A stretch of DNA of 63,886 bases, filler included, from an uncultured bacterium (lineage in GTDB: Bacteria > DAOPZR01), in assembly GCA_964637655.1 (NCBI GenBank). It is 3 parts of 3 records of this genome, joined end to end, with 100 filler letters (N's around TTAATTAATTAA, not from the genome) between each part and the next. Parts side by side here need not be neighbours in the genome. Positions count along the whole stretch, not along the records: positions 25,359 to 50,528 come from CAZWUZ010000020.1; 2 more parts are not named here. One strand, 5' to 3'. This document shows, one piece after another, positions 1 to 63,886 of the stretch; positions within the stretch are counted from its first letter, which is position 1; each line of letters begins with the position of its first letter. The notes beneath the pieces were generated by a model. It saw only the letters and a program-made list of their open reading frames with translations, did not search any database and had not been told where the DNA came from. The position numbers and the translations under genes were made by a program.

Positions 1-2
1 CC

Positions 3-872
3 CCCAGTTTCACTTATAAAAATTCAGCGCTATATAACACCGATTGCCTGAATTGGCTTGACGCGCAAAAAGATCTATCCATTCACGCGGTCATAACTGA
101 TCCACCATACGGCTTGCATGAGTATTCGGTCGAACAACAGGATAAATTGCGCAATGGACGCGGGGGCGTGTGGCGTATTCCACCATCCTTTGATGGTGTC
201 AAACGTTCACCGTTGCCGAGGTTTACCGTTCTTACCAAGTACCAACTGGACGAGCTACAGGAGTTTTTCTACGCTTGGGGCCGCAAACTCCTTCCCAAAT
301 TAGTCCCCGGCGCCAATGTAATAGTCGCCTCCAATCCATTGCTGTCATACATCGTTTCAGCGGCGCTTTCTCAGGCCGGCCTTGAGCGGCGCGGAGAAAT
401 TATTCGGTTGGTGATGACTATGCGGGGCGGCGACCGCCCAAAATCAGCCCACACAGAATTTAGTGATGTCAGCGTCATGCCCCGCTCCATGTGGGAACCT
501 TGGCTTGTGTATCGCAGGCCAATTGAAGGAAGAGTCCAAGACAATTTACGCCGTTGGAAGACTGGCGGTTTCCGCCGACCGGCAACCGACAAACCATTCG
601 GAGACGTTATACATTCTTCACCAACACGGACCAACGAACGAAAAATCGCGCCACATCCAAGCCTAAAACCGCAGGCGTTTATGCGACAACTTGTTCGCGC
701 AAGCCTTCCGCTCGGTGAAGGAACAATTGTTGATCCTTTCGCCGGCTCCGGTTCCACGCTCGCGGCAGCATTAGCAAACGGCTACAACAGTATCGGGATC
801 GAGAAAGACCCTCATTTTTATCGTCTCGCATGCAAAGCCATACCACGGTTATCATCGTTGCCCATACAGTAG
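3..872 (+). CDS. N4-C/N6-A DNA methyltransferase (beta class), 5' end outside window
   Basis: Frame is open upstream of the listed ORF (114) and reads DCLNWL...IHAVITDPPY (DPPY at 99-110). C-terminal HPSLKP and DPFAGSGST SAM-binding motif; catalytic motif precedes the SAM motif. Confidence 0.9.
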   Translation, partial: PSFTYKNSALYNTDCLNWLDAQKDLSIHAVITDPPYGLHEYSVEQQDKLRNGRGGVWRIPPSFDGVKRSPLPRFTVLTKYQLDELQEFFYAWGRKLLPKLVPGANVIVASNPLLSYIVSAALSQAGLERRGEIIRLVMTMRGGDRPKSAHTEFSDVSVMPRSMWEPWLVYRRPIEGRVQDNLRRWKTGGFRRPATDKPFGDVIHSSPTRTNERKIAPHPSLKPQAFMRQLVRASLPLGEGTIVDPFAGSGSTLAAALANGYNSIGIEKDPHFYRLACKAIPRLSSLPIQ

Positions 873-888
873 GAGTATCACAGGAGTA

Positions 889-1506
889 TCACAAACGGTA
901 AATCCAGTTGGCACGAAGTTTATGGATACCATCCTTGTGTAGCGTTGCCGTACGAGTGCCTAGTTCGCCACGTGCATTTTTCCGAAAATCATCCACTTGC
1001 ACAAGGCCCAAGTATACTTCTGTAAACTGCAACGGATTGCGCTGGATAGCCGGTTCAGTTAAATTGTCAAGATCGTAGACAAACACACACATCCATTGAT
1101 CGCGAGCACCATGTGTGTCTACCGCCCCTCCACTTTTTCGGGTCGTTTTAATTTCTATTCCTTCCGTACCAGATTTTACAGCATTATCCTTATACACTCC
1201 CTGCACGACAAGGTCTGGATGTCCGTTGAAATATCCATTTTCCACTAGAGTTCTGGCATGTTGCGCTAAACTTGCTGTCAACATATCTGATAACACCCCC
1301 GACATAATCGCCGGTCGGAGCATATCATCCAAACGCTGTAGTCCCTTACCGATAAGAAAACCATTAACGTCGTGAAGAAAATCATAAACATCCTGCATTG
1401 CCATCGCAAAATCAGCATGTCGCAATCCATAAGGCATAACAGCTGCCTGATTAAATTTCCCCTGCGCAACTTTCTGCCTTACCTGTTTTACTTTAGTTAT
1501 AGCCAT
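889..1506 (-). CDS. Putative restriction endonuclease (PD-(D/E)xK-like)
   Basis: HPDL...GIEIK motif; convergent with the MTase; same AT-richer block. Confidence 0.55.
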   Translation of the reverse strand: MAITKVKQVRQKVAQGKFNQAAVMPYGLRHADFAMAMQDVYDFLHDVNGFLIGKGLQRLDDMLRPAIMSGVLSDMLTASLAQHARTLVENGYFNGHPDLVVQGVYKDNAVKSGTEGIEIKTTRKSGGAVDTHGARDQWMCVFVYDLDNLTEPAIQRNPLQFTEVYLGLVQVDDFRKNARGELGTRTATLHKDGIHKLRANWIYRL

Positions 1507-1636
1507 CGTTTTGCCTCCAAATAATCCTATAGCATGATGCGTTTAGAAAATCAATTGCGTTATCAGCAAACCACGATATATTTCCACCCATTTCCACCCA
1601 ATGCACAAACTCTGTAACTCATTGAGCATCGTCAGG

Positions 1637-1669
1637 CACCAACCTGTGACACTTTGTCACGGGTTGGTG
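1637..1669. terminator. Hairpin, probable terminator downstream of the D-aminoacylase gene
   Basis: caccaacctgtgaca-ctt-tgtcacgggttggtg, a 15-bp stem with one G-U pair. Confidence 0.4.
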
Positions 1670-1700
1670 TGCATTTTACCCCGAACACCTTAACCATCCA

Positions 1701-3263
1701 CTATAGTACTCGCCCGGGGCAGGCACACACACGTATTCCGTCATACGCGAGAATGCCGTTGACCCAGACCGCACGCACGCCGGTGGGGGTCTGTTCAGGT
1801 TCTGCATAGGTCGCGCGCGGGGCGAAGCGCGGCAGGTCGAGCAGCACCAGGTCAGCAACCGCACCGACGGCGATATGCCCGCGGTCATGCAGCCCGAACC
1901 GTTCCGCGCCCTGCGTGCTCATCTTCCACAGCGCTTCACCCGCGGTCAATCCGTCGCGACCGCGCGTGACAGCGCGGAAGTACGCGGGCATGGTGCCGAA
2001 CGCGCGCGGGTGCATCCCCTTGCCGAACAATCCGTCGCTGCCGGGCACCGCCAGCGGCTCGCGGCAGAGTCGCGCCACGCGCCGCTCGTCCATCGAGAAC
2101 ATCAGCATTCCCGCCTGCCCCTGCTCGTCGGCAATAACGCGGCAGAGTGCACTCACCACGTCGGTATGCAGCCGTCGCGCGCCTTCCGCGATGCTGCGCC
2201 CCGCCAGGCGGCGATGCACGCGCAGGTTGGTCAGCCGGATGCGGTCCGTACCGATAGTCCGCAGAAAATTTTCCCAGTCAGTTGCCGGTTGCGCCAGTTC
2301 CTCACGCAGTCGTGCCACCACCTGCGGGTCGCGCAGCCGCGCGCAGAGCGCCGCCGGGCCGCCCGCCTGCACCCACGGCGGCAACAGCGCATTAGCAGTC
2401 GTACTCCCCGCCGCGTACGGACTGATGTCGAACCCGACATCCTGCCCGCGGCGGCGCGCGGCGCGCACCACGCGCGCGAGAGTATCGTACTTATGCCAGT
2501 TGGCACGCCCATACGCCTTGAGATGCGATAGTTCCACGCGCAGCGGCAGGCCGCGCGTCAGCGCCAGCACGCGCTGCACACTCTCCACCGTCTGGTTGCC
2601 TTCGTCCCACCCGTGCACCGCCAGTACCCGCCCGGGAAACTCCGCCAGCACCCGCAACGCGGCACGCAGTTCCGTCTCGTCAGCGTAACTGCACGGGGGA
2701 TAGATCATGCCGAGCGACAGCCCGCGTGTCCCCAGCGCCAGTTCCGTGCGCAACTGCCGCGCCAGCGCGCGGCGTTCCGCTGCTGTCAGCGGACGCGACG
2801 CGTTGCCGGCAGCATACAGGCGCAACGTGCCATACGTGGATAGCGGCGCGAGATTGACCGGCGTCCGTCCCGTCACAGCACGTGCATAGCCGGACAGCGT
2901 CCGCCACGTCACCGCCCCGTCACCGAATACCCCGCGATACCCCTGCAGATAGGCACGCGCGGCCGCAGTGCTGCGGAACGGAAATACCCCGAGCCCGCAA
3001 TTGCCGGTAATCTCCGTCGTGATTCCCTGCGCGATTTTGGCCAGGGCGCGCTTGCCGCGCAGGAGATACAATTCGCTGTGGGTATGGGCGTCGATGAACC
3101 CGGGGGAAAGGGTCAACCCGCGCCCGTCGATGACCCGGCGGGCGGGCGGGGCAGACAATGCCGTGCCAAGATACGCGATGCGCTTGCCGCGCACCCCGAC
3201 CGACAGACGGCGGAGATTCTTCTCCTGCAGGCAATTCACGTTATCAATGCGGAAATCAAGCAT
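1701..3263 (-). CDS. N-acyl-D-amino-acid deacylase (amidohydrolase 3 family)
   Basis: PGFIDAHTHS, QGITTEITGNCG, LSHLK, GSDG, HPRAFGT and RGHIAVGAVADLV motifs. Confidence 0.85.
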   Translation of the reverse strand: MLDFRIDNVNCLQEKNLRRLSVGVRGKRIAYLGTALSAPPARRVIDGRGLTLSPGFIDAHTHSELYLLRGKRALAKIAQGITTEITGNCGLGVFPFRSTAAARAYLQGYRGVFGDGAVTWRTLSGYARAVTGRTPVNLAPLSTYGTLRLYAAGNASRPLTAAERRALARQLRTELALGTRGLSLGMIYPPCSYADETELRAALRVLAEFPGRVLAVHGWDEGNQTVESVQRVLALTRGLPLRVELSHLKAYGRANWHKYDTLARVVRAARRRGQDVGFDISPYAAGSTTANALLPPWVQAGGPAALCARLRDPQVVARLREELAQPATDWENFLRTIGTDRIRLTNLRVHRRLAGRSIAEGARRLHTDVVSALCRVIADEQGQAGMLMFSMDERRVARLCREPLAVPGSDGLFGKGMHPRAFGTMPAYFRAVTRGRDGLTAGEALWKMSTQGAERFGLHDRGHIAVGAVADLVLLDLPRFAPRATYAEPEQTPTGVRAVWVNGILAYDGIRVCACPGRVL

Positions 3264-3356
3264 GGACAGACAGTAGCATACTCAAGGGCAAAAGCAAAAA
3301 GCGGCGGGAAAAGCGCCAAAATGAAAGTTTGTCAATTTGTCAACACCCGTCTCCGG

Positions 3357-4412
3357 CTATTTCAGCAGCGCGGTCACCTTGCGGATGATGCCGTTGAGGG
3401 GAACCTGATGGTCGACCACCTGTTCCTTCGCCGCGATACCGGGCATGCCGTAGACGACACTCGTCTCCTGGTCCTGCCCCACGGTCACTCCGCCCGCCGC
3501 GCGCAACTCCTTCAGTCCGTCCACGCCGTCGCGTCCCATGCCGGTCATAATGACACCGATTGCCTTGCGCCCGTAGACCTGGGTCACGGAACGGAACAGC
3601 ACCGTCGCCGACGGGCGATGCCCGTCCACCTTGTCAGTCACCGAGAGCACCGTGCGCACCTGCGTGCCGCTGCGTGTCACCAGCAGGTGACGGTCTCCCG
3701 GCGCAATGTACACATGGTTGGGCAGCACCGGTTCGCCGTCCTTTGCCTCCGTCACCGTCAGTTTCGTCAGCCGGTTGAGCCGCTCGGCAAACGCCCCGGT
3801 GAACTCCTTCGGCATGTGCTGCACAATCAGCAGCGGCGGGAACTGTTCCGGCAGTTCCGGGAAAATCTGCGCCAGCGCCGCCGGGCCGCCGGTGGAAATG
3901 CCGAGCGCCACCGCCGCCCCCGTGAGCGCCCCCGCGGCGGGCGCGGCGACAACCGGCGGTACCGCCGCCGGCCGCGGGGCATACAGCCGGGCGAGGCGCG
4001 CCCCGAGATTCTGCTGACGGATGGCCTTGACCTTGGCGCAGAGTTCCTCGCCCATGCCGCGGATGCCCTGCGGACCCTCGACCAGCGGCTTGGGAAAATA
4101 GTCGACCGCGCCCGCCTCAAGGCATTTGAAGGTCAGGTCGGCACCCGCCTGGGTCAGCCCCGAAAGCATGATGACCGGCCGCGGGGACTCCGTCATGATT
4201 TTTTTCAACGCCGTGAAGCCGTCCATCACCGGCATATCGACATCGAGAGTGACAACGTCAGGGTTCAGTTCGGCGATGCGCGCGAGCGCCAGCTGCCCGT
4301 TGGGCGCGGTGCCGACGACCTCGATGCCCGCATCGGCATTCAGGACATCGCTGATGATCTTGCGCAGCAGGGCGGAGTCGTCGACGACGAGGACACGGAT
4401 CTTCCCGTTCAC
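3357..4412 (-). CDS. cheB: Chemotaxis methylesterase CheB (REC + esterase)
   Basis: VLVVDDS REC domain; GISTGGP, VQHMP and MTGMGRDG catalytic motifs. Confidence 0.97.
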   Translation of the reverse strand: MNGKIRVLVVDDSALLRKIISDVLNADAGIEVVGTAPNGQLALARIAELNPDVVTLDVDMPVMDGFTALKKIMTESPRPVIMLSGLTQAGADLTFKCLEAGAVDYFPKPLVEGPQGIRGMGEELCAKVKAIRQQNLGARLARLYAPRPAAVPPVVAAPAAGALTGAAVALGISTGGPAALAQIFPELPEQFPPLLIVQHMPKEFTGAFAERLNRLTKLTVTEAKDGEPVLPNHVYIAPGDRHLLVTRSGTQVRTVLSVTDKVDGHRPSATVLFRSVTQVYGRKAIGVIMTGMGRDGVDGLKELRAAGGVTVGQDQETSVVYGMPGIAAKEQVVDHQVPLNGIIRKVTALLK

Positions 4413-4888
4413 AGGGTCACCGTTTCCTTCCCCATCACCGTCACCGTCATCTGCCCGGTGGCGGGGTCGAAGAGCATCTTCCGCCCGCTGTTACCGCCGC
4501 AATGCTCCGCGCGCAACGGGATGTTCGCCGCCCGGAGCAGTTCCTTCACCCTCGCCACGTTGCGGTTGCCGATGTCAAGCAGCGTCTCGTTGGCCGGCTT
4601 GAGTTTGAACATCGCCGCGCCACCCGCGATTTTCGCCAGCAGCGCGCCGCGCGACGCGCCCTTGCGCTGCAGCTGCTCGATGAGCGCGGGAAGCGCCGTG
4701 TCGGCGAATTTGCCGGGGAGCGGCGGGGCGGGCAGGTCACTGGCCGGGAGCATGATGTGCGCGAGCGCAGCAAGGTGCGCATTCGGGTCGAAGAGCACCA
4801 GCCCGACACAGGAGCCGAGGATGGTCTGCAGCTGGTCGGGCGGCGCGGCGACCTTGAGGTCGCCCATGCCGACGTTCAGCGTCGCCAT
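4409..4888 (-). CDS. cheD: Chemoreceptor glutamine deamidase CheD
   Basis: LGSCVG, AHIMLP, KIAGGAAMF and IGNRN motifs. Confidence 0.95.
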   Translation of the reverse strand: MATLNVGMGDLKVAAPPDQLQTILGSCVGLVLFDPNAHLAALAHIMLPASDLPAPPLPGKFADTALPALIEQLQRKGASRGALLAKIAGGAAMFKLKPANETLLDIGNRNVARVKELLRAANIPLRAEHCGGNSGRKMLFDPATGQMTVTVMGKETVTL

Positions 4889-4889
4889 C

Positions 4890-5747
4890 TCATTCCGTCC
4901 GCTGGTAGATGGAGGGTTTCAGGGTGCGGTACTTCAAATTGAGTCCCATCATCCCCTCGGCTGCGCCGAGCAGCAGGTAGCCGTCCGGCACCAGCGCGTC
5001 ATACAGGTTGGTCAGCACCTGCTTTTTGCTCGTCTCATCGAAGTAGATGAGCACGTTGCGGCAGAAGATGATGTCGTATTTCTGCCCCGTCACCTTCTGC
5101 ATCAGGTTGTGCGTGCGGAACTGCACCATGGCGCGGATGGCCGGCGCGAGGTGATACTCCTCCTGCACCGACGCCGCATGGTCGATCACCGCGCGTCCCC
5201 TGCCGTCCACCTGCCGCACGGTGAAATACTTCTTCACCAGCGCCGGGTCGGTGCGGCTCACCGCGTAAGGGCGGTAGACCGCCGCCTTCGCCCGCGCCAG
5301 CACTTCGCTGTTGATGTCGCTGGCGTGGATGGTCGCGTGCCAGCCGGCCGGCAGGCGCTCCTTGAGGAACATGGCGATGGTATACGGTTCTTCGCCCGTC
5401 GAGCAGGCCGCACTCCAGACCTTGAGCGATTTGGTTTTCGCGTTGCGCGCCAGGAGCGCGGGGAGCATGTCGCTGTGGAAGTATTCCCACTGGCGGGGCT
5501 CGCGGAAGCAGTAGGTCTCGTTGGTGGTGATGGCGTCGATGCACGTGACGAGTTCGCCGTTGTTCTTCACCACGTAGTCGTAGTAGGCGCGGTAGGTGGG
5601 GAGGTTGAGGTCGCGCAGCCGCGTGCGCAGGCGGTTGGCGACCAGCGACATCTTGCTCTCCTTGAGGAAGATGCCCGTCCGCTGGTACATCAGTTCCTTG
5701 AACAGGGTGAATTCGGCTGCCGACAGCACCGGCGCGTCGGTCAGCAT
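4890..5747 (-). CDS. cheR: Chemotaxis methyltransferase CheR
   Basis: TTNETY.FRE, WSAACSTGEEPY and DIIFCRNVLIYF motifs; start placed at ATG 5747 to avoid overlapping the MCP. Confidence 0.96.
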   Translation of the reverse strand: MLTDAPVLSAAEFTLFKELMYQRTGIFLKESKMSLVANRLRTRLRDLNLPTYRAYYDYVVKNNGELVTCIDAITTNETYCFREPRQWEYFHSDMLPALLARNAKTKSLKVWSAACSTGEEPYTIAMFLKERLPAGWHATIHASDINSEVLARAKAAVYRPYAVSRTDPALVKKYFTVRQVDGRGRAVIDHAASVQEEYHLAPAIRAMVQFRTHNLMQKVTGQKYDIIFCRNVLIYFDETSKKQVLTNLYDALVPDGYLLLGAAEGMMGLNLKYRTLKPSIYQRTE

Positions 5748-5754
5748 GCGCTGC

Positions 5755-7644
5755 TCACTTTCCGCGCAGCAGCGGCTTGCACTCAATAAGCAGCCGCACC
5801 ACGTCCTGCGACACGCGATGGAACTCCCCGTGCAGCAGTTCCTGCTTCGCCGCGTCCATGCGCCCCGCCTTGATCAGGTCGATAATGCTTCCCACCGTGG
5901 CGTGGAAGTGCCGGTGTTCGGTGACCAGCCGGTCGAAGACAGGATTCCCCTTGAGCCGCTCGCCGTCCGTGCCGAACATCCACTTGCCGAGGTCGCAGGC
6001 ATGGTCGACCGACGCCGCTGCCCGGTCCGGAAGTTCACCGCCGTTGGCAGCGTTGAACAGGCGGGTTTTCCAGCGCAGGTGCGCCGCCACGCCCTTATCG
6101 ATGACCGTCGGCTCCCCCACGGTAAACATCGTCGTCAGGGAGAGCATCAGGTCGGCTTCACCCGCCAGCGCACGGGTCTGCCCGGCAATGGTAGTGGCCG
6201 CACCGGCGTTTTCCTCCGTCACTGACGCGCTGCTCTGGATGGCCTTGGCCACCTCGTCAGCGGTGTTCGCCTGCTCTTCCGCCGCCTGCGAAATCTGCGC
6301 CACTGCCCCCGCGGTCTTGTTGACCTCGCTGATGATGCTGCCGAGCACCGTTCCCGCCTGCTCGGCAAGTTTCGCCCCCTCATGCGCCTTGCCTGAACTT
6401 TCACCAATCAGTTTGGCGGTTTCGCGCGCCGCCTGCGCCGAGCGTTCGGCCAGTTTGCGTACCTCGTCGGCGACCACGGCAAACCCCATACCATGCTCGC
6501 CTGCCCGCGCCGCCTCGATGGCGGCATTGAGCGCCAGCAGGTTGGTCTGGTCGGCGATTTCGCTGATGGTGGCGACGATCTCGGTCACCTGCTCGGAACT
6601 GCGCGCAATCTGTTTCGTCGCCTCGATCGAGGCATGCACCGCGCGGTCACCTTCGGCGGCAATACCCGAGGCGGTCTCCGCCACCCCCTGCACCTGCCCG
6701 GCGCTGCGCGCCACTTCGGCAATCGAGGAATTGAGTTCCTCCACCGACGCGGAGAGTTCTTCCATGGTCGACGCCTGGTTCTGCGCCCCCTGCGCCACGT
6801 TCCCTGTGCCGGCAAGAATTTCCCCCGCCCCGTCCTGAATCATCTGTGCGCCCGCACGGTACTGCCCGATAAGCGTTTCGAGATTGTCACACAGGTGGTT
6901 GATGCCTGCCGCAAGCAGTCCGATTTCACCGCTGCCGGCCGGCGCGCGCACGGTCAGGTTGCCTTCCGCCACCTGCTGCAGGCAGGTCACCGCCCCCTGC
7001 AGCGGCTGCGTCACCTGCCGGCGCACAAAGAGCGCGGCCAGCAGCAGGATGAGCGCGCCCAGCAGCACCACCACCGCGGTAAGCAGCAACACCTGATGGT
7101 TGGCGGCGGTGGCCACATCATCGAGGTAGACCCCGGTACCGACCACCCAGTCCCACGGGGCAAAACGCGCAACATAGGATACTTTCGGCACCGGGTTTTC
7201 ACCCGCAGCACGCGGCCAGCGGTAGGCAACCACCCCGCTGCCGTCCGCTTTACAGACACGCACGAATTCGCGGAAGTAGTAGACCCCGTCCTCGTCCGCG
7301 GTGCTGCTCATGTCCTTGCCGACGAGGTCGGGACGGGCGGGATGCTCGACCAGGCGGCACTGCATGTCGTTCACCCAGAGATAATTGCCCCCGCCATAAC
7401 GCATGGCCCGCAGCACCGCCCGCGCCTGCACCTGCGCCGCTTCGCGGGTCAGTTCCCCCGCCTGCTCGCGCGCGTGCACTTCCTGCAGCATCCCGAGCGC
7501 GGCGTCGACCATGGCGCGGCACTGCGCCTCACGCTCAACCCGCAGCGAACTGCGGGTGGCCGTTGCTACGGTCGCAACAACCGCCAGCAGCAGGCAGAGC
7601 AATCCCGCCCCGATGCCGAGCATAAGTTTCTTCTGTAAGGTCAC
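5755..7644 (-). CDS. Methyl-accepting chemotaxis protein: single Cache sensor, HAMP, signalling domain, C-terminal CZB zinc-binding domain
   Basis: Two TM helices around [13 protein letters not shown]...[28 protein letters not shown] hairpin tip; HLRWK...CDLGKW...HRHFH. Confidence 0.93.
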
Positions 7645-7674
7645 GATGCCGTCTCCGTTCGTGTCAGTTCCGCG

Positions 7675-8163
7675 TCACAGCGCGGCGATGCGGTCCTGTT
7701 CCTGCGCCGAGAGAATCCGGTCGAGGTCGAGCAGGATGAGCAGGCGACCCTGCACCTTGCCCACCCCCTGCAGGTACTCATGGCCGATGCCCGCGACCAC
7801 CGGGGGCGGCGGTTCGATCTGCTCCTCGGCGAGGCGCATGACTTCGCTCACCCCGTCGACGACCACCCCCATGACGCGGCTGGCCACGTTGACCACGACG
7901 ATGCGCGTCTGTCCCGTATGCTCGGCGCTGCCCAGCGCGAAGCGCTTGCGCAGGTCGATGACCGGGATGACATTGCCGCGCAGATTGATGACCCCCTCGA
8001 TGAAGTCGGGCATCTGCGGGACGCGCGTGACCTCCTGGTAGCGGATGATCTCCTGCACGCGCATGATGTCGACCCCGTACTCCTCCTGCCCGAGCGTAAA
8101 GGTGACCAGCTGGCGCAGGCGGGCACTGTCGCTTTCCGTGCCGTGTTTGTGTGCGGTTGCCAT
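7675..8163 (-). CDS. cheW: CheW
   Basis: EEYGVDIMRVQEII and GVINLRGNVIPVIDLR motifs. Confidence 0.96.
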   Translation of the reverse strand: MATAHKHGTESDSARLRQLVTFTLGQEEYGVDIMRVQEIIRYQEVTRVPQMPDFIEGVINLRGNVIPVIDLRKRFALGSAEHTGQTRIVVVNVASRVMGVVVDGVSEVMRLAEEQIEPPPPVVAGIGHEYLQGVGKVQGRLLILLDLDRILSAQEQDRIAAL

Positions 8164-8173
8164 GCTCTCCTCC

Positions 8174-9712
8174 TCAGACCTTGAAGTGCTCGACGAGTTT
8201 GCGCAGCGTCTCCGCCTGCGAGGCCAGTTCCTCCGAGGCGCTCGCCATCTGCTCCGCCGTGCCCGCGTTCTCCTCGGTGATGCTGCTGACGTTCTGCACC
8301 GCCTTGGCGACCTCGTCCGCCGTCGCCGTCTGTTCCTCGGTCGCCGACGAGATCTGCGCGATGGCGCCCGCGGTCTTCTCGACGCTGCCGACGATCTGCG
8401 TCAGTCCCGTCCCTGCCTGCTCGGCGAGTTTCGTCCCCTCCTGCACCTTCCCCGTGCTGTCCTTGATCAGCCCGGTGATCTCACGTGCCGCCTGCGACGA
8501 GCGCTCGGCAAGCTTGCGCACCTCGTCAGCCACCACGGCAAAGCCCATGCCATGCTCGCCCGCACGCGCCGCCTCGATGGCGGCATTGAGCGCCAGCAGG
8601 TTGGTCTGGTCGGCAATCTCGCTGATGGTGCCGATGATCTCGGCGATCTGCTCGGAACTGCGCGCGATCTGCTTGGTCGCCTCGACGGAACTGCCCACCG
8701 CGCGGCCGCCGTCATCCGCCTGCCGTGAGGTCTCCTCGGCCAGGGTGTTGGCATTCTGCGCGCTCTTAGCCACATCGGCGATGGACGATGTCAGTTCCTC
8801 GACCGACGCGCTGATTTCCTCGACCGTCGAGGCCTGGTTCTGTGCCCCCTGCGACACGCTCTGCGCGTTGGAGGAGAGTTCCTCTGACGACGCGGCGATC
8901 TGCTCCGCCGCCGCGCGCACGTTGCTGATGACCTTGGAGACGTCCTCGACCATCCTGTTGAGCGTCTGTGCCACTTCCCCGAACTCGTCCCGCGTGGCGA
9001 CATTGACCCGCTCGGTCATGTTGCCGCCGGCAACGCTCACCGCCGCGCGCTGCACTTCGGTCAGCACCGCCACGATGCTGCGCACGATCCACAATCCGAT
9101 GCCCAGGGCAATAAAGAAACCGACGATCGCCAGCACCACCATCGTGGTTCCCTGCCGTACAGTCGCCGTGTTGTTTTCCTCCGCCATTTCCTCGACATCC
9201 TTGGCCAGTGCCTCCGACAGAGCTTCAAGTGCATTGTTATAGGCAAGCGCCGCCTCTCTCCCCTCACCGTCGATCAGCGCCCACCCTTCCTCGTCCCGGT
9301 TCTGCTGCGCCATCTCTATCAACTTGTTCTGACTGTCAATAAACCGTTCCCGGGCGGCCATAAACACTTCCCATTGCGCCTTGTTGTCGGCATGGAACGC
9401 CCCCTCCTCGAACATCGGCGCGAGTACCTTGACGTTTTCCCTGATATCATCGCGATACTTCATCATGCGATCGATATTTCCTTTGATTTCATCCGCCGCA
9501 TTATGCCGTAACGCGTCCCGCAGTTCGACCCGGACACGGTTGAACGCCTGGGCAATCGACCCCAGGTTCTCGATTGGCACCACCCCGTACGCGTACATGT
9601 TCGCACCGTCGGATCCAGACTCGCGCAACCCGAGGAAACCGTACGTTCCGATTGCCAGCGCAATCAGCGCCACGAGGATGAACCCGCCCAGCAATTTCGT
9701 CCTGACTTTCAT
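8174..9712 (-). CDS. Methyl-accepting chemotaxis protein with four-helix-bundle sensor
   Basis: [11 protein letters not shown]1, helical periplasmic domain, HAMP (DEFGEVA), signalling hairpin. Confidence 0.94.
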
Positions 9713-9760
9713 GTTTCCTTCCTCCTTGACCGTATGGTCATTGTCATTGGTGGTACTGGT

Positions 9761-10135
9761 CTATGCTTTCACCGCGAGGCGGCGCAGCGTAGCCGCCACC
9801 TCGTCCCCGTTGAACGGCTTGGTCAGGTAGGCGCCCGCCCCGAGCGCCAGCGCCTGCTCGGTGATTTCCTGCTGCTCGAGCGCCGAGATGATAGCCACCC
9901 GCACGCGCGGGAACTTTCGTTTGATTTCCCCCAGCAGGGTGATCCCCGCGGGCACCTGGCTGTCATCGAGCGTCAGGTCGAGGCAGACGATATCGGGCTG
10001 CTTCTCCTCCACCAGCGGCAGCACATCGGCCGGTTTAGCCGCCTCCGCCACCACCGTAAACCCGATGCGCACGACGATGTCGCGCAGCATCATGCGCATG
10101 ATCAGCGCGTCATCCACCAGCATTACCTTGGCCAT
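9761..10135 (-). CDS. cheY: CheY-like response regulator
   Basis: Single REC domain (VDD, PDIVCLD, SAL, KPF) inside the che cluster. Confidence 0.85.
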   Translation of the reverse strand: MAKVMLVDDALIMRMMLRDIVVRIGFTVVAEAAKPADVLPLVEEKQPDIVCLDLTLDDSQVPAGITLLGEIKRKFPRVRVAIISALEQQEITEQALALGAGAYLTKPFNGDEVAATLRRLAVKA

Positions 10136-10136
10136 G

Positions 10137-10760
10137 TCAGGCCCCCTGCCCTGCCGTCCGGTCGAGATGCGCGTCGATGATCTCGAGGAACCCGGGTGAC
10201 GGAATGAAGAAGAAATACTCCTCGAAATCGAGGTCGTCCTTGGAAAAGCGGGTGCGGGCGAGCAGCGCCTCGTCCCCGACCAGCGCGTGTTCCATCACCA
10301 CCTGTTCGATGATCGAACCGGTGTAGTCGATGAGAAAGAGCGGGGTCGAAGTGGAGATCGGCTGGTCGAGCGCCTGCGCGAGGATGTTCATGAAGGTGGA
10401 GCCGAGGATGTTCCCCGTCTCCATGATCACCGACTGCTCCGCCTCGCCCCACGCCTGGCTCTCGCCGATGACGCGGTGGAAGACGAGGTCGACGAAGACC
10501 CCCGCCGACAGTTCGGGAAAGAGGAAGAGCACGTGCCCCTGCACCGTGCTCTGCACCGGCAGCAGCGTGGCGACACTGTAGAGGTCGGGCCCGCCGGCCG
10601 CCTGTGCCACGTCAGTCAGCGGCACGTAGCCGATGTCGAGGAACTGCACCGAAAAGGCATGCCCCGTCCACTTCGACACCTTGTCGGAGACCGCCGCGGC
10701 GGCGCGGTTGAAGATATCCGCGAGAAACGCGTGCTGGCGCGGCGTCAGAACCGTGGCCAT
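10137..10760 (-). CDS. cheC: CheC family phosphatase
   Basis: SVIMETGNIL (ExxN) motif; lies between cheA and cheY; first repeat degenerate (DIFN). Confidence 0.85.
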   Translation of the reverse strand: MATVLTPRQHAFLADIFNRAAAAVSDKVSKWTGHAFSVQFLDIGYVPLTDVAQAAGGPDLYSVATLLPVQSTVQGHVLFLFPELSAGVFVDLVFHRVIGESQAWGEAEQSVIMETGNILGSTFMNILAQALDQPISTSTPLFLIDYTGSIIEQVVMEHALVGDEALLARTRFSKDDLDFEEYFFFIPSPGFLEIIDAHLDRTAGQGA

Positions 10761-10762
10761 GG

Positions 10763-13438
10763 CTAGGCCTTTTTCACGGCGCGGCGCACGACGCCCGCCG
10801 CATCGAGGATGAGCGCCACCGCGCCGTTGCCGAGGATGGTCGCGCCGCTCACCCCGCCCACCTGCTTGAACTCGTCACCGAGCGGTTTGACCACGACCTC
10901 TTCCTTACCGAGCATGGCGCTGATGACCACGCCGAGCCGCTGGCTGCCGTCATCGACGACGAGGATGCTCGTGCGCGCGGCGTCCGGTACGCGCACCGCG
11001 CTGCCGATGCAGTCGGCCAGCTGTACCACCGACAGCGTGCGGTCGCGCAGCTTGATGGTCGCGTTCCCCTCGATGGTGTGGATATCAGCGGCAGGGACAC
11101 TGATCACCTCGGCCGCGTTCTCGATGGGAAGCGCGAAGATCGCCTCGCCGACGCGGAAGAGCATGGCATCGATGATGGCCAGCGTCAGCGGCAGGTAGAT
11201 CTGCATCACGGTACCCTGCCCGGGCACCGAACTGATCTCCACCGCCCCGTTCAGTTTCTTGACCTGATGCATGACCACGTCCATCCCCACGCCGCGCCCG
11301 GAGATGTCCGTCACGGTCTTCGCCGTGCTGAACCCCGGCAGGAAGATCATGCGGATGATTTCCTGTTCCGGCATGGCCGCGAGTTCCGCTTCGGTCACCA
11401 GCCCCTTTTCGACCGCCTTGCGCCCCACCGCGGCGGTGTCGATCCCCTTGCCGTCATCGCGGATCTCGATGCAGACCTGGTTGCCCGCGTGGTAGGCGTT
11501 GAGGGTGATGACCCCCTCCTCGGGTTTGCCCGCGGCGATGCGGTCGGCGGGCGCCTCGACCCCGTGGTCGAGCGAGTTGCGCAGCATGTGGGTGAGCGGG
11601 TCGTTCAGTTCGTCGATCACGCTCTTGTCGAGTTCGGTATCCTCGCCGAGGATCTCGAGGCGGATTTTCTTGCCGCCGCTGCGCGACAGGTCGCGCACGA
11701 GGCGGGTGAACTTGCGGAAAATCTGCCCGATGGGGAGCATGCGCGCCTGCATCACCCCGTTCTGCACCTTGGTCGACAGGCGGTTGAGCTGCTGCGCCGC
11801 GTCGAGCAGGTGCCCGACGGTCTGACGGTTCTTGAACAGTTCCTTGAGCTGCCCGTCGATGCGCCGGATATCCTGCGCCGCCGCCGCCACGGTCAGTCCC
11901 CCCGCTTTTCCCTGCAGTTCCTCCTGCAGCGTCTCGAGCTTGTAGAGCACATCGTCGAGGGTGAAGACGATATCCTTGCGCTCGAACACCGCGCGCAGCG
12001 AGGTGATGAGGTTGAAGATGCGGGCGCGGTTGATGACCAGTTCGCCCGTCAGGTTCATCAGTTCATCGAGCCGCTCGACATCGACGCGGATGGTCTCGCC
12101 GCCGACCTTGCGTGCGTCCGTCCCCGGCGCACGGCGTTCTTCGCCCGCGCGCCGTTCGCCGGCCGCCACGGCGGGCGGGGCAGCCGCGGGTGGCGGCGCG
12201 GCCGGTGCCGGCATGCCGGCCGCCGCCGACAATTGCGCTGCCAGGTCAGCGGTGGACATGTCGGGCACACCACCCTGGCGCAGAATCTCGATTGATTCCG
12301 CCACCACGTCCGCCATCTGCAACAGCAGCGAGACGATTTTTTCGTTCGCCTGCAGCCCCCCCCCGCGGATGCGGTCGAGAATGTTCTCCCCGCTGTGCAG
12401 CAGCTGGGCGAGGTCTTTCAGACCGATGGCCGCGGCGGAACTCTTCAGGCGGTGCGCGAGACGGAAGAGCGCGTTGACATGATCGGCGTTTTTCGTATCC
12501 TGTTCATAGGCAATCAGCGTCTCGTTGAGCTTGATGACATCCTCGCCCGACTCGTCGATGAACACCTTGATATACTCGGGGTTGATGCCGGGCGCGGGAG
12601 TATCCGCAGGCGCCGTGACCACCGGTGGCGCAGGGACGGCAGCGGGTGACGGTTCACCGAGCGTAACGGGCAGCACCTCTGCCGCGTCGCCGGCCACCGC
12701 CCGCACCCCGTCCGCGTCCTCCTGCGTCGCCAGCAGCAGGCGCACCGCGAAGTCGAACTCGTGCGGCATAAACTCGGCGAGCGTGGCGGGGAATTCCGTC
12801 ACCGGCAGCAGCAGGTGGATCTCCCCCAGCGCCTCGAGGTCCTTGTAGAGCGTCAGCGGCTGCACCTGGCGGGCGAAACAGTCACGGTCAAGCCGCAACC
12901 CGACCTCGAAAACGTTGTCCCCGCCGTTGAGCGCGATGCCGATATTGATCTCGTCCATCACGCTGAGTTCCGCTTTTACCGCGGCGGAAACGGTCAGCTG
13001 CTTTTCTTCCGGTTCCGGGGCCGCGCCGGCGGACGGCTGCATACGGTCGATAACCGCGGCAATGCGCGTCACCGTCTCCTCGATATCCGCCTGCTCTCCG
13101 CTCCCGTCGCGGATGCCGCCGAGCAGCACCTGCAGCACGTCGAACGAGGCGAAGATGACGTCGATGATTTCCTGCGTCAGGGTCAGCTGCCCGTTGCGCA
13201 CCAGGTCGAGGATGTTCTCCATCTTGTGGGTCAGGCGGTTGACCCGCGCGAAGCCCATCATCCCCGACATCCCCTTGAGGGAATGCGCGTTGCGGAACAT
13301 CGTGTTGATGACCTCGAGGTCGACCCCCGCAGTCAGCATTCCCTCGATGGAGAGCATGTGCTGGTTGAGCGATTCGAGGTGTTCATCCGCCTCGATGAGA
13401 AAGTCACGCAGCGACTCGTCGAAGTGCGGGTCCGTCAT
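10763..13438 (-). CDS. cheA: CheA histidine kinase with two Hpt domains
   Basis: FRNAHSLKG and FRLAHRLKS Hpt motifs; IRVDVERLD; HMLRNSLDHG; SGRGVGMDVV; C-terminal CheW domain; ATG 13438 overlaps the upstream stop (ATGA). Confidence 0.96.
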   Translation of the reverse strand: MTDPHFDESLRDFLIEADEHLESLNQHMLSIEGMLTAGVDLEVINTMFRNAHSLKGMSGMMGFARVNRLTHKMENILDLVRNGQLTLTQEIIDVIFASFDVLQVLLGGIRDGSGEQADIEETVTRIAAVIDRMQPSAGAAPEPEEKQLTVSAAVKAELSVMDEINIGIALNGGDNVFEVGLRLDRDCFARQVQPLTLYKDLEALGEIHLLLPVTEFPATLAEFMPHEFDFAVRLLLATQEDADGVRAVAGDAAEVLPVTLGEPSPAAVPAPPVVTAPADTPAPGINPEYIKVFIDESGEDVIKLNETLIAYEQDTKNADHVNALFRLAHRLKSSAAAIGLKDLAQLLHSGENILDRIRGGGLQANEKIVSLLLQMADVVAESIEILRQGGVPDMSTADLAAQLSAAAGMPAPAAPPPAAAPPAVAAGERRAGEERRAPGTDARKVGGETIRVDVERLDELMNLTGELVINRARIFNLITSLRAVFERKDIVFTLDDVLYKLETLQEELQGKAGGLTVAAAAQDIRRIDGQLKELFKNRQTVGHLLDAAQQLNRLSTKVQNGVMQARMLPIGQIFRKFTRLVRDLSRSGGKKIRLEILGEDTELDKSVIDELNDPLTHMLRNSLDHGVEAPADRIAAGKPEEGVITLNAYHAGNQVCIEIRDDGKGIDTAAVGRKAVEKGLVTEAELAAMPEQEIIRMIFLPGFSTAKTVTDISGRGVGMDVVMHQVKKLNGAVEISSVPGQGTVMQIYLPLTLAIIDAMLFRVGEAIFALPIENAAEVISVPAADIHTIEGNATIKLRDRTLSVVQLADCIGSAVRVPDAARTSILVVDDGSQRLGVVISAMLGKEEVVVKPLGDEFKQVGGVSGATILGNGAVALILDAAGVVRRAVKKA

Positions 13439-13848
13439 GCCACGCCTCCGCCCGGCCGCACCGTCGTTTCCTGCCACGGCCCGTCCGGCACCCCGACGGC
13501 CTGCGCCGCCGCCGCCACCGAATCGTACGCGGGAAGGCGGTCGGTGAGGCGCGCGATCTCCAGCAGTTCCCGCACTTCCGCGGCAGGACGCACGACGGCG
13601 ATGCGGCCGTCACACTCGCGCATTTCGCGGCAGCAGACCCCGAGCATGCCGAGCGCCGAGCTGCTCATCAGCGTCACCTCGTCAAGTTCGAAGATGAGGG
13701 CGCGGCAGCCGCCGCGGATACGTGCCCGCGCCTGCTGCAGGATAAATTCCGCCTCCAGCGCCCGCAGTTTGCCCGCCGGACGGAGCACGACGGCACCGCC
13801 GCCGCGCCTGACGGTCAGCACCAGTTCGCTGGCCGGGTGTGCTGACAT
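13435..13848 (-). CDS. STAS domain anti-sigma factor antagonist
   Basis: LIFELDEVTLMSSSALG motif; coupled to both neighbours. Confidence 0.8.
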   Translation of the reverse strand: MSAHPASELVLTVRRGGGAVVLRPAGKLRALEAEFILQQARARIRGGCRALIFELDEVTLMSSSALGMLGVCCREMRECDGRIAVVRPAAEVRELLEIARLTDRLPAYDSVAAAAQAVGVPDGPWQETTVRPGGGVA

Positions 13849-14186
13849 CACGCACCCGCCCGCTGCACGGCATCTTCCTCGCTGTCGCTGAACTGCAGCA
13901 CGTCCTGCAGGCGGGCAATAACAAAGATGTCGCGGATACGCTGGGGGACCCTGAGCAGGACGAGACGCCCGCCCTGGGAAAACAGGTTCTTGTGCGTCAC
14001 CCCGATAAGCCCGAGTCCCGCGCTGGTCATGAAGGTCACCCCGTCCATATCGATGACGATGTGGTTCTTTCCCTGCTCCATCAGCGCGATGATCTGCCCC
14101 TTGATCTCCTGCGACTCAACCGCTTTCAGTTCGCCACTGAGCGTGATGATGGTGACACCATCCCGTTCGCGTGTTTGGCAATCCAT
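13848..14186 (-). CDS. STAS domain anti-sigma factor antagonist (RsbV/SpoIIAA-like)
   Basis: IVIDMDGVTFMTSAGLG motif, 112 aa. Confidence 0.9.
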   Translation of the reverse strand: MDCQTRERDGVTIITLSGELKAVESQEIKGQIIALMEQGKNHIVIDMDGVTFMTSAGLGLIGVTHKNLFSQGGRLVLLRVPQRIRDIFVIARLQDVLQFSDSEEDAVQRAGA

Positions 14187-14211
14187 GGCATCCCCCTATT
14201 GGGTATATCGG

Positions 14212-16335
14212 TTATTTTGATCTTATCACAATCAGGGTGGTGTCGTCAAACGGGGCTGCCCCTCCGCCAAACACCTCGACCGCCTTGAGCACTTCGCGGC
14301 CGATATCCTCAGCAGACTGCCGGGCGCATTCGGCAAAGACCTCGCGCAACTGCTCCACCCCGAAGCTGCGCCCGCTGCCGTCACGCATATCGATAACCCC
14401 GTCCGTATACAGCAGCAGGACATCACCGGGCGCGAGCACCGTTTCCCGTTCGAGGTAGGCAGTATCGGGGTCCATGCCGAGGATCATTTCCCCCCCTTTG
14501 ACACTGTGCACGTTCTGTTCCGCCGCGCGCCAGACCAGCGGCGAGTAGTGGCCGGCATTGACCAGCGTGAGGCGCCGCTGTTCCGTATCAGCGAACCCGA
14601 GGATAAGCGGCTGCAGCATATCAGGAAAACGTTCGAAGACGAAGCGGTTGAGCCGCTCGACCAGCAGGGCGGGCGCATCGAGGTAGTCGCTGAACGCGCG
14701 CACCGCGGCGGCGAATTGCGCCATGCAGAGCGCGGCGGTAATACCCTTCCCCTGCACGTCGCTGATGAGGAACCCCTGCAGGTGCGGATGACCGGGAACG
14801 CGGAAGAAATCGTAGTAATCGCCACCCACCGAAGTGGCGGGATGACAGGCGGCAAAGCATTCCATGGTCGGGGTCGCGGGCGGTGGTGACGGCAGCAGGT
14901 GGCGCTGAATGCCCGCAGCGAGTTCGAGTTCGTGTTCCAGCCGCCGCTGGGAGAGCGCCACGGAAAAGAGCTGCGCGCGCTCGACTGCCAGCACCGCGTA
15001 ATTCGCCACCGTCATCATCGTGGCAAGAAAGTCGGCCGTCGCCCCGGGCGCGGGATTGAAGAGCACTACCAAGCCGGTCAGTTTCTCCGCGGTCGCCAGC
15101 GGGACATAGACCGCGCCGTGCAGCGGGAAGGGGAGCGCGGCATTGAGCAGCACCGGCAGCGCGCCGCCATCCAGCGCCTCATCCATGCCGCGCACCTGCA
15201 GCTGCGCCCCGTAGCGCCCGGTGGCGGCATCGCGCATGACGAGGCAGGCGCGCCGTTCCGCCGCCACCCGCTCGCGCAGCAGCGTTCCCTCCCCGGTGAC
15301 AAACAGCCCCTTGGCGAGCACCAGTTCCGCCGCCGCCGGATCGAATTCCTGCGTCCCGCGCAGCGCCCAGCGCTCCCCTTCGCACAACAGGACCAGCCCG
15401 GCGTTGCCGCGGCAGATAATGAGCATCTGTTCGAGCAGCAGCGCGAGCAGCTGGTCGAGGTCGCTGATGGCGCCGAACATCTGCCCGATCTGCCGCAGGC
15501 AGGCGGTGGTTTCTTCGAGTTCACGGAAGAGCGCGCGGTTCTCGCGCAGGATGCGCTCGCGTTCGAGCGCGTTGCGCACGGTGGCGCGCAATTCGTCGAG
15601 TTGCACCGGCTTGGTCAGGTAGGCGAAGGCGCCGCGGTTGAGCGCCTCGACCGCGACATCCACCGTGGAGAACGCGGTCATCAGCACAACCGGAACGAGC
15701 GGGTCGAGCTGCTGCACCTGGCGCAGCAGTTCCAGCCCGTCCATTCCCCCCATACGCAGGTCGGTAATGACCGCCTGGCAGGGCTGCGCGCGCAGTTTGG
15801 CCAGCGCTTCCTCACCGCTCCCGGCGGTCTCGACCGCGTAGGTTTCGCGCTTGAGGTTGAGGCGCAGCATGTGCAGGATGGCTTCCTCATCGTCGACGAG
15901 CAGCACCCGCTGGCGCGCCGCGGACAGGTAGCGCAGCGGCTTGCGCTTGCGCAGGGTGACGCAGCGCCCCCCTGCACTGTAGGTCACCTCGTCCATATAC
16001 GATTTCATCAGCAGAATGCCGCGCCCTGAGCCGGCGAGCAGGGTCTCGTCGTCGGGTTCACGCCACGCCGCGGCATCGAACCCCGCCCCTTCGTCGCAGA
16101 CCGTCACCGTCACCTGCGCCGGGTCGGCGGCAAAGGTCACGGTGATCTGTTTCGTTTCGTCACTGTCATGCCCGTGCAGGTGGGCGTTGACCAGTGCCTC
16201 GTAGAGGCAGAGCCGGAACTCGAAGGCGGAGAGCCAGGTCCCCGCCTCGCGGTACCACGGTTCACCCGTCAGGCGGTCGAGATACTCTTCGATGGCAGCG
16301 TAGGAGGAAGTGAGGCGGGTGACGTTTTCCGGCAC
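14212..16335 (-). CDS. Fusion: RsbW-like Ser kinase + REC + GAF-like + SpoIIE/PP2C phosphatase
   Basis: EALVNAHLHG..DEGAGFD..GRGILLM; LVDDE..ITDLRM..KP; VGGDYYD, SDVQGKG, LYTDG and DDTT motifs. Confidence 0.9.
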   Translation of the reverse strand: MPENVTRLTSSYAAIEEYLDRLTGEPWYREAGTWLSAFEFRLCLYEALVNAHLHGHDSDETKQITVTFAADPAQVTVTVCDEGAGFDAAAWREPDDETLLAGSGRGILLMKSYMDEVTYSAGGRCVTLRKRKPLRYLSAARQRVLLVDDEEAILHMLRLNLKRETYAVETAGSGEEALAKLRAQPCQAVITDLRMGGMDGLELLRQVQQLDPLVPVVLMTAFSTVDVAVEALNRGAFAYLTKPVQLDELRATVRNALERERILRENRALFRELEETTACLRQIGQMFGAISDLDQLLALLLEQMLIICRGNAGLVLLCEGERWALRGTQEFDPAAAELVLAKGLFVTGEGTLLRERVAAERRACLVMRDAATGRYGAQLQVRGMDEALDGGALPVLLNAALPFPLHGAVYVPLATAEKLTGLVVLFNPAPGATADFLATMMTVANYAVLAVERAQLFSVALSQRRLEHELELAAGIQRHLLPSPPPATPTMECFAACHPATSVGGDYYDFFRVPGHPHLQGFLISDVQGKGITAALCMAQFAAAVRAFSDYLDAPALLVERLNRFVFERFPDMLQPLILGFADTEQRRLTLVNAGHYSPLVWRAAEQNVHSVKGGEMILGMDPDTAYLERETVLAPGDVLLLYTDGVIDMRDGSGRSFGVEQLREVFAECARQSAEDIGREVLKAVEVFGGGAAPFDDTTLIVIRSK

Positions 16336-16349
16336 GGCCGCCCCCGCGG

Positions 16350-16694
16350 TCAGGCCGGCGGCCGCAGTGCGGCGACAGCAGTCGCTTCGTCGTGATGGAT
16401 CTTGAGCAGGTCGGCAAGACGGGTGATGGTCAGCACGCGCTGCACGTTTTCCGTCGGCTGCAGCAGCACGAGCGCGCCCTGCTGCGCCGCCAGCCGGCGA
16501 TGGAACTTGCCGATCATGCCGAGCGACGTGCTGCAGACAAAGTCGACATTGGCGAGATTGAGCACGATGCGCGTTTTGCCCTGCACCGCCAGCGAGGCAA
16601 GGGCGAATTCGAGCATGTCGGCCGCGCTCTTGTCGAGATCGCCGGCGATGTCAATCACCGGCACGCCGTCACGTTCCCGTACCGAGTAATCCAT
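16350..16694 (-). CDS. STAS domain anti-sigma factor antagonist
   Basis: IVLNLANVDFVCSTSLG motif; GGAGG RBS ahead of ATG 16694. Confidence 0.88.
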   Translation of the reverse strand: MDYSVRERDGVPVIDIAGDLDKSAADMLEFALASLAVQGKTRIVLNLANVDFVCSTSLGMIGKFHRRLAAQQGALVLLQPTENVQRVLTITRLADLLKIHHDEATAVAALRPPA

Positions 16695-16744
16695 CTCTTC
16701 CGCCTCCGCCCGCACAGTGTACTCTTCCTGCCCGGGGAATGCAA

Positions 16745-17974
16745 CTACCGCGCCACCTCGCGGGCCACGCTCTCTCCCGCCACCACGGTGATACCGGTCA
16801 ACACCGGCACCGGCGTCTCCCCGTAGCGGAACTCGACGCGGTAGGTGCCGGGCGGCAGGTCGATGGCGCTCCCCCCGGGCGGCAGTTCCAGCGACGACCG
16901 CGTCAGTTCGCGCCCCCCCGCCTCATCGTAGATGCGGTAGTAGAGCAGGCCTTCCGCGCGGATGCTGCGCCGCAGTTCCAGCCGCCCGCAGCCGCCAAAT
17001 ACCACTTCCGCCGTCTCCCCCGCGCTGACCGCCACGTTCTCCCGCGGCGGAAACACCACGTCGGTATAGGCAAGTTCAACCACGTAGGTGCCCGCCGGCA
17101 GGCGCACCGGCATGTCACGCGGAAAATCGAAGGTGGTGCCGAACAGGTCGCGGTCACGCGTCTGGTCGTAGATGCGGCAGGCTCCCGTCAGCGGGGTGCC
17201 GAGCGCCGACACGCGCCGCACCGTCAGCAGGCCGCGCGCGGGGTCGACCCGCACCGGCACCAGCGGCGTGTCGCTGAGCAGCACGGAGCGCGGCAGGCCG
17301 CGGAACTCGTCCGCGTGGGTGATGCCCTCGAGTTCCGCCCAGCGGGCCTGCCACATCTCGCCCTGCGCGGACATGCTCCCCGGTTCGTCGCCGGCCGGCA
17401 GCCAGAGGACATCACCCATGTTGACAAACTGCAGCCGCTCGTCCGCCGCCACCTGCGCGTCGCCGCTCGCCACGGCCACCTCACAACCCGCCGCGGTCAC
17501 GCGCAGCGCCGCCTGCCCCGCGCGCACCGTGACTTCCGCCCGCCCCCCCTGCAGGCAGAGGCCCGCCTCGGGGTTGCCGCCCGCCAGCGCACCGGCCGTT
17601 CCCGCGGTCAGGATCAGGCGGGGCACCCCGTTGCGCCATGATACTTCCGCCACGGTACCGGAGAGCAGTCGTGCCACGCCACGCCCGGGAAAGAACAGGT
17701 CGCAGGTGCCGGTCCCGGTGCGCAGCACGGCAGCATTGAGCAGGCGCGTCCCCGGGGTCAGCCGCACCTCGGTTCCCGCCGTGCCCGACCAGACCTCACC
17801 CTGCGCGTCGGTGATGATCCCCTCGCCGGCCGCGGTATCGGTGGCAAACAGCTCGAGCGTGAAGGTGTCGCCCGTCATGCCGGCCGGGCCTGCCGGCGCC
17901 GATGCCTGCTCCCCGCTGCCGCAACCGCCGCAACCGGCCAGCAGCAGCAGCAACAGCACGCTGCACTGCTTCAT
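16745..17974 (-). CDS. Putative lipoprotein with FecR-like region and two beta-sandwich repeats
   Basis: MKQCSVLLLLLLAGC lipobox; LRTG..CDLFF pattern; repeated LPAGTYVVE / LPPGTYRVE; coupled to the upstream GT2. Confidence 0.5.
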   Translation of the reverse strand: MKQCSVLLLLLLAGCGGCGSGEQASAPAGPAGMTGDTFTLELFATDTAAGEGIITDAQGEVWSGTAGTEVRLTPGTRLLNAAVLRTGTGTCDLFFPGRGVARLLSGTVAEVSWRNGVPRLILTAGTAGALAGGNPEAGLCLQGGRAEVTVRAGQAALRVTAAGCEVAVASGDAQVAADERLQFVNMGDVLWLPAGDEPGSMSAQGEMWQARWAELEGITHADEFRGLPRSVLLSDTPLVPVRVDPARGLLTVRRVSALGTPLTGACRIYDQTRDRDLFGTTFDFPRDMPVRLPAGTYVVELAYTDVVFPPRENVAVSAGETAEVVFGGCGRLELRRSIRAEGLLYYRIYDEAGGRELTRSSLELPPGGSAIDLPPGTYRVEFRYGETPVPVLTGITVVAGESVAREVAR

Positions 17975-18915
17975 GCGCGGTGCTCCGCCGGATTTTTGCT
18001 GGATGCTGCCGTGCTCCAGGCACAGCTGTCCCACGCCGCGCGCGCGGCACAGCGTCGTGCCGCACGGTCTGCGCACCGGTCGACTGCATGCTGCAGCCAG
18101 GCGGCCCAGCCGGTCGCGCGTTTCACCGCCCGCTCCTCTGCGGTCAGCGCCGCCTGCCGTGCCGCGCGCGACCGCACATCCGCGGTCGCCCGCCGGTAGG
18201 CATCATACCGCGCCCCGAAATGCGCCCGCGCCTGCAGGTCGCCCGTGCGCATCCGCACCTCGCGCCGGTAATACTCGCCCCAGTGCGCGGGGGGTGCCTG
18301 CCAGCCGATGGCCTCAGGCACGCGCACGATCCGCTCCGCGCCGATACTGATCCCCAGCCAGAGGTCGTCGTTGATGACCGCAACCGGCAGTTCCGTGACC
18401 GCCCCGCGCCGCAGCGCGTATAAAGGCCCGTTGAGAAAGGCCGCCGGTTTCGCCGCTAACTCCGCCATTTTCACCGCCAGGCGCCGGTAGAGCGCGGTCG
18501 CTCCCGCGCCCGCAGGCGCCAGCAGGCTGCCTGCCGCCGCCGGTGCCGCCGGCGTTCCCTGCAGCGCTGTCACCAGCGCCGTCACTGCCGCCGGTGCCAG
18601 CCGGATATCCGCGTCACAGTAGACCAGCACCTCGCCGCGCGCCGCCGCCGTCAGTGCATTCCAGGCGCGCGCCTTGCCCGCCACCGGCACGCCGATCACA
18701 CGGTCGGCGTCCGCCGCCAGCATCCGCCCGGCGACACGCACCCGTTCCGCGAAAACCGTCTCCGTCCCGTCACTGCAGGCGTTGGCGCCGAGCAGCACCT
18801 CGCTGCGCCACTCCGCCGGCCAGTGCGGCGGGGCCAGGGCCGCATGCAACGACGTGAGCATTGCCGGCAGCGCGCGCTCCTCGTTATGGGCGGGGATGCA
18901 GACGGAAACCAGCAT
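17971..18915 (-). CDS. Glycosyltransferase family 2
   Basis: VSVCIPAHNE, SDGT, CDAD and NDD motifs. Confidence 0.85.
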   Translation of the reverse strand: MLVSVCIPAHNEERALPAMLTSLHAALAPPHWPAEWRSEVLLGANACSDGTETVFAERVRVAGRMLAADADRVIGVPVAGKARAWNALTAAARGEVLVYCDADIRLAPAAVTALVTALQGTPAAPAAAGSLLAPAGAGATALYRRLAVKMAELAAKPAAFLNGPLYALRRGAVTELPVAVINDDLWLGISIGAERIVRVPEAIGWQAPPAHWGEYYRREVRMRTGDLQARAHFGARYDAYRRATADVRSRAARQAALTAEERAVKRATGWAAWLQHAVDRCADRAARRCAARAAWDSCAWSTAASSKNPAEHRA

Positions 18916-19997
18916 CAGCGTGACTCCGTCTGCTGCAACAGGTGGACCAGCGCCGCGGTCACCCGCGCCGGGGTCAGTTGCCGCATGCAGCGATGGTCAT
19001 CACAGCGGTTGACATTGCACGGGGCGCAATCGACCGCATCACGCAGCACCTGCGCCTCCGCCCGCCGCGGCCCGGTGATTTCCGGCAGCGAGGCGCCGAA
19101 CAGGCCGAGGGTCGGCACCGCCAGCGCCTGCGCGATGTGCAGCGGGCCGCTGTCAGTCGAGATCATCGCCCGCGCCCCGCCAATCAGCGCCGCGGTCACC
19201 CGCAGCGACAGCCGCCCGACGCTGCTGATCACCCCGTCCGCTGCCGCCGGTTGTGCGTTGCCGACCAGCACCAGCGGCAGGCCATGCGCCGTGCGCAGGT
19301 GCTCTGCCAGTTTTGTCCACTCCGCCGGGCCGCCCCACCAGCGCGAGCGGCGATTGCCGTACGGGTGCAGGCAGACATACGGGCCGGTCACGCCCGCAGC
19401 GGTGCAGAAGGCGCGTGCCGCCTGCCGCTCCTCCTCCGTCAGCACCAGTTCCATCGTCTCGTCATCACTGTCGATGCCGAGCACCCGCAGGTTGCGGATC
19501 TTTTCCGTCAGCCCGTGCAGTTCCGTGCGCCGCGTCGGCACCGGCAGCGTCAACAGGAACGCCAGCCGGCTTTCCGCCCAGCCGTAGCGGTGCGGGGCGC
19601 CCGACAGGTAGACCAGCGGCACGATATCAGGATCATTGGCGTGCAGGATAACCGCAAGATCGAACTGCTGCCGTACCTGCTGCAGCAGGCGCGGCAGATG
19701 CCTGAGATAGGCAAGGTTGACCCGCCCGGGATGCGGGACGAATGTATCGAGATGCGGGTTGTGCTGCAGGACTTCCGCCGCCGCCGCGCTCACCAGCGCC
19801 GCGATATGCGCCTGCGGAAACCGCCGCCTGAGCTGCCGGATGGCGGGTGTCGACAACAGCGTGTCACCGATGGCCGTGGTATTGACCACGAGGATGCGCC
19901 GCACCGCCGCCGGGTCAAACACCGGCTGGCGCCGGTCGCACGCATGCACCGCGCGGAAGATGCCGCGCAACGCGGTCAGCAGGACCGGGTTCGGCAT
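18915..19997 (-). CDS. Glycosyltransferase family 9 (heptosyltransferase-like)
   Basis: RILVV..TAIGDTLLSTP and STDSGPLHIAQAL..PTLGLFG motifs. Confidence 0.9.
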   Translation of the reverse strand: MPNPVLLTALRGIFRAVHACDRRQPVFDPAAVRRILVVNTTAIGDTLLSTPAIRQLRRRFPQAHIAALVSAAAAEVLQHNPHLDTFVPHPGRVNLAYLRHLPRLLQQVRQQFDLAVILHANDPDIVPLVYLSGAPHRYGWAESRLAFLLTLPVPTRRTELHGLTEKIRNLRVLGIDSDDETMELVLTEEERQAARAFCTAAGVTGPYVCLHPYGNRRSRWWGGPAEWTKLAEHLRTAHGLPLVLVGNAQPAAADGVISSVGRLSLRVTAALIGGARAMISTDSGPLHIAQALAVPTLGLFGASLPEITGPRRAEAQVLRDAVDCAPCNVNRCDDHRCMRQLTPARVTAALVHLLQQTESR

Positions 19998-20025
19998 GGG
20001 GCGGCAGGCGCGGAACGGACGATGG

Positions 20026-20226
20026 TCAGGCCGAGATGTCGATCTGCCTGCCAAGCCCGAGTTTGAGCGTTGACGGCAGCGCCGAACCGGCGAGGGCATC
20101 GCCGCCCATCGGGTTCGGGTCGGGCGTGTTGCGCTCGACCCGTGACGAGGCATCCGTCGCGCGATACTGCTGCAGGTTGCTGTTGAAGTTCTGGGCCGGA
20201 ACGATGGCGCCGATTTTTCCTAACAT
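20026..20226 (-). CDS. Small hypothetical protein with C-terminal LGRQIDISA motif
   Basis: GGGGG RBS; fills the intergenic gap on the operon strand; tail resembles YjfB-like motility proteins. Confidence 0.55.
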   Translation of the reverse strand: MLGKIGAIVPAQNFNSNLQQYRATDASSRVERNTPDPNPMGGDALAGSALPSTLKLGLGRQIDISA

Positions 20227-20265
20227 GTCTCTGTTTCCCCCTGTACCGTGTATTCGTTCCTGCTT

Positions 20266-21243
20266 CTATCTGCCGCCGCCAAAGAGCGAGCGGAAAAACG
20301 CCAGCACCTTTTCCCATAGCGACGCTGGAACAGGTGCCGCGGTTGCCTGCGTGCGCACATGCCTGATGCGCTGGTTGGTCCCGACATTGTCCACCCCGAA
20401 CAGGTCGGGGCGGAACGCCACCTCGACGCGGAAGGCGCCCGACTCATTGCGCAGCACCGCGTGCACGGGCGCTTCGAGCGACTGGTTGCGCCCCTCCCCC
20501 ACCCCGAGCGCCTCGAGATGCTTGCGATTTCCCTCGTGCCGGTTGGGGAAGTAGACGAAGACGCGGTCGCCCGGTTTCAATTCCGACACCGGCTTCCCCT
20601 TGATCGGGTCGATGACCATGCGCATCTCGATTTTGACCGCCTGCGCCTCGGCCGTGTCGGGCGAATGGCGGTACTTCCAGACCGTGACCGGAAAATTGCC
20701 CGGGTATTCCTCGAACTCGTCGCGGTTTTCCAGTTTTGCCAGCACCGTTTCGGAGACCAGCAGCTGCCCCGCCTTGCCCAGTTTCTGCAGGTGCCCGGCG
20801 ATATCAATCACCGTCGAGAATATCTTGTTGTCGCGGTTTGTATCGTCAACCAGCACTTTGCCGGCGTTGACCCCCAGGCGCAGCACAAACGGCTTGCCGA
20901 GCGTGTTGCGCGTCCGGTTGAACTCGGGCATCCCCTCGATAATCTCGATGGCCGCATCCACCGCCGCCTGCTCCGCGGCGAATTCCGCCATGATGCCGTC
21001 GCCCGACGTCGAAATCACCTTGCCGCCGTTGTTCGCCGTCACCCGCGCCGCGAAACTGTGGTACTCGCCGAAAGTGTAGAGCTGGTCCGACTCCTGCGCC
21101 CCCATCTTGAGTTTTGTGGAATCGACCACATCGATGGAAAGATAGGCAAAATGGCGGGTAAACCGCTCCTGGATGGTCTTCTCCAGTTCCCGCTGCTGGC
21201 GCACACACTCATCTAATGACAAATCCCGCTTGTCATCGGCCAT
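20266..21243 (-). CDS. Class III nucleotidyl cyclase domain protein with extra C-terminal domain
   Basis: SIDVVDST, SGDGIMAEF and LRLGVNAG motifs. Confidence 0.8.
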   Translation of the reverse strand: MADDKRDLSLDECVRQQRELEKTIQERFTRHFAYLSIDVVDSTKLKMGAQESDQLYTFGEYHSFAARVTANNGGKVISTSGDGIMAEFAAEQAAVDAAIEIIEGMPEFNRTRNTLGKPFVLRLGVNAGKVLVDDTNRDNKIFSTVIDIAGHLQKLGKAGQLLVSETVLAKLENRDEFEEYPGNFPVTVWKYRHSPDTAEAQAVKIEMRMVIDPIKGKPVSELKPGDRVFVYFPNRHEGNRKHLEALGVGEGRNQSLEAPVHAVLRNESGAFRVEVAFRPDLFGVDNVGTNQRIRHVRTQATAAPVPASLWEKVLAFFRSLFGGGR

Positions 21244-21269
21244 GTCTATCCCCCGTTTGCAGCAGTTAT

Positions 21270-21298
21270 ATTATATCGCAGCCGGTTATGCGTGTCAA
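21270..21298 (-). promoter_or_regulatory. Consensus sigma70 promoter for the cyclase gene
   Basis: TTGACA-17 nt-TATAAT on the minus strand, a perfect match. Confidence 0.85.
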
Positions 21299-21363
21299 CC
21301 GCACGGAGGCGGTGTGTGCCGCAGCCGCCATGGAGGGCAGCGGCTGCGACCAACCGGGCGGGG

Positions 21364-22239
21364 TCATGCCGGAAAGCGCCCGTCCACCGCCGCCAGGCAC
21401 TCGCGCGGCACCGGGTGGCGCGCAGCCAGCGCCGCACGGCAGCCGAAAATACCCTCCCACCAGCCGCGCAGCCACGCCAGCGGCTGCCCGCTGCGCACAC
21501 CCAGCAGCAGCGAACGCAGTTTCCAGCGCAGCAGCTTGCCGAAGGCAACGTTCCACGGGAAGTTGCGGATGACATACCAGCAGGTATTGCGTGTCACCAG
21601 GTACACGAAGCGCGCATCACTGCGCACGCGCGGCGAGCGCCGGTGCAGCGCGGTGCACCGCGGCAGATAGCGCACCTCATGTCCCGCCGCGATGAGGCGC
21701 GTGCAGAGGTCACGCTCCTCGACATAGACCTGGTAGGGCTCCCAGAACCCGCCGATGGCCAGCACCGCCTCCTTGCGGAAGGCCGCGCCGCAGGTCATCA
21801 GCGCGGGGGACAGGTAGCCGCTCTCTTCGTTCCCCCGTTTTTTCCAGGCGAACCACGGTTCCTCGCTGCCATCCGCCAGCAGGATGCGGAACCCGACCGC
21901 AGCGAGTCGCGGCTGCCGGGCAAACAGCGCCGGCAGTTCCGCCAGCACGTCCGCGCTGACCGTCGAATCGTCATCGAGTGTGACGACAAGGTCATGCCGG
22001 GCCGCGGCGATTCCCTGATTGCGCCCCCCCGTGCCGCGATTTTCCGGGTTGGCGATGAGGCATACCTGCGGATACTCCGCCCGCACCATGCCGGCGCTGC
22101 CGTCAGTCGAAGCGTTATCCACCACAATAATATCGTCGAGCCCGGCTATCGCGCTCATCTGCCGCAGCGTCTCACGCAGGTCGGCGCAGCGGTTGTGCGA
22201 GAGGATAACGACCGTCAGGCTCAGCGCTTCAGTCGTCAT
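21364..22239 (-). CDS. Glycosyltransferase family 2
   Basis: IIVVDNASTDG, LDDD, GGFWE and EERDL motifs. Confidence 0.9.
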   Translation of the reverse strand: MTTEALSLTVVILSHNRCADLRETLRQMSAIAGLDDIIVVDNASTDGSAGMVRAEYPQVCLIANPENRGTGGRNQGIAAARHDLVVTLDDDSTVSADVLAELPALFARQPRLAAVGFRILLADGSEEPWFAWKKRGNEESGYLSPALMTCGAAFRKEAVLAIGGFWEPYQVYVEERDLCTRLIAAGHEVRYLPRCTALHRRSPRVRSDARFVYLVTRNTCWYVIRNFPWNVAFGKLLRWKLRSLLLGVRSGQPLAWLRGWWEGIFGCRAALAARHPVPRECLAAVDGRFPA

Positions 22240-23011
22240 TGAATCCCTCGCGCGGCAGCGTCGGGATATGGAACAGCATGCGGATGACCTGCGCGTGCCG
22301 CGTGATCATGTTGTCGCGGTGGCGCTGCGCCTGCTGCTGCAATCGCTGCGCCGGCACCGTGTCGCCCGTCGCCGCATGCGCCGCCGCCAGCACCGCGCAG
22401 ATAACCGCCGCGTCCTCGGGGCGCTTTCCCCCCACCGCCAGTGCCGGGGTCAGTTCTGCGATGGCGGTCTGCCACTGCCCTGTGCGCTGCAGAAACTCCG
22501 CATAGTAGCGGTAGGCGGGCGTATAGCGCACATCCTTGCGCAGCGCGAGACGGTACGCCTCCTGCGCCGCGGCAGGGAAACTGTCTTCCCAGTTGCGCGC
22601 CCGGTTGAGCAGTTCCCCCTCACTGCGCTCGCGCCAGTCGGGTTCCTCCGCCGGCCACGGCGTTGTCACCCGCGCCCGTTGCGGGAATTCCTCCCCGCCC
22701 GCGATCATCCGCCGCGGATCCAGTTCTGCCATCGCGAAAGCAGAGATATCCGGAATACCGCCTTGCGTCTGTCGGCGGCGCTGCTCCGCCGCTGCTGTGT
22801 CTCCATGCCTTTCGTAGAGTGATATTTCCATCTGCCACGAAGGCGTCCATGTTTTAGCGATGCCGTATTGCTGCCAGAAGTAGGGATCCGCCAAACTTAA
22901 TTGCGGGTCCGCATCACTATTTGCATTACTTGTCGGGTCTGTCCTGAAAAATGCCAGCCGCCGGTAATAATCGTAGACGGGATGCCAATCATCCAGTTGG
23001 CAGGTCAGCAT
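22229..23011 (-). CDS. TPR-like helical protein; probably the 3' part of the upstream gene
   Basis: AQEAYRLAL...YTPAYRYYAEFLQRTGQWQTAI TPR pattern; in frame with 23033-24553. Confidence 0.6.
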   Translation of the reverse strand: MLTCQLDDWHPVYDYYRRLAFFRTDPTSNANSDADPQLSLADPYFWQQYGIAKTWTPSWQMEISLYERHGDTAAAEQRRRQTQGGIPDISAFAMAELDPRRMIAGGEEFPQRARVTTPWPAEEPDWRERSEGELLNRARNWEDSFPAAAQEAYRLALRKDVRYTPAYRYYAEFLQRTGQWQTAIAELTPALAVGGKRPEDAAVICAVLAAAHAATGDTVPAQRLQQQAQRHRDNMITRHAQVIRMLFHIPTLPREGFNDD

Positions 23012-23032
23012 AAATAATGATTTTGCCTCCTG

Positions 23033-24553
23033 TCATTGCCCGTCGCGTGCCATTGAAAGTCCCCGCACATACGCGCTGTACGCGGCTGCCGGCACAACAA
23101 CCATCGTTGCCAGCAGCATCAGGAGCATGGCGATGCTAAGGTAGCGTATCTGCGTTGTCAGCATTTCCTTTCGCCACAGCCCGACGATTTTCCTTTTCCA
23201 CGACCCTGCCATACCGAGCACGAATATCCCGACTATGATCAACCCGCGTGTTTGCGCACTGCGGAATCCGAGCCACTCCAGTTTATGCCAGAAAACTGCA
23301 ACAAGCAGCAGCGCGGCCACCCACATTGGGAGCCGCTCCTTTGTCAGACGCAGCAGGCAGACAAAAAAAACATAGGCCATCAGCGGCAGCCACAGCAGGT
23401 AGTCAAATTGATTAGCCACAACCAGAATCAGGAATTGCGACCGCTGCAGGATTTCTTCCGAGCAGGATGTTCCGCTTATTCGTCCCCAGAATCCGCTGAA
23501 GATAAGCAGAATACCGAGCAGTGTCAGCGGAATACCGCCCCCCATCAGCCATTCGCTGATGACATTATGGGTATGTAATTGCCACTTATTGAGTTTTGCA
23601 AACCGCGGATAGATATATCCCCATTGGCCTATACCGCGCCCGCGAAACCATGTTTCAATTTCCCATGAAGAACTGCCGTCATCAACCGCTATCAGGCGCT
23701 GTTCGCCGCAAAGCAGGCGCGCAAACACCGCATCTAAAATATCAACACGCTCGATATTACTCGGATGCTGCGGGTCAATAAATGAATGCAGCCGCGCGCG
23801 GGTCGCGGGAACAACCAGCAACACCAGCACGATCGCGGTCAGCAGCACCAGCAATTTCGCCCGCTGTCCGCGGAATGATAGGTACCACCACACAGCAAAA
23901 CCAATACCTGCTGTCAGCCACGCATTGCGCGAATAGGTCAGCAACAGTCCCGCCAGCAGCAGCGGCAGTGCCAGCAGCCCCAGGCGGCGGTCGCGCGCAT
24001 CCGCGATGGCCGCAGCAACCGCCGGCACACACACCGCCAGCAGCACACCGAGCACATTGGAGTTTCCCGGCAGGCCAATGAGGTTGATTCGCCATCCTTC
24101 CGCACCGAAACTGCGCAGGTTGCGCACCAATTCAGGTACCGCAGTCACCACCAGTAGCACCACCAGTGCCAGCCACCAGCGCCGCGACGGATAGTTGTGC
24201 AGCAGCGCATGTCCGACAAGCGCCGCGACCGCTGCCGTACCCCAGGTCAGTAATTCCTGATGTGCAAGATATACGCAGCCTGAGATCCCCGAGTGCCAAC
24301 CGCTGTATGCTCCCCACACAAAAAACGCCGTGAGCAGCAATAGTTGTGCCCGTTGTACCATGAGGTTGCCGCGCAGCAGCACGCAAGCCAGCGCGATGAT
24401 AACGCATCCGCGCGCGGTCAGTTGGACCGGATGCGACAGGCCGCCCTGCCCGGCAAACAGCCAGAGCGCGACCGCGGCCAGCAGCAGAACTGCCGCACAC
24501 CGGCGCAGCAGCGGTGAATCGTTTACCGCAACAGCAGCAGGGGCGCTCTCCAT
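23033..24553 (-). CDS. O-antigen ligase (Wzy_C) family membrane protein, ending at a possibly premature TGA
   Basis: Many TM segments; GNSNVLG, LTYSRNAW, R..I..GRGIG and HTHN motifs. Confidence 0.75.
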   Translation of the reverse strand: MESAPAAVAVNDSPLLRRCAAVLLLAAVALWLFAGQGGLSHPVQLTARGCVIIALACVLLRGNLMVQRAQLLLLTAFFVWGAYSGWHSGISGCVYLAHQELLTWGTAAVAALVGHALLHNYPSRRWWLALVVLLVVTAVPELVRNLRSFGAEGWRINLIGLPGNSNVLGVLLAVCVPAVAAAIADARDRRLGLLALPLLLAGLLLTYSRNAWLTAGIGFAVWWYLSFRGQRAKLLVLLTAIVLVLLVVPATRARLHSFIDPQHPSNIERVDILDAVFARLLCGEQRLIAVDDGSSSWEIETWFRGRGIGQWGYIYPRFAKLNKWQLHTHNVISEWLMGGGIPLTLLGILLIFSGFWGRISGTSCSEEILQRSQFLILVVANQFDYLLWLPLMAYVFFVCLLRLTKERLPMWVAALLLVAVFWHKLEWLGFRSAQTRGLIIVGIFVLGMAGSWKRKIVGLWRKEMLTTQIRYLSIAMLLMLLATMVVVPAAAYSAYVRGLSMARDGQ

Positions 24554-24897
24554 CAGTCGGGGAATACCAGGCGCCTGAGCGTGGCGAGACCGAACTTCAG
24601 GTAGTTGGCGAACTGCGCCGGGCCCGCGCTGCGCAGCGTGCGCACGATATACCGCGGACGCAGGTAGAAGCGCAGCAGCGCGCGGCGCCGCAGTTTTTCC
24701 ACTTCGACACCCGATAAATGGCGCGTGCGCAGCGCGGGATGCGCATGGTCATAGGTGCCGTCGGCCGATTTCTGCCACAACCCCTCCTCCTCGACGATGC
24801 GGAAGAGTTCCGTGCCGGGAAACGGCACCGCGATATGGAACTCGGCAAAATCGCTGTCGAGTTCACGTGCGAGGCGCTTGAGGAGCTGTTGAAACAC
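24553..24897 (-). pseudogene. Chimeric remnant: nucleotidyltransferase-like start fused to the C-terminus of a B12-type radical SAM protein
   Basis: ARELDSDFAEFHIAVPFPGTELF...RFYLRP is a class B radical SAM tail; no CxxxCxxC motif. Confidence 0.6.
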
Positions 24898-25084
24898 GGT
24901 TCACCGCCTGGGCCAGCCTGATGTCGTGTTCAATCCCTTCAAGGGGATCCTTCGGAGGGAAGAGCCCGAGCGCGCGGGCCTGTTCGTAGAGCGCATCGAG
25001 CAGCCGGAATCGGAGCTCCAGATCCAGGTGTTCCTGGCGGGCATACGCATCTTCGAATTGACGCCATGTCGATCGGTCACGCAT
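24863..25084 (-). CDS. Small hypothetical protein (LGLFPPKDPLEGIE family), usually upstream of a nucleotidyltransferase
   Basis: Motif recognised from memory; overlaps the next start codon. Confidence 0.55.
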   Translation of the reverse strand: MRDRSTWRQFEDAYARQEHLDLELRFRLLDALYEQARALGLFPPKDPLEGIEHDIRLAQAVNRVSTAPQAPRT

Positions 25085-25258
25085 CCGGATACTGTCTACC
25101 ACCGCTGCGGACCGGAAGCAATCCAGCACTGAAGACACCGCCGGCATGACTCGACCTGGTCGTAGCTGCGGGCCAAGACGCTACGCCGTCTTGAGTCCCC
25201 ACAGCCTCCCCAGCGCTGATTCGTAGCGCTTCGCGATCTCCGGCCCCGGGGGGAGCTC

Positions 25259-25358
25259 NNNNNNNNNNNNNNNNNNNNNNNNNNNNNNNNNNNNNNNNNN
25301 NNTTAATTAATTAANNNNNNNNNNNNNNNNNNNNNNNNNNNNNNNNNNNNNNNNNNNN
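25259..25358. other. Artificial contig linker
   Basis: 44 N + TTAATTAATTAA (stops in all six frames) + 44 N. Confidence 0.98.
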
Positions 25359-25504
25359 ACCGTCGTCGCGGTATGCTATAAGCGCACTGTCAACGCCATA
25401 CCGCTGTCCGCAGTCAGGGAGTATCCGCAGCCACTTCGGCATTCCCGACCGGCAACCGCCACGGGCCACTGCCCGCCGGCGCGGGGTGTGAGAGGACGGG
25501 AACC

Positions 25505-27331
25505 ATGTCAGTACCGATTCGCAACATTGCCATTATCGCGCACGTCGACCACGGCAAGACGACGCTGGTCGACGCCCTGCTGCGGCAGAGCGGCACCTTC
25601 GGGGCGCGCAGCACGCCGCAGGACCGGGTCATGGACTCGATGGACCTCGAGCGCGAGCGCGGCATCACCATCGCCGCCAAGAACTGCACGCTGCGCTGGG
25701 AGGAGCTGACCATCAACATCGTCGACACGCCCGGGCACGCCGATTTCGGCGGCGAGGTCGAGCGCATCCTGACCATGGTCGACGGCGCGCTGCTCCTCGT
25801 CGATGCCGCCGAGGGTCCGCTGCCGCAGACCCGCTTCGTCCTGCGCAAGGCGATGGCCGCCGGCCTGGCGCTGATCATCGTCGTCAACAAGATCGACCGC
25901 AAGGACATCCGCATCCGCGAAGTGGAGAACGAGATCCTCGAACTGCTGCTCGACTGCGACGCCGACGACACCACCCTCGATTCCCCCTTCATCTACGCCA
26001 TCGCGCGCGACGGGGTGGCCACCACCGACATGGAGATCACCCCGGTCGACATGCAGCCGCTGTTCCGCGCCATCCGCGACCATATCCCGCCGCCGCCCAT
26101 CGACGCGCAGGCGCCGCTCTCGCTCACCGTCAGCAACCTCGACTACTCCGACTACGTCGGGCGGCTCGCCATCGGGCGGATGAAATCGGGACAGGTGGCG
26201 GTCGGCGACACGGTCATGGTCGTCGGTGACGGCACCACCGCCACCGGCAAGGTGACACGCCTCTACGGCTACGACGGGCTCAACCGCGTGGAACTGCCGC
26301 GCGCCGAGGCGGGGATGATCATCGCCCTCGCCGGGCTGAGCGAACTGGCCATCGGCGACACCATCACCGACCCGGCGCACCCGTTGCCGCAGCCGCGCAT
26401 CACGGTCGAGGAACCGACGGTAGCGATGGTCTTCGCCGCCAATTCCTCCCCCTTCGCCGGGCGCGAGGGGAAGTTTGTCACCAGCCGCCAGGTGCATGAG
26501 CGCCTGCACAAGGAATCGCTGCGCAATGTCTCCATCCGCGTCTACCCGGGCGATACTCCCGACCAGCTGGTGGTCGCCGGGCGCGGCGAACTGCAGCTCT
26601 CGGTCATCATCGAGACAATGCGGCGCGAAGGGTACGAACTCGAGGTCGGCCGGCCGCGCGTCATCGAGAAGACGGTGGACGGGAAGCGCTGCGAGCCCTA
26701 CGAGAGCGTGGTCATCGACGTTCCCGCCATGCACATCGGCACCGTCACGGAACTGCTTTCCTCGCGCCGCGGGGTCATGCTGCGCACCAGCGACAGCGGG
26801 CACAACCGCGTGCGGCTCGAGTTCCGCATCCCCTCGCGCGGCCTCATCGGCATCCGCTCGCACTTTCTCACCGAGACGCGCGGCACGGGCATCATGCATT
26901 CCGTGTTCGACGGCTACGCGCCCGCCGCGGGCGAGGTGCGCGCGCGCACCAGCGGCGCGCTCGTCGCCGACCGCGAGGGGAACAGCACCGGCTACGCCAT
27001 CGCCAACCTCGAGCCGCGCGGCCGCCTCTTCGTCGGCCCGACCGAGCCCTGCTACGGCGGGATGGTCGTCGGTGAGCACGCCAAGGAGAACGATCTCGAC
27101 GTCTGGATCGGGCGGCCCAAGAAACAGACCAACATGCGCTCGTCCACTGCGGATGAGACCATCGTCCTCACCCCGCCGCTGCGCCACACGCTGGAGACGG
27201 CGATGGAGTGGATTAACGACGACGAACTGATCGAGGTCACGCCGCAGGGCATCCGCCTGCGCAAGCGCTGGCTCGACCCCAACGACCGCAAGCGCGCGGT
27301 CCGCGCCGCCGAACGCGACAGCACCGCCTGA
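25505..27331 (+). CDS. typA: Translational GTPase TypA/BipA
   Basis: [27 protein letters not shown] and EVTP..IRLRK motifs. Confidence 0.98.
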
Positions 27332-27433
27332 CCCCGCATTGACGCGCGCGCGCCGCGTCTGCTACGATGCGCGTGAGGGTGGCGACGGCAATTTCCGGCC
27401 ATTACCGCCGCCCGACCGCAAAGGGGTTCTGCC

Positions 27434-29539
27434 ATGACCGGAACATGCCCGTCGTATCTCCGCCCGCTGCTCTGCCTGGCCGCCATCGCCGCGGTCCTGG
27501 CGCTGCTGCACGCGGGCGTGCCGCACGGGGTGGCCGCGGTGCCGGCGCCGGCTGCCCCGCCCGTGTCCGATACCCCGGTGCTGACCATGCGCGTCGTCTC
27601 CGGTGCCGGGCAGTACGGCCACCGCGACAGCATTCTCAGCGAGCCGGTGGTGGTCAGCGTCACCGACAGCGCGGGTACTCCCGTCCCCGGCATTGCCCTC
27701 TCCTTTGTCGTCCTCGAGGGCGCTTCCGGGCCCGTCGAGCGCGATATCCGCACCCATGCTGACGGCACCGCCCGCTTCTTCTGGCGTCTCGGCAACAGCG
27801 AGGGCGAACAACTGCTGCTCGTGCGCGCCCCCGGCACGCTCATCGAACCGGTGACTGTTGCCGCGGTCGCCAACCACCCCTACTGGCTGCTCTTCCTCGC
27901 GTTCGGCATGCTCGGCGGTCTTGGCGTGTTCCTCTACGGCATGGAGTTCATGGGCGCCGGCCTGCAGAAATGGGCCGGGGCGCGCCTGCGCGCCATCCTC
28001 GCGGCGCTCACCCGCAACCGCGTCATCGGGCTTTTCGTCGGCCTCTTCGTCACCGCCGTCATCCAGTCGTCATCCGCCACCACGGTGATGCTCGTCGGTT
28101 TCACCAATGCCGGGCTGATGTCGCTGGCGCAGGCGATCGGGGTCATCCTCGGCGCTGATATCGGCACCACGGTCACCGCGCAGATCGTCGCCTTCAAACT
28201 CACCGATTACGCGCTCGCCTTCGTCGGCGTCGGCTTCCTCATCTACCTGTTCGGCGGCAAGAACCAGAACCTCAAGTACGGCGGGCAGGTGCTGCTCGGC
28301 TTCGGCTTTCTCTTCTTCGGCCTGAAGATCATGTCCGACGTGCTCCACCCGCTGCGCGCCTACCCGCCGTTCATCGACCTGCTCAAGAACGCGGAGAACC
28401 CGTACGTCGGGCTGCTCGTCGCCACGCTCTTCACCTCGATCGTGCAGTCGTCGTCAGCCACCACCTCGCTCGTCGTCATGCTCGCCGCGCAGGGGTTCTT
28501 CGACCTGCGCAGCGCCATCCCACTGATCTTCGGCGCCAATATCGGCACCTGCGTCACCGCCGCCATCGCCACCATCGGCACCACGCGCGAGGCCAAGCGG
28601 GTCGCCGTCGCGCACTACACCTTCAAGTTCGCCGGCGTGCTCCTCTTCTGGTTCCTCGTCGAGCCGCTGGCGCTTGCCACCGAGTGGCTCTCCGTCCAGT
28701 TCGCCGGTGCCACTGCGACCACCGTGCGTGACGTCGCCTTCCTGCCGCGCCAGGTGGCTAACGCCCACACCATCTTCAATGTCGCCATGGCGCTCATCTT
28801 CCTGCCGTGGACCCACCTTTTCGAGAAACTTATCTACCGCCTGCTCCCCGAACAGCTCCGGCCTGAGGCGGCCTTCCGCCCGAAGCATCTCGACCCGGCC
28901 CTGCTCGCCACCCCCGAACTCGCCATCGCCGCGGCCGAACAGGAGGTGGCGCGCTCCGGCGACATCGCCCGCACCATGACCGCGAACGTGCTGCAGGGGT
29001 TCCGCCGCCGCGACCTCGCCTTCGTGCAGGAAGTTATTGCCGAGGACGACAAGATTGACATTCTCGACACAGCGGGGCGCAGCTACCTGGCCCGGCTCGC
29101 CGGTGAAAACCTCATCCCGGAACAGGCGCAGCGCTGCAGCGAACTGTTCATTATCAGCAACGAGTGGGAGCATATCGGGGACGTCATTTCCAAGGACATG
29201 ATGCCGCTGGTGCAGCGGCTCATCGACAGCAACCTCTACTTTTCCGAGGAGGGGTGGATGGAACTGCGCGAGTACCACGCGGCGGTGGAACAGGTGGTGG
29301 CCGACGCCGTCACCGCCTTCCGCACCCGCGACACCGGGCTGGCCACCGACCTGCGCAACCGCAAGCCGGTGCTCGTGCGCCGCGAGAAGGAGTTGCGCCG
29401 CGCCCACCTGCGCCGCCTGCACGGCGGCAACGAGCGCGAGGTGGCCACCAGCGAAATCTATCTCGACCTGATGACCGGCTACGCGCGCATCCTGTCATAC
29501 GCGACCAGCGCCGCCTACGCCACGCTCGGGGAGGTCTGA
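27434..29539 (+). CDS. Na+/Pi cotransporter family protein with N-terminal Ig-like domain and C-terminal PhoU domains
   Basis: Two QSSSATT repeats, GADIGTT / GANIGTC, VANAHTIFN, helical PhoU tail. Confidence 0.9.
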   Translation: MTGTCPSYLRPLLCLAAIAAVLALLHAGVPHGVAAVPAPAAPPVSDTPVLTMRVVSGAGQYGHRDSILSEPVVVSVTDSAGTPVPGIALSFVVLEGASGPVERDIRTHADGTARFFWRLGNSEGEQLLLVRAPGTLIEPVTVAAVANHPYWLLFLAFGMLGGLGVFLYGMEFMGAGLQKWAGARLRAILAALTRNRVIGLFVGLFVTAVIQSSSATTVMLVGFTNAGLMSLAQAIGVILGADIGTTVTAQIVAFKLTDYALAFVGVGFLIYLFGGKNQNLKYGGQVLLGFGFLFFGLKIMSDVLHPLRAYPPFIDLLKNAENPYVGLLVATLFTSIVQSSSATTSLVVMLAAQGFFDLRSAIPLIFGANIGTCVTAAIATIGTTREAKRVAVAHYTFKFAGVLLFWFLVEPLALATEWLSVQFAGATATTVRDVAFLPRQVANAHTIFNVAMALIFLPWTHLFEKLIYRLLPEQLRPEAAFRPKHLDPALLATPELAIAAAEQEVARSGDIARTMTANVLQGFRRRDLAFVQEVIAEDDKIDILDTAGRSYLARLAGENLIPEQAQRCSELFIISNEWEHIGDVISKDMMPLVQRLIDSNLYFSEEGWMELREYHAAVEQVVADAVTAFRTRDTGLATDLRNRKPVLVRREKELRRAHLRRLHGGNEREVATSEIYLDLMTGYARILSYATSAAYATLGEV

Positions 29540-29572
29540 CGCCGGCAGGCGCGCGGCCATGGGGGGACACCC

Positions 29573-31324
29573 GTGAAATTTGTCGGCAGCCAGATGGGCT
29601 ACTTCTTCTCGCGCGGGGAGACGCGGCGCAATTTCCGCGCGCTGCTCAAGTTCCTGCTGCTGCTCACCGCGCTGATCGTCCTCTTCACCGCGGGCTTCCA
29701 CGTCATCATGGAGCGCTGGGAGGGGCGCAGCTACTCGTGGCTCTCCGGTTTCTACTGGACGATGACGGTGATGAGCACGCTCGGGTTCGGCGACATCACC
29801 TTCCACAGCGACGTCGGGCGGCTGTTCAGCACCGTCGTGCTGCTCACCGGCATGCTGCTCATGCTCGTCCTGCTCCCCTTCATGTTCATCCGCTTCTTCT
29901 TCGCCCCGTGGTTCGAGGCGCAGGTCCGCGCCCGCGCGCCGCGCCGCCTGCGCGACGACGTCGCCGGGCACGTCATCATCTGCCGGCTCGACGACATCGT
30001 TCCCGGCCTCCTCCCCAAGCTGCACGACTGCCGCATCCCCTACGTCATCATCGAGCCCGACGCGCAGCAGGCGGCGACGCTGGCCGCGGACGGCTACGCG
30101 GTCATCACCGGCGACATCGACAGCCCGCACACCTATGCGGCGGCGCGCGTCCACCGCGCGCGCATGGTCATCGCCAATGCCAGCGACCCGGAAAACGCCA
30201 ATATCGCGCTGACCGTGCGCGAACTGACCCCGCGCACCGCCATCTGCGCGCTCGCCGCGCGCGACGCCTCGGTCGACATCCTCGAACTGAGCGGGGCCAC
30301 CCACGTGCTGCCGCTGCGGCGCCTGCTCGGCGAGCATCTTGTCAGCCGCATCAATGCCGGGCGCGTCGAGGCGCATGTCATCGGTCATTTCCACGACCTG
30401 GTCATCGCCGAGCTGCCGGTCCACGGCACCCCGCTGGCCGGCAGGACCCTCCGGGAGAGCGCCCTGCGCCAGACCTCCGGGCTGAGCGTGCTCGCGGTCT
30501 GGGAAAAGGGAACGCTCGTCCCGGCCCGCCCCGACACACCGCTCACCGACCAGAGCGTGCCGGTCATGCTCGGCACCCCGGCGCAGCTGGCCGCGCTCGA
30601 GGAACTGCTCGCCATCTACTGCTGGAGCGTCAACCCGGTGCTCATCGTCGGCGGCGGCACCGTCGGGCGGGCCGCGGCCGCCGCGCTCAAGCGGCGCGGG
30701 GTGGCGGTCAACATCATCGAGCAGGACCGGGACGCGGCCGCCGCGCTCGCCGGCCTCGTCGACCGGGTCATCACCGGCGACGCCGCCGACCGCGAGGTGA
30801 TCATGGGCGCCGGGCTGGCCGACGCGCCGTCGGTCGTGCTCACCACGCATGACGACGCGGTCAACATCTACCTTGCCCTTTATTGCCGCCGGCTCAATCC
30901 CGCGCTGCGCATCGTCAGCCGCGTCAACCACGAGCGCAACATCGCCTCGATGCACCGGGCCGGCGCCGATTTCGTCCTCAGTTATGCCTCGCTGGGGGCC
31001 ACGGCGCTGCTCTCCTATATCCGCCGCCGCGAACTGATGGTGCTCGGTGAGGGGTTGCACATCTTCGAACTGCCCGTGCCCGCCCCGCTGGCCGGGCAGG
31101 CGCTCGGGGAGAGCGACATCGGGTCGCGCACCGGGCTCACCGTGATGGCCATCAGCCGCGACGGGGACGTTATCACCCGTCTCGACCGCGACTTCGTGTT
31201 CCGTGCCGGTGACGCGTTGCTGCTCTTCGGCAGCGACGAGCAGCTGCGCGAGTTCACCCGCCTTTACGCGGCTGACGCGAAACCGGGCAACGGGCGGGCC
31301 GAACGCCGGCGCACGCCGCGCTGA
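29573..31324 (+). CDS. Potassium channel protein with tandem TrkA-N/TrkA-C (RCK) domains
   Basis: STLGFGD selectivity filter; IVGGGTVG Rossmann motif. Confidence 0.9.
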   Translation: MKFVGSQMGYFFSRGETRRNFRALLKFLLLLTALIVLFTAGFHVIMERWEGRSYSWLSGFYWTMTVMSTLGFGDITFHSDVGRLFSTVVLLTGMLLMLVLLPFMFIRFFFAPWFEAQVRARAPRRLRDDVAGHVIICRLDDIVPGLLPKLHDCRIPYVIIEPDAQQAATLAADGYAVITGDIDSPHTYAAARVHRARMVIANASDPENANIALTVRELTPRTAICALAARDASVDILELSGATHVLPLRRLLGEHLVSRINAGRVEAHVIGHFHDLVIAELPVHGTPLAGRTLRESALRQTSGLSVLAVWEKGTLVPARPDTPLTDQSVPVMLGTPAQLAALEELLAIYCWSVNPVLIVGGGTVGRAAAAALKRRGVAVNIIEQDRDAAAALAGLVDRVITGDAADREVIMGAGLADAPSVVLTTHDDAVNIYLALYCRRLNPALRIVSRVNHERNIASMHRAGADFVLSYASLGATALLSYIRRRELMVLGEGLHIFELPVPAPLAGQALGESDIGSRTGLTVMAISRDGDVITRLDRDFVFRAGDALLLFGSDEQLREFTRLYAADAKPGNGRAERRRTPR

Positions 31325-31330
31325 CTGCGT

Positions 31331-31819
31331 TCAGGGCGTGCCGTAGATGCGCTCGATCGGCTCCGCCCACGGATCGATGATATCGGTCCCCAGCGCGTAA
31401 ACCTGCCACCCGCCGTTCACCTTGCGCGCCACGAACTGCCCGCCCGGGCGCTCCGGGTCGACGCTGCCGTCGCGCCGCACCGGCGTGTAGTTGCCGATGG
31501 CGCGGTTGCCGCGCACTTCCACTCCGTCCACCTGATAGGGCGCCTCGGCCTGGTTGCCATAGCGGTACATCGCTTCGCCGGCCAGCACGAAATCGTCATC
31601 AGCGACACCGCCGCCGACAGACGCTTCTCCCTCCGGCTTGGGCGGCATGCCGGGCACGTCCGGCATACCGGGCATCGGCACGGGTACCGGGCCTGCCGGG
31701 GCTTGCGGTGTTGCGTACAGGTAGTAGGCCGCTGCCCCCAGTCCCGCACAAACCAGCAGCAGTACCAGCACGCCGGCCGCGATACCGGCAATCACGCATC
31801 CGCGATTCGTTTCAGCCAT
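31331..31819 (-). CDS. Hypothetical membrane-anchored protein
   Basis: N-terminal TM helix, Pro-rich linker, GGAGG RBS, upstream TTGACA-17-TATACC (31855-31883). Confidence 0.65.
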   Translation of the reverse strand: MAETNRGCVIAGIAAGVLVLLLVCAGLGAAAYYLYATPQAPAGPVPVPMPGMPDVPGMPPKPEGEASVGGGVADDDFVLAGEAMYRYGNQAEAPYQVDGVEVRGNRAIGNYTPVRRDGSVDPERPGGQFVARKVNGGWQVYALGTDIIDPWAEPIERIYGTP

Positions 31820-31912
31820 GCGTCTGCCTCCTGTGGCGCTATCCGCCTGTACGTGGTATAGCACCGCTCCCCTCGCCTGTCAAAACCATCCGTCGGAAGC
31901 ATCATCCATGTT

Positions 31913-32107
31913 TCTCCCGCGGGGAGAGGGTCAGGGTGAGGGATTCGTGCCGTGCCGGCACAGGTTTATCATCTCGTTTGCCATGTTCATGTGCCGCGCC
32001 GGAGGCGTCACTCCCGTCGTTATCGGGCACGCTGTTTCAGCGCCGGTCAGCAGCGTACCGTTTCCCGTTGGGGATGTCACTCCCGGGGTCAGTAATCGGG
32101 AGTCCAG
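31913..32107. repeat. Cluster of REP-like palindromes
   Basis: tctcccgcggggagagggtcagggtgaggg (31913-31942; related copy at 57131-57213) and gtcactcccg..tcgggagtccag (32076-32107; partial copy near 32007). Confidence 0.7.
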
Positions 32108-32176
32108 CCGTTGCCGGCGCGCATGACCGCTGCGTGAGCGTATGCTACCATGCCCGCATCCCGTCAGGAGGTCCGC

Positions 32177-32539
32177 ATGGCTGTCGACGACAAACCGCTG
32201 CTCCGTCCGCACCTGGTTATCCGCGAGGAGAGCGATGCCTGCGCGCTGCTGCATGACCCTGACCGCCGGCTCAGTTTCGTCCTCAATCCTGTCGGTCTCT
32301 GCCTCTGCCGCGCGCTCAACGGGAAGCGCACCCCGGCCGAGCTCGCCGCCGTCGTCCGCCGCACCTTCCGCACCGTCCCCGCCATCCTCGACGATGACCT
32401 CCGTTTCTTTCTCGACCAGCTGCTGCTGCATAACCTTGCCACCGGCGGCCGGCCGCGCTACCTGCGCCGCCGGGGCCGGCGCCTCGTCCTGACCGCGGCC
32501 GGGCGTGCCGCACAGCAGCGCGCCCGCGCAAACGCATGA
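32177..32539 (+). CDS. scmD: PqqD-family RiPP recognition element (SynChlorMet ScmD-like)
   Basis: VIREE.D..ALL.DPD...LNPVG...LNGKRT pattern; AGGAGG RBS; coupled to a radical SAM gene. Confidence 0.8.
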   Translation: MAVDDKPLLRPHLVIREESDACALLHDPDRRLSFVLNPVGLCLCRALNGKRTPAELAAVVRRTFRTVPAILDDDLRFFLDQLLLHNLATGGRPRYLRRRGRRLVLTAAGRAAQQRARANA

Positions 32540-33684
32540 CCCGACGCGCTGTCCGGCACCGGCCCGTCGCCACCGGCACCGGCCGGCACCGGCGCGCGTG
32601 GCCGCTGCGCCAGGTCTACTGCTACCTGACCGCCGGCTGCAACCTGCGCTGCCGCCACTGCTGGCTCGCCCCCGTGCACGAACCTGACCCGGCGGCCCTG
32701 CAGCAGCCCGTGCTCGACCTCACTCTCTGCAACGATGTCATCCGCCAGGCAATACCGCTCGGCTGCACCACCGTCAAACTCACCGGCGGCGAGCCGCTCA
32801 TGCATCCACACATCGGCCGTATCCTCGCCACGCTCCGCCGCGAACAGCTGGCGCTGACGCTGGAGACCAACGGCACGCTACTCGATGCCCCGCTTGCCCG
32901 CGCCATCGCGCGCTGCCGGACGCCGCATGTCGCGATCAGCATCGATGCGAGCGACGCGCGCACCCACGACCGGGTGCGCGGCGTGCCGGGCAGTTTCGCC
33001 CGCGCCCGCGCCGGCCTCCGCCATCTCGTCGCTGCCGGTATCCGCCCGCAGCTCATCTGCTCCGTGCTGCGCTGCACGCGGTCGCATCTCGCACGCATCG
33101 TGCGCTGGGCGGAGCGCCACGGGGTCGGGTCGGTGAAGTTCAACGTTATTCAGCCGGCGGAACGCGGGCGCGCGCTGCACACGGCCGGAGCCGTGCCCGG
33201 CATCCGCGCGCTCGTCGCCACCGGTGCGTGGATGGAGCAGCACCTCATCCCGCAATCGCGCATTCCCGTCTTCTTTCATCACCCCGCCGCCTTCCGCCCG
33301 CTCGGGCGCATGTTCAACGACGGCGGCAATTGCAGCACCTGCGGCATTCACAGCATTATCGGGGTGCTCAGCAGCGGCCACTACGCGCTCTGCGGGGTCG
33401 GCGCCACGGTGCCGGATCTCATCTTCGGCGATGCGCGCACGCAATCGCTGCGCACGGTATGGCGGCAGCATCCCGTGCTCAACCGCCTGCGCCGCGACCT
33501 CCCCGCGAAACTCGAGGGCATCTGCGCCCGCTGCGTCATGCGTGTGGTCTGTCTCGGCAGCTGCGTCGCGCAGAACTACTACACCACCCGCTCCCTCTTC
33601 GCCCCCTTCTGGTACTGCGACGCGGCCGCCGCGGCGGGGCTCTTCCCCGCAAGCCGTCTCCTGCCGGCGGCGAAACCGCGATGA
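32536..33684 (+). CDS. scmF: Radical SAM/SPASM peptide maturase (ScmF-like)
   Basis: YLTAGCNLRCRHCWLAP; GGEP; SPASM cysteines CSTCGI..LC..CARC....CLGSC..YC. Confidence 0.82.
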   Translation: MTRRAVRHRPVATGTGRHRRAWPLRQVYCYLTAGCNLRCRHCWLAPVHEPDPAALQQPVLDLTLCNDVIRQAIPLGCTTVKLTGGEPLMHPHIGRILATLRREQLALTLETNGTLLDAPLARAIARCRTPHVAISIDASDARTHDRVRGVPGSFARARAGLRHLVAAGIRPQLICSVLRCTRSHLARIVRWAERHGVGSVKFNVIQPAERGRALHTAGAVPGIRALVATGAWMEQHLIPQSRIPVFFHHPAAFRPLGRMFNDGGNCSTCGIHSIIGVLSSGHYALCGVGATVPDLIFGDARTQSLRTVWRQHPVLNRLRRDLPAKLEGICARCVMRVVCLGSCVAQNYYTTRSLFAPFWYCDAAAAAGLFPASRLLPAAKPR

Positions 33685-34868
33685 ACACCGTCATGCGCAC
33701 GCCACGCACTGTCGATATCGCCCTCACCGGCAGATGCAACCTGCGTTGCCGCTACTGCAGCCACTTTTCCAGCGCCGGCGAGGTGCGCGACCTCCCTGTC
33801 CGCTCGTGGCTCGCCTTCTGCCGTGAACTGAAAGAGAACGCCGTGCTCAGCGCCTGTCTGCAGGGCGGCGAACCGCTGCTCTACCCGGGTTTCCGCGCCG
33901 TCGTCCGCGGGCTGGTCGACGCCAATATGCGCTTTTCCGTGCTTTCCAACGGGACGCTCATCACCGACCCGCTCGCGCGATTTCTTTCCGGAACCGGGCG
34001 CTGCGATTACGTGCAGGTCTCGCTCGATGCCGCCGCGCCTGCCGGACATGACTTCGCGCGCGGCAGGGGTAGTTTCGCCCGCGCGCTGCGCGGGTATGCC
34101 CGCCTGCGCGGGCAGGGGGTCAGCGTCACCGTGCGGGTCACCATCCACCGCGGCAACGTGCACCAGCTGCCGGAGATCGCGCGCTTTTTGCTTGAAGATT
34201 TGGGGCTTGACAGTTTCGGCACCAACAGCGCCAGCCATCTCGGGCTCTGCCGCAGCAACGCGGCAATGGTGCAGTTGACCGCAACTGAGCGGTCGCTGGC
34301 CATGCGCCTCCTCCTCGACCTCGACCGGCAGTATCCCGGGCGCATCAGCGCGCAGGCGGGTCCGCTTGCCGAAGCGCGACGCTGGCAGCAGGTGCAGCTG
34401 GCGCAGGCGCGCGGGGAACGTTCGCTCCCCGGCGGTGGCTTTCTCACCGGCTGCGGCGGGATGTGGGAAAAGATCGCGGTGCGCGCCGACGGCATGCTCG
34501 TTCCCTGCCTGATGCTCCCCCACCTCGAACTGGGGCGCATCAACCGCGTGTCGTTGCGCGAGGTCTGGCAGCAGCATCCCGTCTACCGCGCGCTGCGCCG
34601 CCGCCACCGTATCCCGCTGACAAAGTTCCGTGCATGCCGCACCTGCACCTGGCGCAATTTCTGCACCGGCAACTGCCCGGGCATCGCTGCGACCATGCTC
34701 GGCGCTGTCGACCGTCCCAGTCCCGACGCCTGTCTGCAGCGCTTTCTTGCCGACGGTGGCGAACTGCCGGTGCTGCCGCCGGCGACACGCACCCGTCGTG
34801 GACCTGATGCATCATCCCCGAAATGTATTGTCGGGGATCCAGTAATTCGTCATCCCCGAGTTTCGTAA
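33681..34868 (+). CDS. scmE: Radical SAM/SPASM peptide maturase (ScmE-like)
   Basis: MRTPRTVDIALTGRCNLRCRYCSHF; GCGG..PC..CRTC....CTGNCP..DAC; ATG 33681 overlaps the upstream stop. Confidence 0.82.
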   Translation: MNTVMRTPRTVDIALTGRCNLRCRYCSHFSSAGEVRDLPVRSWLAFCRELKENAVLSACLQGGEPLLYPGFRAVVRGLVDANMRFSVLSNGTLITDPLARFLSGTGRCDYVQVSLDAAAPAGHDFARGRGSFARALRGYARLRGQGVSVTVRVTIHRGNVHQLPEIARFLLEDLGLDSFGTNSASHLGLCRSNAAMVQLTATERSLAMRLLLDLDRQYPGRISAQAGPLAEARRWQQVQLAQARGERSLPGGGFLTGCGGMWEKIAVRADGMLVPCLMLPHLELGRINRVSLREVWQQHPVYRALRRRHRIPLTKFRACRTCTWRNFCTGNCPGIAATMLGAVDRPSPDACLQRFLADGGELPVLPPATRTRRGPDASSPKCIVGDPVIRHPRVS

Positions 34869-34880
34869 TCGGGGATCCAG
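34811..34880. repeat. Two tandem REP-like palindromes
   Basis: tcatccccga-N8-9-tcggggatccag at 34811-34842 and 34849-34880. Confidence 0.75.
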
Positions 34881-34902
34881 ATAACATGCCCCGGAGGAAA
34901 CA

Positions 34903-35175
34903 ATGACCAGAGAGAACAGGAGCGGTAAACCGGAGTAGCAGGCCCCGAAACTCGCGGCGCTTAACGATGGTGAACTTGCCCGTGTTTCCGGCGGTACCGT
35001 AACCGGGGATTGCAAAATCGGCATGAGTCCCGGCGGCATCTGTCAGGCAGGCCAGTACCCGGCTGTCCCGCCGGGCCCCTGCGCCAGCGGCGGTACCGCT
35101 GCCCAGGGCATCTGTACCAGCGGCGGGCGGCCGGAACTCGGTTGTTCGACCGGCAGCCAGCCGAATTTTTCCTGA
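34903..35175 (+). pseudogene. Cys/Gly-rich RiPP precursor (five CxxG) with in-frame TAG at codon 12; disrupted or read through
   Basis: Hand translation MTRENRSGKPE*QAPKLAALNDGELARVSGG-TVTGDCKIGMSPGGICQAGQYPAVPPGPCASGGTAAQGICTSGGRPELGCSTGSQPNFS; GGAGG RBS at 34893-34897. Confidence 0.8.
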
Positions 35176-35196
35176 CGCACCGCCAGGCCGGCAGGT

Positions 35197-35457
35197 TCAG
35201 CGCAGCGCGAGTATCTGGTACCCGTGCTGCGCGACCGCTGCCGCGTCCCAGAATTGCACATCCTTCGTCTTCAGCACGTAGGTGATCTCCTTCGTGATGC
35301 TCCGGCCGGTGTACGCCTGCTTTTCCTGGTCCCATTCGCGCAGCAGCAGCGTGTCACCCGCAGCGCAGGCGAAATCCGCCAGCCGCAGCTCGAAGTTCTT
35401 CTCCCCCGAAAGTATTTTTTCGAAGTAGCACGACAACACCTTCTTTTCTATCTGCAT
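35197..35457 (-). CDS. DUF3850 / ASCH-like small protein
   Basis: YFEKILSGEKNFELR..GDTLLLREWD..YTGR pattern; GGAGG RBS. Confidence 0.8.
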   Translation of the reverse strand: MQIEKKVLSCYFEKILSGEKNFELRLADFACAAGDTLLLREWDQEKQAYTGRSITKEITYVLKTKDVQFWDAAAVAQHGYQILALR

Positions 35458-35534
35458 GCTGATCCTCCGGCACTCCCTTGCGGGTGCGCGTCGTTGCCTG
35501 CCCCGCCCCCTCACTGCGCTGGTGTCGATACCGC

Positions 35535-36941
35535 TCAGAAATCGAGCGGGCAGGGTCGTGGGGGAATGATATCATGCTCCGCGAGAAACACACGGTCGTC
35601 GGCGCTGAGCCCGCTGCTGACCACCGCCGCCATTTCAAATTCCCGGCAACGCAGGCGGCAGATATCCGCTGACGGGACAAAGGGCGAGCCGCTGGCGCTG
35701 ACGTTCTCATACTTGCAGCCGCCGGCGCAGTGATAACGGGCGAAACACGCGGCGCAGGCGGGAACAAACGTTGCCGGACTTCTGCCATACTGTTCCCGCG
35801 CAAGTTCACCGTCGAAAACATTTCCCAGTTTATACCCGTCCTGCCCGACAAAACGATGGCACAGGTAGACGTCACCGGTGCAGGAGACCCCGACCATTTC
35901 CCGCCCCGCGCCGCAGGCGTGGTACTGCCGCTTCTGCTGCACCAGGGCGGTCACCGCGGTGCGCAGCAACCCGGTGGCCTTGAGTTTCCTGAGGGCATCG
36001 CTGTCCCGGTTCCTGATGAGCGTCCCCCAGAGCGCGGCCTCTTCGGCAAAATGCCTGAAGAGTGCCGTCATGTCCCGCGGGGGCAGGGCGGTGCCCGCGC
36101 CGGGGTGCAGCGGAACCGAGGACGGGACGATGGTGATCGCTCTGAACCCGATATCCTGCATGGCCTCCCTGATGCGACGCGGATCGTTCGTCCCGGTCAA
36201 AACCGCGTGACCGCCCGTCTCCGGCAGTACCGTCAGCAGTTTCCGCAGTCCCGGCACGATCGCTGCATACGAACCGCTGCCGTCAGCAAACGGGCGCTGT
36301 GCATCCTGCACGTCACGCGGGCCGTCAAAACTCACCGTCACCCTGACCGCATGCTCCGCGAGGAACGCGATGCTGTCGTCGCTCAGCAGGGTCCCGTTCG
36401 TGGTTGCGTGGAATTCGATTTCCTTGCCCGTCTCCCGCGCTCTCCGGGTGGCATAGGCAACCACCGTGCGCAGCAGGGGGAAATTCAGGAACGGTTCACC
36501 GCCGAAGAACCCGAGGCGGATTCTTTTCATCCTGCCGGACTGTTCAATCAGCCAGTCCACCGTACGCCGGGCGGTCTGTTCTGTCATGACGCCGCCGGTT
36601 CCGTACCCGCCGCCGTCACCGTAGCAGTACACGCAGCACAGGTTGCACGACTGCGTCAGAAACAGCGCGACATTTGTCACCGGGGGGGCCGGCACTTGTT
36701 TCCCTGCCGCAGCCTGCGCCGGTGCTGCCTCGGCCAGCAGGCCTAGTCGGGCAAGTTGTCCGGTCCGGCTGGCATCTAGCGTGATGCCGGGTTCATCGGC
36801 CAGCCGCGCCAGCAACCGGGCGAGATCATCATCGATGACCGCGGCCCGCATATCACCGATGTTGATAACGTAGTTCCGGTCGTCATGCCGGAACTGATGC
36901 CAGGGTTTGCGGTGCACGCTACCGGTCCCGCCCCGCGACAT
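35535..36941 (-). CDS. Radical SAM/SPASM maturase with probable N-terminal RRE (Nif11-peptide associated, CteB/PapB-like)
   Basis: CNLCCVYC; FFGGEP; TTNG; CGAG..VYLCHRF..CAACFARYHCAGGC..C; lies directly downstream of the Nif11 precursor. Confidence 0.88.
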   Translation of the reverse strand: MSRGGTGSVHRKPWHQFRHDDRNYVINIGDMRAAVIDDDLARLLARLADEPGITLDASRTGQLARLGLLAEAAPAQAAAGKQVPAPPVTNVALFLTQSCNLCCVYCYGDGGGYGTGGVMTEQTARRTVDWLIEQSGRMKRIRLGFFGGEPFLNFPLLRTVVAYATRRARETGKEIEFHATTNGTLLSDDSIAFLAEHAVRVTVSFDGPRDVQDAQRPFADGSGSYAAIVPGLRKLLTVLPETGGHAVLTGTNDPRRIREAMQDIGFRAITIVPSSVPLHPGAGTALPPRDMTALFRHFAEEAALWGTLIRNRDSDALRKLKATGLLRTAVTALVQQKRQYHACGAGREMVGVSCTGDVYLCHRFVGQDGYKLGNVFDGELAREQYGRSPATFVPACAACFARYHCAGGCKYENVSASGSPFVPSADICRLRCREFEMAAVVSSGLSADDRVFLAEHDIIPPRPCPLDF

Positions 36942-36955
36942 GCATTGCTGGCCGG

Positions 36956-37213
36956 TCAGTAATTCATGCTGTGGCATTCCCCGAAGTCGAGCAGGCCGCA
37001 ACAGGGTATGGTAAAACCGCCGGCGATCTTTTCCAGTTCCTCCTCCGGCAGTTGTGCGCGCAGTTGCCTGACTTCCTCCGGGGTAAAATCGAAACCCTCC
37101 GCTTTGGCCATGGCCAGACGTTCCGCCTCGTTGGTGCAGGCCCCGACTTTCTTCGTGAAAGTTTCATCCGTCTTCAATCGCTCGATAAACGCCTTTGCCG
37201 ATTCGATGCTCAT
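36956..37213 (-). CDS. Nif11-like leader RiPP precursor, core FTIPCCGLLDFGECHSMNY
   Basis: MSIESAKAFIERLKTD...AKAEGFDFT.EE...EEELEKIAGG leader; AGGAGG RBS. Confidence 0.92.
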   Translation of the reverse strand: MSIESAKAFIERLKTDETFTKKVGACTNEAERLAMAKAEGFDFTPEEVRQLRAQLPEEELEKIAGGFTIPCCGLLDFGECHSMNY

Positions 37214-37495
37214 GGCATCCTCCTGGGTGCAGCTCTCCACCGTTTGTCCGCTCTGCACCGCACCTGCTCAGTGCATTGCTCATCGCCATCGTATCACCTG
37301 CAACCACCGCCGTCAAAGAAAACAGCCATCAGGGTCGTGTGAACGTTCCCGGGTACAGTGAACAACGCGCCCCGCACAGAAACATACACCGGCAGCGGCA
37401 TACAGTGCCGGTGCTGCCGGCCGCTCTGACGGGGGGATTCCGCGCTCATGCCTTCATCTTGACCGCATACCTACGTCAATATACAGTGCCTGATT

Positions 37496-38434
37496 ATGCT
37501 GACACCGCCTGACAGCTCCGTCCCGGCCGCGGTCGCGCCCGCGCCGGAACGCTTCACCTACCAGCACCTCAGGCCGGACGAACTCGAGCCGTTCCGCGCC
37601 TTCACCTACACCGCCTTCATCGAGGCAGCGGGAAAAAAACCGGATGCCGTTGTTGCGATCGGCGCCTTCCTCTATGGCCTGTTCCCGGCCGGGCTCGCGC
37701 TCGGGACGGTGCGCGCCCGCAAGCAGACACTCGTCGGCGAAATCCTTTCCCTGTGCGTTTCGCCCGACTGCCGCGCCGCGGGGGTCGAACGTGAACTTTT
37801 AGCACTGGTCGAGGTGGCCTTTCGCGCACGCGCCTGCAGTAAACTGCTATTCGTTTACGCCGTTGAAACGCACGGCCACCTCGCCGCTGTCCTTACCGCC
37901 GGCGGCTGGACCCCGCCCGCGCCGCGCTTCGCCCTGCATACCATGTCGCTCGACCGCATGCTCACGGGCAATCCGCTCCTCACGCGCGATATCCTGCCGG
38001 CCGGGTTTACCTATTTCCCGCTGGCTGAACTCGACGCCAATGATAGTGATGGCTTCATGGCCGGACCTGGCGCCGACGAGCGGCCGTCCGAGGTGTTTTT
38101 CAATCCGTACCGGTCGCTGGCAACACTTGAACCGGCAGTCAGCGTTGGCGCGCGTTGCGGAAATGAGCTTGCCGGCTGGGTCATCGCCACCCGGTCCCGG
38201 CCCGACCTTATCGCTTACACCGGCCTGTTCGTCCGCCGCCCGTGGCGCCACACCCCGCTCGCCGCCGCCCTCATGGGCGAGGCGCTGCGCCGCCAGCAGC
38301 AGGCCGGAGTGCCGCGGCTCTCCTGTATGATCCGCCATGATACTACGGCGATGCAAACCATGTTCCGCCGCCGGTTCGCCCATTCCGTCCTGACCACCCG
38401 CCACAGCGTGTGTTCAGAAAAAGATTGCTCGTAG
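37496..38434 (+). CDS. Tandem GNAT-fold acyltransferase
   Basis: EILSLCVSPDCRAAGV and YTGLFVRRPWRHT motif-A-like segments. Confidence 0.75.
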   Translation: MLTPPDSSVPAAVAPAPERFTYQHLRPDELEPFRAFTYTAFIEAAGKKPDAVVAIGAFLYGLFPAGLALGTVRARKQTLVGEILSLCVSPDCRAAGVERELLALVEVAFRARACSKLLFVYAVETHGHLAAVLTAGGWTPPAPRFALHTMSLDRMLTGNPLLTRDILPAGFTYFPLAELDANDSDGFMAGPGADERPSEVFFNPYRSLATLEPAVSVGARCGNELAGWVIATRSRPDLIAYTGLFVRRPWRHTPLAAALMGEALRRQQQAGVPRLSCMIRHDTTAMQTMFRRRFAHSVLTTRHSVCSEKDCS

Positions 38435-38664
38435 GCACAGCCGCGAATTATTGCTGTATGCGGTTAGCTGCGATGGCAACGGAGAAAGGCGGGGAGAAAA
38501 AATATCCGGGCGGCGTCTTATAACACCACAAGCCGTCGGCACTGCTCAACTGTGCCGGCAGCCATCGTGCTGCAATCACGAACCATAGACACAGGCAGTC
38601 GCAGAGCGACGCCACCCGCCTGCATCATGCACCATGGAGCGATGCTGCCAGCACCGCCGCAATC

Positions 38665-38911
38665 TTAGCTAGGAACCTTCCCCCCCTCAGACCAACATAA
38701 CTCACACAACCACCCACCTGCCACATGCTCCAAGTCACTGTCCGTCAACTGCTGTGACGACAATTTGAATTCTTCCGCAGTAAAATCGAAGCCCTCCGCC
38801 CTGGCGAATGCCAGGCGCGCCGCCGCATCCTTGCAGGGCCACTACGTTCTTCGCGAAACCCTCATCCGTCTTCAGTCGCTCGATACACGCCTTTGCCGAT
38901 TCAATGCTCAT
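38665..38911 (-). pseudogene. Second Nif11-like precursor with +1 frameshift; restored core WLCELCWSEGGKVPS
   Basis: Removing one base at 38836-38838 gives MSIESAKACIERLKTDEGFAKNVVACKDAAARLAFARAEGFDFTAEEFKLSSQQLTDSDLEHVAGG-core; span is 247 nt (3n+1); AAGGAGG RBS. Confidence 0.85.
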
Positions 38912-39110
38912 GCCGCCCTCCTTTGGTTCCGTCACCCGACATTAGGCTGCCGCTTATCCGGCAACAATAGCAACAATAGTACCTCAATCTGCCATGGCAG
39001 GTCAAAAACACTTCCGTCACAAAGGATTTTTCTCGTCCTATCCGGACAGTAGTTTTTGCGCAAACAGACGGGATTGGCGCAACCGGCCGCGATTACGGTC
39101 GCCAGCAGGC

Positions 39111-39140
39111 AAAACAAAAGACAGGCGCAATTGCCTGTCT
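39111..39140 (-). terminator. Intrinsic terminator downstream of the displaced tRNA 3' fragment
   Basis: agacaggc-gcaatt-gcctgtct stem followed by TTTTGTTTT on the minus strand. Confidence 0.65.
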
Positions 39141-39162
39141 GAACGGGAAATATCAAATGAAC

Positions 39163-39206
39163 ATGGCAGCGTAATCTGGATTTGAACCAGAGACCTTCAG
39201 GTTATG
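39163..39206 (-). repeat. Duplicated 3' half of tRNA-Met (att site)
   Basis: 39175-39206 is identical to 40833-40864 (32 nt); the match extends with 4 mismatches through the CCA end. Confidence 0.9.
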
Positions 39207-39390
39207 GCAACTTTACGCGCGCATCGTATTGATTAGCGGCATGTTATCAATCCTTTGGTATTGTTCTGGTTCAATATCGGGCCATCGATATTCAGACAAG
39301 ACTGTCAGAATATCCCGGGAATTAGTCACCTGGTTTGCCCTTGACTAATTCCGCCAAATGCGTCATAATAAGGTAGCGGAGGGTGTGAAT

Positions 39391-40623
39391 ATGACAGACA
39401 ATAGATATCGGGCGAGATCGCTGGCGGGGGCGGTGGCGGATGCGCTCAAGGCATTCCCCGTGGTCATCGTCAGCGGCATGCGCCAGACCGGCAAGACCAC
39501 CATGTTGCGGCGGGATCCGCTGTTCCGCCGGCGGCACTATATCACCCTTGACGATTTCGCTTCCCTGTCCGCCGCGCAGAACAATCCCGAAGCGCTGGTC
39601 GGCGGAACGAAACCCATAACCATTGACGAGGTGCAGCGGTTACCGGAACTGCTCACCGCGATCAAGGCCACGGTCGACCGTGATCGCCGCCCCGGTCGCT
39701 TTCTGCTATCCGGTTCCGCTAATCTCGCCCTGGCCTTCCGTGCGGCGGAAACACTGGCCGGGCGGGCAGTCACCCTGGAACTGACCGGACTGACACGCCG
39801 GGAACTGCACGGTGCCATCGGCAAACGACCGGTCCTGGTCGATCTGCTCGAAGGCAGAAATCCTGCTGGCATTGCCTGGGATGGTTCCGCGGTGCACGCT
39901 GCTGAAGTGTCGGCTGGCGGCCTGCCGGAGGTCACGCTCGGCCACCCGCAGCGCGCGCGCTGGTTTGACGGTTTTATCGCCACCTATCTCGAACGCGATC
40001 TGCGTTCCTACGCCCAGGTCGGCGACCTCATCTCCTTCCGGATCCTGATGAAAATGGCAGCATTGCGCACAGGCAATATTCTTAATGAAACTGAGCTGGC
40101 TCGTGATGCGCGCCTGACCGTCAAAACCACCGGCCGCTACCTCGGCCTGATGGAAGCGGGCTATATCCTCCGCCGCCTGCCGCCATTCCTGCGTAATCGA
40201 ACCACGCGCCTGATGAAAACGCCGAAGATATTCTGCAGCGATTCCGGGCTGGCAGCGGTATTGGCCGGAGCGGCCGGTTTTGCGGATGCGCCGGACGATC
40301 CGCTGCGCGGGGCTCTGCTCGAAACCTATGTGCTGCAGAACCTGATGGGGAATGTCGCCGGCGAATCGCCCGCCATCACGCCGCATTATTGGAATGTCAG
40401 CGGCCGCCACGAAGTCGACTTTGTCTTCGAGTGCGGCAGGCGGGCGATTGCGGTCGAAGTGAAGTGGGCCTCACGCTGGAATGAACACGACCTGTCTGGC
40501 CTGCGCGCCTGGCAGGAAACGACGCCCGGTGGCGGACTGGCGCTACTGGCCTGCCAGACCCGCACTGCAACACAACTGGGAGAGAATCTCTGGGTGGTAC
40601 CGCTCGGCGATTTGCTACGCTGA
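39391..40623 (+). CDS. AAA_14 ATPase with DUF4143 (PD-(D/E)xK-like) C-terminus
   Basis: GMRQTGKTT, IDEVQ, LAGR, KTPK...DSGL and EVDFV..AVEVK motifs; promoter TTGACT-17-CATAAT at 39341-39369. Confidence 0.9.
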   Translation: MTDNRYRARSLAGAVADALKAFPVVIVSGMRQTGKTTMLRRDPLFRRRHYITLDDFASLSAAQNNPEALVGGTKPITIDEVQRLPELLTAIKATVDRDRRPGRFLLSGSANLALAFRAAETLAGRAVTLELTGLTRRELHGAIGKRPVLVDLLEGRNPAGIAWDGSAVHAAEVSAGGLPEVTLGHPQRARWFDGFIATYLERDLRSYAQVGDLISFRILMKMAALRTGNILNETELARDARLTVKTTGRYLGLMEAGYILRRLPPFLRNRTTRLMKTPKIFCSDSGLAAVLAGAAGFADAPDDPLRGALLETYVLQNLMGNVAGESPAITPHYWNVSGRHEVDFVFECGRRAIAVEVKWASRWNEHDLSGLRAWQETTPGGGLALLACQTRTATQLGENLWVVPLGDLLR

Positions 40624-40781
40624 ATTTGGTGCGATCCCGCCCGCCGACACCTATGGTCGTGCCGCGATCTCGCCCGGGTTTCATCGCCAGTCCCCCTCCA
40701 GATCATTTGTAATGAATTTTGTGCTTTATTCCTTACAAAAATCATAGTATGGGGAATGTAGCCACAGTTCCTTTCAAAAAC

Positions 40782-40809
40782 AAAAGCCAGACATAACTGT
40801 CTGGCTTTT
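40782..40809. terminator. Bidirectional intrinsic terminator between the ATPase gene and the tRNA
   Basis: aaaagccagaca-taac-tgtctggctttt. Confidence 0.8.
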
Positions 40810-40821
40810 CGTGACTTGGTA

Positions 40822-40898
<77 letters not shown>

Positions 40899-40946
40899 GA
40901 CAACCTTATACCATACCTGTCAGAAAATGTCAAGCAGCGACGGAAA

Positions 40947-41480
40947 TCAGTTTTCGAAGGGGGTTTCGAGGGGGACGATGCAGTGCTTCTTGAGGCGGCA
41001 GACGCGGCAGCTGTCGGCATTCCAGACCTGCAGGAAATAATCGGCCGCATCATCGATGGCGTGACTGTCATCGGTAATAATGCCCATCTCGAAGTTGCGC
41101 TTCCCCGCGCTGCGCATGCCGATGCCGGCGCCGGTCAGGTTGGCGCTGCCGAGATAGAGGCGGCGCGCGTCAAGCAGCAGCATCTTGAAATGGACGCGGA
41201 TGCAGCGGCGCATCTGGAAGAACTCGCCCGGCAGCCGCTTCCGGTACTTCTTCAATTCCTGCAGGAAGGGGGCTGACGGTATCCCCGAGTGGAGGATGCG
41301 CACATCAACACGACGGGTGCAGAGTTCGGCGAACAGTTCGACAATGGAGCCGACATGGTCGTCAAGGCCGAGGTGCATATCCTTGACATTGGCGGTGGCC
41401 AGCCAGAGCGAATGGCGGACGCACCGCGCCCCCTTGTCAATGACCTCGTCGTAGATTTCGCTGCCGGTAAGCAGGCGCAC
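40947..41480 (-). CDS. Single-HKD phospholipase D / Nuc-like protein
   Basis: HFKMLLLD..GSANLT..NFE motif. Confidence 0.8.
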   Translation of the reverse strand: MRLLTGSEIYDEVIDKGARCVRHSLWLATANVKDMHLGLDDHVGSIVELFAELCTRRVDVRILHSGIPSAPFLQELKKYRKRLPGEFFQMRRCIRVHFKMLLLDARRLYLGSANLTGAGIGMRSAGKRNFEMGIITDDSHAIDDAADYFLQVWNADSCRVCRLKKHCIVPLETPFEN

Positions 41481-41486
41481 GGGCGC

Positions 41487-42167
41487 CTACCAGATGCCGA
41501 GCATGTCGAGGGTGGCCATCTCGCAGCCGGGCGGCGGCACGAAGGTGAAGAAACCGGCCGGCAGCGAACCGTTGACGCGGAAATTGCTGAACGTGAGCAC
41601 CGAGCGGTCACCGTTGGCGTCGGTGAGTTGCACGCGCTGCGGCAGCATGGTGGTGCGGTCAACCGCGAGCGACACCTGGCGGATGAACAACCCTTCCTGC
41701 CGCGCCTTGAGGGTGATCTTGAGCAGTCCGTCACGCACGGCAGCGAAAATGCGGAAATGCTTTTCCACCTGCTCGTAGGAGCCGGCATTGCCCATGGCCA
41801 GCGCGATGAGCAGGCGCTGCAGCGACTGGTGCTTGTCGAGGTCCATGACGCTGCACTGGTCGAGTTCCGGCACATGGTACCAGAGGGTATCGCCGTTGCT
41901 GATGAGCGCGCTGACCTGCGGCTCGCGGTAGTCCCAGCGCATCAGGTCGGGGCGGGCATAACTGACCGTCCCCGCGGCGCGGGCGATGCCCGCCATCACC
42001 TGCAGTTCGCGTTCCTGGGTGAAGTCGGCCTGCACGCTGCTGTAGGACGCCTGCTTCGCCAGCATGGCGCGCACGAGGTCCTCGCCGCTGGCAAAGGCGG
42101 CAGTAGCACACATGAGCAGCAGGCAGGCAAGCAGCAGGCGCGTCGTCATGCTGGTTTTGACAGTCAT
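41487..42167 (-). CDS. lolA: Outer-membrane lipoprotein carrier LolA family protein
   Basis: Signal peptide; ADFTQ, RPDLMRWDY..P and NGDTLWY motifs; F.FVPPPG tail. Confidence 0.8.
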   Translation of the reverse strand: MTVKTSMTTRLLLACLLLMCATAAFASGEDLVRAMLAKQASYSSVQADFTQERELQVMAGIARAAGTVSYARPDLMRWDYREPQVSALISNGDTLWYHVPELDQCSVMDLDKHQSLQRLLIALAMGNAGSYEQVEKHFRIFAAVRDGLLKITLKARQEGLFIRQVSLAVDRTTMLPQRVQLTDANGDRSVLTFSNFRVNGSLPAGFFTFVPPPGCEMATLDMLGIW

Positions 42168-42171
42168 CGCG

Positions 42172-44277
42172 CTACCCGAGTTGCGAAAAATCGGCGACGC
42201 GGCGGAACAGTTCCGCCGCCTGCTTAGCCAGCGCGAGGCGGTTGCGCTTCAGTTCCGGTTCGGGCGCCATGACCAGCACGTCGGTGAAGAACCGGTCGAG
42301 TGCAGGGCGCACGGTGAGCAGCGCCGCCATGACCTGCGCATAATCGCGCGCGGCGAGCAGCGGCTGCACTTTCGTCTCGACTTCCTGCACCGTGCGGAGC
42401 AGTTCGCGCTCCGCCTCCTCCGTGCAGATGTCCGCCTGCGCGGCGGCGGGGATGTCCTTCTCCCCCTTCGTGATGTTCTGCGCGCGCTTGAGCGCGGCGA
42501 CAAGCGCCACAACGGTCTCCTCCGCACCGCGGCGGGCAGTGCCCAGCGCCGCGAGTTTCTCCGCCACCTCGTCAAGGTCACGCCACGGCGCGGCAAGCAC
42601 GGCCGCAATCTCCGCCGGCGTGTTTTCCTGACGCGCATCGCGCAGGTAATTTTCGAGGCGCCCGGTGAAAAAGGCCATGATGCGGTCCGCACTCTTCTCC
42701 GCGTCGACTTTCACCTTATCCCCGACAAGTCCCAGCGCGGCGATGAACAGGTCGCGCACCGGCACGCGCAGCCGCCCCTGCGGGTAGGCATGCAGCAGGA
42801 TACGGATGATACCGAGCGCGGCGCGGCGCAGCGCGTAGGGGTCGGCAGACCCGGTCGGTTCCTTCCCCGTGGCAAACCCGCCGGCAACAGCATCGAACTT
42901 GTCGGCCAGCGCGACGAGCATGGCGGGATAGTCGCGCGGCACGTCGCTGTCAGGCCCCGTCGGCCAGTAGTGCTCGCGGAGCCCGTCGCAGACCGGTTTG
43001 TCATACGCCTCGCGCAGCGCGTACTCGCGTCCGATGGCACCCTGCAGTTCGGTGAATTCGAAGACCATCTTGGTGGCAAGGTCGGCCTTGCACAACCGCG
43101 CCACGGTATGTGCCTGCTGCGCGATGAGCGCGGTAACATCGCCGCACTTGACCAGTTCCGCGACGAGCACGTCGATGCGCCGCACGCGGTCACCGATGCT
43201 GCCGAGCGTTTTCTCGTACATGATGCGGTCGAGTTCCGGCACGTAGTCTGCCAGCGGTTTCGCGGTATCGCTGCTGAAGAAAAACTCGGCGTCGTCGAAG
43301 CGGGCGCGCAGGACGCGGTTGTTTCCCTCGCACACCGCCGCCATGTCGAAGCGCTTGCCTTCGCCATTAGCCACCCCGATAAAGCAGGGGAGCAGCTGTT
43401 CCGCCTTGTCCGCGGCATAGACCGGGAAATAGCGCTGATGCTTTTTCATCGCCCCGACGAGCACGGGGGCGGGGATGCGCAGGTAGCGCTCATCGAAATC
43501 GGCGCGGAACGGGAAGGGAAACTCGACCAGGTCGGCAACCTCATCGAGCAGTTTTTCATCGAGCGCCACCGTGCCGTTGGCGGGGGCTGCCTGCTGCGCC
43601 CCTTCGGCGATGCGCCGGCGGCGTTCCGCCGCATCGGGAATGACGAAGACGGGGAGCAGCGCCTGCGCGTACTGCGTCGCGTCGGCAATGACCGCCGGCC
43701 CGGCGGCATGATAGCGATGGCCGCGCGATTCGCGCCCCGCGGTCAGCCCGGCGAGTTGCACCGGCACGATGTCGGCGCCATGCAGCACGACCAGCCAGCG
43801 GAGCGGGCGGCTGGCGCGGAATTTCGTGTCGTTCCAGACCATGGTCTTGGGGAACGGCAGCGCGGCAACAATGCCCTGCAGTTCCTGTGCCAGCAGGCCG
43901 GCCAGCGACACGGCGGGGAGTTCGACCTTCGCCGCGACGTATTCGCCCTTGTCGGTCGTCACGCGGTAGAGCTGGTCAAGCGCGACCCCCGCCCCCCTGG
44001 CAAACCCCTCGGCCGCCTTCGTCGGCTTGCCGTCAGGCGTGAACGCCGCCTTCGCGGGTGGCCCGGTCTTCTCCACCACCTCAGCGGCGCCCGATGCGGC
44101 CACCGCGTCGATGAACACCGCGATACGGCGCGGCGCATGGAAGATGCGCGCGTCGCCGCAGGTCAGGCGGTTGTCGCGGATGAGAGCTACCAGCTTGTCG
44201 CGCAGTGCTTCGGCGGCGGGACGCCCGACCCCGGCAGGAAGTTCCTCGCAGCCCAGTTCGATGAGGAGCGGCTTCAT
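42172..44277 (-). CDS. glyS: Glycine-tRNA ligase beta subunit
   Basis: [24 protein letters not shown]...[10 protein letters not shown] and [12 protein letters not shown] motifs. Confidence 0.97.
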
Positions 44278-45191
44278 GCGCGCACCTCCGCCTTGCAGAG
44301 CGGGTGACCGAGCGCGGCCCGCTGCTCGTGGAACGCCTTAGCTACGCCACTCGCCAGTTTGCGCACGCGCCCGATGTACTTGACGCGCTCCGTCACGGAG
44401 ATGGCGCCGCGCGCATCGAGCTGGTTGAAGGTGTGCGAACACTTGAGCACGCGGTCATACGCGGGCATGACCAGCGGCTGCGGCACGTCCTGCCCCTCCT
44501 GCACGACGGTGCGGGCGAGCAGTCGCTGTGCCTCCGCCTCGTGGTCGTTGAAGTGGCGGAAGAGCGCCTCGGCATCAGCGCATTCGAAATTGTACGTCGA
44601 CTGTTCCCACTCGTTCTTTTTGTGCACTTCGCCGTAGGTGACAGTGTCCGACCACTGCAGATCGTAAACGCTGTTTTTCCCCTGCAGGTACATGGCGATA
44701 CGTTCGAGCCCGTAGGTGAGTTCGACCGGAATGGGGTCGAGATCGATGCCGCCGCACTGCTGGAAGTAGGTGAACTGGGTGATTTCCATGCCGTCGAGCC
44801 AGACCTCCCAGCCGAGTCCCCACGCCCCGAGGGTGGGTGACTCCCAGTCGTCCTCGACGAAACGGATATCGTGTTTCGCCAGGTCGAGCCCGAGCGCGGT
44901 GAGCGACCCGAGGTAGAGGTCCTGGATATCGGCGGGGGCCGGCTTGAGGATGACCTGGTACTGGTAGTAGTGCTGCAGGCGGTTCGGGTTCTCCCCGTAG
45001 CGCCCGTCAGTGGGGCGGCGCGACGGCTCGACATACGCCACCCTCCACGGCTCGGGCCCGAGCGCGCGCAGGAAGGTGTGCGGGTTGAAGGTTCCCGCCC
45101 CGACTTCCATGCCGGTCGGCTGCGCCAGCAGGCAGCCGCGCTGCGCCCAATAGTCCTGCAGGCGCATGATGATCTGGTTGAACGTCAGCAT
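44274..45191 (-). CDS. glyQ: Glycine-tRNA ligase alpha subunit
   Basis: [29 protein letters not shown] and TYGLER motifs. Confidence 0.98.
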
Positions 45192-45213
45192 CGTTCTCAC
45201 TCCACTGAGAATT

Positions 45214-45245
45214 TTCACCACAGAGCACACAGAGCACGCAGAGAA
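45214..45245 (+). repeat. Intergenic repeat ttcaccacagagcacacagagcacgcagagaa
   Basis: Near-identical copy at 47455-47486 and an inverted copy at 47562-47591. Confidence 0.8.
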
Positions 45246-45305
45246 CATCCAGGCGTTCCTGCGTGCCGCCGGCGGCGGAACATCACCCTGCCAACAGCTG
45301 CCGGG

Positions 45306-46016
45306 TCAGGCGGCGGCCGCGAACTGGCGGCGGTAAAAATCCCACGCGCGCAGTTCGTGCTCAAGGTGGCGGCGCACGAACGGTTCGAGCAGCGCCAGCG
45401 CGGCATACGCCGCCGTCTCGTCAACCGGCTTTTCCCGCAGCGCCGCGAGCGTAGCCGGCGCGAGCAGCGGCTGCGACGGGCGGCAGCAGCGCCCGATGAC
45501 CCCCCCCGCGTCGGGGGCGAATCCGGCCACCGTCAGCGGTTCGCGGCACTTCACGCACACCTGCACCTCGGGCTCGTGCCCGATATGGCAGAGCAGGCGC
45601 AGGGCGAAGGCAAGGAGCGCCGCAGTCACAGCGCCATCGCGTTCGAGCCGCACCAGTTCGCGTTGCAGCGCCTCGTAGACGGGGGCCGGCTCGCTCCCCG
45701 TCGCCAGTTCCGCCACCAGTTCGAGCAGCAGCGAAAGGTGGGCGAAGGCGCGCAGGTCGCTGCGCGGGCGGAGAATGACGCGGCGCGCGCGGCCCGCGCT
45801 CAGTTGCGGCAGCGACTCCGCGGTATGCTGAAAGGCGTCAAACCCGAGCGTCGCCCCCAGTTCCAGCGCGGACCCGAAGCGCGAACCGGGAGTGAGCGCG
45901 CCCGCCGCGCGCACGTTGATTTTGCCGCGGTCGGGCGTGAAGAGCGTAATGAACTTGTCACGTTCGCGGTACGGGCGCGTGCGGATGACCACGCCCTCCG
46001 AGCTGAACAGCCCCAT
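45306..46016 (-). CDS. recO: DNA repair protein RecO
   Basis: EGVVIRTRPYRERDKFITLFTPDRGK OB fold; CVKC zinc finger; upstream of glyQS. Confidence 0.9.
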   Translation of the reverse strand: MGLFSSEGVVIRTRPYRERDKFITLFTPDRGKINVRAAGALTPGSRFGSALELGATLGFDAFQHTAESLPQLSAGRARRVILRPRSDLRAFAHLSLLLELVAELATGSEPAPVYEALQRELVRLERDGAVTAALLAFALRLLCHIGHEPEVQVCVKCREPLTVAGFAPDAGGVIGRCCRPSQPLLAPATLAALREKPVDETAAYAALALLEPFVRRHLEHELRAWDFYRRQFAAAA

Positions 46017-46043
46017 GCTTCCCCCTCCACAGCGACGGGAGTG

Positions 46044-46094
46044 ATTGTAGCGCACCGGCAGTCGCTTGTCAATCCGCGCGCCGTCTGCTATACC
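46044..46094. promoter_or_regulatory. Divergent sigma70 promoters with overlapping -35 boxes
   Basis: Minus strand TTGACA-17-TACAAT (46072-46044); plus strand TTGTCA-17-TATACC with TG extension (46066-46094). Confidence 0.65.
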
Positions 46095-46100
46095 GCCTGC

Positions 46101-47435
46101 ATGAGCAGGTCAAACGAGCCGCTTGCCGCGCTGCGCGCCACGGTCCCGGTCCAGGTCCTGACCCGGGCGCGCGACTGCCTCAAGGCGGCGCAGGTGCTGC
46201 ATCACAATTCCCTGTATGCCGACGCGGCGGAGCGGTCGCGGCACGGGGTGCGCCTCGTCGCGCGCGCCCTGCTCGCCCTGCACGGGGCGGAGAGCGACGG
46301 GCGGGCCCTCGAAGCGCGGCTCGGCGACCTCACGGATGACACGACCACCGCCACCGCGCTCGCGCTGCTCGGTGAACTCGGCACGCTGGCTGACACGCTG
46401 GACGACGGAGCGGAATACGAGGATGCCGCAGGCGAGGTCAAGCGCCTGCTGCGGCAGGGGGTCGACCTGCTCGGCGCCGTGCAGAAACGCGCCTCCGCGG
46501 CAGCCGCGTCACTGGCGGCGGAAGAACAGCGGCAGGCAGCGGCCGCGGCGCGGGCGCAGGCCAACCGCAAGACCATCACCTGTTTCGTGCCCGACCGGCG
46601 GCGGCCGCGCGTCACGCTCGTCCCGTTCCCGGGGACCGGGGGGAGCGGCCGGCAGCCGTATTTCGACAGTCCCCTGCGCTGCGTCATGTGCGACGGTTAC
46701 GATTTTGTCACGCAGGTGCCGCGCCTCAAGGCGTTGCGCCTCGTCTACCGCTACCGCACCCCGGAGTACCCGCTCCTCGTCGAGGAGGCGGCGGAAGCAG
46801 CAAAGGGCGTGGCCCTGGGCGACCCGCTCGCCTGCAGTGTGCATGTCTGTCCCAACTGCCTCTATGCTTCGGGGAACACCGGCAACTTCTACGCCGAGTC
46901 GCGCTTCGGCGCGGGGAGCGGCCTGCTGCAGAACCTCAACTCGCGGCGGCTGGCGAAGTGCCGGGAGGCGCTGCTCGCCGACCTGCCGGCGCGGGCAGCA
47001 ATCTTCGACGCGCGGCTGGGGGGCCATGAACCGGGCGCGGTCTTCACGCAGCCGCGGGCGATGCAGGCGGCACTGGCCGCGGCAGAACTGGCAGCCGCCT
47101 GCGCGGAAGTCGAGGCGGAATATAACGGCAACGCCCTCTTCTTCGGCGGCAAGCACCTGCTGAACGCGGCGCGCCTCGCCGCCGCCATCGCGCCCGACGA
47201 GGAGCAGGCGCTGCTCACGCGCGCGCGCGACTTTCTCACGCGCGGTTTCGAACGCAGCACCTATACCGCCGAAGCACTCTACCTGACCGCGGTCCTGCAC
47301 GCCCAGGCGGGCAACCTGAACGAGGCGCGCACGCGGCTCGGGCGGCTGCTGACCGACCGCGGCGAGATCCCCGCCGCCATCCGCTACAAGGCGTGGTGCG
47401 TCAACCTCAACGAGTATATCCGTTCCCAGCGCTGA
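46101..47435 (+). CDS. HEPN-like domain + DUF2225-like zinc-binding/helical domain protein
   Basis: RARDCLKAAQVL...Y..A......VARALLALHG N-terminus; CVMC...VHVCPNCLYA; TPR-like tail. Confidence 0.6.
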   Translation: MSRSNEPLAALRATVPVQVLTRARDCLKAAQVLHHNSLYADAAERSRHGVRLVARALLALHGAESDGRALEARLGDLTDDTTTATALALLGELGTLADTLDDGAEYEDAAGEVKRLLRQGVDLLGAVQKRASAAAASLAAEEQRQAAAAARAQANRKTITCFVPDRRRPRVTLVPFPGTGGSGRQPYFDSPLRCVMCDGYDFVTQVPRLKALRLVYRYRTPEYPLLVEEAAEAAKGVALGDPLACSVHVCPNCLYASGNTGNFYAESRFGAGSGLLQNLNSRRLAKCREALLADLPARAAIFDARLGGHEPGAVFTQPRAMQAALAAAELAAACAEVEAEYNGNALFFGGKHLLNAARLAAAIAPDEEQALLTRARDFLTRGFERSTYTAEALYLTAVLHAQAGNLNEARTRLGRLLTDRGEIPAAIRYKAWCVNLNEYIRSQR

Positions 47436-47454
47436 ACTGCCATCTGCCACACCG

Positions 47455-47591
47455 TTCACCACCGAGCACACAGAGCACGCAGAGAAAATCCCGGAAGACC
47501 CCTGCGCTGGTCCTGCGGACAAATTCAATATGGCAGAACGTCCACCGGCGGACCGCGGACGCTCTGTGTTCTCTGTGTGTTCTGTGGTGAA
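47455..47591. repeat. Inverted pair of the CACAGAG repeat between convergent genes
   Basis: Arms at 47455-47486 and 47562-47591. Confidence 0.8.
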
Positions 47592-47599
47592 AGTCGAAA

Positions 47600-48406
47600 T
47601 CAGGTAATGAAGCGCGAGACAGTCAGGGCAAGGGCGAGAATTACCACGACGCTGCCGGTGATAATGGCCGCAGTCCTGAGGTTGCGGCGGTCAGCCAGCA
47701 GTTCGCGCCGCAGCAGCAGCGCCACGGTGACGGTGATGAACGGCAGCAGCGGGAGTCCGCCGACGGGGAGCAGCCAGACCGCGAGAAAGCCGAGCAGCAG
47801 GCCCGCCGCAATCCCGGCCAGGGCCCGCGGCGCGGAAAAACCGAAATTCCCCGCGGCGCGCAGGATGAAGGCGGCAAAGGCAAAATCGGCGAACCCGACG
47901 AGCCCGCGGCACCCGTCGCTCCCCGGCAGCGGCCAGTGGAGCAGGAAGCGCGACAGCAGTTCCGGTTTGCCCATTATGGCGCGGGTCGGCCCCATGGCCA
48001 CGCTGTAGATATCGACCAGCGAAGCGACGATGAGCAGCGGCAGCAGGTAGCCGGGGCGGCGCAGCAGCCCGGCCAGCAGCAGCCCGGCCAGCAGGGCGAG
48101 GCTCAGTCCGCCCAGGTTGTGCAGCAGGGCGAGCGGCGAGATACCCTGCGCGGGGACGCGCACGAGGAACGGGGCGGTGGCCAGCACCAGAGCCGCCGCC
48201 ACGAGCCACCAGCGCGGCCGCTGTTGCGCCGCATCGAGCAGCAGCAGCGCCCCGCCCGCGGCAAGGACAAACGACAGTCCGGCACTGAGCAAACGTCCCA
48301 GCGGACGCCAGTCACCGGCAGGCAGGGTCACCGTCTGCTGCAGCATGGCGGAAAGGGCAAAGAGGACGATAAAGAGCCCCAGCGCCCGCGGGAGGGTCAG
48401 GCGCAT
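47600..48406 (-). CDS. Hypothetical polytopic membrane protein
   Basis: Multiple hydrophobic helices; VDIYSV and VGFADF resemble a GxGD-protease-like arrangement (weak). Confidence 0.6.
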   Translation of the reverse strand: MRLTLPRALGLFIVLFALSAMLQQTVTLPAGDWRPLGRLLSAGLSFVLAAGGALLLLDAAQQRPRWWLVAAALVLATAPFLVRVPAQGISPLALLHNLGGLSLALLAGLLLAGLLRRPGYLLPLLIVASLVDIYSVAMGPTRAIMGKPELLSRFLLHWPLPGSDGCRGLVGFADFAFAAFILRAAGNFGFSAPRALAGIAAGLLLGFLAVWLLPVGGLPLLPFITVTVALLLRRELLADRRNLRTAAIITGSVVVILALALTVSRFIT

Positions 48407-48434
48407 TTGACAGATACGGCGGATATGCTATACT
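48407..48434 (+). promoter_or_regulatory. sigma70 promoter of rpsT
   Basis: TTGACA-16-TATACT with TG extension. Confidence 0.7.
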
Positions 48435-48471
48435 CGGCGCCGTCAGTTATCGTGCTACGGAGGACATGGCC

Positions 48472-48750
48472 ATGGCCACAGGAACAGCAGTGAAGAAAAA
48501 GAGCGCCCGCCACGTATCGGCGGTCAAGCGTGCACGGCAGAACGAGCGGCGCCGGGTCCGCAACCGGACGGCATTGAGCCGCATGCGCACGGCGCGCAAG
48601 GTGGCAAAGCAGGCGTCGGGTGACACGCAGGCGCAGGCGTTCGTCGCCTTCCAGAAGGCAGTCGACCGCGCCGCCAAGCAGGGGATCATCCACAAGCGCG
48701 CGGCATCGCGCATGAAGAGCCGGCTGGCGAAGAAACCCGCCGCGAAGTAA
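48472..48750 (+). CDS. rpsT: 30S ribosomal protein S20
   Basis: SAVKRARQNERRRVRNR and DRAAKQGIIHKRAASRMKSRL motifs. Confidence 0.95.
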   Translation: MATGTAVKKKSARHVSAVKRARQNERRRVRNRTALSRMRTARKVAKQASGDTQAQAFVAFQKAVDRAAKQGIIHKRAASRMKSRLAKKPAAK

Positions 48751-48763
48751 GCAGCCGTTCAGC

Positions 48764-48797
48764 GCGCGTGCTCCCTGCGGGGGGCACGCGCTTTTTT
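48764..48797 (+). terminator. Intrinsic terminator of rpsT
   Basis: gcgcgtgctccc-tgcg-gggggcacgcgc followed by T6. Confidence 0.85.
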
Positions 48798-49690
48798 CAT
48801 GCCCCACGCAGCAGTTCCGCCACCCGTTCGCGCACCTCGTTGATCAGCCAGCCCGGCGTGGAAGCACCCGCCGCCAGCCCGATGCGCGGTTTGTCCTGCA
48901 CCATTTCCGGCAGCACTTCCGCCGCCGTTTCGATGTGGTAGGTCGCGCATCCCGAGGCGCGGCAGAGTTCTGCCAGACGCGCGGTATTGGCGCTGTTTTT
49001 TCCTCCGATAATGAGCATGACATCCACGTCGCCGGCGAGCGCGCGGGCCGCCTGCTGCCGTTTGCGCGTCTCCTGGCAGATGGTGTTGGCCACGCGGATG
49101 TCACCAGCCACCGCGCGCAGCGATTCCACCATGGTCTCGAACGCCTCACGGTTCTGCGTCGTCTGCGCCAGCACGCCAAGCCGCGCCCCGTGCAGTTCCG
49201 CCGGCACGGGCGTCCCCGCCTCGAGTACCAGCGGCTGCTGCCGCAAACGGCTGAGGATGCCGCGCACCTCAGGGTGATCCTTCTCCCCGATGAGCACGAC
49301 CCGCCTGCCCTCCTGCTCCATCTGCACCGCGGTCTGCTGCGCCTTCTTGACGAACGGGCAGGTGGCATCGACGAGCGTCATCTGCCGCGCCTGCGCATCA
49401 GTCATCGTCGCTGCCTCGACCCCGTGCGAACGGATGACCAGCACCCCGCCGTCGACCCCGTCCAGTCCGTCGACCACGCGCAGGCCGCGCTGGGCCATGC
49501 GGGAGACCACCTGCGGGTTGTGGATGAGATGCCCGAGGCAGTAGACGTCGTCGCGCTGCGCGAGCGCCTGCTCGGTCAGGTCGCAGGCGCGGGTGACCCC
49601 GTAGCAGAACCCCGCGTAGGGGGCGACCGTGACGGTATGCCCGTTGACCTCGTAGACCTGCGGCTGGGTGCGACGCTGCTGTGCCATCAT
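48797..49690 (-). CDS. ispH: 4-hydroxy-3-methylbut-2-enyl diphosphate reductase
   Basis: AGFCYGV, LIHN, DATCPFV, HPEV, QTT, NTIC, SANT and AGASTP motifs. Confidence 0.96.
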   Translation of the reverse strand: MMAQQRRTQPQVYEVNGHTVTVAPYAGFCYGVTRACDLTEQALAQRDDVYCLGHLIHNPQVVSRMAQRGLRVVDGLDGVDGGVLVIRSHGVEAATMTDAQARQMTLVDATCPFVKKAQQTAVQMEQEGRRVVLIGEKDHPEVRGILSRLRQQPLVLEAGTPVPAELHGARLGVLAQTTQNREAFETMVESLRAVAGDIRVANTICQETRKRQQAARALAGDVDVMLIIGGKNSANTARLAELCRASGCATYHIETAAEVLPEMVQDKPRIGLAAGASTPGWLINEVRERVAELLRGA

Positions 49691-49792
49691 CCGCCTCCGT
49701 GGCGCAACCTTATCCTGCCGCCGCGGCGCTGTCAATCCCGCTTGCCAACCGTCAGTGCCTATGGTATATGCGTGGCAGGAGCGACATGCGCC

Positions 49793-50152
49793 ATGAACTG
49801 CGTCAAACCGGCGGTCCCGATCGACGGGATGCCCGACACCTGCAGCATCGAACTGAGCAATCGCCTCTGCGGCCCGGAATCAGCCACGCTGGAGTGCCAG
49901 ATCCGCAAAGCGGTGGACAGCGGGATGAAAAACATCCTGCTCGACTGCGTGGCGCTCGACCTGATCGATTCTGCCTCGCTGACCGCGCTGGTGGCGGGGC
50001 TCAAATACCTCAAGGCCAAACAGGGGAACAAGCTCGTCTGTGTCGGTGCCAACGCCACGGTAGCGCGGGTGCTCACCCTGACCAAAATCGACAAGTTCAT
50101 CCCGCTGGTGCCTACGCGCGATGCCGCGCAGGCGCTGCTGCGCGGCGCCTGA
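49793..50152 (+). CDS. STAS domain protein (start uncertain, 49793 or 49829)
   Basis: NILLDCVALDLIDSASL motif; upstream TTGCCA-17-TATATG. Confidence 0.8.
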   Translation: MNCVKPAVPIDGMPDTCSIELSNRLCGPESATLECQIRKAVDSGMKNILLDCVALDLIDSASLTALVAGLKYLKAKQGNKLVCVGANATVARVLTLTKIDKFIPLVPTRDAAQALLRGA

Positions 50153-50528
50153 TGCTCGAAAAACTCGACGGTCACGGCGGCGAGAGCGCCCCGGCGGGTC
50201 GTGACACGCGCGCGCGCACCATCCGCCAGCTGTTCGGGCGGCAGACCGTGCGCCCCAAAGTCGTGCCCGACGACGCCGCGGACGAGACGCTGCCGGACGA
50301 CCTGATCATCCCGGAACTTGCGGGACTCGACGACATCCAGAAGACCATCGACATCCTCGCCACCGAGAGTGACCTGCCACCAACCGCGACGGTCGACCTC
50401 CCCGCCCCCGAAGAGAAACTCTACCACGCGGTGAAGATGAAACTCATCGACGAACTGACCGCCGCCGCGGACACCCGCCAGTTCTCGCTGGCGGGGACGA
50501 CGGGGCGGACCAGCGAACTGCGCGAGTT
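50152..50528 (+). CDS. Hypothetical protein, truncated by contig end
   Basis: TGATG coupling with the STAS gene; host-like codon usage. Confidence 0.55.
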
Positions 50529-50628
50529 NNNNNNNNNNNNNNNNNNNNNNNNNNNNNNNNNNNNNNNNNNNNTTAATTAATTAANNNNNNNNNNNNNNNN
50601 NNNNNNNNNNNNNNNNNNNNNNNNNNNN
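50529..50628. other. Artificial contig linker
   Basis: 44 N + TTAATTAATTAA + 44 N. Confidence 0.98.
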
Positions 50629-51747
50629 ATACGTCTGCGTGTACCCCGCCTTGGCCAGCATCTTCATCATCTTCGGTTTGGTGAACGCCTCCGCCAGAAA
50701 GATGACGTCAGGATGCTCCTTGTGGATTTCGCTGATCACCCAGTGCCAGAAGACCACCGGCTTGGTATGCGGGTTGTCGACGCGGAAAATCTTCACCCCG
50801 TGACTTATCCAGAATTCGAAAATCCGCTTGAGTTCCAGCCAGAGCGACTCCCAGTGCACTGAGTAGAAATTGAAGGGATAAATGTCCTCGTAGCGCTTGG
50901 GCGGGTTCTCCGCAAACTTGATCGTGCCATCCGCCTCCCGGTAATACCATTCCGGATGCTTCGGCACGTAGGGATGGTCGGGGGAGCAGGTATGCGCGAT
51001 ATCGAGTGCCACTTCCATCCCGTGCTGGTGGCATGCCGCCACGAACCGGTCGAAATCCTTGAGGGTGCCGAGCCCCGGCTCGATAGCATCATGACCGCCA
51101 CCCTGGAAACGGTTGCCCACCGCGTAGGGGCAGCCCGGTTCGCCCGGTTCCGCCTTCAATGAATTGTTCTTCCCCTTGCGGTTGGTCTGCCCGATGGGGT
51201 GGATGGGAGTCAGGTAGATGACATCGAAACCCAGGTGCTGTATTTCCGGCAGGCGGGCAATCATGTCGTCGAAGGTGGCGCTGGCGTTCGGATCGGTACC
51301 CTGCGAGCGCGGCCACATCTCGTACCACGCGGCATAGCGCGCCCGCACGCGATCGACCTTGACCTGCAGGACGCGGTCGTACTGCGTGACCACCTGCGGT
51401 GTCTTCGTCGGCCACCCCTCGATGGTATACTCGTAAAACCCGACCTCCTCGACGAGAAACTCCGCGCGGTGCCGGTCGTTGTCGATATGTTCCATCGGCT
51501 CGCGATGCCACTGCTTCGCCCCCACCTGGCGCCAGAGGAGGTAGGCCTCGAACGGCTCATGCCCCTCCTTGTAGATATCCGCTTCAACCGTGACGGTATC
51601 CCCGACCTCGCGCTTGACGGGCCAGCGCCCGCTGTCGAGTTCAGGGGTCACCCCCTCGATGATCACGCTCTTGGGCACCAGCGGAATCTTTTTTCCGGGG
51701 ACAAACTTCGCCGGGCAGTTGGGGTACTTCTCCTTTTTCGTCGCCAT
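50629..51747 (-). CDS. glgE: Maltose-1-phosphate maltosyltransferase GlgE, 3' truncated
   Basis: WYEMWPRS, PIHPIG, RKGKNN, AENPPKRYEDIYP and FRVDNPHTKP motifs. Confidence 0.95.
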
Positions 51748-51758
51748 GATCCGCTCCG

Positions 51759-52970
51759 TCAGTTCTTGCGCTGCAGGCGGGCGTAAAGCGCCGCCACTTC
51801 CTTCGCCACTGCGGTCCAGCTGTACTTCGCCACCGCCCGCGCGCGCCCCGCCTTCCCCATCGCCACACGCTTCGCCGGGTTATCGAGCAGGTCGTTGACA
51901 GCCGCCGCAAGGTCCGCGGAGTACTTCGCCGGGTCGCGCGGTTCGAACGGGCTTTCGCTGAGCTGGTCGAGTTTGACCAGCGTTCCCGTCTCACCGTCGA
52001 CCACCACCTCGACGATGCCGCCCACCGCGCTCGCCACCACTGCCGTCTCGCAGGCCATGGCCTCGAGGTTGATGATGCCGAACGGTTCGTAGATGGAGGG
52101 GCAGACAAAGACCTCGGCGTGGGTGTAGAGCTCCTTCACTGTCGCCTTGTCGACCATCTCCTGTATCCAGATGACCCCGTCACGCTGCGCCTGCACTTCA
52201 GCCACCGCCTCGCGCATCTCCTGCGCGATTTCGGGGGTGTCGGGCGCGCCCGCGGCCAGCACAATCTGCACGCCGGGACGGATGTCCTTGATGGCGCGCA
52301 CGAGGTGCACTATCCCCTTCTGCCGCGCGATGCGCCCGACAAAGAGAATGAACGGCTGCTGCGGGTCGATGCCGTATTTCGCGAACGAGTTTTTCGTCGT
52401 CACCGGCTGATATTCGTCGGTGTCGATGCCGTTGGGGATGATGACCACCTTCTGCGGGTCGACGTCGAACAGGCGCTCGACATCCTCCTTCATCCCCTGC
52501 GAGACCGCGATGACCGCGTCCGCGCGCTCGATGGCGGTCTTCTCCACCCACGTCGAAAGGTGGTAGCCGCTCCCGATCTGTTCCACCTTCCACGGGCGCA
52601 GTGGCTCCAGCGAGTGGCAGGTGATGACCAGCGGAATCTCGTACATAATCTGCGTCATGATCCCGGCAAAATGCGCATACCAGGTGTGGCAATGCACGAC
52701 ATCCGCCCGTGCATCCGTCGCGTTGAACGCGAGTCCGCGCGCAAAGGTGGTCAGCGGCGACTGCAGTTTTTTCGGGGCCTGCGCAAAGGTCTGCGTGTCC
52801 GCCGCGTACCCCTTCACCACCGGGTTTCCCTTCGGGATGTCCTGATCGCCGAAGCAGCGCACTTCGACGTCGATCAGTTTCGCCAGTTCCCGCGTCAGGT
52901 ACTCGACGTGCACCCCGGCACCGCCGTAATTGTAGGGGGGATACTCGTTGGTGTAGATAAGCGCTTTCAT
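51759..52970 (-). CDS. glgA: GT4 glycogen synthase / maltose-1-phosphate synthase (GlgM-like)
   Basis: EYPP..YGGAGVHV, HTWY, HSLEPLRPWK and CPSIYEPFGIINLEAMAC motifs; promoter TTGACA-18-TACAAT at 52998-53027. Confidence 0.92.
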   Translation of the reverse strand: MKALIYTNEYPPYNYGGAGVHVEYLTRELAKLIDVEVRCFGDQDIPKGNPVVKGYAADTQTFAQAPKKLQSPLTTFARGLAFNATDARADVVHCHTWYAHFAGIMTQIMYEIPLVITCHSLEPLRPWKVEQIGSGYHLSTWVEKTAIERADAVIAVSQGMKEDVERLFDVDPQKVVIIPNGIDTDEYQPVTTKNSFAKYGIDPQQPFILFVGRIARQKGIVHLVRAIKDIRPGVQIVLAAGAPDTPEIAQEMREAVAEVQAQRDGVIWIQEMVDKATVKELYTHAEVFVCPSIYEPFGIINLEAMACETAVVASAVGGIVEVVVDGETGTLVKLDQLSESPFEPRDPAKYSADLAAAVNDLLDNPAKRVAMGKAGRARAVAKYSWTAVAKEVAALYARLQRKN

Positions 52971-53023
52971 GGTGACCTCCGCGGCAGGATTTGTTTCATT
53001 GTAGCGTCGGCGCCTGTTGCCTG

Positions 53024-54685
53024 TCAATCATGCCAGCTGTCGCGTGACCCGTTGCGCCACGGCTGCACATGGCTGCGGAACGCGCTCCAGGCAGGATCGT
53101 TGCCCAGCCAGCCGTAGGCAACGGGCGCTGGTACTATCCCGGCGGCGCGCAAACGGGCCGCCGCATAGTCGTCAGCCAGTTCCGTGGCCAGCGGATGCTG
53201 TTCCCGGTTCAGTTCTTCCAGCCGATAGGCCAGATAGGCCCGCACCCCGTTGGCCACCACGGGCTCGCGGTGCCGCAGCAGCGGGAGCAGCGCGGGATAT
53301 GCTTCACTGCCGGTGCTCTGCCAGTGCTCGGAGAGCCAGACCAGCGGCCGGTCATTGCCGCGCATGGCCTGCCAGACATTGAACCGTGCGCAGGCATAGT
53401 CGTCGGGAAAGAGCGCGGTGATGACCAGCGCAATGAGCAGTGCCGCCACATAGCGCCGCGCCAGCCAGACGAAATTGCGCCGCTGCCGCAATTTCACCGC
53501 CATGATGACCAGCCCGGCAATAACCAGCAGTGTCCCGGCGATGCCCAGCAGCCGCGCCGGGGTCAGCCCGTTGTACGCGATGTAGAGCTGGAGGCGGCGC
53601 AGTACGCCAAGCGCCATCATCGCATCGAGCGCCACCCAGCCATAGGCGAGCGTGCGCGTCACTCCTTCGCGCCGGTCGGGCACCAGCAGCGGCGAGGTTG
53701 CCAACCCGATGACCACGGTGCTCAGCAGCAGCGCGAACGTCAGCCAGCCCGCACCCTCATGCGCGTACTGCGAGTAGGTGATGCCCGCCGGCAGCGCGCC
53801 ATGCAACCACAGGTAGCGCGCATCGAACAGGTCGTAGGCAAGGAACGTCAGGCAGGCGGCACCAAGCACCGCCAGCGCCGTGACCCGTACCAGCAGATGT
53901 TCCCCCTGCGGCGAACGCTGCTCCTCGCGCTGCGTGTTGATGAAATTCGCCACCGCGCGCGGCAACAGCGGCGTGACGAGACCAGCCATAAGCCAGAGCA
54001 TGAGTCCCCAGAAGAACAGATGACCGAACCCGGGCACGAGTTCCAGCACGAGATCGATAATCTCCGCGAACCGGGCGAACACGATATCCCAGTAATGCCC
54101 GAGCACGGGGTTCGCCGCGACGAAGATCAGGCCGAAGACGACTGCCGTAAATGCCGCTGCCAGCAGCGGGATGAGGATGAGCGCACAGGCGCGCCACTTG
54201 CGGTCGCGCACCAGTCCCCACAGCCCGAGCAGCCGCGCCGCATTCGCCCCCAGATGCAGCAGCGCCATCGACCAGCCCATGGCATACGAGAAGACGCCGG
54301 CCACCGTCCCTTCCGCAAGCCGCCGCAGCCCGGTGGCGCAGAAAACCGCGAGCGTGCCGAGCAGCAGCCAGGCCAGCGCACTCCCCCCGAAGGTCAGGTC
54401 CCATGCCTGCCGGCAGGCAAGCAGCGCGAGGTAGGCGACGAGCAGGTAGACCTCGCGCGTGCGCACCCGCTCCGGACGCAGCGCCACGAGCCCGAGCGTG
54501 ATGACCAGGAAAAAGAGACCCGTGCCCACCCCGCCGTTGAACTGGTAGAGCAACAGGTCGGCAAAGAGTACTCCCGCGATGATGAACAGTCCCTGCCGCA
54601 GCGTCACGGGCTCACCGTCCGCCGGGCTCACCAGCCAGCGTTCGCGCAGTCCCGGTCTGGCCGGCGCGCTTTCACTCTGTGCCAT
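53024..54685 (-). CDS. DUF4153/DUF4173 membrane protein
   Basis: F..ANPV, YSQYAHEG and RRLQLYIAYNGLT..R motifs. Confidence 0.8.
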   Translation of the reverse strand: MAQSESAPARPGLRERWLVSPADGEPVTLRQGLFIIAGVLFADLLLYQFNGGVGTGLFFLVITLGLVALRPERVRTREVYLLVAYLALLACRQAWDLTFGGSALAWLLLGTLAVFCATGLRRLAEGTVAGVFSYAMGWSMALLHLGANAARLLGLWGLVRDRKWRACALILIPLLAAAFTAVVFGLIFVAANPVLGHYWDIVFARFAEIIDLVLELVPGFGHLFFWGLMLWLMAGLVTPLLPRAVANFINTQREEQRSPQGEHLLVRVTALAVLGAACLTFLAYDLFDARYLWLHGALPAGITYSQYAHEGAGWLTFALLLSTVVIGLATSPLLVPDRREGVTRTLAYGWVALDAMMALGVLRRLQLYIAYNGLTPARLLGIAGTLLVIAGLVIMAVKLRQRRNFVWLARRYVAALLIALVITALFPDDYACARFNVWQAMRGNDRPLVWLSEHWQSTGSEAYPALLPLLRHREPVVANGVRAYLAYRLEELNREQHPLATELADDYAAARLRAAGIVPAPVAYGWLGNDPAWSAFRSHVQPWRNGSRDSWHD

Positions 54686-55154
54686 GCGCTTCTCCTTTGC
54701 CGGGCGGGGCACCGACAAGAATCCCCGCGCCCCACGGCTGATACGTCATGCGCCATCCGTGTTTTTTCAGCAGCGTGCGCAACGCGCCGCGGCGGCGGTC
54801 AGCACCATAGACCAGCAGCAGGCCGCGCGGCGGCACGCGCGCCAGTTCGCGCTCCGGAAATTTCCCGCAACGTTCATCCCAGAGCAGCAGATGCGTTTTC
54901 CCGCGCGGCAAAGCGGCAAGACAGCGTATGCTCTCACCTGCGCGCTTTTTTGCCGCCAGCTGCCGCAGCGCCGGCGCGTCACTTACCAGCGTCAGCGACC
55001 AGCGCAGCGGCTGCGCGCGCAGCCCGGCCAGTACCGCACCCGCCACGGCCGCGTCGTCAGTCAGCACCAGCGTGCGGCGCGGGGCCAGCAGTTGCGTCAG
55101 TAGGTTGAAATAGTTGTGCCGTTGCCGGGTTTCGTCTGCCGGCCGGAGCGCCAT
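54672..55154 (-). CDS. Hypothetical protein
   Basis: Fills the gap between co-oriented genes; no motif recognised. Confidence 0.4.
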   Translation of the reverse strand: MALRPADETRQRHNYFNLLTQLLAPRRTLVLTDDAAVAGAVLAGLRAQPLRWSLTLVSDAPALRQLAAKKRAGESIRCLAALPRGKTHLLLWDERCGKFPERELARVPPRGLLLVYGADRRRGALRTLLKKHGWRMTYQPWGAGILVGAPPGKGEAHGTE

Positions 55155-55155
55155 C

Positions 55156-56154
55156 TCAGTTGCCCAGGTATTTCCGGCTCATCGCCTCGTGCTGCTCGAT
55201 GGTGTAACTGAATTCATGCGACCCGTCCCCGCGCGAGACGAAGTAGAGATAGCGCTCATCCGCCGGCCGCCAGGCCGCTTCGAGCGATACGCGCCCGGGA
55301 CTGCAAATCGGCGTGGGGGGAAGCCCGTCATTGCGGTAGGTGTTGTAGGGCGACTGGATGTCGAGATCACGGAACGAGAGTACATCCTTGTGGATGCCGA
55401 GCGCGTAGAGCACCGTGGCGCACGATTCAAGGCGCCGCCGGTTGGCAAGACGGTTGTAGAAGACCGCCGCGACGATGGCGCGCTCGCTGTCGCGCTTTGC
55501 CTCCTTCTCGACGATGGAGGCGACGATAAGTTTCTCATAGAAGGAAAACTGCGGTTTCGTCGTGCCGCCGCGTTCCACTTCTTCCATCACTTCGCGGAAG
55601 CGCTTCGTCATCTGCCCGACGATTTCCGCCACCGGTGTCCCCGCCTCGAATTTGTAGGTGGCGGGAAAGAGGTAGCCCTCGAGATGCGGACGGATCTGCC
55701 CCGCGATGGCCGCCACGCGCTCCTGCTGCGCCGTCGCCTGCATGAATTCCTCGGGACGACAGAGCCCCGCCACCGAGAGCCGCACGGCAATTTCCTCGCG
55801 CTTCAGTCCCTCGGGGATGACTACCGTGGCCTCATACACCTGCCCGGCCGCGATGGTGGCAATCATCGCCGCGGGAGAGACGTCGGACGGAACGCGATAG
55901 GTGCCCGCTTGCAGCTTTTGTGCCTGCCCGCTGAGGTCCATGTAAAGCGCGAGGAAGCGCGGTGTTCGTCCGATCCCTTTGCTGACCAGCAGTTCCGCGA
56001 CTCTCCCTGCCGAGGCCCCGGGCGGAATGGTCAGCGTGCCGGGAAGCGCCTGCGACGGCGAGTTGATCTCCTGCTGGTATTTTCCGTGCAGGTAGTACCC
56101 TGTGCCGGCCAGCGCCAGCAGCACAAAGAGGATTGCCGCACCAAGTTTACCCAC
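55156..56154 (-). CDS. mltG: Endolytic transglycosylase MltG
   Basis: IPEG, LEGYLFPATY, ASIVEKE and SPYNTY..GLPPTPI motifs. Confidence 0.95.
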   Translation of the reverse strand: MGKLGAAILFVLLALAGTGYYLHGKYQQEINSPSQALPGTLTIPPGASAGRVAELLVSKGIGRTPRFLALYMDLSGQAQKLQAGTYRVPSDVSPAAMIATIAAGQVYEATVVIPEGLKREEIAVRLSVAGLCRPEEFMQATAQQERVAAIAGQIRPHLEGYLFPATYKFEAGTPVAEIVGQMTKRFREVMEEVERGGTTKPQFSFYEKLIVASIVEKEAKRDSERAIVAAVFYNRLANRRRLESCATVLYALGIHKDVLSFRDLDIQSPYNTYRNDGLPPTPICSPGRVSLEAAWRPADERYLYFVSRGDGSHEFSYTIEQHEAMSRKYLGN

Positions 56155-56563
56155 GCGCTGCCTTCCTTTCGTCCAGCCAGCCCTGCAGGATGACCACCGC
56201 CGCCTGCCGGTCGCTTTTCGCCGCGCGCGCCGCGCGCGACAGTCCGCCCTGCAGCATCGCTTCCTCCGCCGTCAGCGTCGAGTAACGCTCATCCGTCAGT
56301 TCCACCGGGATGCTGCTGTGCGCCTGCAGCCGCCGCGCAAATCCGCGCACGCGCACCGTCTGTTCCGAATCGCTGCCGTCGACATTGAGTGGCAGCCCGA
56401 CCACCACGCGTTCGAGCGGGTCGGGATACGCGGCAAGGCGCCGCGCCACTTCCCCCGACTTGGGCGGCCAGTCACCCACGGGCGAGGCGAGTGTCTGCGT
56501 CTCGTCCGAGACCGCCACCCCCACCCGCTTCCTGCCGACGTCCAGCCCGAGTACCCGTCCCAT
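56147..56563 (-). CDS. ruvX: RuvX/YqgF nuclease
   Basis: LGLDVGRKRVGVAVSD, VVGLP, DERYST and D..AA..ILQ motifs. Confidence 0.93.
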   Translation of the reverse strand: MGRVLGLDVGRKRVGVAVSDETQTLASPVGDWPPKSGEVARRLAAYPDPLERVVVGLPLNVDGSDSEQTVRVRGFARRLQAHSSIPVELTDERYSTLTAEEAMLQGGLSRAARAAKSDRQAAVVILQGWLDERKAARG

Positions 56564-56823
56564 TACCGGTAAATGTCTTTGCGCAGACCAATATCGAGAA
56601 TGGTAACTGTTTTCTGCCGGTCAGCGATTTCATATACTACCCGGTAGTGCCCGACACGCACACGGTATCCGGTACGACCGGTCAGTTTCCTGCTCCCCAC
56701 CGGACGGGGCGTTCTGGCCAGCGCGGTCAGTGCCGCCTGTATCCTGGGAAAGTCACTTGCCGCAACCCGTTTCAGTTGCCGGATCACCCGCGGTAATACC
56801 GCAACCTGGTACCCGCCGTTCAT
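56563..56823 (-). CDS. RelE/ParE family toxin
   Basis: PRPVGSRKLTG..YRVRVGHYRVVYEI..RKDIYR pattern. Confidence 0.9.
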   Translation of the reverse strand: MNGGYQVAVLPRVIRQLKRVAASDFPRIQAALTALARTPRPVGSRKLTGRTGYRVRVGHYRVVYEIADRQKTVTILDIGLRKDIYR

Positions 56824-57020
56824 GCCCGTCCGCGGACCGCTGCCAGCGCCCGTGCCAGCGAAACCGGTTTGCCCTTGCTCTTTACCGCCCGATCATAGGC
56901 ACGAATGGCGGCCAGTTCCTCGAGTTCATCCAGCACGCGTTTGTACTCGCGCATGCCCAGCAGCACTCCGGCCTTCCTGCCGCGCGTATCCACCACCACC
57001 TGCGCATTTCTGATGTGCAT
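56820..57020 (-). CDS. Cognate antitoxin
   Basis: VVDTRGRKAGVLL..EY...LEEL..IRAYD pattern; ATGA overlap with the toxin. Confidence 0.8.
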   Translation of the reverse strand: MHIRNAQVVVDTRGRKAGVLLGMREYKRVLDELEELAAIRAYDRAVKSKGKPVSLARALAAVRGRA

Positions 57021-57130
57021 GACGTTCCCCTCTCGAACCGGAATACACATTCTGACGACAATACCGCACAGAACGACTTCAGATGGTTGCCATTCCGTCA
57101 GCAAAACTGAGTGCAACGTAACTATTCAGC

Positions 57131-57213
57131 CACCCTCACCCTTCCCTCTCCCGCCGCAGGCGGGAGAGGGTGTTGCCTTCCCCCTCTCTGAGGGGGAAGG
57201 TTGGATGAGGGTG
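57131..57213. repeat. Composite palindrome (CCCTCACCC..CCCTCTCCC REP-like doublet)
   Basis: Two internal hairpins enclosed by caccctca/tgagggtg. Confidence 0.75.
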
Positions 57214-57226
57214 AACAGTTGCTTAG

Positions 57227-57389
57227 CAGGTTGTTGAAAAATCGACCGTTCCCTATTTCACATGCCGTCACTCCCGAATTATGTAATCGGGAGTCCAGTC
57301 GTTTCCGTCGCTGATGCTGGATTCCCGATTACTGACTTCGGGAATGACGGATCACTTGTCGTCGTCCTCCACAGCTTTTCAACAACCTG
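57227..57389. mobile_element. MITE with 14-bp terminal inverted repeats and TTAG target duplication
   Basis: CAGGTTGTTGAAAA (57227-57240) and TTTTCAACAACCTG (57376-57389); TTAG at 57223-57226 and 57390-57393; internal inverted REP pair at 57266-57349. Confidence 0.8.
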
Positions 57390-58589
57390 TTAGAGGGAAA
57401 TAATGCGGTCGAGCAGCCAGTGCGCGGCATCGGCCTTGGCCAGCGGGCCCGACGCCGCCTCTGCTCCCGTGCGCGGCAGCCAGAGCAGTTCCGTCACGAC
57501 ACCGCCCATCGCCGCGCCGCTGACCTCGTTGCCGACGATCGCTTCAAGGTGTTTCCGCTGCAGTTTGTCACGGGCCGGCCCGCGCACGTCGCCGATGGCG
57601 GCACAGAACCCGATAACCGCGCGCGCCTTCCCCGCCGCCGCCACCGCGGCGATGATGTCCGGGTTCTCCGCCAGCGCGATGGCGTCACCGCTTTTGGCCG
57701 GCTTGCCTGCCGCCATCTGCGCCGGGCGATGGTCCGCGACCGCCGCGGCCCCGATAACGATATCGTCCTGCCGCAGTTCCGCCAGCACCGCGTCATGCAT
57801 TTCCTGCGCAGTAGTGACGCCCACCGTCCGCACCCCGAACGGGTCGGGCAGCGCGACGGGGCCGCTGACCAGCACCACCTCCGCGCCGCGCGCTGCTGCC
57901 GCGCGGGCCAGCGCAAACCCGAGCTGCCCGCTGCTGCGGTTGGTGAGCACGCGCACCCCGTCGAGCGGCTCCTGTGTCGGTCCCGCGGTAATGAGCACGC
58001 GCCGACCGCCACCATCAAATCCGCGCCCGTGCAGCGCCGCGCGCACCGCGTCCAGCACCGCGTCCAGCGGCGCCAGCCGTCCTTCACCCTCCTCACCGCA
58101 GGCCGTGCCGCCGCGCGCGGGCCCGACAATGGCATGCCCGCGCTGGCGCAGCACCGCGGCATTGTCGCGCACCGCGGGATGTGCCCACATGTCAGGATTC
58201 ATCGCCGGCGCGAAGACCACCGGCAGGCGACTGCAGGAGAGATACGTCGTGGAGAGAATATCGTCGGCAATACCGTGCGCGCATTTGCCCAGTGCGTTGG
58301 CGGTGGCCGGACATATCACCAGCACCTCCGCCCACTGCCGCAGCACAATGTGCGGCATCGCGTCGGGCTCGTCGCCGCGCCGCCAGGCGTCCGTCGCCAC
58401 CGGCTGCCCGGTGAGCGTGGCAAAGGTCAGCGGCGTCACCAGCCGCGTCGCGTGCTCCGTCATCAGCACGCGCACCTCCGCGCCGAGGTGCATAAGCTCG
58501 CGGGCGAGGTCGGCGCTGCGGTAGGCGGCGATGCCGCCCGTCACCGCCAGCAGCACGCGCCGCCCGCGCAGCGCGGACGGAATAGTCAC
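57390..58589 (-). CDS. coaBC: Bifunctional PPC decarboxylase / PPC synthetase
   Basis: TGGIAAY, PATAN, PAMN, ACGEEGEGRL, ITAGPTQE and NRSSG motifs. Confidence 0.95.
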   Translation of the reverse strand: MTIPSALRGRRVLLAVTGGIAAYRSADLARELMHLGAEVRVLMTEHATRLVTPLTFATLTGQPVATDAWRRGDEPDAMPHIVLRQWAEVLVICPATANALGKCAHGIADDILSTTYLSCSRLPVVFAPAMNPDMWAHPAVRDNAAVLRQRGHAIVGPARGGTACGEEGEGRLAPLDAVLDAVRAALHGRGFDGGGRRVLITAGPTQEPLDGVRVLTNRSSGQLGFALARAAAARGAEVVLVSGPVALPDPFGVRTVGVTTAQEMHDAVLAELRQDDIVIGAAAVADHRPAQMAAGKPAKSGDAIALAENPDIIAAVAAAGKARAVIGFCAAIGDVRGPARDKLQRKHLEAIVGNEVSGAAMGGVVTELLWLPRTGAEAASGPLAKADAAHWLLDRIISL

Positions 58590-59158
58590 CGCGCCGCGCG
58601 CGCCCGCGTGATCACCTGCTGCAGTTCATCCAGCGCGCGCTCCACTTCGTCGTTGACCACCACCACGTCATACTCGCCGCGGCGGTCCATCTCCGCCTGT
58701 GCCGCGGCCAGGCGCACGGCGATGTCCTCGTCGCTGTTGGTGCCGCGCCCGCGCAGGCGCTGCTCGAGCACCTGCATCGACGGCGGCGCGATGAAGACAA
58801 ACAGCCCCTCCTCGCCCCGCTGCTTGAGCTGCAGCCCGCCCTGCACGTCGATGTCGAGCAGCACGTCGCGCCCGGCGGCGCGCATGCGCGCCACCTCGCT
58901 CTTGAGCGTGCCGTAGCAGTTCTTGTGCACCTGCGCCCACTCGAGGAAGTCCCCCGCGTCGACGCGCCGGCGGAACTCGTCATGGGTGATGAACAGGTAA
59001 TCCTTCCCGTCCACTTCCCCCTCGCGCGGCGACCGCGTGGTCGCCGACACGGAGAACCCGAGGTTCGCGTCGCGCGTCAGCAGTTCCTTCGCCAGCGTCG
59101 ATTTGCCCGCGCCCGAGGGGGCGCTGAGGATGATCAGCAGTCCGTTGCCGGTCGTCAT
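58586..59158 (-). CDS. gmk: Guanylate kinase
   Basis: APSGAGKST, SATTR.PREGE.DG.DY, YGT and DIDVQG motifs. Confidence 0.97.
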   Translation of the reverse strand: MTTGNGLLIILSAPSGAGKSTLAKELLTRDANLGFSVSATTRSPREGEVDGKDYLFITHDEFRRRVDAGDFLEWAQVHKNCYGTLKSEVARMRAAGRDVLLDIDVQGGLQLKQRGEEGLFVFIAPPSMQVLEQRLRGRGTNSDEDIAVRLAAAQAEMDRRGEYDVVVVNDEVERALDELQQVITRARAAR

Positions 59159-61332
59159 GCACGTGTCTCCTGTTCGCGGGAGCCCGGATCCTCCCAGCGG
59201 ATAATGACGGTATCACCGTCGCGCAGCGGCGTGTCGAACCCGACCACCCCGCCGTTCACCTGCAGCACCAGCCGCTTCGCCTTCAACTCCTCCGCGTTCG
59301 CCTGCGGGATGCGCGCCAGCAGGTCGGCCACCACGTACTGCTGCTGCGCCGGCGCGCGCGCCGCGAGTTTCGCCCCCGCGTTGACCTGCGTGTCGGGGGT
59401 CACCACCTTGCCGTCCATCAGCAGTTCCACTTCGCGCGGCGGCAGGGTCACTGTCTCCCCGTTGAGCGCCACCTTCAGCCCGGGGAGCGGGGCGAGCAGG
59501 TCGCCCAGCAGTTCCCTGACCTGCAGCGCCAGGGCGGGGAAGCGGCGGATGACCACCGTGGTGCCGCCCGGCACCAGTTGCGTCAGCGGCAGTTCCTGGC
59601 CGCCCTCGCTTTGCGCCAGCGCGCTGCGGTGCAGGCAGGTGCGCACGTTGTCCTGCACGCGGAACTCGACTTCGCGCTGGCGGAACTCGTCGGGCTGATA
59701 CCCGCAGTCGCGCAGCGCCGCCAGCAGGTCGCCGCTCGGCGCGATGGTCACCTCGTCGCCGCCGGCAATGACCCGGTCCGCCGCCGCGGCTTCCTTGTTG
59801 AGCTGCACCGGGAAGTACCAGCGCTGCCGCGCGCCCGTCGCCTGTTCCGCCAGGTCGAGCCAGGCACGCTCGCGCTCGCAGAGCTGCGCCACGGTGAGCA
59901 CCGCGTCACGCCCCGGTTCGCCCGGCACATACTGCAGTTCGACGCCGCTGCTGATCACCGCGTCAAAGGCCGCGGACTGCCCGTCGATGGTCAGCACCGG
60001 CGCGCGCGGCGGTTGTGCCGGCAGTTCCTGCCGGCTGCCGTTGAGGAAGAAGACCAGCGGCGTCCCCGTGGCCTGCATCTCCGCCGTCGGGGTCGCCAGC
60101 CCGCGCAGTGCCAGCGCTTCGAGCGCCGTCCCCGTCCCCGTCTGGCTCATCATCTGTACCGTCTCGCCGTTGACCGTCACCTCGATCAGCGTGAAGCCGC
60201 GCCCGGTGCCCGCCGCCAGGGCTATCCCCAGCGGCGTCATCCAGTGCGGCCCGAACAGCGTGCCGGTGCGGTCGTCCACTGTCTCCAGTTCGCGACAGTC
60301 GGGGATGATGACCCGCTCGGGTGACAGGGCGAAGGCCTGGGCCAGCGCCTCGCGCAGCCCCGGGGTGAAACTCCCGCCCCCGACGCAGAAGACCGCGCTC
60401 ACCGGGCGCGGGAAGATCGCCGCGCACTCGCGCGCGATGGCCGTCGCCAGTTCGTCGAGCCGCGGGCGGATGCGCGCCACCACCTCGGCCGTCGTTACCG
60501 TCCACGGCTTGCCGAACACGCTGGTGAACGACACCGTCTCCTCGAGCGCCAGCCGCCGCTTCGCCTGTTCCGCCGCGGCGAAATCGAGCAGGAACGCCTC
60601 GCTGATCTCCTCCGTCACCTCGTCGCCGGCCACCGGCAGCGAGGCGTAGCCGACCACCGTGCCGCCGCTGGTCACCGCCAGGTCTGACGTACCCGCGCCG
60701 ATGTCGAGCAGCAGCAGGTTGAGATGGCGGATGCGGTCGGTGAAGACCAGGTCGCCCGCCGCGATCGGTTCGAGCGTGATGAACCCCGGCTCGAGCCCGA
60801 GCTTGCGCAGCACGGCGATCTTGCTGTTGACGATCTCGCGCGGCAGGTAGGTCATCAGCACCCGCGCCGTCAGCCGCCGCGCGTAGTGCCCGCGCGGGTT
60901 GCGCACCGGCGTGTCGTTGAGCAGGAACCCCATCGGCACCGAGCCGACGCAGTACATGTTCAGTTCCAGCCCCTTGACGATGCCCGCGCGCACCGCCGCC
61001 GCCCCGACCGCCTCGACCTGCGGCGTGTCGATGTACTTCTCCCCGGGGAACTCCTCGGTCGCGGTCAGTTCGCGGCTGTGCAGCGAACGCCCGGCGAAGG
61101 CGATGGCGGCGCGCGTGAAGGTCTGCCCGGTCTTGCGCTCGAGCTCCTCCTTCACCTGCCGCGCGTACAGCGCCACCTCGTCGATATCCTGCACCTGCCC
61201 GTCGATCATCCCGCGCGAGGCATGCTCGAAGATGACGTAGTCCTCCACCGTCAGGACGTTGTCACGGCAGTGATAGGCGATCCCCACCACCTTGCGCGTG
61301 CCGATATCGAGCGCGAACGACGGTTCGGTCAT
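59155..61332 (-). CDS. FtsA-like actin-fold ATPase with long C-terminal extension of beta-grasp-like repeats
   Basis: ALDIGTRKV, LEPIAA, DIGAGTSD and VGGG motifs; tail repeats such as VNG..VGFDTPLRDGDTV. Confidence 0.8.
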   Translation of the reverse strand: MTEPSFALDIGTRKVVGIAYHCRDNVLTVEDYVIFEHASRGMIDGQVQDIDEVALYARQVKEELERKTGQTFTRAAIAFAGRSLHSRELTATEEFPGEKYIDTPQVEAVGAAAVRAGIVKGLELNMYCVGSVPMGFLLNDTPVRNPRGHYARRLTARVLMTYLPREIVNSKIAVLRKLGLEPGFITLEPIAAGDLVFTDRIRHLNLLLLDIGAGTSDLAVTSGGTVVGYASLPVAGDEVTEEISEAFLLDFAAAEQAKRRLALEETVSFTSVFGKPWTVTTAEVVARIRPRLDELATAIARECAAIFPRPVSAVFCVGGGSFTPGLREALAQAFALSPERVIIPDCRELETVDDRTGTLFGPHWMTPLGIALAAGTGRGFTLIEVTVNGETVQMMSQTGTGTALEALALRGLATPTAEMQATGTPLVFFLNGSRQELPAQPPRAPVLTIDGQSAAFDAVISSGVELQYVPGEPGRDAVLTVAQLCERERAWLDLAEQATGARQRWYFPVQLNKEAAAADRVIAGGDEVTIAPSGDLLAALRDCGYQPDEFRQREVEFRVQDNVRTCLHRSALAQSEGGQELPLTQLVPGGTTVVIRRFPALALQVRELLGDLLAPLPGLKVALNGETVTLPPREVELLMDGKVVTPDTQVNAGAKLAARAPAQQQYVVADLLARIPQANAEELKAKRLVLQVNGGVVGFDTPLRDGDTVIIRWEDPGSREQETRA

Positions 61333-61333
61333 G

Positions 61334-62299
61334 TCAGGCCCGGTAGTAGCTGATGACCGCGTCGACAATCTGCTCGACGGGAATCTGCGGGCGGAACCCG
61401 GTCAGCGCCTGCAATTTGCCGATATCGGGCACGCGGTGGCGCATGTCTTCGAACCCCGCCGCGTAGGCGCGCTCGTAGGGGATGACCTCGATGGCCGAAC
61501 GGCTCCCCGTCTTGGCGATGATCATCTCCGCCAGTGCGCGGATGCTGATGGCGCGGTCGTTGCCGATGTTGTAGATTTCCCCGTAGGCGCGCGGCTCGGC
61601 CATCAGCGCGGTGATGCCGTCGATGACGTCGCTCACCGCGGTGAAGCTCCGCGTCTGCCCCCCGTCGCCGTAGACCGTCAGCGGCTCGTTCTGCAGCGCC
61701 TGCCGCACCAGGCGCGGGATGACCATGCCGTAGCGGTCCGACTGCCGCGGTCCGCAGGTGTTGAAGAACCTGACGATGACCACGGGGAGCTTTTTCTCCC
61801 GCCAGTAGGCGAGCGCGAGGAATTCGTCGATCGCCTTCGAGCAGGAGTAGCTCCAGCGCGAGATGGTCGTCGGCCCGAGCAGGCGGTCGTCCTCCTCGCG
61901 GAACGGCACCTTCTCGTTCTTGCCGTAGATCTCCGAGGTCGAGGCGATGAGCACCGGCTGCTTGCCGCGGTTCGCCAGTTCGAGCACGTTCTCCGTCCCG
62001 CGCAGGTTGATCTGCAGCGAGCGCAGCGGGTTGTCGATGATGTACTTGACCCCGACCGCGGCGGCGAGGTGGTAGACCACCTGCACCTTGGCCATGAGCG
62101 ACTCGAGCACCTTGTCGTCGAGCACCGTGTCCACCGTCAGGTGAAAGCGCTCGTTCCCCTCGAGCTGGCGGACATTGTCGATGCTCCCCGTCGACAGGTC
62201 ATCGATGACCCAGACCTCGTCGCCGCGCGCCAGCAGCCGCTCGGCAAGATGCGAGCCGATGAACCCCGCCCCGCCCGTGATCAGTACCCGTTGTGCCAT
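61334..62299 (-). CDS. NAD-dependent epimerase/dehydratase
   Basis: TGGAGFIG, STSEIYG, YSCSK and RFFNTCGPR motifs. Confidence 0.92.
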   Translation of the reverse strand: MAQRVLITGGAGFIGSHLAERLLARGDEVWVIDDLSTGSIDNVRQLEGNERFHLTVDTVLDDKVLESLMAKVQVVYHLAAAVGVKYIIDNPLRSLQINLRGTENVLELANRGKQPVLIASTSEIYGKNEKVPFREEDDRLLGPTTISRWSYSCSKAIDEFLALAYWREKKLPVVIVRFFNTCGPRQSDRYGMVIPRLVRQALQNEPLTVYGDGGQTRSFTAVSDVIDGITALMAEPRAYGEIYNIGNDRAISIRALAEMIIAKTGSRSAIEVIPYERAYAAGFEDMRHRVPDIGKLQALTGFRPQIPVEQIVDAVISYYRA

Positions 62300-62300
62300 C

Positions 62301-63254
62301 TCATGCCTCCCGCGGCGTGGCCGGATCGTTCAGCCACGCCCATTCCGCCGCCAGCCCCTCGGCCAGGTTCACCCGCGGCGCGTAGCCGAGGTCGCGCTGC
62401 GCCAGGGACAAATCGGCCCAGGTGTCGCGCATGTCGCCGCGCGCCATCCCCTGCGCCGCCCGCCGCAGCTGCCGCCCGCTGAGGCGCTCCGCCAGCGCCA
62501 GCGCCTCGTTGAGCGTGACGCGACTGCCGCCGCCGAGGTTGTAGACCGCGCCGGGCGTCCCGCACTCCGCCGCGGCGATGATCCCCGCGACGATGTCGTC
62601 GATGTAAGTGAAATCGCGCGTCTGTCCCCCGTCGCCGAACAGCGGCACCTCCGTGCCGTCGCGCAGCGCGGTGAGAAAACGGTGGAACCCCATGTCAGGG
62701 CGCTGCCCCGGCCCGTAAACGGTGAAGAAGCGCAGCGATACCGTGTGCACCCCGAAACTGCGGTGGTAGAGCCGGCAGAGATGCTCACCCGCGAGTTTCG
62801 TCACCCCGTAGGGGGAGACCGGCCAGCAGGGCGCGTCCTCGCGCATCGGCAGCACCGGCGTATCACCGTAGACGGACGACGACGAGGCGTTGACCAGGCG
62901 CACGCCCGGCCGCTCCTTGAGCAGTTCCAGCAGCTGCTGCGTGGCGCGGATGTTCAGGTCGGTGTACACGTCGAACTGGCTGCCCCAGCTGGCCCGCACT
63001 CCCGCTTGCGCCGCGAGATGGAACACCGCGTCGACCCCGTCGAGATGCGCCGCGAGCGAACCGGTCAGCAGGTTTTCCTCATGCAGCGTGAATCCCGCCG
63101 TCCCGCGCAGCGGCGCCAGGTGCGCCTCCTTGTAGGCGCGCGGGTAGTAATCGGTGAAGCAGTCGATGCCGGTCACCTGCCAGCCGCGCCCGAGCAGCGC
63201 GCGCGCCAGGTGGCTGCCGATGAACCCGGCGACGCCGGTAACCAGCGCCTTCAC
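62301..63254 (-). CDS. NAD-dependent epimerase (UDP-glucuronate epimerase-like)
   Basis: TGVAGFIG, HLAAQAGVR, SSSSVYG, YGVTK and RPDM motifs. Confidence 0.92.
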   Translation of the reverse strand: MKALVTGVAGFIGSHLARALLGRGWQVTGIDCFTDYYPRAYKEAHLAPLRGTAGFTLHEENLLTGSLAAHLDGVDAVFHLAAQAGVRASWGSQFDVYTDLNIRATQQLLELLKERPGVRLVNASSSSVYGDTPVLPMREDAPCWPVSPYGVTKLAGEHLCRLYHRSFGVHTVSLRFFTVYGPGQRPDMGFHRFLTALRDGTEVPLFGDGGQTRDFTYIDDIVAGIIAAAECGTPGAVYNLGGGSRVTLNEALALAERLSGRQLRRAAQGMARGDMRDTWADLSLAQRDLGYAPRVNLAEGLAAEWAWLNDPATPREA

Positions 63255-63886
63255 AGTGTCCCCCGGAAGTAGGCCACGGTCTCCTCGAGGCCCGCCCGCA
63301 CGTCATGCGTCGGCGCATAACCGAGCACGCTGCGCGCCGCGCTGATGTCGCCCAGCGAGTGGCGCACGTCGCCGGCCCGCGCCGGTTCATACTCGACCGC
63401 AAGGGTGCGCCCGACAATCTCGCCGAGCATGCCGACCAGGTCGAGCAGCGTAACCTGCCGCCCGGCCGAAATGTTGAACACCCCGCCCGGCGCGGCGTCA
63501 GCCGTGCACGCCAGCAGGTTGGCCTGCACGACGTTGGCGATATAGGTGAAATCGCGGCTCTGCCCGCCGTCACCGTGCAGCGGGATGCTGCCGCCGCGCA
63601 GCGCCAGCAGCGAGAATTTCGCGATGGCCGCCGCGTACTGCGACTGCGGGTTCTGCCGCGGCCCGAACACGTTGAAGTAGCGCAGCAGCACCACGGGCAG
63701 CCCGTACAGGCGGTGGAACGACAGCGCGTACTCCTCCACCGCGTGCTTGCTCACCGCGTAGGGGGAGATGGGGCGCGGCACCATCGTCTCGCGCTTGGGC
63801 AGTTCCGGGTTCTCGCCGTACACCGACGACGACGAAGCCACCACCACGCGCCGCACCCCCGCCTCCTTCGCCGCCCAGAGCACGTT
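63251..63886 (-). CDS. NAD-dependent epimerase (WbpP-like), 5' end outside window
   Basis: SSSSVYG, PISPYAVSK and LRYFNVFGPRQNP motifs. Confidence 0.9.
   Translation of the reverse strand, partial: NVLWAAKEAGVRRVVVASSSSVYGENPELPKRETMVPRPISPYAVSKHAVEEYALSFHRLYGLPVVLLRYFNVFGPRQNPQSQYAAAIAKFSLLALRGGSIPLHGDGGQSRDFTYIANVVQANLLACTADAAPGGVFNISAGRQVTLLDLVGMLGEIVGRTLAVEYEPARAGDVRHSLGDISAARSVLGYAPTHDVRAGLEETVAYFRGTL

Follow-up and report, generated by a model that had tools for sequence, protein, structure and literature searches.

Does the RiPP gene cluster of this genome encode one composite pathway, with tailoring and export shared as the initial annotation proposed, or two pathways that merely adjoin? 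The genome is that of an uncultured wastewater bacterium whose phylum is represented by two species in the genome collection compared. The window, by which we mean the whole 63,886-nt stretch of DNA analysed, consists of three MAG contigs joined by N spacers (positions 1-25258, 25359-50528 and 50629-63886), and the gene cluster at 32150-38911 lies wholly within the middle contig, C20 (25359-50528). The cluster is real, and its two halves are neighbours only. We consider it fairly probable that they are two independent RiPP modules adjoining on one contig, of which the Nif11 unit (module B) is most likely the working one and the SynChlorMet-like unit (module A) is probably inactive or decaying. 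Both modules are of catalogued kinds, and the sole modestly new element is the pairing of a radical SAM enzyme with a GNAT acyltransferase related to NpuN.

Module A and its interrupted precursor

The three radical SAM/SPASM enzymes recognized at the outset all score above curated NCBIfam cut-offs, and two of them belong to module A, which resembles the SynChlorMet (SCM) cassette with its families ScmA (TIGR04252), ScmC (TIGR04249), ScmD (TIGR04248), ScmE (TIGR04250) and ScmF (TIGR04251). ScmF (32536..33684, plus strand) reaches 471.1 bits against TIGR04251 (cut-off 400; model positions 1-353 of 353), and ScmE (33681..34868, plus strand) 513.1 bits against TIGR04250 (cut-off 400; model positions 1-358 of 358); the ScmE match occupies residues 7-363 of 395, and the final 30 or so codons of the gene overlap two tandem hairpin repeats. 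Upstream, its stop overlapping the ScmF start, is the gene for the proposed RRE, a ScmD-like PqqD-family peptide-binding protein (32150..32539, plus strand) that passes PF05402 (26.3 against a cut-off of 23.4) and is 28-40% identical to the ScmD proteins of other loci; it is in the expected position and scores 50.6 bits with TIGR04248, below the cut-off of 100. The gene order here, D-F-E-A, is shared with one (L016) of 35 ScmE loci in other genomes, whereas the usual order is D-E-F. A further difference is that TIGR04249, the model for the HprK-related ScmC, finds nothing across the entire genome (completeness 90.55%). By tblastn, ScmC is found at 23 of the 35 ScmE loci elsewhere; the other 12 are without it within their flanks, and its absence here therefore need not signal decay. 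Our literature search found no paper on SynChlorMet/SCM chemistry, in line with the earlier remark that no characterized product of such a cassette is known.

The small gene downstream of ScmE has the leader motif and C-x-x-G repeats of the ScmA family. Its ribosome-binding site (GGAGG, 6 nt ahead of the ATG), start codon and alignment with relatives point to a divergent precursor of the ScmA type (34903..35175, plus strand), which has five C-x-x-G units but is interrupted by an in-frame TAG at codon 12 (34936-34938); no further ATG, GTG or TTG occurs in frame before 35023, within the core. The gene has no match to TIGR04252 at E<=0.1. A family profile search of the genome returns it as the single ScmA match (E 4.2e-11), the next matches having E values of at least 0.1. 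Three residues do not vary across the family alignment (Pro, first Cys, first Gly), and the TAG falls at a conserved leader Tyr that is present in all 21 of 21 relatives. Leaders of this family carry a Y-x-x-P-x-L motif rather than a double-glycine site. Of the double-Gly endings attributed at first to all three leaders of the cluster, the one in ScmA is not conserved within its family, whereas Gly-Gly is conserved in Nif11 leaders. ScmA (TIGR04252) is already a named family, a point that the initial annotation did not mention.

One explanation of the TAG is that it is decoded, by pyrrolysine, a suppressor tRNA or leaky read-through, yielding full-length precursor, possibly in small and regulated amounts. 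In favour of this, the codon is the one defect of the gene and occupies a site where a residue is required, and Tyr could conceivably be inserted at UAG by near-cognate decoding. We nevertheless find decoding highly improbable: pyrrolysine genes were not found, PylS giving weak matches only (22.9 bits, cut-off 178) and PylD none, and a tRNA scan confined to the window returned a single tRNA. In this genome TAG serves as a normal stop, terminating 261 of 1258 long high-GC3 ORFs (21%), with no excess of open frame beyond it (the frame continues past TAG in 16.5% of cases vs 19.3% past TAA).

Module A is best described as a reduced SynChlorMet cassette. Binding of the Y-x-x-P-x-L leader would fall to ScmD, and the C-x-x-G repeats of ScmA would be the target of ScmE and ScmF. 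In this assembly it is without a substrate, and since ScmC is missing and the only precursor stops at codon 12, it is probably inactive or decaying. The SCM half carries a caution, in that a cassette that seems complete from its enzymes can hide a break in its sole precursor, and every codon of a precursor gene should for this reason be inspected before its cluster is selected for expression.

Module B and the reality of the breaks

Module B encodes the third radical SAM/SPASM enzyme, a nif11-like peptide maturase of family TIGR04064 ('NlpM'; 35535..36941, minus strand) that scores 587.4 bits (cut-off 518.7). The stop codon of Nif11-leader precursor 1 (36956..37213, minus strand) is 14 nt upstream of the enzyme's ATG, and a promoter-like site lies at 37316-37288. 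Precursor 1 is intact, with 85 aa and a match to the whole of TIGR03798 (model positions 1-68 of 68) at 76.4 bits, where the cut-off is 32.3, and its 19-residue core has three Cys, no Lys and one C-x3-D. Precursor 2 (38665..38911, minus strand) has a core with two Cys and one Lys and is frameshifted near 38830, its N- and C-terminal halves being in different frames; the Nif11 model finds it as two out-of-frame pieces only, one frame covering just positions 26-68. All three of the precursors first reported are present, but two of the three are disrupted in this assembly, which the initial annotation overlooked.

The enzyme's best solved relative is 5wgg_A (E 2.2e-72, query positions 7-438), and its next NCBIfam matches are PapB (239.4 bits), QhpD (236.6 bits) and the SCIFF maturase (211.2 bits). 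PDB entries 5wgg and 5why are CteB, the SCIFF maturase. The likeness to these thioether SPASM maturases includes the N-terminal part, which also aligns, and extends to the substrates, since the cores are Cys-rich with Asp or Glu three to four residues on; Cys-X3-Asp is the substrate motif of PapB-type thioether synthases. Among 16 TIGR04064-linked cores, 15 contain Cys and 10 contain C-x-x-[D/E], in a by-eye count that includes two near-identical pairs; the Prosthecochloris precursor beside nlpM has no Cys after Gly-Gly, and the intact core of the window has C-x3-D in place of C-x-x-[D/E]. These points make thioether chemistry less certain. Unlike the thioether maturases, however, the enzyme uses a Nif11 domain as the leader, its cross-link is putative only, and its scores are under the cut-off of each of these families (NF047865, the PapB family, 340; QhpD 453; SCIFF 425). 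Membership of the PapB/ranthipeptide thioether synthases was accordingly rejected, at 239.4 bits against the NF047865 cut-off; the enzyme may nonetheless share a PapB-type mode of action. Precursor 1 would be made and its Nif11 leader bound by the radical SAM enzyme, which would then cross-link Cys of the 19-residue core, a step that we infer because a thioether-forming SPASM maturase of known structure matches the enzyme from end to end.

In its main features module B resembles other TIGR04064/Nif11 loci (Prosthecochloris aestuarii pPAES01 and L189-L197), which have a full-length enzyme above the cut-off, an adjacent precursor, a Nif11 leader running to Gly-Gly and a short core of 13-19 residues bearing Cys. 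Of 401 genomes from a single sampled phylum, 9 encode enzymes of this family, and a literature search found no paper under the TIGR04064 family name and none on its chemistry. Of the two modules, B is most likely the one at work.

The weight to be given to the two breaks depends on the reads behind them. Both modules might be intact in the living population and both might yield products, still independently of one another, with the TAG and the frameshift representing consensus errors or minority alleles introduced by low-coverage assembly over strain-variable precursor genes. Word depth is only 3-5 at both sites, and each is covered by one public run; each broken gene has a single defect and is otherwise intact, with a strong ribosome-binding site and frames open on either side, and the enzyme genes all match their models end to end. 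Against this, Logan contigs show both defects identically: public-run contig X2 (34822-34989) spans the ScmA TAG with zero differences and X1 (38645-38950) spans the precursor 2 frameshift gap-free, although both derive from one study, possibly the source of the MAG itself, and a run of the other study (X5) spans neither site. Moreover, the housekeeping genes scanned on the same 25-kb contig match their Pfam models without a break, and random error would thus need to have struck two out of three small precursor genes while sparing all the genes scanned. We regard intact modules as a possibility worth keeping in mind but not a likely one, and continue with the reading that both genes are broken in this assembly; the breaks may or may not be fixed in the population.

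A tandem GNAT, a paralogous locus and an exporter

The GNAT gene noted in the initial annotation (37496..38434, plus strand) encodes a tandem acyltransferase, with Acetyltransf_1 (PF00583) present in two stretches, and is homologous to NpuN (WP_012412981.1; 30% identity over 243 residues, E 9e-28). NpuN is the characterized Lys-acylating enzyme of the nostolysamides and acylates Lys1 of a Nif11-leader peptide (PMC13060382), and GNATs are recorded in 184 of 2,346 NHLP/Nif11 clusters (PMC8784127). In a FastTree phylogeny of 36 rows, KspN and PhaN not being among them, the window GNAT groups outside the clade of NpuN, in another one that has six rows and 100% local support. Its N-terminal P-loop, read by eye, is R-x-x-G-x-E and not R/Q-x-x-G-x-G/A.

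A second copy of this arrangement is found on contig C31, which carries an intact paralogue of module B without Scm genes, consisting of two Nif11 precursors followed by a GNAT and a radical SAM enzyme. There the GNAT start abuts the radical SAM stop, the radical SAM enzyme scores 562.8 bits with TIGR04064, the GNAT matches NpuN with E 2e-30 over 298 residues, and a LanM gene lies 1.7 kb from the module. The radical SAM enzymes of the window and of C31 are sisters in a quick tree (SH-aLRT 85). A tandem GNAT is in the gene set only at these two loci, and the 12 further TIGR04064 loci examined showed no GNAT next to the enzyme gene; the two GNAT-bearing loci are paralogues in one genome, and so do not count as independent occurrences. 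With two paralogous TIGR04064 enzymes and four natural substrate cores, this genome offers a handy set for working out the reaction.

The initial annotation reported no ScmC, peptidase or exporter, and there is none on contig C20. A C39 peptidase ABC transporter is however present elsewhere in the genome, on contig C158, where an NHLP-type C39 peptidase/ABC exporter is accompanied by an HlyD partner and has a TolC-like gene upstream; TIGR03794 scores 269.9 bits (cut-off 156.2) and TIGR03796 reaches 521.5 bits in a match that covers model positions 1-371 of 710 and stops at the contig end. The peptides would be cut after Gly-Gly and exported by this NHLP-type C39-ABC/HlyD/TolC system.

Among the closest known parallels are the selidamides, in particular the npu cluster for the nostolysamides in Nostoc punctiforme PCC 73102, which comprises the Nif11 precursor NpuA, the LanM NpuM, the tandem GNAT NpuN and an NHLP exporter. 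Shared with it are a Nif11-leader precursor and a tandem GNAT, the GNATs aligning from end to end at 29-30% identity, NHLP C39-ABC/HlyD-type export, and a LanM near the C31 paralogue. The differences are that the GNAT here adjoins a putative ring-forming enzyme of radical SAM/SPASM type instead of a LanM and falls in a separate six-member clade, that the exporter is unlinked, and that the only intact precursor of the window is without Lys. Lys occurs in the core of the disrupted precursor 2 and in those of the two C31 precursors, and it is onto a Lys side chain that the GNAT would move an acyl group from acyl-CoA, its choice of precursor being likewise a prediction. We tentatively suggest, as a possibility that we think rather doubtful, that peptides of module B and its C31 paralogue are ring-closed by the TIGR04064 enzyme and then fatty-acylated on Lys by the NpuN-related GNAT. 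If so, the product would be a selidamide-like lipopeptide with radical SAM cross-links replacing lanthionine or, on C31, supplementing it; the link between the GNAT and NpuN suggests that peptide lipidation is not bound to lanthipeptides.

Neighbouring modules and the tRNA-Met site

The remaining alternative is that the two units are one pathway, cross-modifying all three precursors and sharing one export route. The units do adjoin and converge inside 7 kb, and on this contig both are without a peptidase or exporter of their own. The existing co-occurrence counts, however, argue heavily against such a system: neither a TIGR04064-like radical SAM enzyme nor this GNAT was found near ScmE at any of 35 loci of other genomes (0/35, flanks of up to 5 kb; the best radical SAM cross-match is 63.5 bits), no Scm genes were seen near TIGR04064 in 12 loci elsewhere (checked by gene lists only, for L100 and L188), and C31 repeats module B without Scm genes. 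The leaders are also of unlike types, a Y-x-x-P-x-L motif in one unit and a Nif11 domain with Gly-Gly in the other, and base composition differs, with GC3 of 0.87 for ScmF vs 0.75-0.77 for the module B radical SAM enzyme and GNAT. ORF clustering places an ABC exporter in 10 of the ScmE loci; the single representative scanned has no C39 domain. We therefore think a composite pathway very improbable and retain the reading of two independent modules.

Two neighbouring elements complete the locus. Between the units, downstream of the TIGR04064 gene and on the same strand, is a gene for an 86-aa DUF3850/ASCH protein (35197..35457, minus strand; PF12961, 67.9 bits); it has no tblastn match in the other TIGR04064 loci searched, and is probably a passenger. 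The proximity of the cluster to a tRNA was correctly noted from the start: a tRNA-Met (CAT) gene lies at 40822..40898 on the minus strand (ARAGORN; Rfam RF00005, 67.6 bits). A duplicate of a tRNA-Met 3' end is found closer to the cluster (39163..39206, minus strand), as a repeat with 40821-40858, and is followed by the old tRNA flank and terminator at 39090-39162, which include a terminator-like hairpin at 39140-39119. In a sister genus (G001) the same flank directly follows the tRNA, and the duplicated tRNA-Met end marks an insertion beside the cluster.

The two modules and their probable independence

The window joins three contigs through N spacers at 25259-25358 and 50529-50628, as the spacer positions and a genome search indicate, and one of these contigs, C20 (25359-50528), contains the whole finding, with housekeeping genes flanking the modules (among them BipA, a Na/Pi transporter, a TrkA channel, LolA, GlyS/GlyQ, RecO and IspH). 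The metagenome-assembled genome comprises 485 contigs (3.99 Mb, 65.5% GC; completeness 90.55%, contamination 3.64%) and belongs to a phylum with only two species in the genome collection searched; public runs carrying this sequence are metagenomes of wastewater and landfill origin, and no RNA run is listed among them.

Both modules are of catalogued kinds. ScmF and ScmE of the SCM cassette (module A) and the TIGR04064 ('NlpM') radical SAM/SPASM maturase of module B all score above the cut-offs of curated models, and such models also confirm Nif11 precursor 1 and the tandem GNAT; the PqqD protein resembling ScmD falls below the ScmD cut-off. The modestly new element appears to be that a TIGR04064 enzyme is paired with an NpuN-related GNAT, twice in one genome of a barely sampled phylum. 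Our literature search found no paper on SynChlorMet/Scm chemistry or naming Scm genes, and no relevant paper for the nlpM / nif11-like peptide radical SAM family, the family-name phrases being absent. Both Nif11 precursor genes and the GNAT gene are preceded by promoter-like sites; the search gave seven of these, and shuffled sequence gave 1.2 +/- 1.2. An extra gene, DUF3850/ASCH, is also present, and is treated as a passenger because it has no match in the other TIGR04064 loci searched.

The initial annotation read the region as one composite system, for which we find no evidence. Neither the GNAT nor a radical SAM enzyme at TIGR04064 level occurs in any of 35 ScmE loci from other genomes (44-59% identity), where the usual set is D-E-F plus ScmA. 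ScmC accompanies ScmE in 23 of the 35 loci by tblastn and in 28 by ORF clustering, and was not found anywhere in this genome. Ten of the loci include an ABC exporter, with no C39 domain in the single representative scanned. At one ScmE locus (L026, 3962-5572) ScmC bears an N-terminal fusion to a signal peptidase I-like (S26) region, which hints at how SCM leaders might be removed.

Module B has a paralogue on contig C31 of the same genome, with two intact Nif11 precursors and a GNAT (56% identical) directly after the radical SAM gene (562.8 bits). The window and C31 radical SAM enzymes are sisters in a quick tree (SH-aLRT 85), which fits an old duplication, so the two loci do not count as independent witnesses. 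At 1.7 kb from the paralogue lies a LanM gene accompanied by another Nif11 precursor, and the contig also carries an NRPS; the order over C31 1709-15983 is Nif11 precursor, LanM (1150 aa), LemA/TPM, two Nif11 precursors, GNAT, TIGR04064 radical SAM and NRPS (1667 aa), making this a dense natural-product locus. Across the genome, six matches to the Nif11 leader exceed the cut-off, one of them on contig C97, and TIGR04064 is absent from the sister genus.

Two precursor genes interrupted in the assembly

The ScmA frame, 3' of ScmE, starts at an ATG (34903) preceded by a GGAGG site, and runs for 11 codons to a TAG that is followed by 79 more codons. When the 35 ScmE loci were scanned for a leader-like motif together with C-x-x-G units, 23 of them yielded small ORFs, 27 altogether, of which 21 were aligned with the window peptide. 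Among the 22 sequences Pro15, Cys37 and Gly40 are invariant, and the column occupied by the TAG in the window is Tyr in all 21 others. C-x-x-G repeats are the hallmark of the ScmA family, whose NCBIfam model (TIGR04252) is matched by five of the 22 and not, at E<=0.1, by the window peptide. The 'CxxG precursor' proposed initially thus belongs, as a divergent member, to a family that already has a name, and a stop occupies the best-conserved position of its leader. Searching the genome with a ScmA family profile detected no second copy.

Recoding of this TAG appears unlikely. TAG ends 261 of 1258 long ORFs, and a frame remains open past TAG no more commonly than past TAA; searches for PylS gave only weak matches at the level of aminoacyl-tRNA synthetases, and those for PylD gave none. 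Since TAG is a normal stop and neither PylS nor PylD is found, pyrrolysine insertion and TAG recoding were rejected.

Nif11 precursor 2 starts with a good ribosome-binding site, and its leader is readable for 27 codons; the remaining leader and the core lie in another frame from about 38830, on which the Nif11 model covers positions 26-68 only. Both defects recur unchanged in contigs from public runs, one (X2) spanning the TAG (34822-34989) and another (X1) the frameshift (38645-38950). The TAG and the frameshift could instead be assembly errors or minority alleles, an explanation that we think improbable and yet give some weight, because depth at both sites is only 3-5, the two runs come from one study that is possibly the source of the assembly itself, and a run of a different study (X5) covers neither site. 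Against pure error, the other scanned genes on C20 match their Pfam models, and the module enzymes match theirs from end to end.

Proposed maturation, acylation and export

The best PDB match of the TIGR04064 profile is 5wgg_A (E 2.2e-72, nearly the whole length aligned), which is CteB, the thioether synthase of SCIFF. Among named families, PapB, QhpD and the SCIFF maturase come next for the enzyme, each below its cut-off, and all three form Cys thioethers. We compiled 16 precursors adjoining TIGR04064 genes: two each from the window and C31, one from locus L100, one from a Prosthecochloris plasmid and ten from another phylum, in which nine of 401 genomes score above the TIGR04064 cut-off. Of 79 loci from a metagenome scan for TIGR04064, only L100 and L101 proved to be true relatives. 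Counted by eye, 15 of the 16 cores contain Cys and ten contain C-x-x-[D/E], two near-identical pairs included; the intact window core has C-x3-D. The exception, beside nlpM on Prosthecochloris aestuarii pPAES01 (7212-7490), is without Cys after its Gly-Gly, and TIGR04064 enzymes therefore may not make Cys cross-links in every case. Given these core Cys counts, the C-x3-D of the window core and the one Cys-less precursor, thioether formation is our best guess for module B, with roughly even chances of being right.

A word-based search with the GNAT returned only the gene itself, the C31 paralogue and one weak match; a full HMM search returned 997 representatives at E<=0.001 and seven at E<=1e-30, several of the matches scanned being fused to DUF4915 or glycosyltransferase domains. 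None of 400 other genomes matched at E<=1e-15, and the GNAT profile had no match among PDB sequences at E<=0.01. In the plasmid collection the window GNAT matches one on Nostoc punctiforme pNPUN01, whose gene has a Nif11 precursor on one side and NHLP export genes on the other, with a LanM gene beside it. This protein, WP_012412981.1, is NpuN (PMC13060382), and Lys1 of NpuA receives long-chain acyl groups from NpuN (PMC13060382, PMC8784127). The window GNAT is 30% identical to NpuN over 243 residues (E 9e-28) and that of C31 29% over 298 residues, nearly its full length (E 2e-30), whereas in a tree of 36 rows (FastTree) the two fall in a separate clade of six rows, away from NpuN. Lys is present in three of this genome's four cores and absent from the intact window precursor. 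No GNAT was seen beside TIGR04064 in 12 other loci.

The single C39 domain in the genome is on contig C158, within a TolC / NHLP-HlyD / NHLP-ABC1 operon. Directly 5' of this operon, at C158 3942-4999, are an Acetyltransf_18-type GNAT (311 aa), which differs from the module B GNAT, and a 75-codon ORF that matches the ScmA leader profile very weakly (E 0.13).

The tRNA-Met insertion and the ScmE-end hairpins

The 3' end of tRNA-Met (tRNA region 40821-40898) is duplicated at 39163-39206, accompanied by the old downstream flank and a terminator-like hairpin (39140-39119), the whole piece spanning 39090-39206. In the sister genus the same flank directly follows the tRNA, and therefore a 1.6-kb insert separates them here; that comparison covers the tRNA-Met side only, and the sister contig stops 400 bp beyond the flank. 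The only cargo of the insert is an AAA_14/DUF4143 ATPase gene (39358-40623), and no integrase was seen.

A tandem hairpin repeat at 34814-34876, with two copies and an 8-bp stem (ATCCCCGA ... TCGGGGAT), straddles the end of ScmE and contributes the last ~30 codons of that gene together with its stop (fold z-score -2.99). There is no further copy in this genome; a 42-nt piece of it occurs in landfill-metagenome contigs, in unrelated contexts.

Follow-up and report, generated by a model that had tools for sequence, protein, structure and literature searches.

The window analysed here, a stretch of 63,886 nt from the genome of an uncultured bacterium, holds three genes of the SynChlorMet (SCM) type, scmD-scmF-scmE, and directly behind them a short frame broken by a stop codon. 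Two questions are raised by this locus: whether the frame encodes the peptide substrate of the cassette, and what the stop stands for. The reading preferred here, with a probability of roughly 80%, is that the frame is the ScmA-type precursor of a reduced cassette, scmD-scmF-scmE-scmA, that carries a recent single-base nonsense change from Tyr to TAG. The region belongs to contig C20 of the genome (G000), an assembly of 3.99 Mb in 485 contigs with 90.55% completeness, whose phylum is represented by two genomes (G000 and G001). Runs of N at 25259-25358 and 50529-50628 of the window join separate contigs with no known linkage across them.

The original prediction had described a GGAGG ribosome-binding site, an ATG at 34903 and a 90-codon frame with TAG at codon 12, and the sequence confirms each of these elements. 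The Shine-Dalgarno GGAGG (34893..34897, plus strand) lies 5 nt 5' of the ATG (34903-34905), codon 12 is TAG (34936-34938) and a TGA (35173-35175) closes the interrupted scmA-type gene (34903..35175, plus strand), which is located 35 nt 3' of scmE on the same strand. Read through, the leader of the window peptide consists of a YxxPxL RRE-binding motif, with the TAG at its Tyr (34936..34938, plus strand), running into a full double-glycine motif (34960..34995, plus strand) with L20 at -12, L25 at -7, V28 at -4 and GG at -2/-1. The predicted core of 59 residues (34996..35172, plus strand) contains five CxxG units at residues 37, 47, 60, 71 and 81, spaced by 10, 13, 11 and 10 residues, and here too the description given earlier, five spaced units in a 59-residue core after GG, was correct. 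The only later in-frame ATG is codon 41, and a start there would omit the leader.

Five CxxG within 50 residues were found in 3 of the 42,766 stop-to-stop segments of the six frames of G000, the precursor being the sole regularly spaced one. When the genome was searched with a profile made from 33 precursors of cassettes elsewhere (window sequence excluded), the precursor frame was the top match (E 3.5e-5), followed by a match at 0.36. This clustering and this rank indicate that the frame is more than a product of chance. A single homologue was found among three candidates, the intact orthologue P0001, which has 90 residues, is 76% identical, carries Tyr12 and keeps all five CxxG units; 21 of the 22 differences between both peptides, including the TAG, are explicable by one base change. 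An ScmE orthologue (P0003, 89% identical) comes from the source of P0001, and the longest contig is 2300 nt for either protein; for this reason both are probably encoded on one contig. A search of JGI metagenomes for close relatives of the peptide gave 114 pattern matches, none of them confirmed. In the two genomes of the phylum, the peptide search matched only G000, and G001 was also blank with the family profile.

Upstream of the precursor, scmD (32177..32539, plus strand) encodes a divergent stand-alone, PqqD-like RRE, its start at 32177 being preferred to 32150 because of a GGAGG upstream. ScmD fails the TIGR04248 cut-off (50.6 bits, cut-off 100), passes that of Pfam PqqD (PF05402, 26.3 bits, cut-off 23.4) and can be aligned with 32 ScmD-like proteins. 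The genes scmF (32536..33684, plus strand; TIGR04251, 471.1 bits, cut-off 400) and scmE (33681..34868, plus strand; TIGR04250, 513.1 bits, cut-off 400) are intact and encode radical SAM/SPASM enzymes. The CxxxCxxC motif is kept in both, and seven SPASM cysteines are invariant in 58 of 58 ScmE and 36 of 36 ScmF homologues, with an eighth in 72% of the latter. The window enzymes retain all those cysteines, and depart from highly conserved columns at 8 (ScmE) and 5 (ScmF) positions against a median of 2. In the set of 126 locus-gene pairs inspected for scmE/scmF decay, five were clearly broken and one was ambiguous. The predicted ScmE model has a mean pLDDT of 66.6 and values below 50 for 313-356, so it is unreliable in the SPASM part. 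A PDB sequence search found distant enzymes only, the best being SkfB (E 1e-25), which matched in the radical SAM domain only.

The gene order D-F-E-A is unusual: scmF before scmE on one strand was found in 0 of the 37 other loci with both enzymes. Within the often short flanking DNA of those 37 loci, an HprK-like ScmC was present in 22, an SpI-like peptidase in 16, an ABC exporter in 9 and a nucleotidyltransferase in 3. In G000, no ScmC match was obtained at E 0.01 or by tblastn with five queries, and tblastn at E 1e-4 gave no matches for two SpI, five kinase and two transferase queries. Since the assembly is 90.55% complete, ScmC or SpI, like the pyl genes discussed below, could be unassembled.

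A survey of ScmE loci, covering nine genome loci, regions of two more genomes and the best 80 of 467 metagenome loci, has revealed that a small gene with Tyr/Trp-x-x-Pro and CxxG repeats recurs adjoining scmE/scmF. These related CxxG peptides beside homologous cassettes strengthen the view that the frame encodes a RiPP precursor whose leader carries YxxPxL and on which ScmE and ScmF are likely to act. The 33-precursor set was chosen by motif from SCM loci, shadow-frame ORFs and near-duplicates being left out; it comprises 32 sequences with Tyr and one with Trp, and its CxxG units most often lie 10 residues apart (62 spacings). At E 0.001, its profile found 2381 clusters. Of the 150 that scored best, 136 have 160 residues or fewer, and all of these carry the motif (132 Tyr, 4 Trp) and 3-10 CxxG units. 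Tyr or Trp therefore stands at the motif position in 169 of 169 family sequences, a conservation that is partly circular because the motif itself guided the choice of both the set and the profile. P0001 has the complete Y/WxxPxL leader, and in the window its Tyr codon is TAG. A profile-profile comparison (hhalign) of the family with the window/P0001 pair gave a probability of 97.2 (E 2.8e-11), and the 169-sequence profile, used as a membership test for the precursor, gave 36.8 and 43.7 bits. Within one phylum, the family profile also matched 28 of 401 genomes.

Neither the window peptide nor P0001 matches the curated ScmA model TIGR04252 (cut-off 35 bits) at E up to 10. The same model gave weak matches with two of five precursors from canonical loci, and the best of them reached 21.8 bits; with 5 of 5 canonical-locus precursors below the cut-off too, TIGR04252 is a narrow model. 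Judged by its sequence, the peptide is a divergent ScmA-type precursor, that is, a member of the wider family that fails the curated model. Two further arrangements were observed in the family. Locus L040 (G022:C9) has two complete SCM cassettes face to face, and neither shares its precursor, kinase or RRE with the other; G077 has, by the look of the sequences, three precursors on contigs apart from its scmE locus (L034).

The peptide could also be foreign to ScmE and ScmF, either as an unmodified or disulfide-bonded double-glycine bacteriocin or as a substrate of the neighbouring Nif11-type enzyme. Its full double-glycine leader resembles those of Nif11 peptides, a weak TIGR03949 match was obtained (E 0.3, below cut-off), and the missing TIGR04252 match, the odd gene order and the divergent ScmD point in the same direction. 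This is nevertheless improbable, given that the gene follows scmE closely on the same strand, that YxxPxL and a 10-residue CxxG period occur as in ScmA-type peptides, and that the Nif11 domain carried by the Nif11 enzyme's own precursors is lacking. The assignment as ScmE/ScmF substrate is consequently retained.

The neighbouring system is convergent with the cassette (35535..37213, minus strand) and consists of a radical SAM maturase (35535 to about 36941, minus strand; TIGR04064, 587 bits, cut-off 518.7) and a Nif11 precursor with a double-glycine leader (36956-37213, minus strand; TIGR03798, 77 bits, cut-off 32.3). A DUF3850/ASCH-like gene (35197-35514, minus strand) is located between both convergent peptide systems. 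At a distance of 3.5 kb, a second Nif11 precursor (38665-38911, minus strand), the leader of which ends in a double glycine, contains a one-base frameshift, either an error or the mark of a pseudogene. A Nif11 precursor, a TIGR04064 enzyme and a GNAT gene form paralogous clusters at 35535-38434 of the window and at G000:C31:7249-10159, and the enzymes of both clusters are 56% identical; contig C31 additionally carries a large ORF (2631 codons) that is NRPS-like. Close to the right edge of the peptide-gene region, an AAA_14/DUF4143 ATPase gene and a tRNA-Met(CAT) (40822-40898) were found within 39358-40898 of the window, a sequence arrangement that is a possible island boundary.

Just 5' of the precursor and overlapping the scmE end, two copies of a 36-nt repeat with internal symmetry occupy 34807..34880 (no strand assigned), with no further copies in a genome-wide search of G000. 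In the related contig X5, 39 nt are missing at this repeat (joint 34848-34888), and the C terminus of P0003 is shorter. A promoter and terminator scan of 34700-35600 found nothing.

With regard to the stop, it had been pointed out that TAG is one base from Tyr or Trp codons, and a nonsense mutation, a consensus error and an amber read-through (for example with pyrrolysine) had been offered as explanations. Tyr12 of P0001 supports the Tyr origin and the nonsense mutation, and rules out Trp as the original residue. The precursor gene contains no second lesion, and the stop therefore looks recent. Decay is, moreover, an ordinary event in this cassette, to judge from the broken scmE/scmF genes noted above and the stops in other scmA-type genes described below, and the frameshifted Nif11 precursor shows it in the neighbourhood as well.

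If the TAG were a consensus error, or if the population were polymorphic and the living gene intact with Tyr12, this would agree with the low depth of the metagenome data (depths 2-8), with the gene being otherwise free of lesions and with the intact state of the nearest relative. Among the pieces listed, one of four runs covers the codon without difference; the X1 piece ends at 34930 and that of X4 starts at 34988. The covering piece, contig X2-11 (437 nt, run X2, depth 7.5), was separately assembled, spans 34574-35010 and shows 0 differences, TAG included. This identity means that the TAG is not confined to one assembly, with the qualification that X2 is possibly the source sample of the genome and that contigs drop minor alleles. 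An error or a polymorphism is accordingly regarded as unlikely, and the nonsense change as the preferred explanation. The X5 contig, from a landfill and another study, can be aligned over 34888-35015 without a gap and differs there at 17 positions, in a stretch for which P0001 needs at least 13 differences, and 8 of 10 ScmE residue changes deduced from 30 listed X5 differences agree with P0003.

Alternatively, translation might continue across the amber codon by design, either through pyrrolysine or recoding or by way of a selected leak, with a near-cognate tRNA-Tyr inserting Tyr at a low rate and so limiting the output. The proposed search for pyrrolysine genes and a CUA-anticodon tRNA gave nothing above cut-off in G000: the profile scores were 126 for PylB (cut-off 348), 23 for PylS (178) and 35 for PylC (248), and a Methanosarcina control set gave one pass per model. 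PylS was also below cut-off in G001 and G294. No CUA anticodon was found among the ARAGORN calls, with default settings or -ps90; with -ps80 there were eight CUA calls, all among 7232 noise calls. Of 40 Rfam tRNA matches, 37 had other anticodons and three were partial, none of these showing CUA. A release factor RF1 gene, split over two contigs, is present in G000 with its PxT motif. As the original prediction had stated, other genes end in TAG: this codon terminates 501 of the 2198 long ORFs of G000, the GNAT gene at 37496-38434 among them, and the in-frame extensions are alike after TAG, TGA and TAA (medians 44, 42 and 41). With Pyl proteins below cut-off and no CUA tRNA in the 90.55% complete assembly, RF1 present and TAG as a common stop, pyrrolysine and genome recoding were discarded. 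A read-through hairpin was discarded as well, the RNA after the TAG folding no better than shuffles (z 0.93).

Among 75 further genes of the scmA type, at least two (L053 and L161) were found to carry a premature stop, in both cases a TAG in the leader. In L053 (8450-8671) it is at codon 3, where L054 has CAG; in L161 it is at the leader end, with an intact paralogue adjoining. The fact that 3 of 3 interrupted scmA genes, that of the window included, have a leader TAG speaks for a deliberate read-through, as does the intact state of ScmE and ScmF; leader-TAG makes up just 17-18% of the possible single-base nonsense changes, and two out of two corresponds to about 0.03, a post hoc value. On the other side, the three sites differ, the TAG replacing Tyr, Gln and probably Ser, and TAG is a working stop in both G000 and L053. 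Among the stops that lie in frame within paralogue alignments, TAG is not over-represented (7 TAG, 15 TGA, 7 TAA), in counts that are noisy and dominated by shadow frames. In related RRE systems, PMC13381572 describes the first motif residue as critical to binding and required to fill an aromatic pocket. Pyrrolysine would hardly be expected to fill such a pocket. Taken with the results on Pyl machinery and RNA folding, this makes a purposeful read-through very unlikely. The amber is most likely a plain strain-level knock-out and no new decoding rule.

The hybrid leader distinguishes the window peptide from its family; the original prediction had quoted the double-glycine stretch but made no use of it. 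A strict double-glycine pattern fits the window peptide, P0001 and three Nif11 leaders of G000, and 0 of 169 ScmA-type sequences (three loose matches). V28, L25, L20 and GG, together with a C39 transporter in the genome, place the peptide among those with double-glycine leaders. The single C39 domain of G000 (127 bits, cut-off 22) belongs to an NHLP-type transporter, accompanied by HlyD and TolC genes on contig C158, and the transporter gene is truncated by the contig end. These findings suggest that the hybrid leader reflects a swap in processing, from the SpI peptidase to a C39 transporter.

On the same contig, a second, intact ScmA-like gene (G000:C158:3984-4169; L130) encodes 61 residues with YxxPxL, two CxxG units ten apart and a basic tail, and lacks GG. 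It has a GGAG 5' of its ATG, its stop overlaps the next start, and the genes that follow it in a row are those for GNAT, TolC, NHLP-type HlyD and the C39 transporter. With the larger profile its E value is 0.0008, and three almost identical relatives exist elsewhere; the pattern by which the gene was found also fired once in four control genomes. The chances are about even that the enzymes still serve this gene. Upstream of it, a minus-strand gene (G000:C158:578-2233) encodes a PHP-type phosphoesterase fused to an APH-family phosphotransferase domain.

In a scan of 171 loci, a good number of which are not SCM loci, a leader combining YxxP with a GG-type motif was found elsewhere only in L072, in four copies. 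A Nif11-like enzyme adjoins there (328 bits, cut-off 518.7), and ScmC and SpI are absent within 13 kb. The L072 region at 1860-8318 contains duplicated YxxP plus GG-type precursor pairs, one precursor of which looks frameshifted, the Nif11-like enzyme, a LanC-like gene, an RRE, scmE and scmF. In a quick ScmE tree, L072 was nearest to the window/P0003 pair with an SH-aLRT of 93, under the 95 mark, L072 and P0003 being flagged for composition. The sequences suggest that L072 and the window locus belong to a branch of the cassette that has double-glycine leaders and a link with Nif11-type systems. The existence of such a branch, leaving aside any regulatory role of the amber, is slightly favoured. 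A far-reaching combination of these ideas, in which leader ambers in ScmA-type precursors would be a recurring selected dial (near-cognate read-through, with Tyr here and no pyrrolysine) on a double-glycine SCM branch making five small Cys-Gly rings, exported via the C39 transporter common to Nif11 peptides, is considered extremely improbable.

In this strain, RF1 would end translation after 11 residues, and hence this copy would yield no leader-bearing substrate and the TAG would block its whole pathway. In the intact allele, ScmD would very likely bind YxxPxL and present the core to ScmE and ScmF. Both enzymes would then probably abstract hydrogen atoms and close thioether rings at the cysteines. 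A CxxG unit is defined by its Cys and by the Gly three positions further along; position +6 is Ala or Pro in 75% of the units, and the units of the family profile set show no Asp, Glu, Asn or Thr that is conserved and could serve as acceptor. On these grounds, one small un-nested ring per CxxG, from the Cys sulfur to the C-alpha of the invariant Gly, is favoured tentatively among ring types; other acceptors or non-thioether chemistry would be the alternatives, and the conserved Gly may instead be a turn residue. ScmE and ScmF may work as a complex, by analogy with TrnC and TrnD. If ligands are assigned by analogy, seven SPASM ligands over two clusters would leave one iron open; in the thioether enzyme CteB, the open iron site faces the substrate cysteine (PMC8326336). 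It is rather likely that the leader would be cut after GG (G31) and the core exported by the C39 transporter of C158, replacing the canonical SpI peptidase.

The amber itself is most likely of little import, as the strain-level knock-out of an accessory gene. The SCM cassette matters more, with at least 2298 close ScmE homologues among the 8000 candidates scored, and the 2381 precursor clusters mentioned above. This locus is a minimal version of it, with three proteins and one peptide; its small gene set, an orthologue that is naturally intact and the expectation that an ordinary C39 protease would cut off the leader make it a convenient test case for CxxG chemistry. A search of the open literature found no paper on the chemistry of Scm enzymes.

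The SCM cassette and the ScmA precursor model are already catalogued in NCBIfam (SynChlorMet; ScmA TIGR04252, ScmC TIGR04249, ScmD TIGR04248, ScmE TIGR04250, ScmF TIGR04251), a point absent from the original prediction, and what differs here is the hybrid leader and the reduced gene set. The likeness consists of ScmE and ScmF over their cut-offs, a PqqD-like RRE and an adjoining precursor with Y/WxxPxL and CxxG repeats. In contrast, no ScmC, SpI peptidase or nucleotidyltransferase was found in G000, the window order is D-F-E-A, and the precursor has a double-glycine leader, misses the ScmA model and carries the stop at codon 12. The clusters for linear polyphosphorylated peptides (LPP) and paeninodin-type lassos share a Y/WxxP leader read by a stand-alone RRE (PMC13381572). 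Canonical SCM loci have in common with LPP the SpI peptidase, an HprK-like kinase, an NTP transferase and an exporter of the MsbA-like kind. The window cassette differs from LPP in having two radical SAM enzymes, LPP tailoring genes are absent nearby, and the main text of PMC13381572 makes no mention of radical SAM.

With respect to the product, the type 2 sactipeptides streptosactin (GggB) and QmpA (QmpB) would offer a possible model by analogy, with serial, un-nested four-residue Cys thioether rings as described in PMC9389541; they involve one enzyme, two rings and streptococci, whereas the window has two enzymes and five units. Two radical SAM enzymes per thioether pathway are also found in thuricin CD (TrnC/TrnD, which act as a complex according to PMC12093266) and in ruminococcin C (RumMC1/2), but these have nested hairpin rings and other precursors, without a close sequence match, and RumMC was absent from the 25 best NCBIfam families of ScmE or ScmF. 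Finally, C39 peptidase-ABC transporters need GG and hydrophobic residues at -4, -7 and -12, Nif11 leaders included, as stated in PMC10885120. The window leader differs from C39/Nif11 leaders in being short, in having an upstream RRE motif and no Nif11 domain, and in the position of the transporter on another contig, but shares with them GG and the hydrophobic residues at -4, -7 and -12, in a genome that encodes an NHLP-type C39 transporter.
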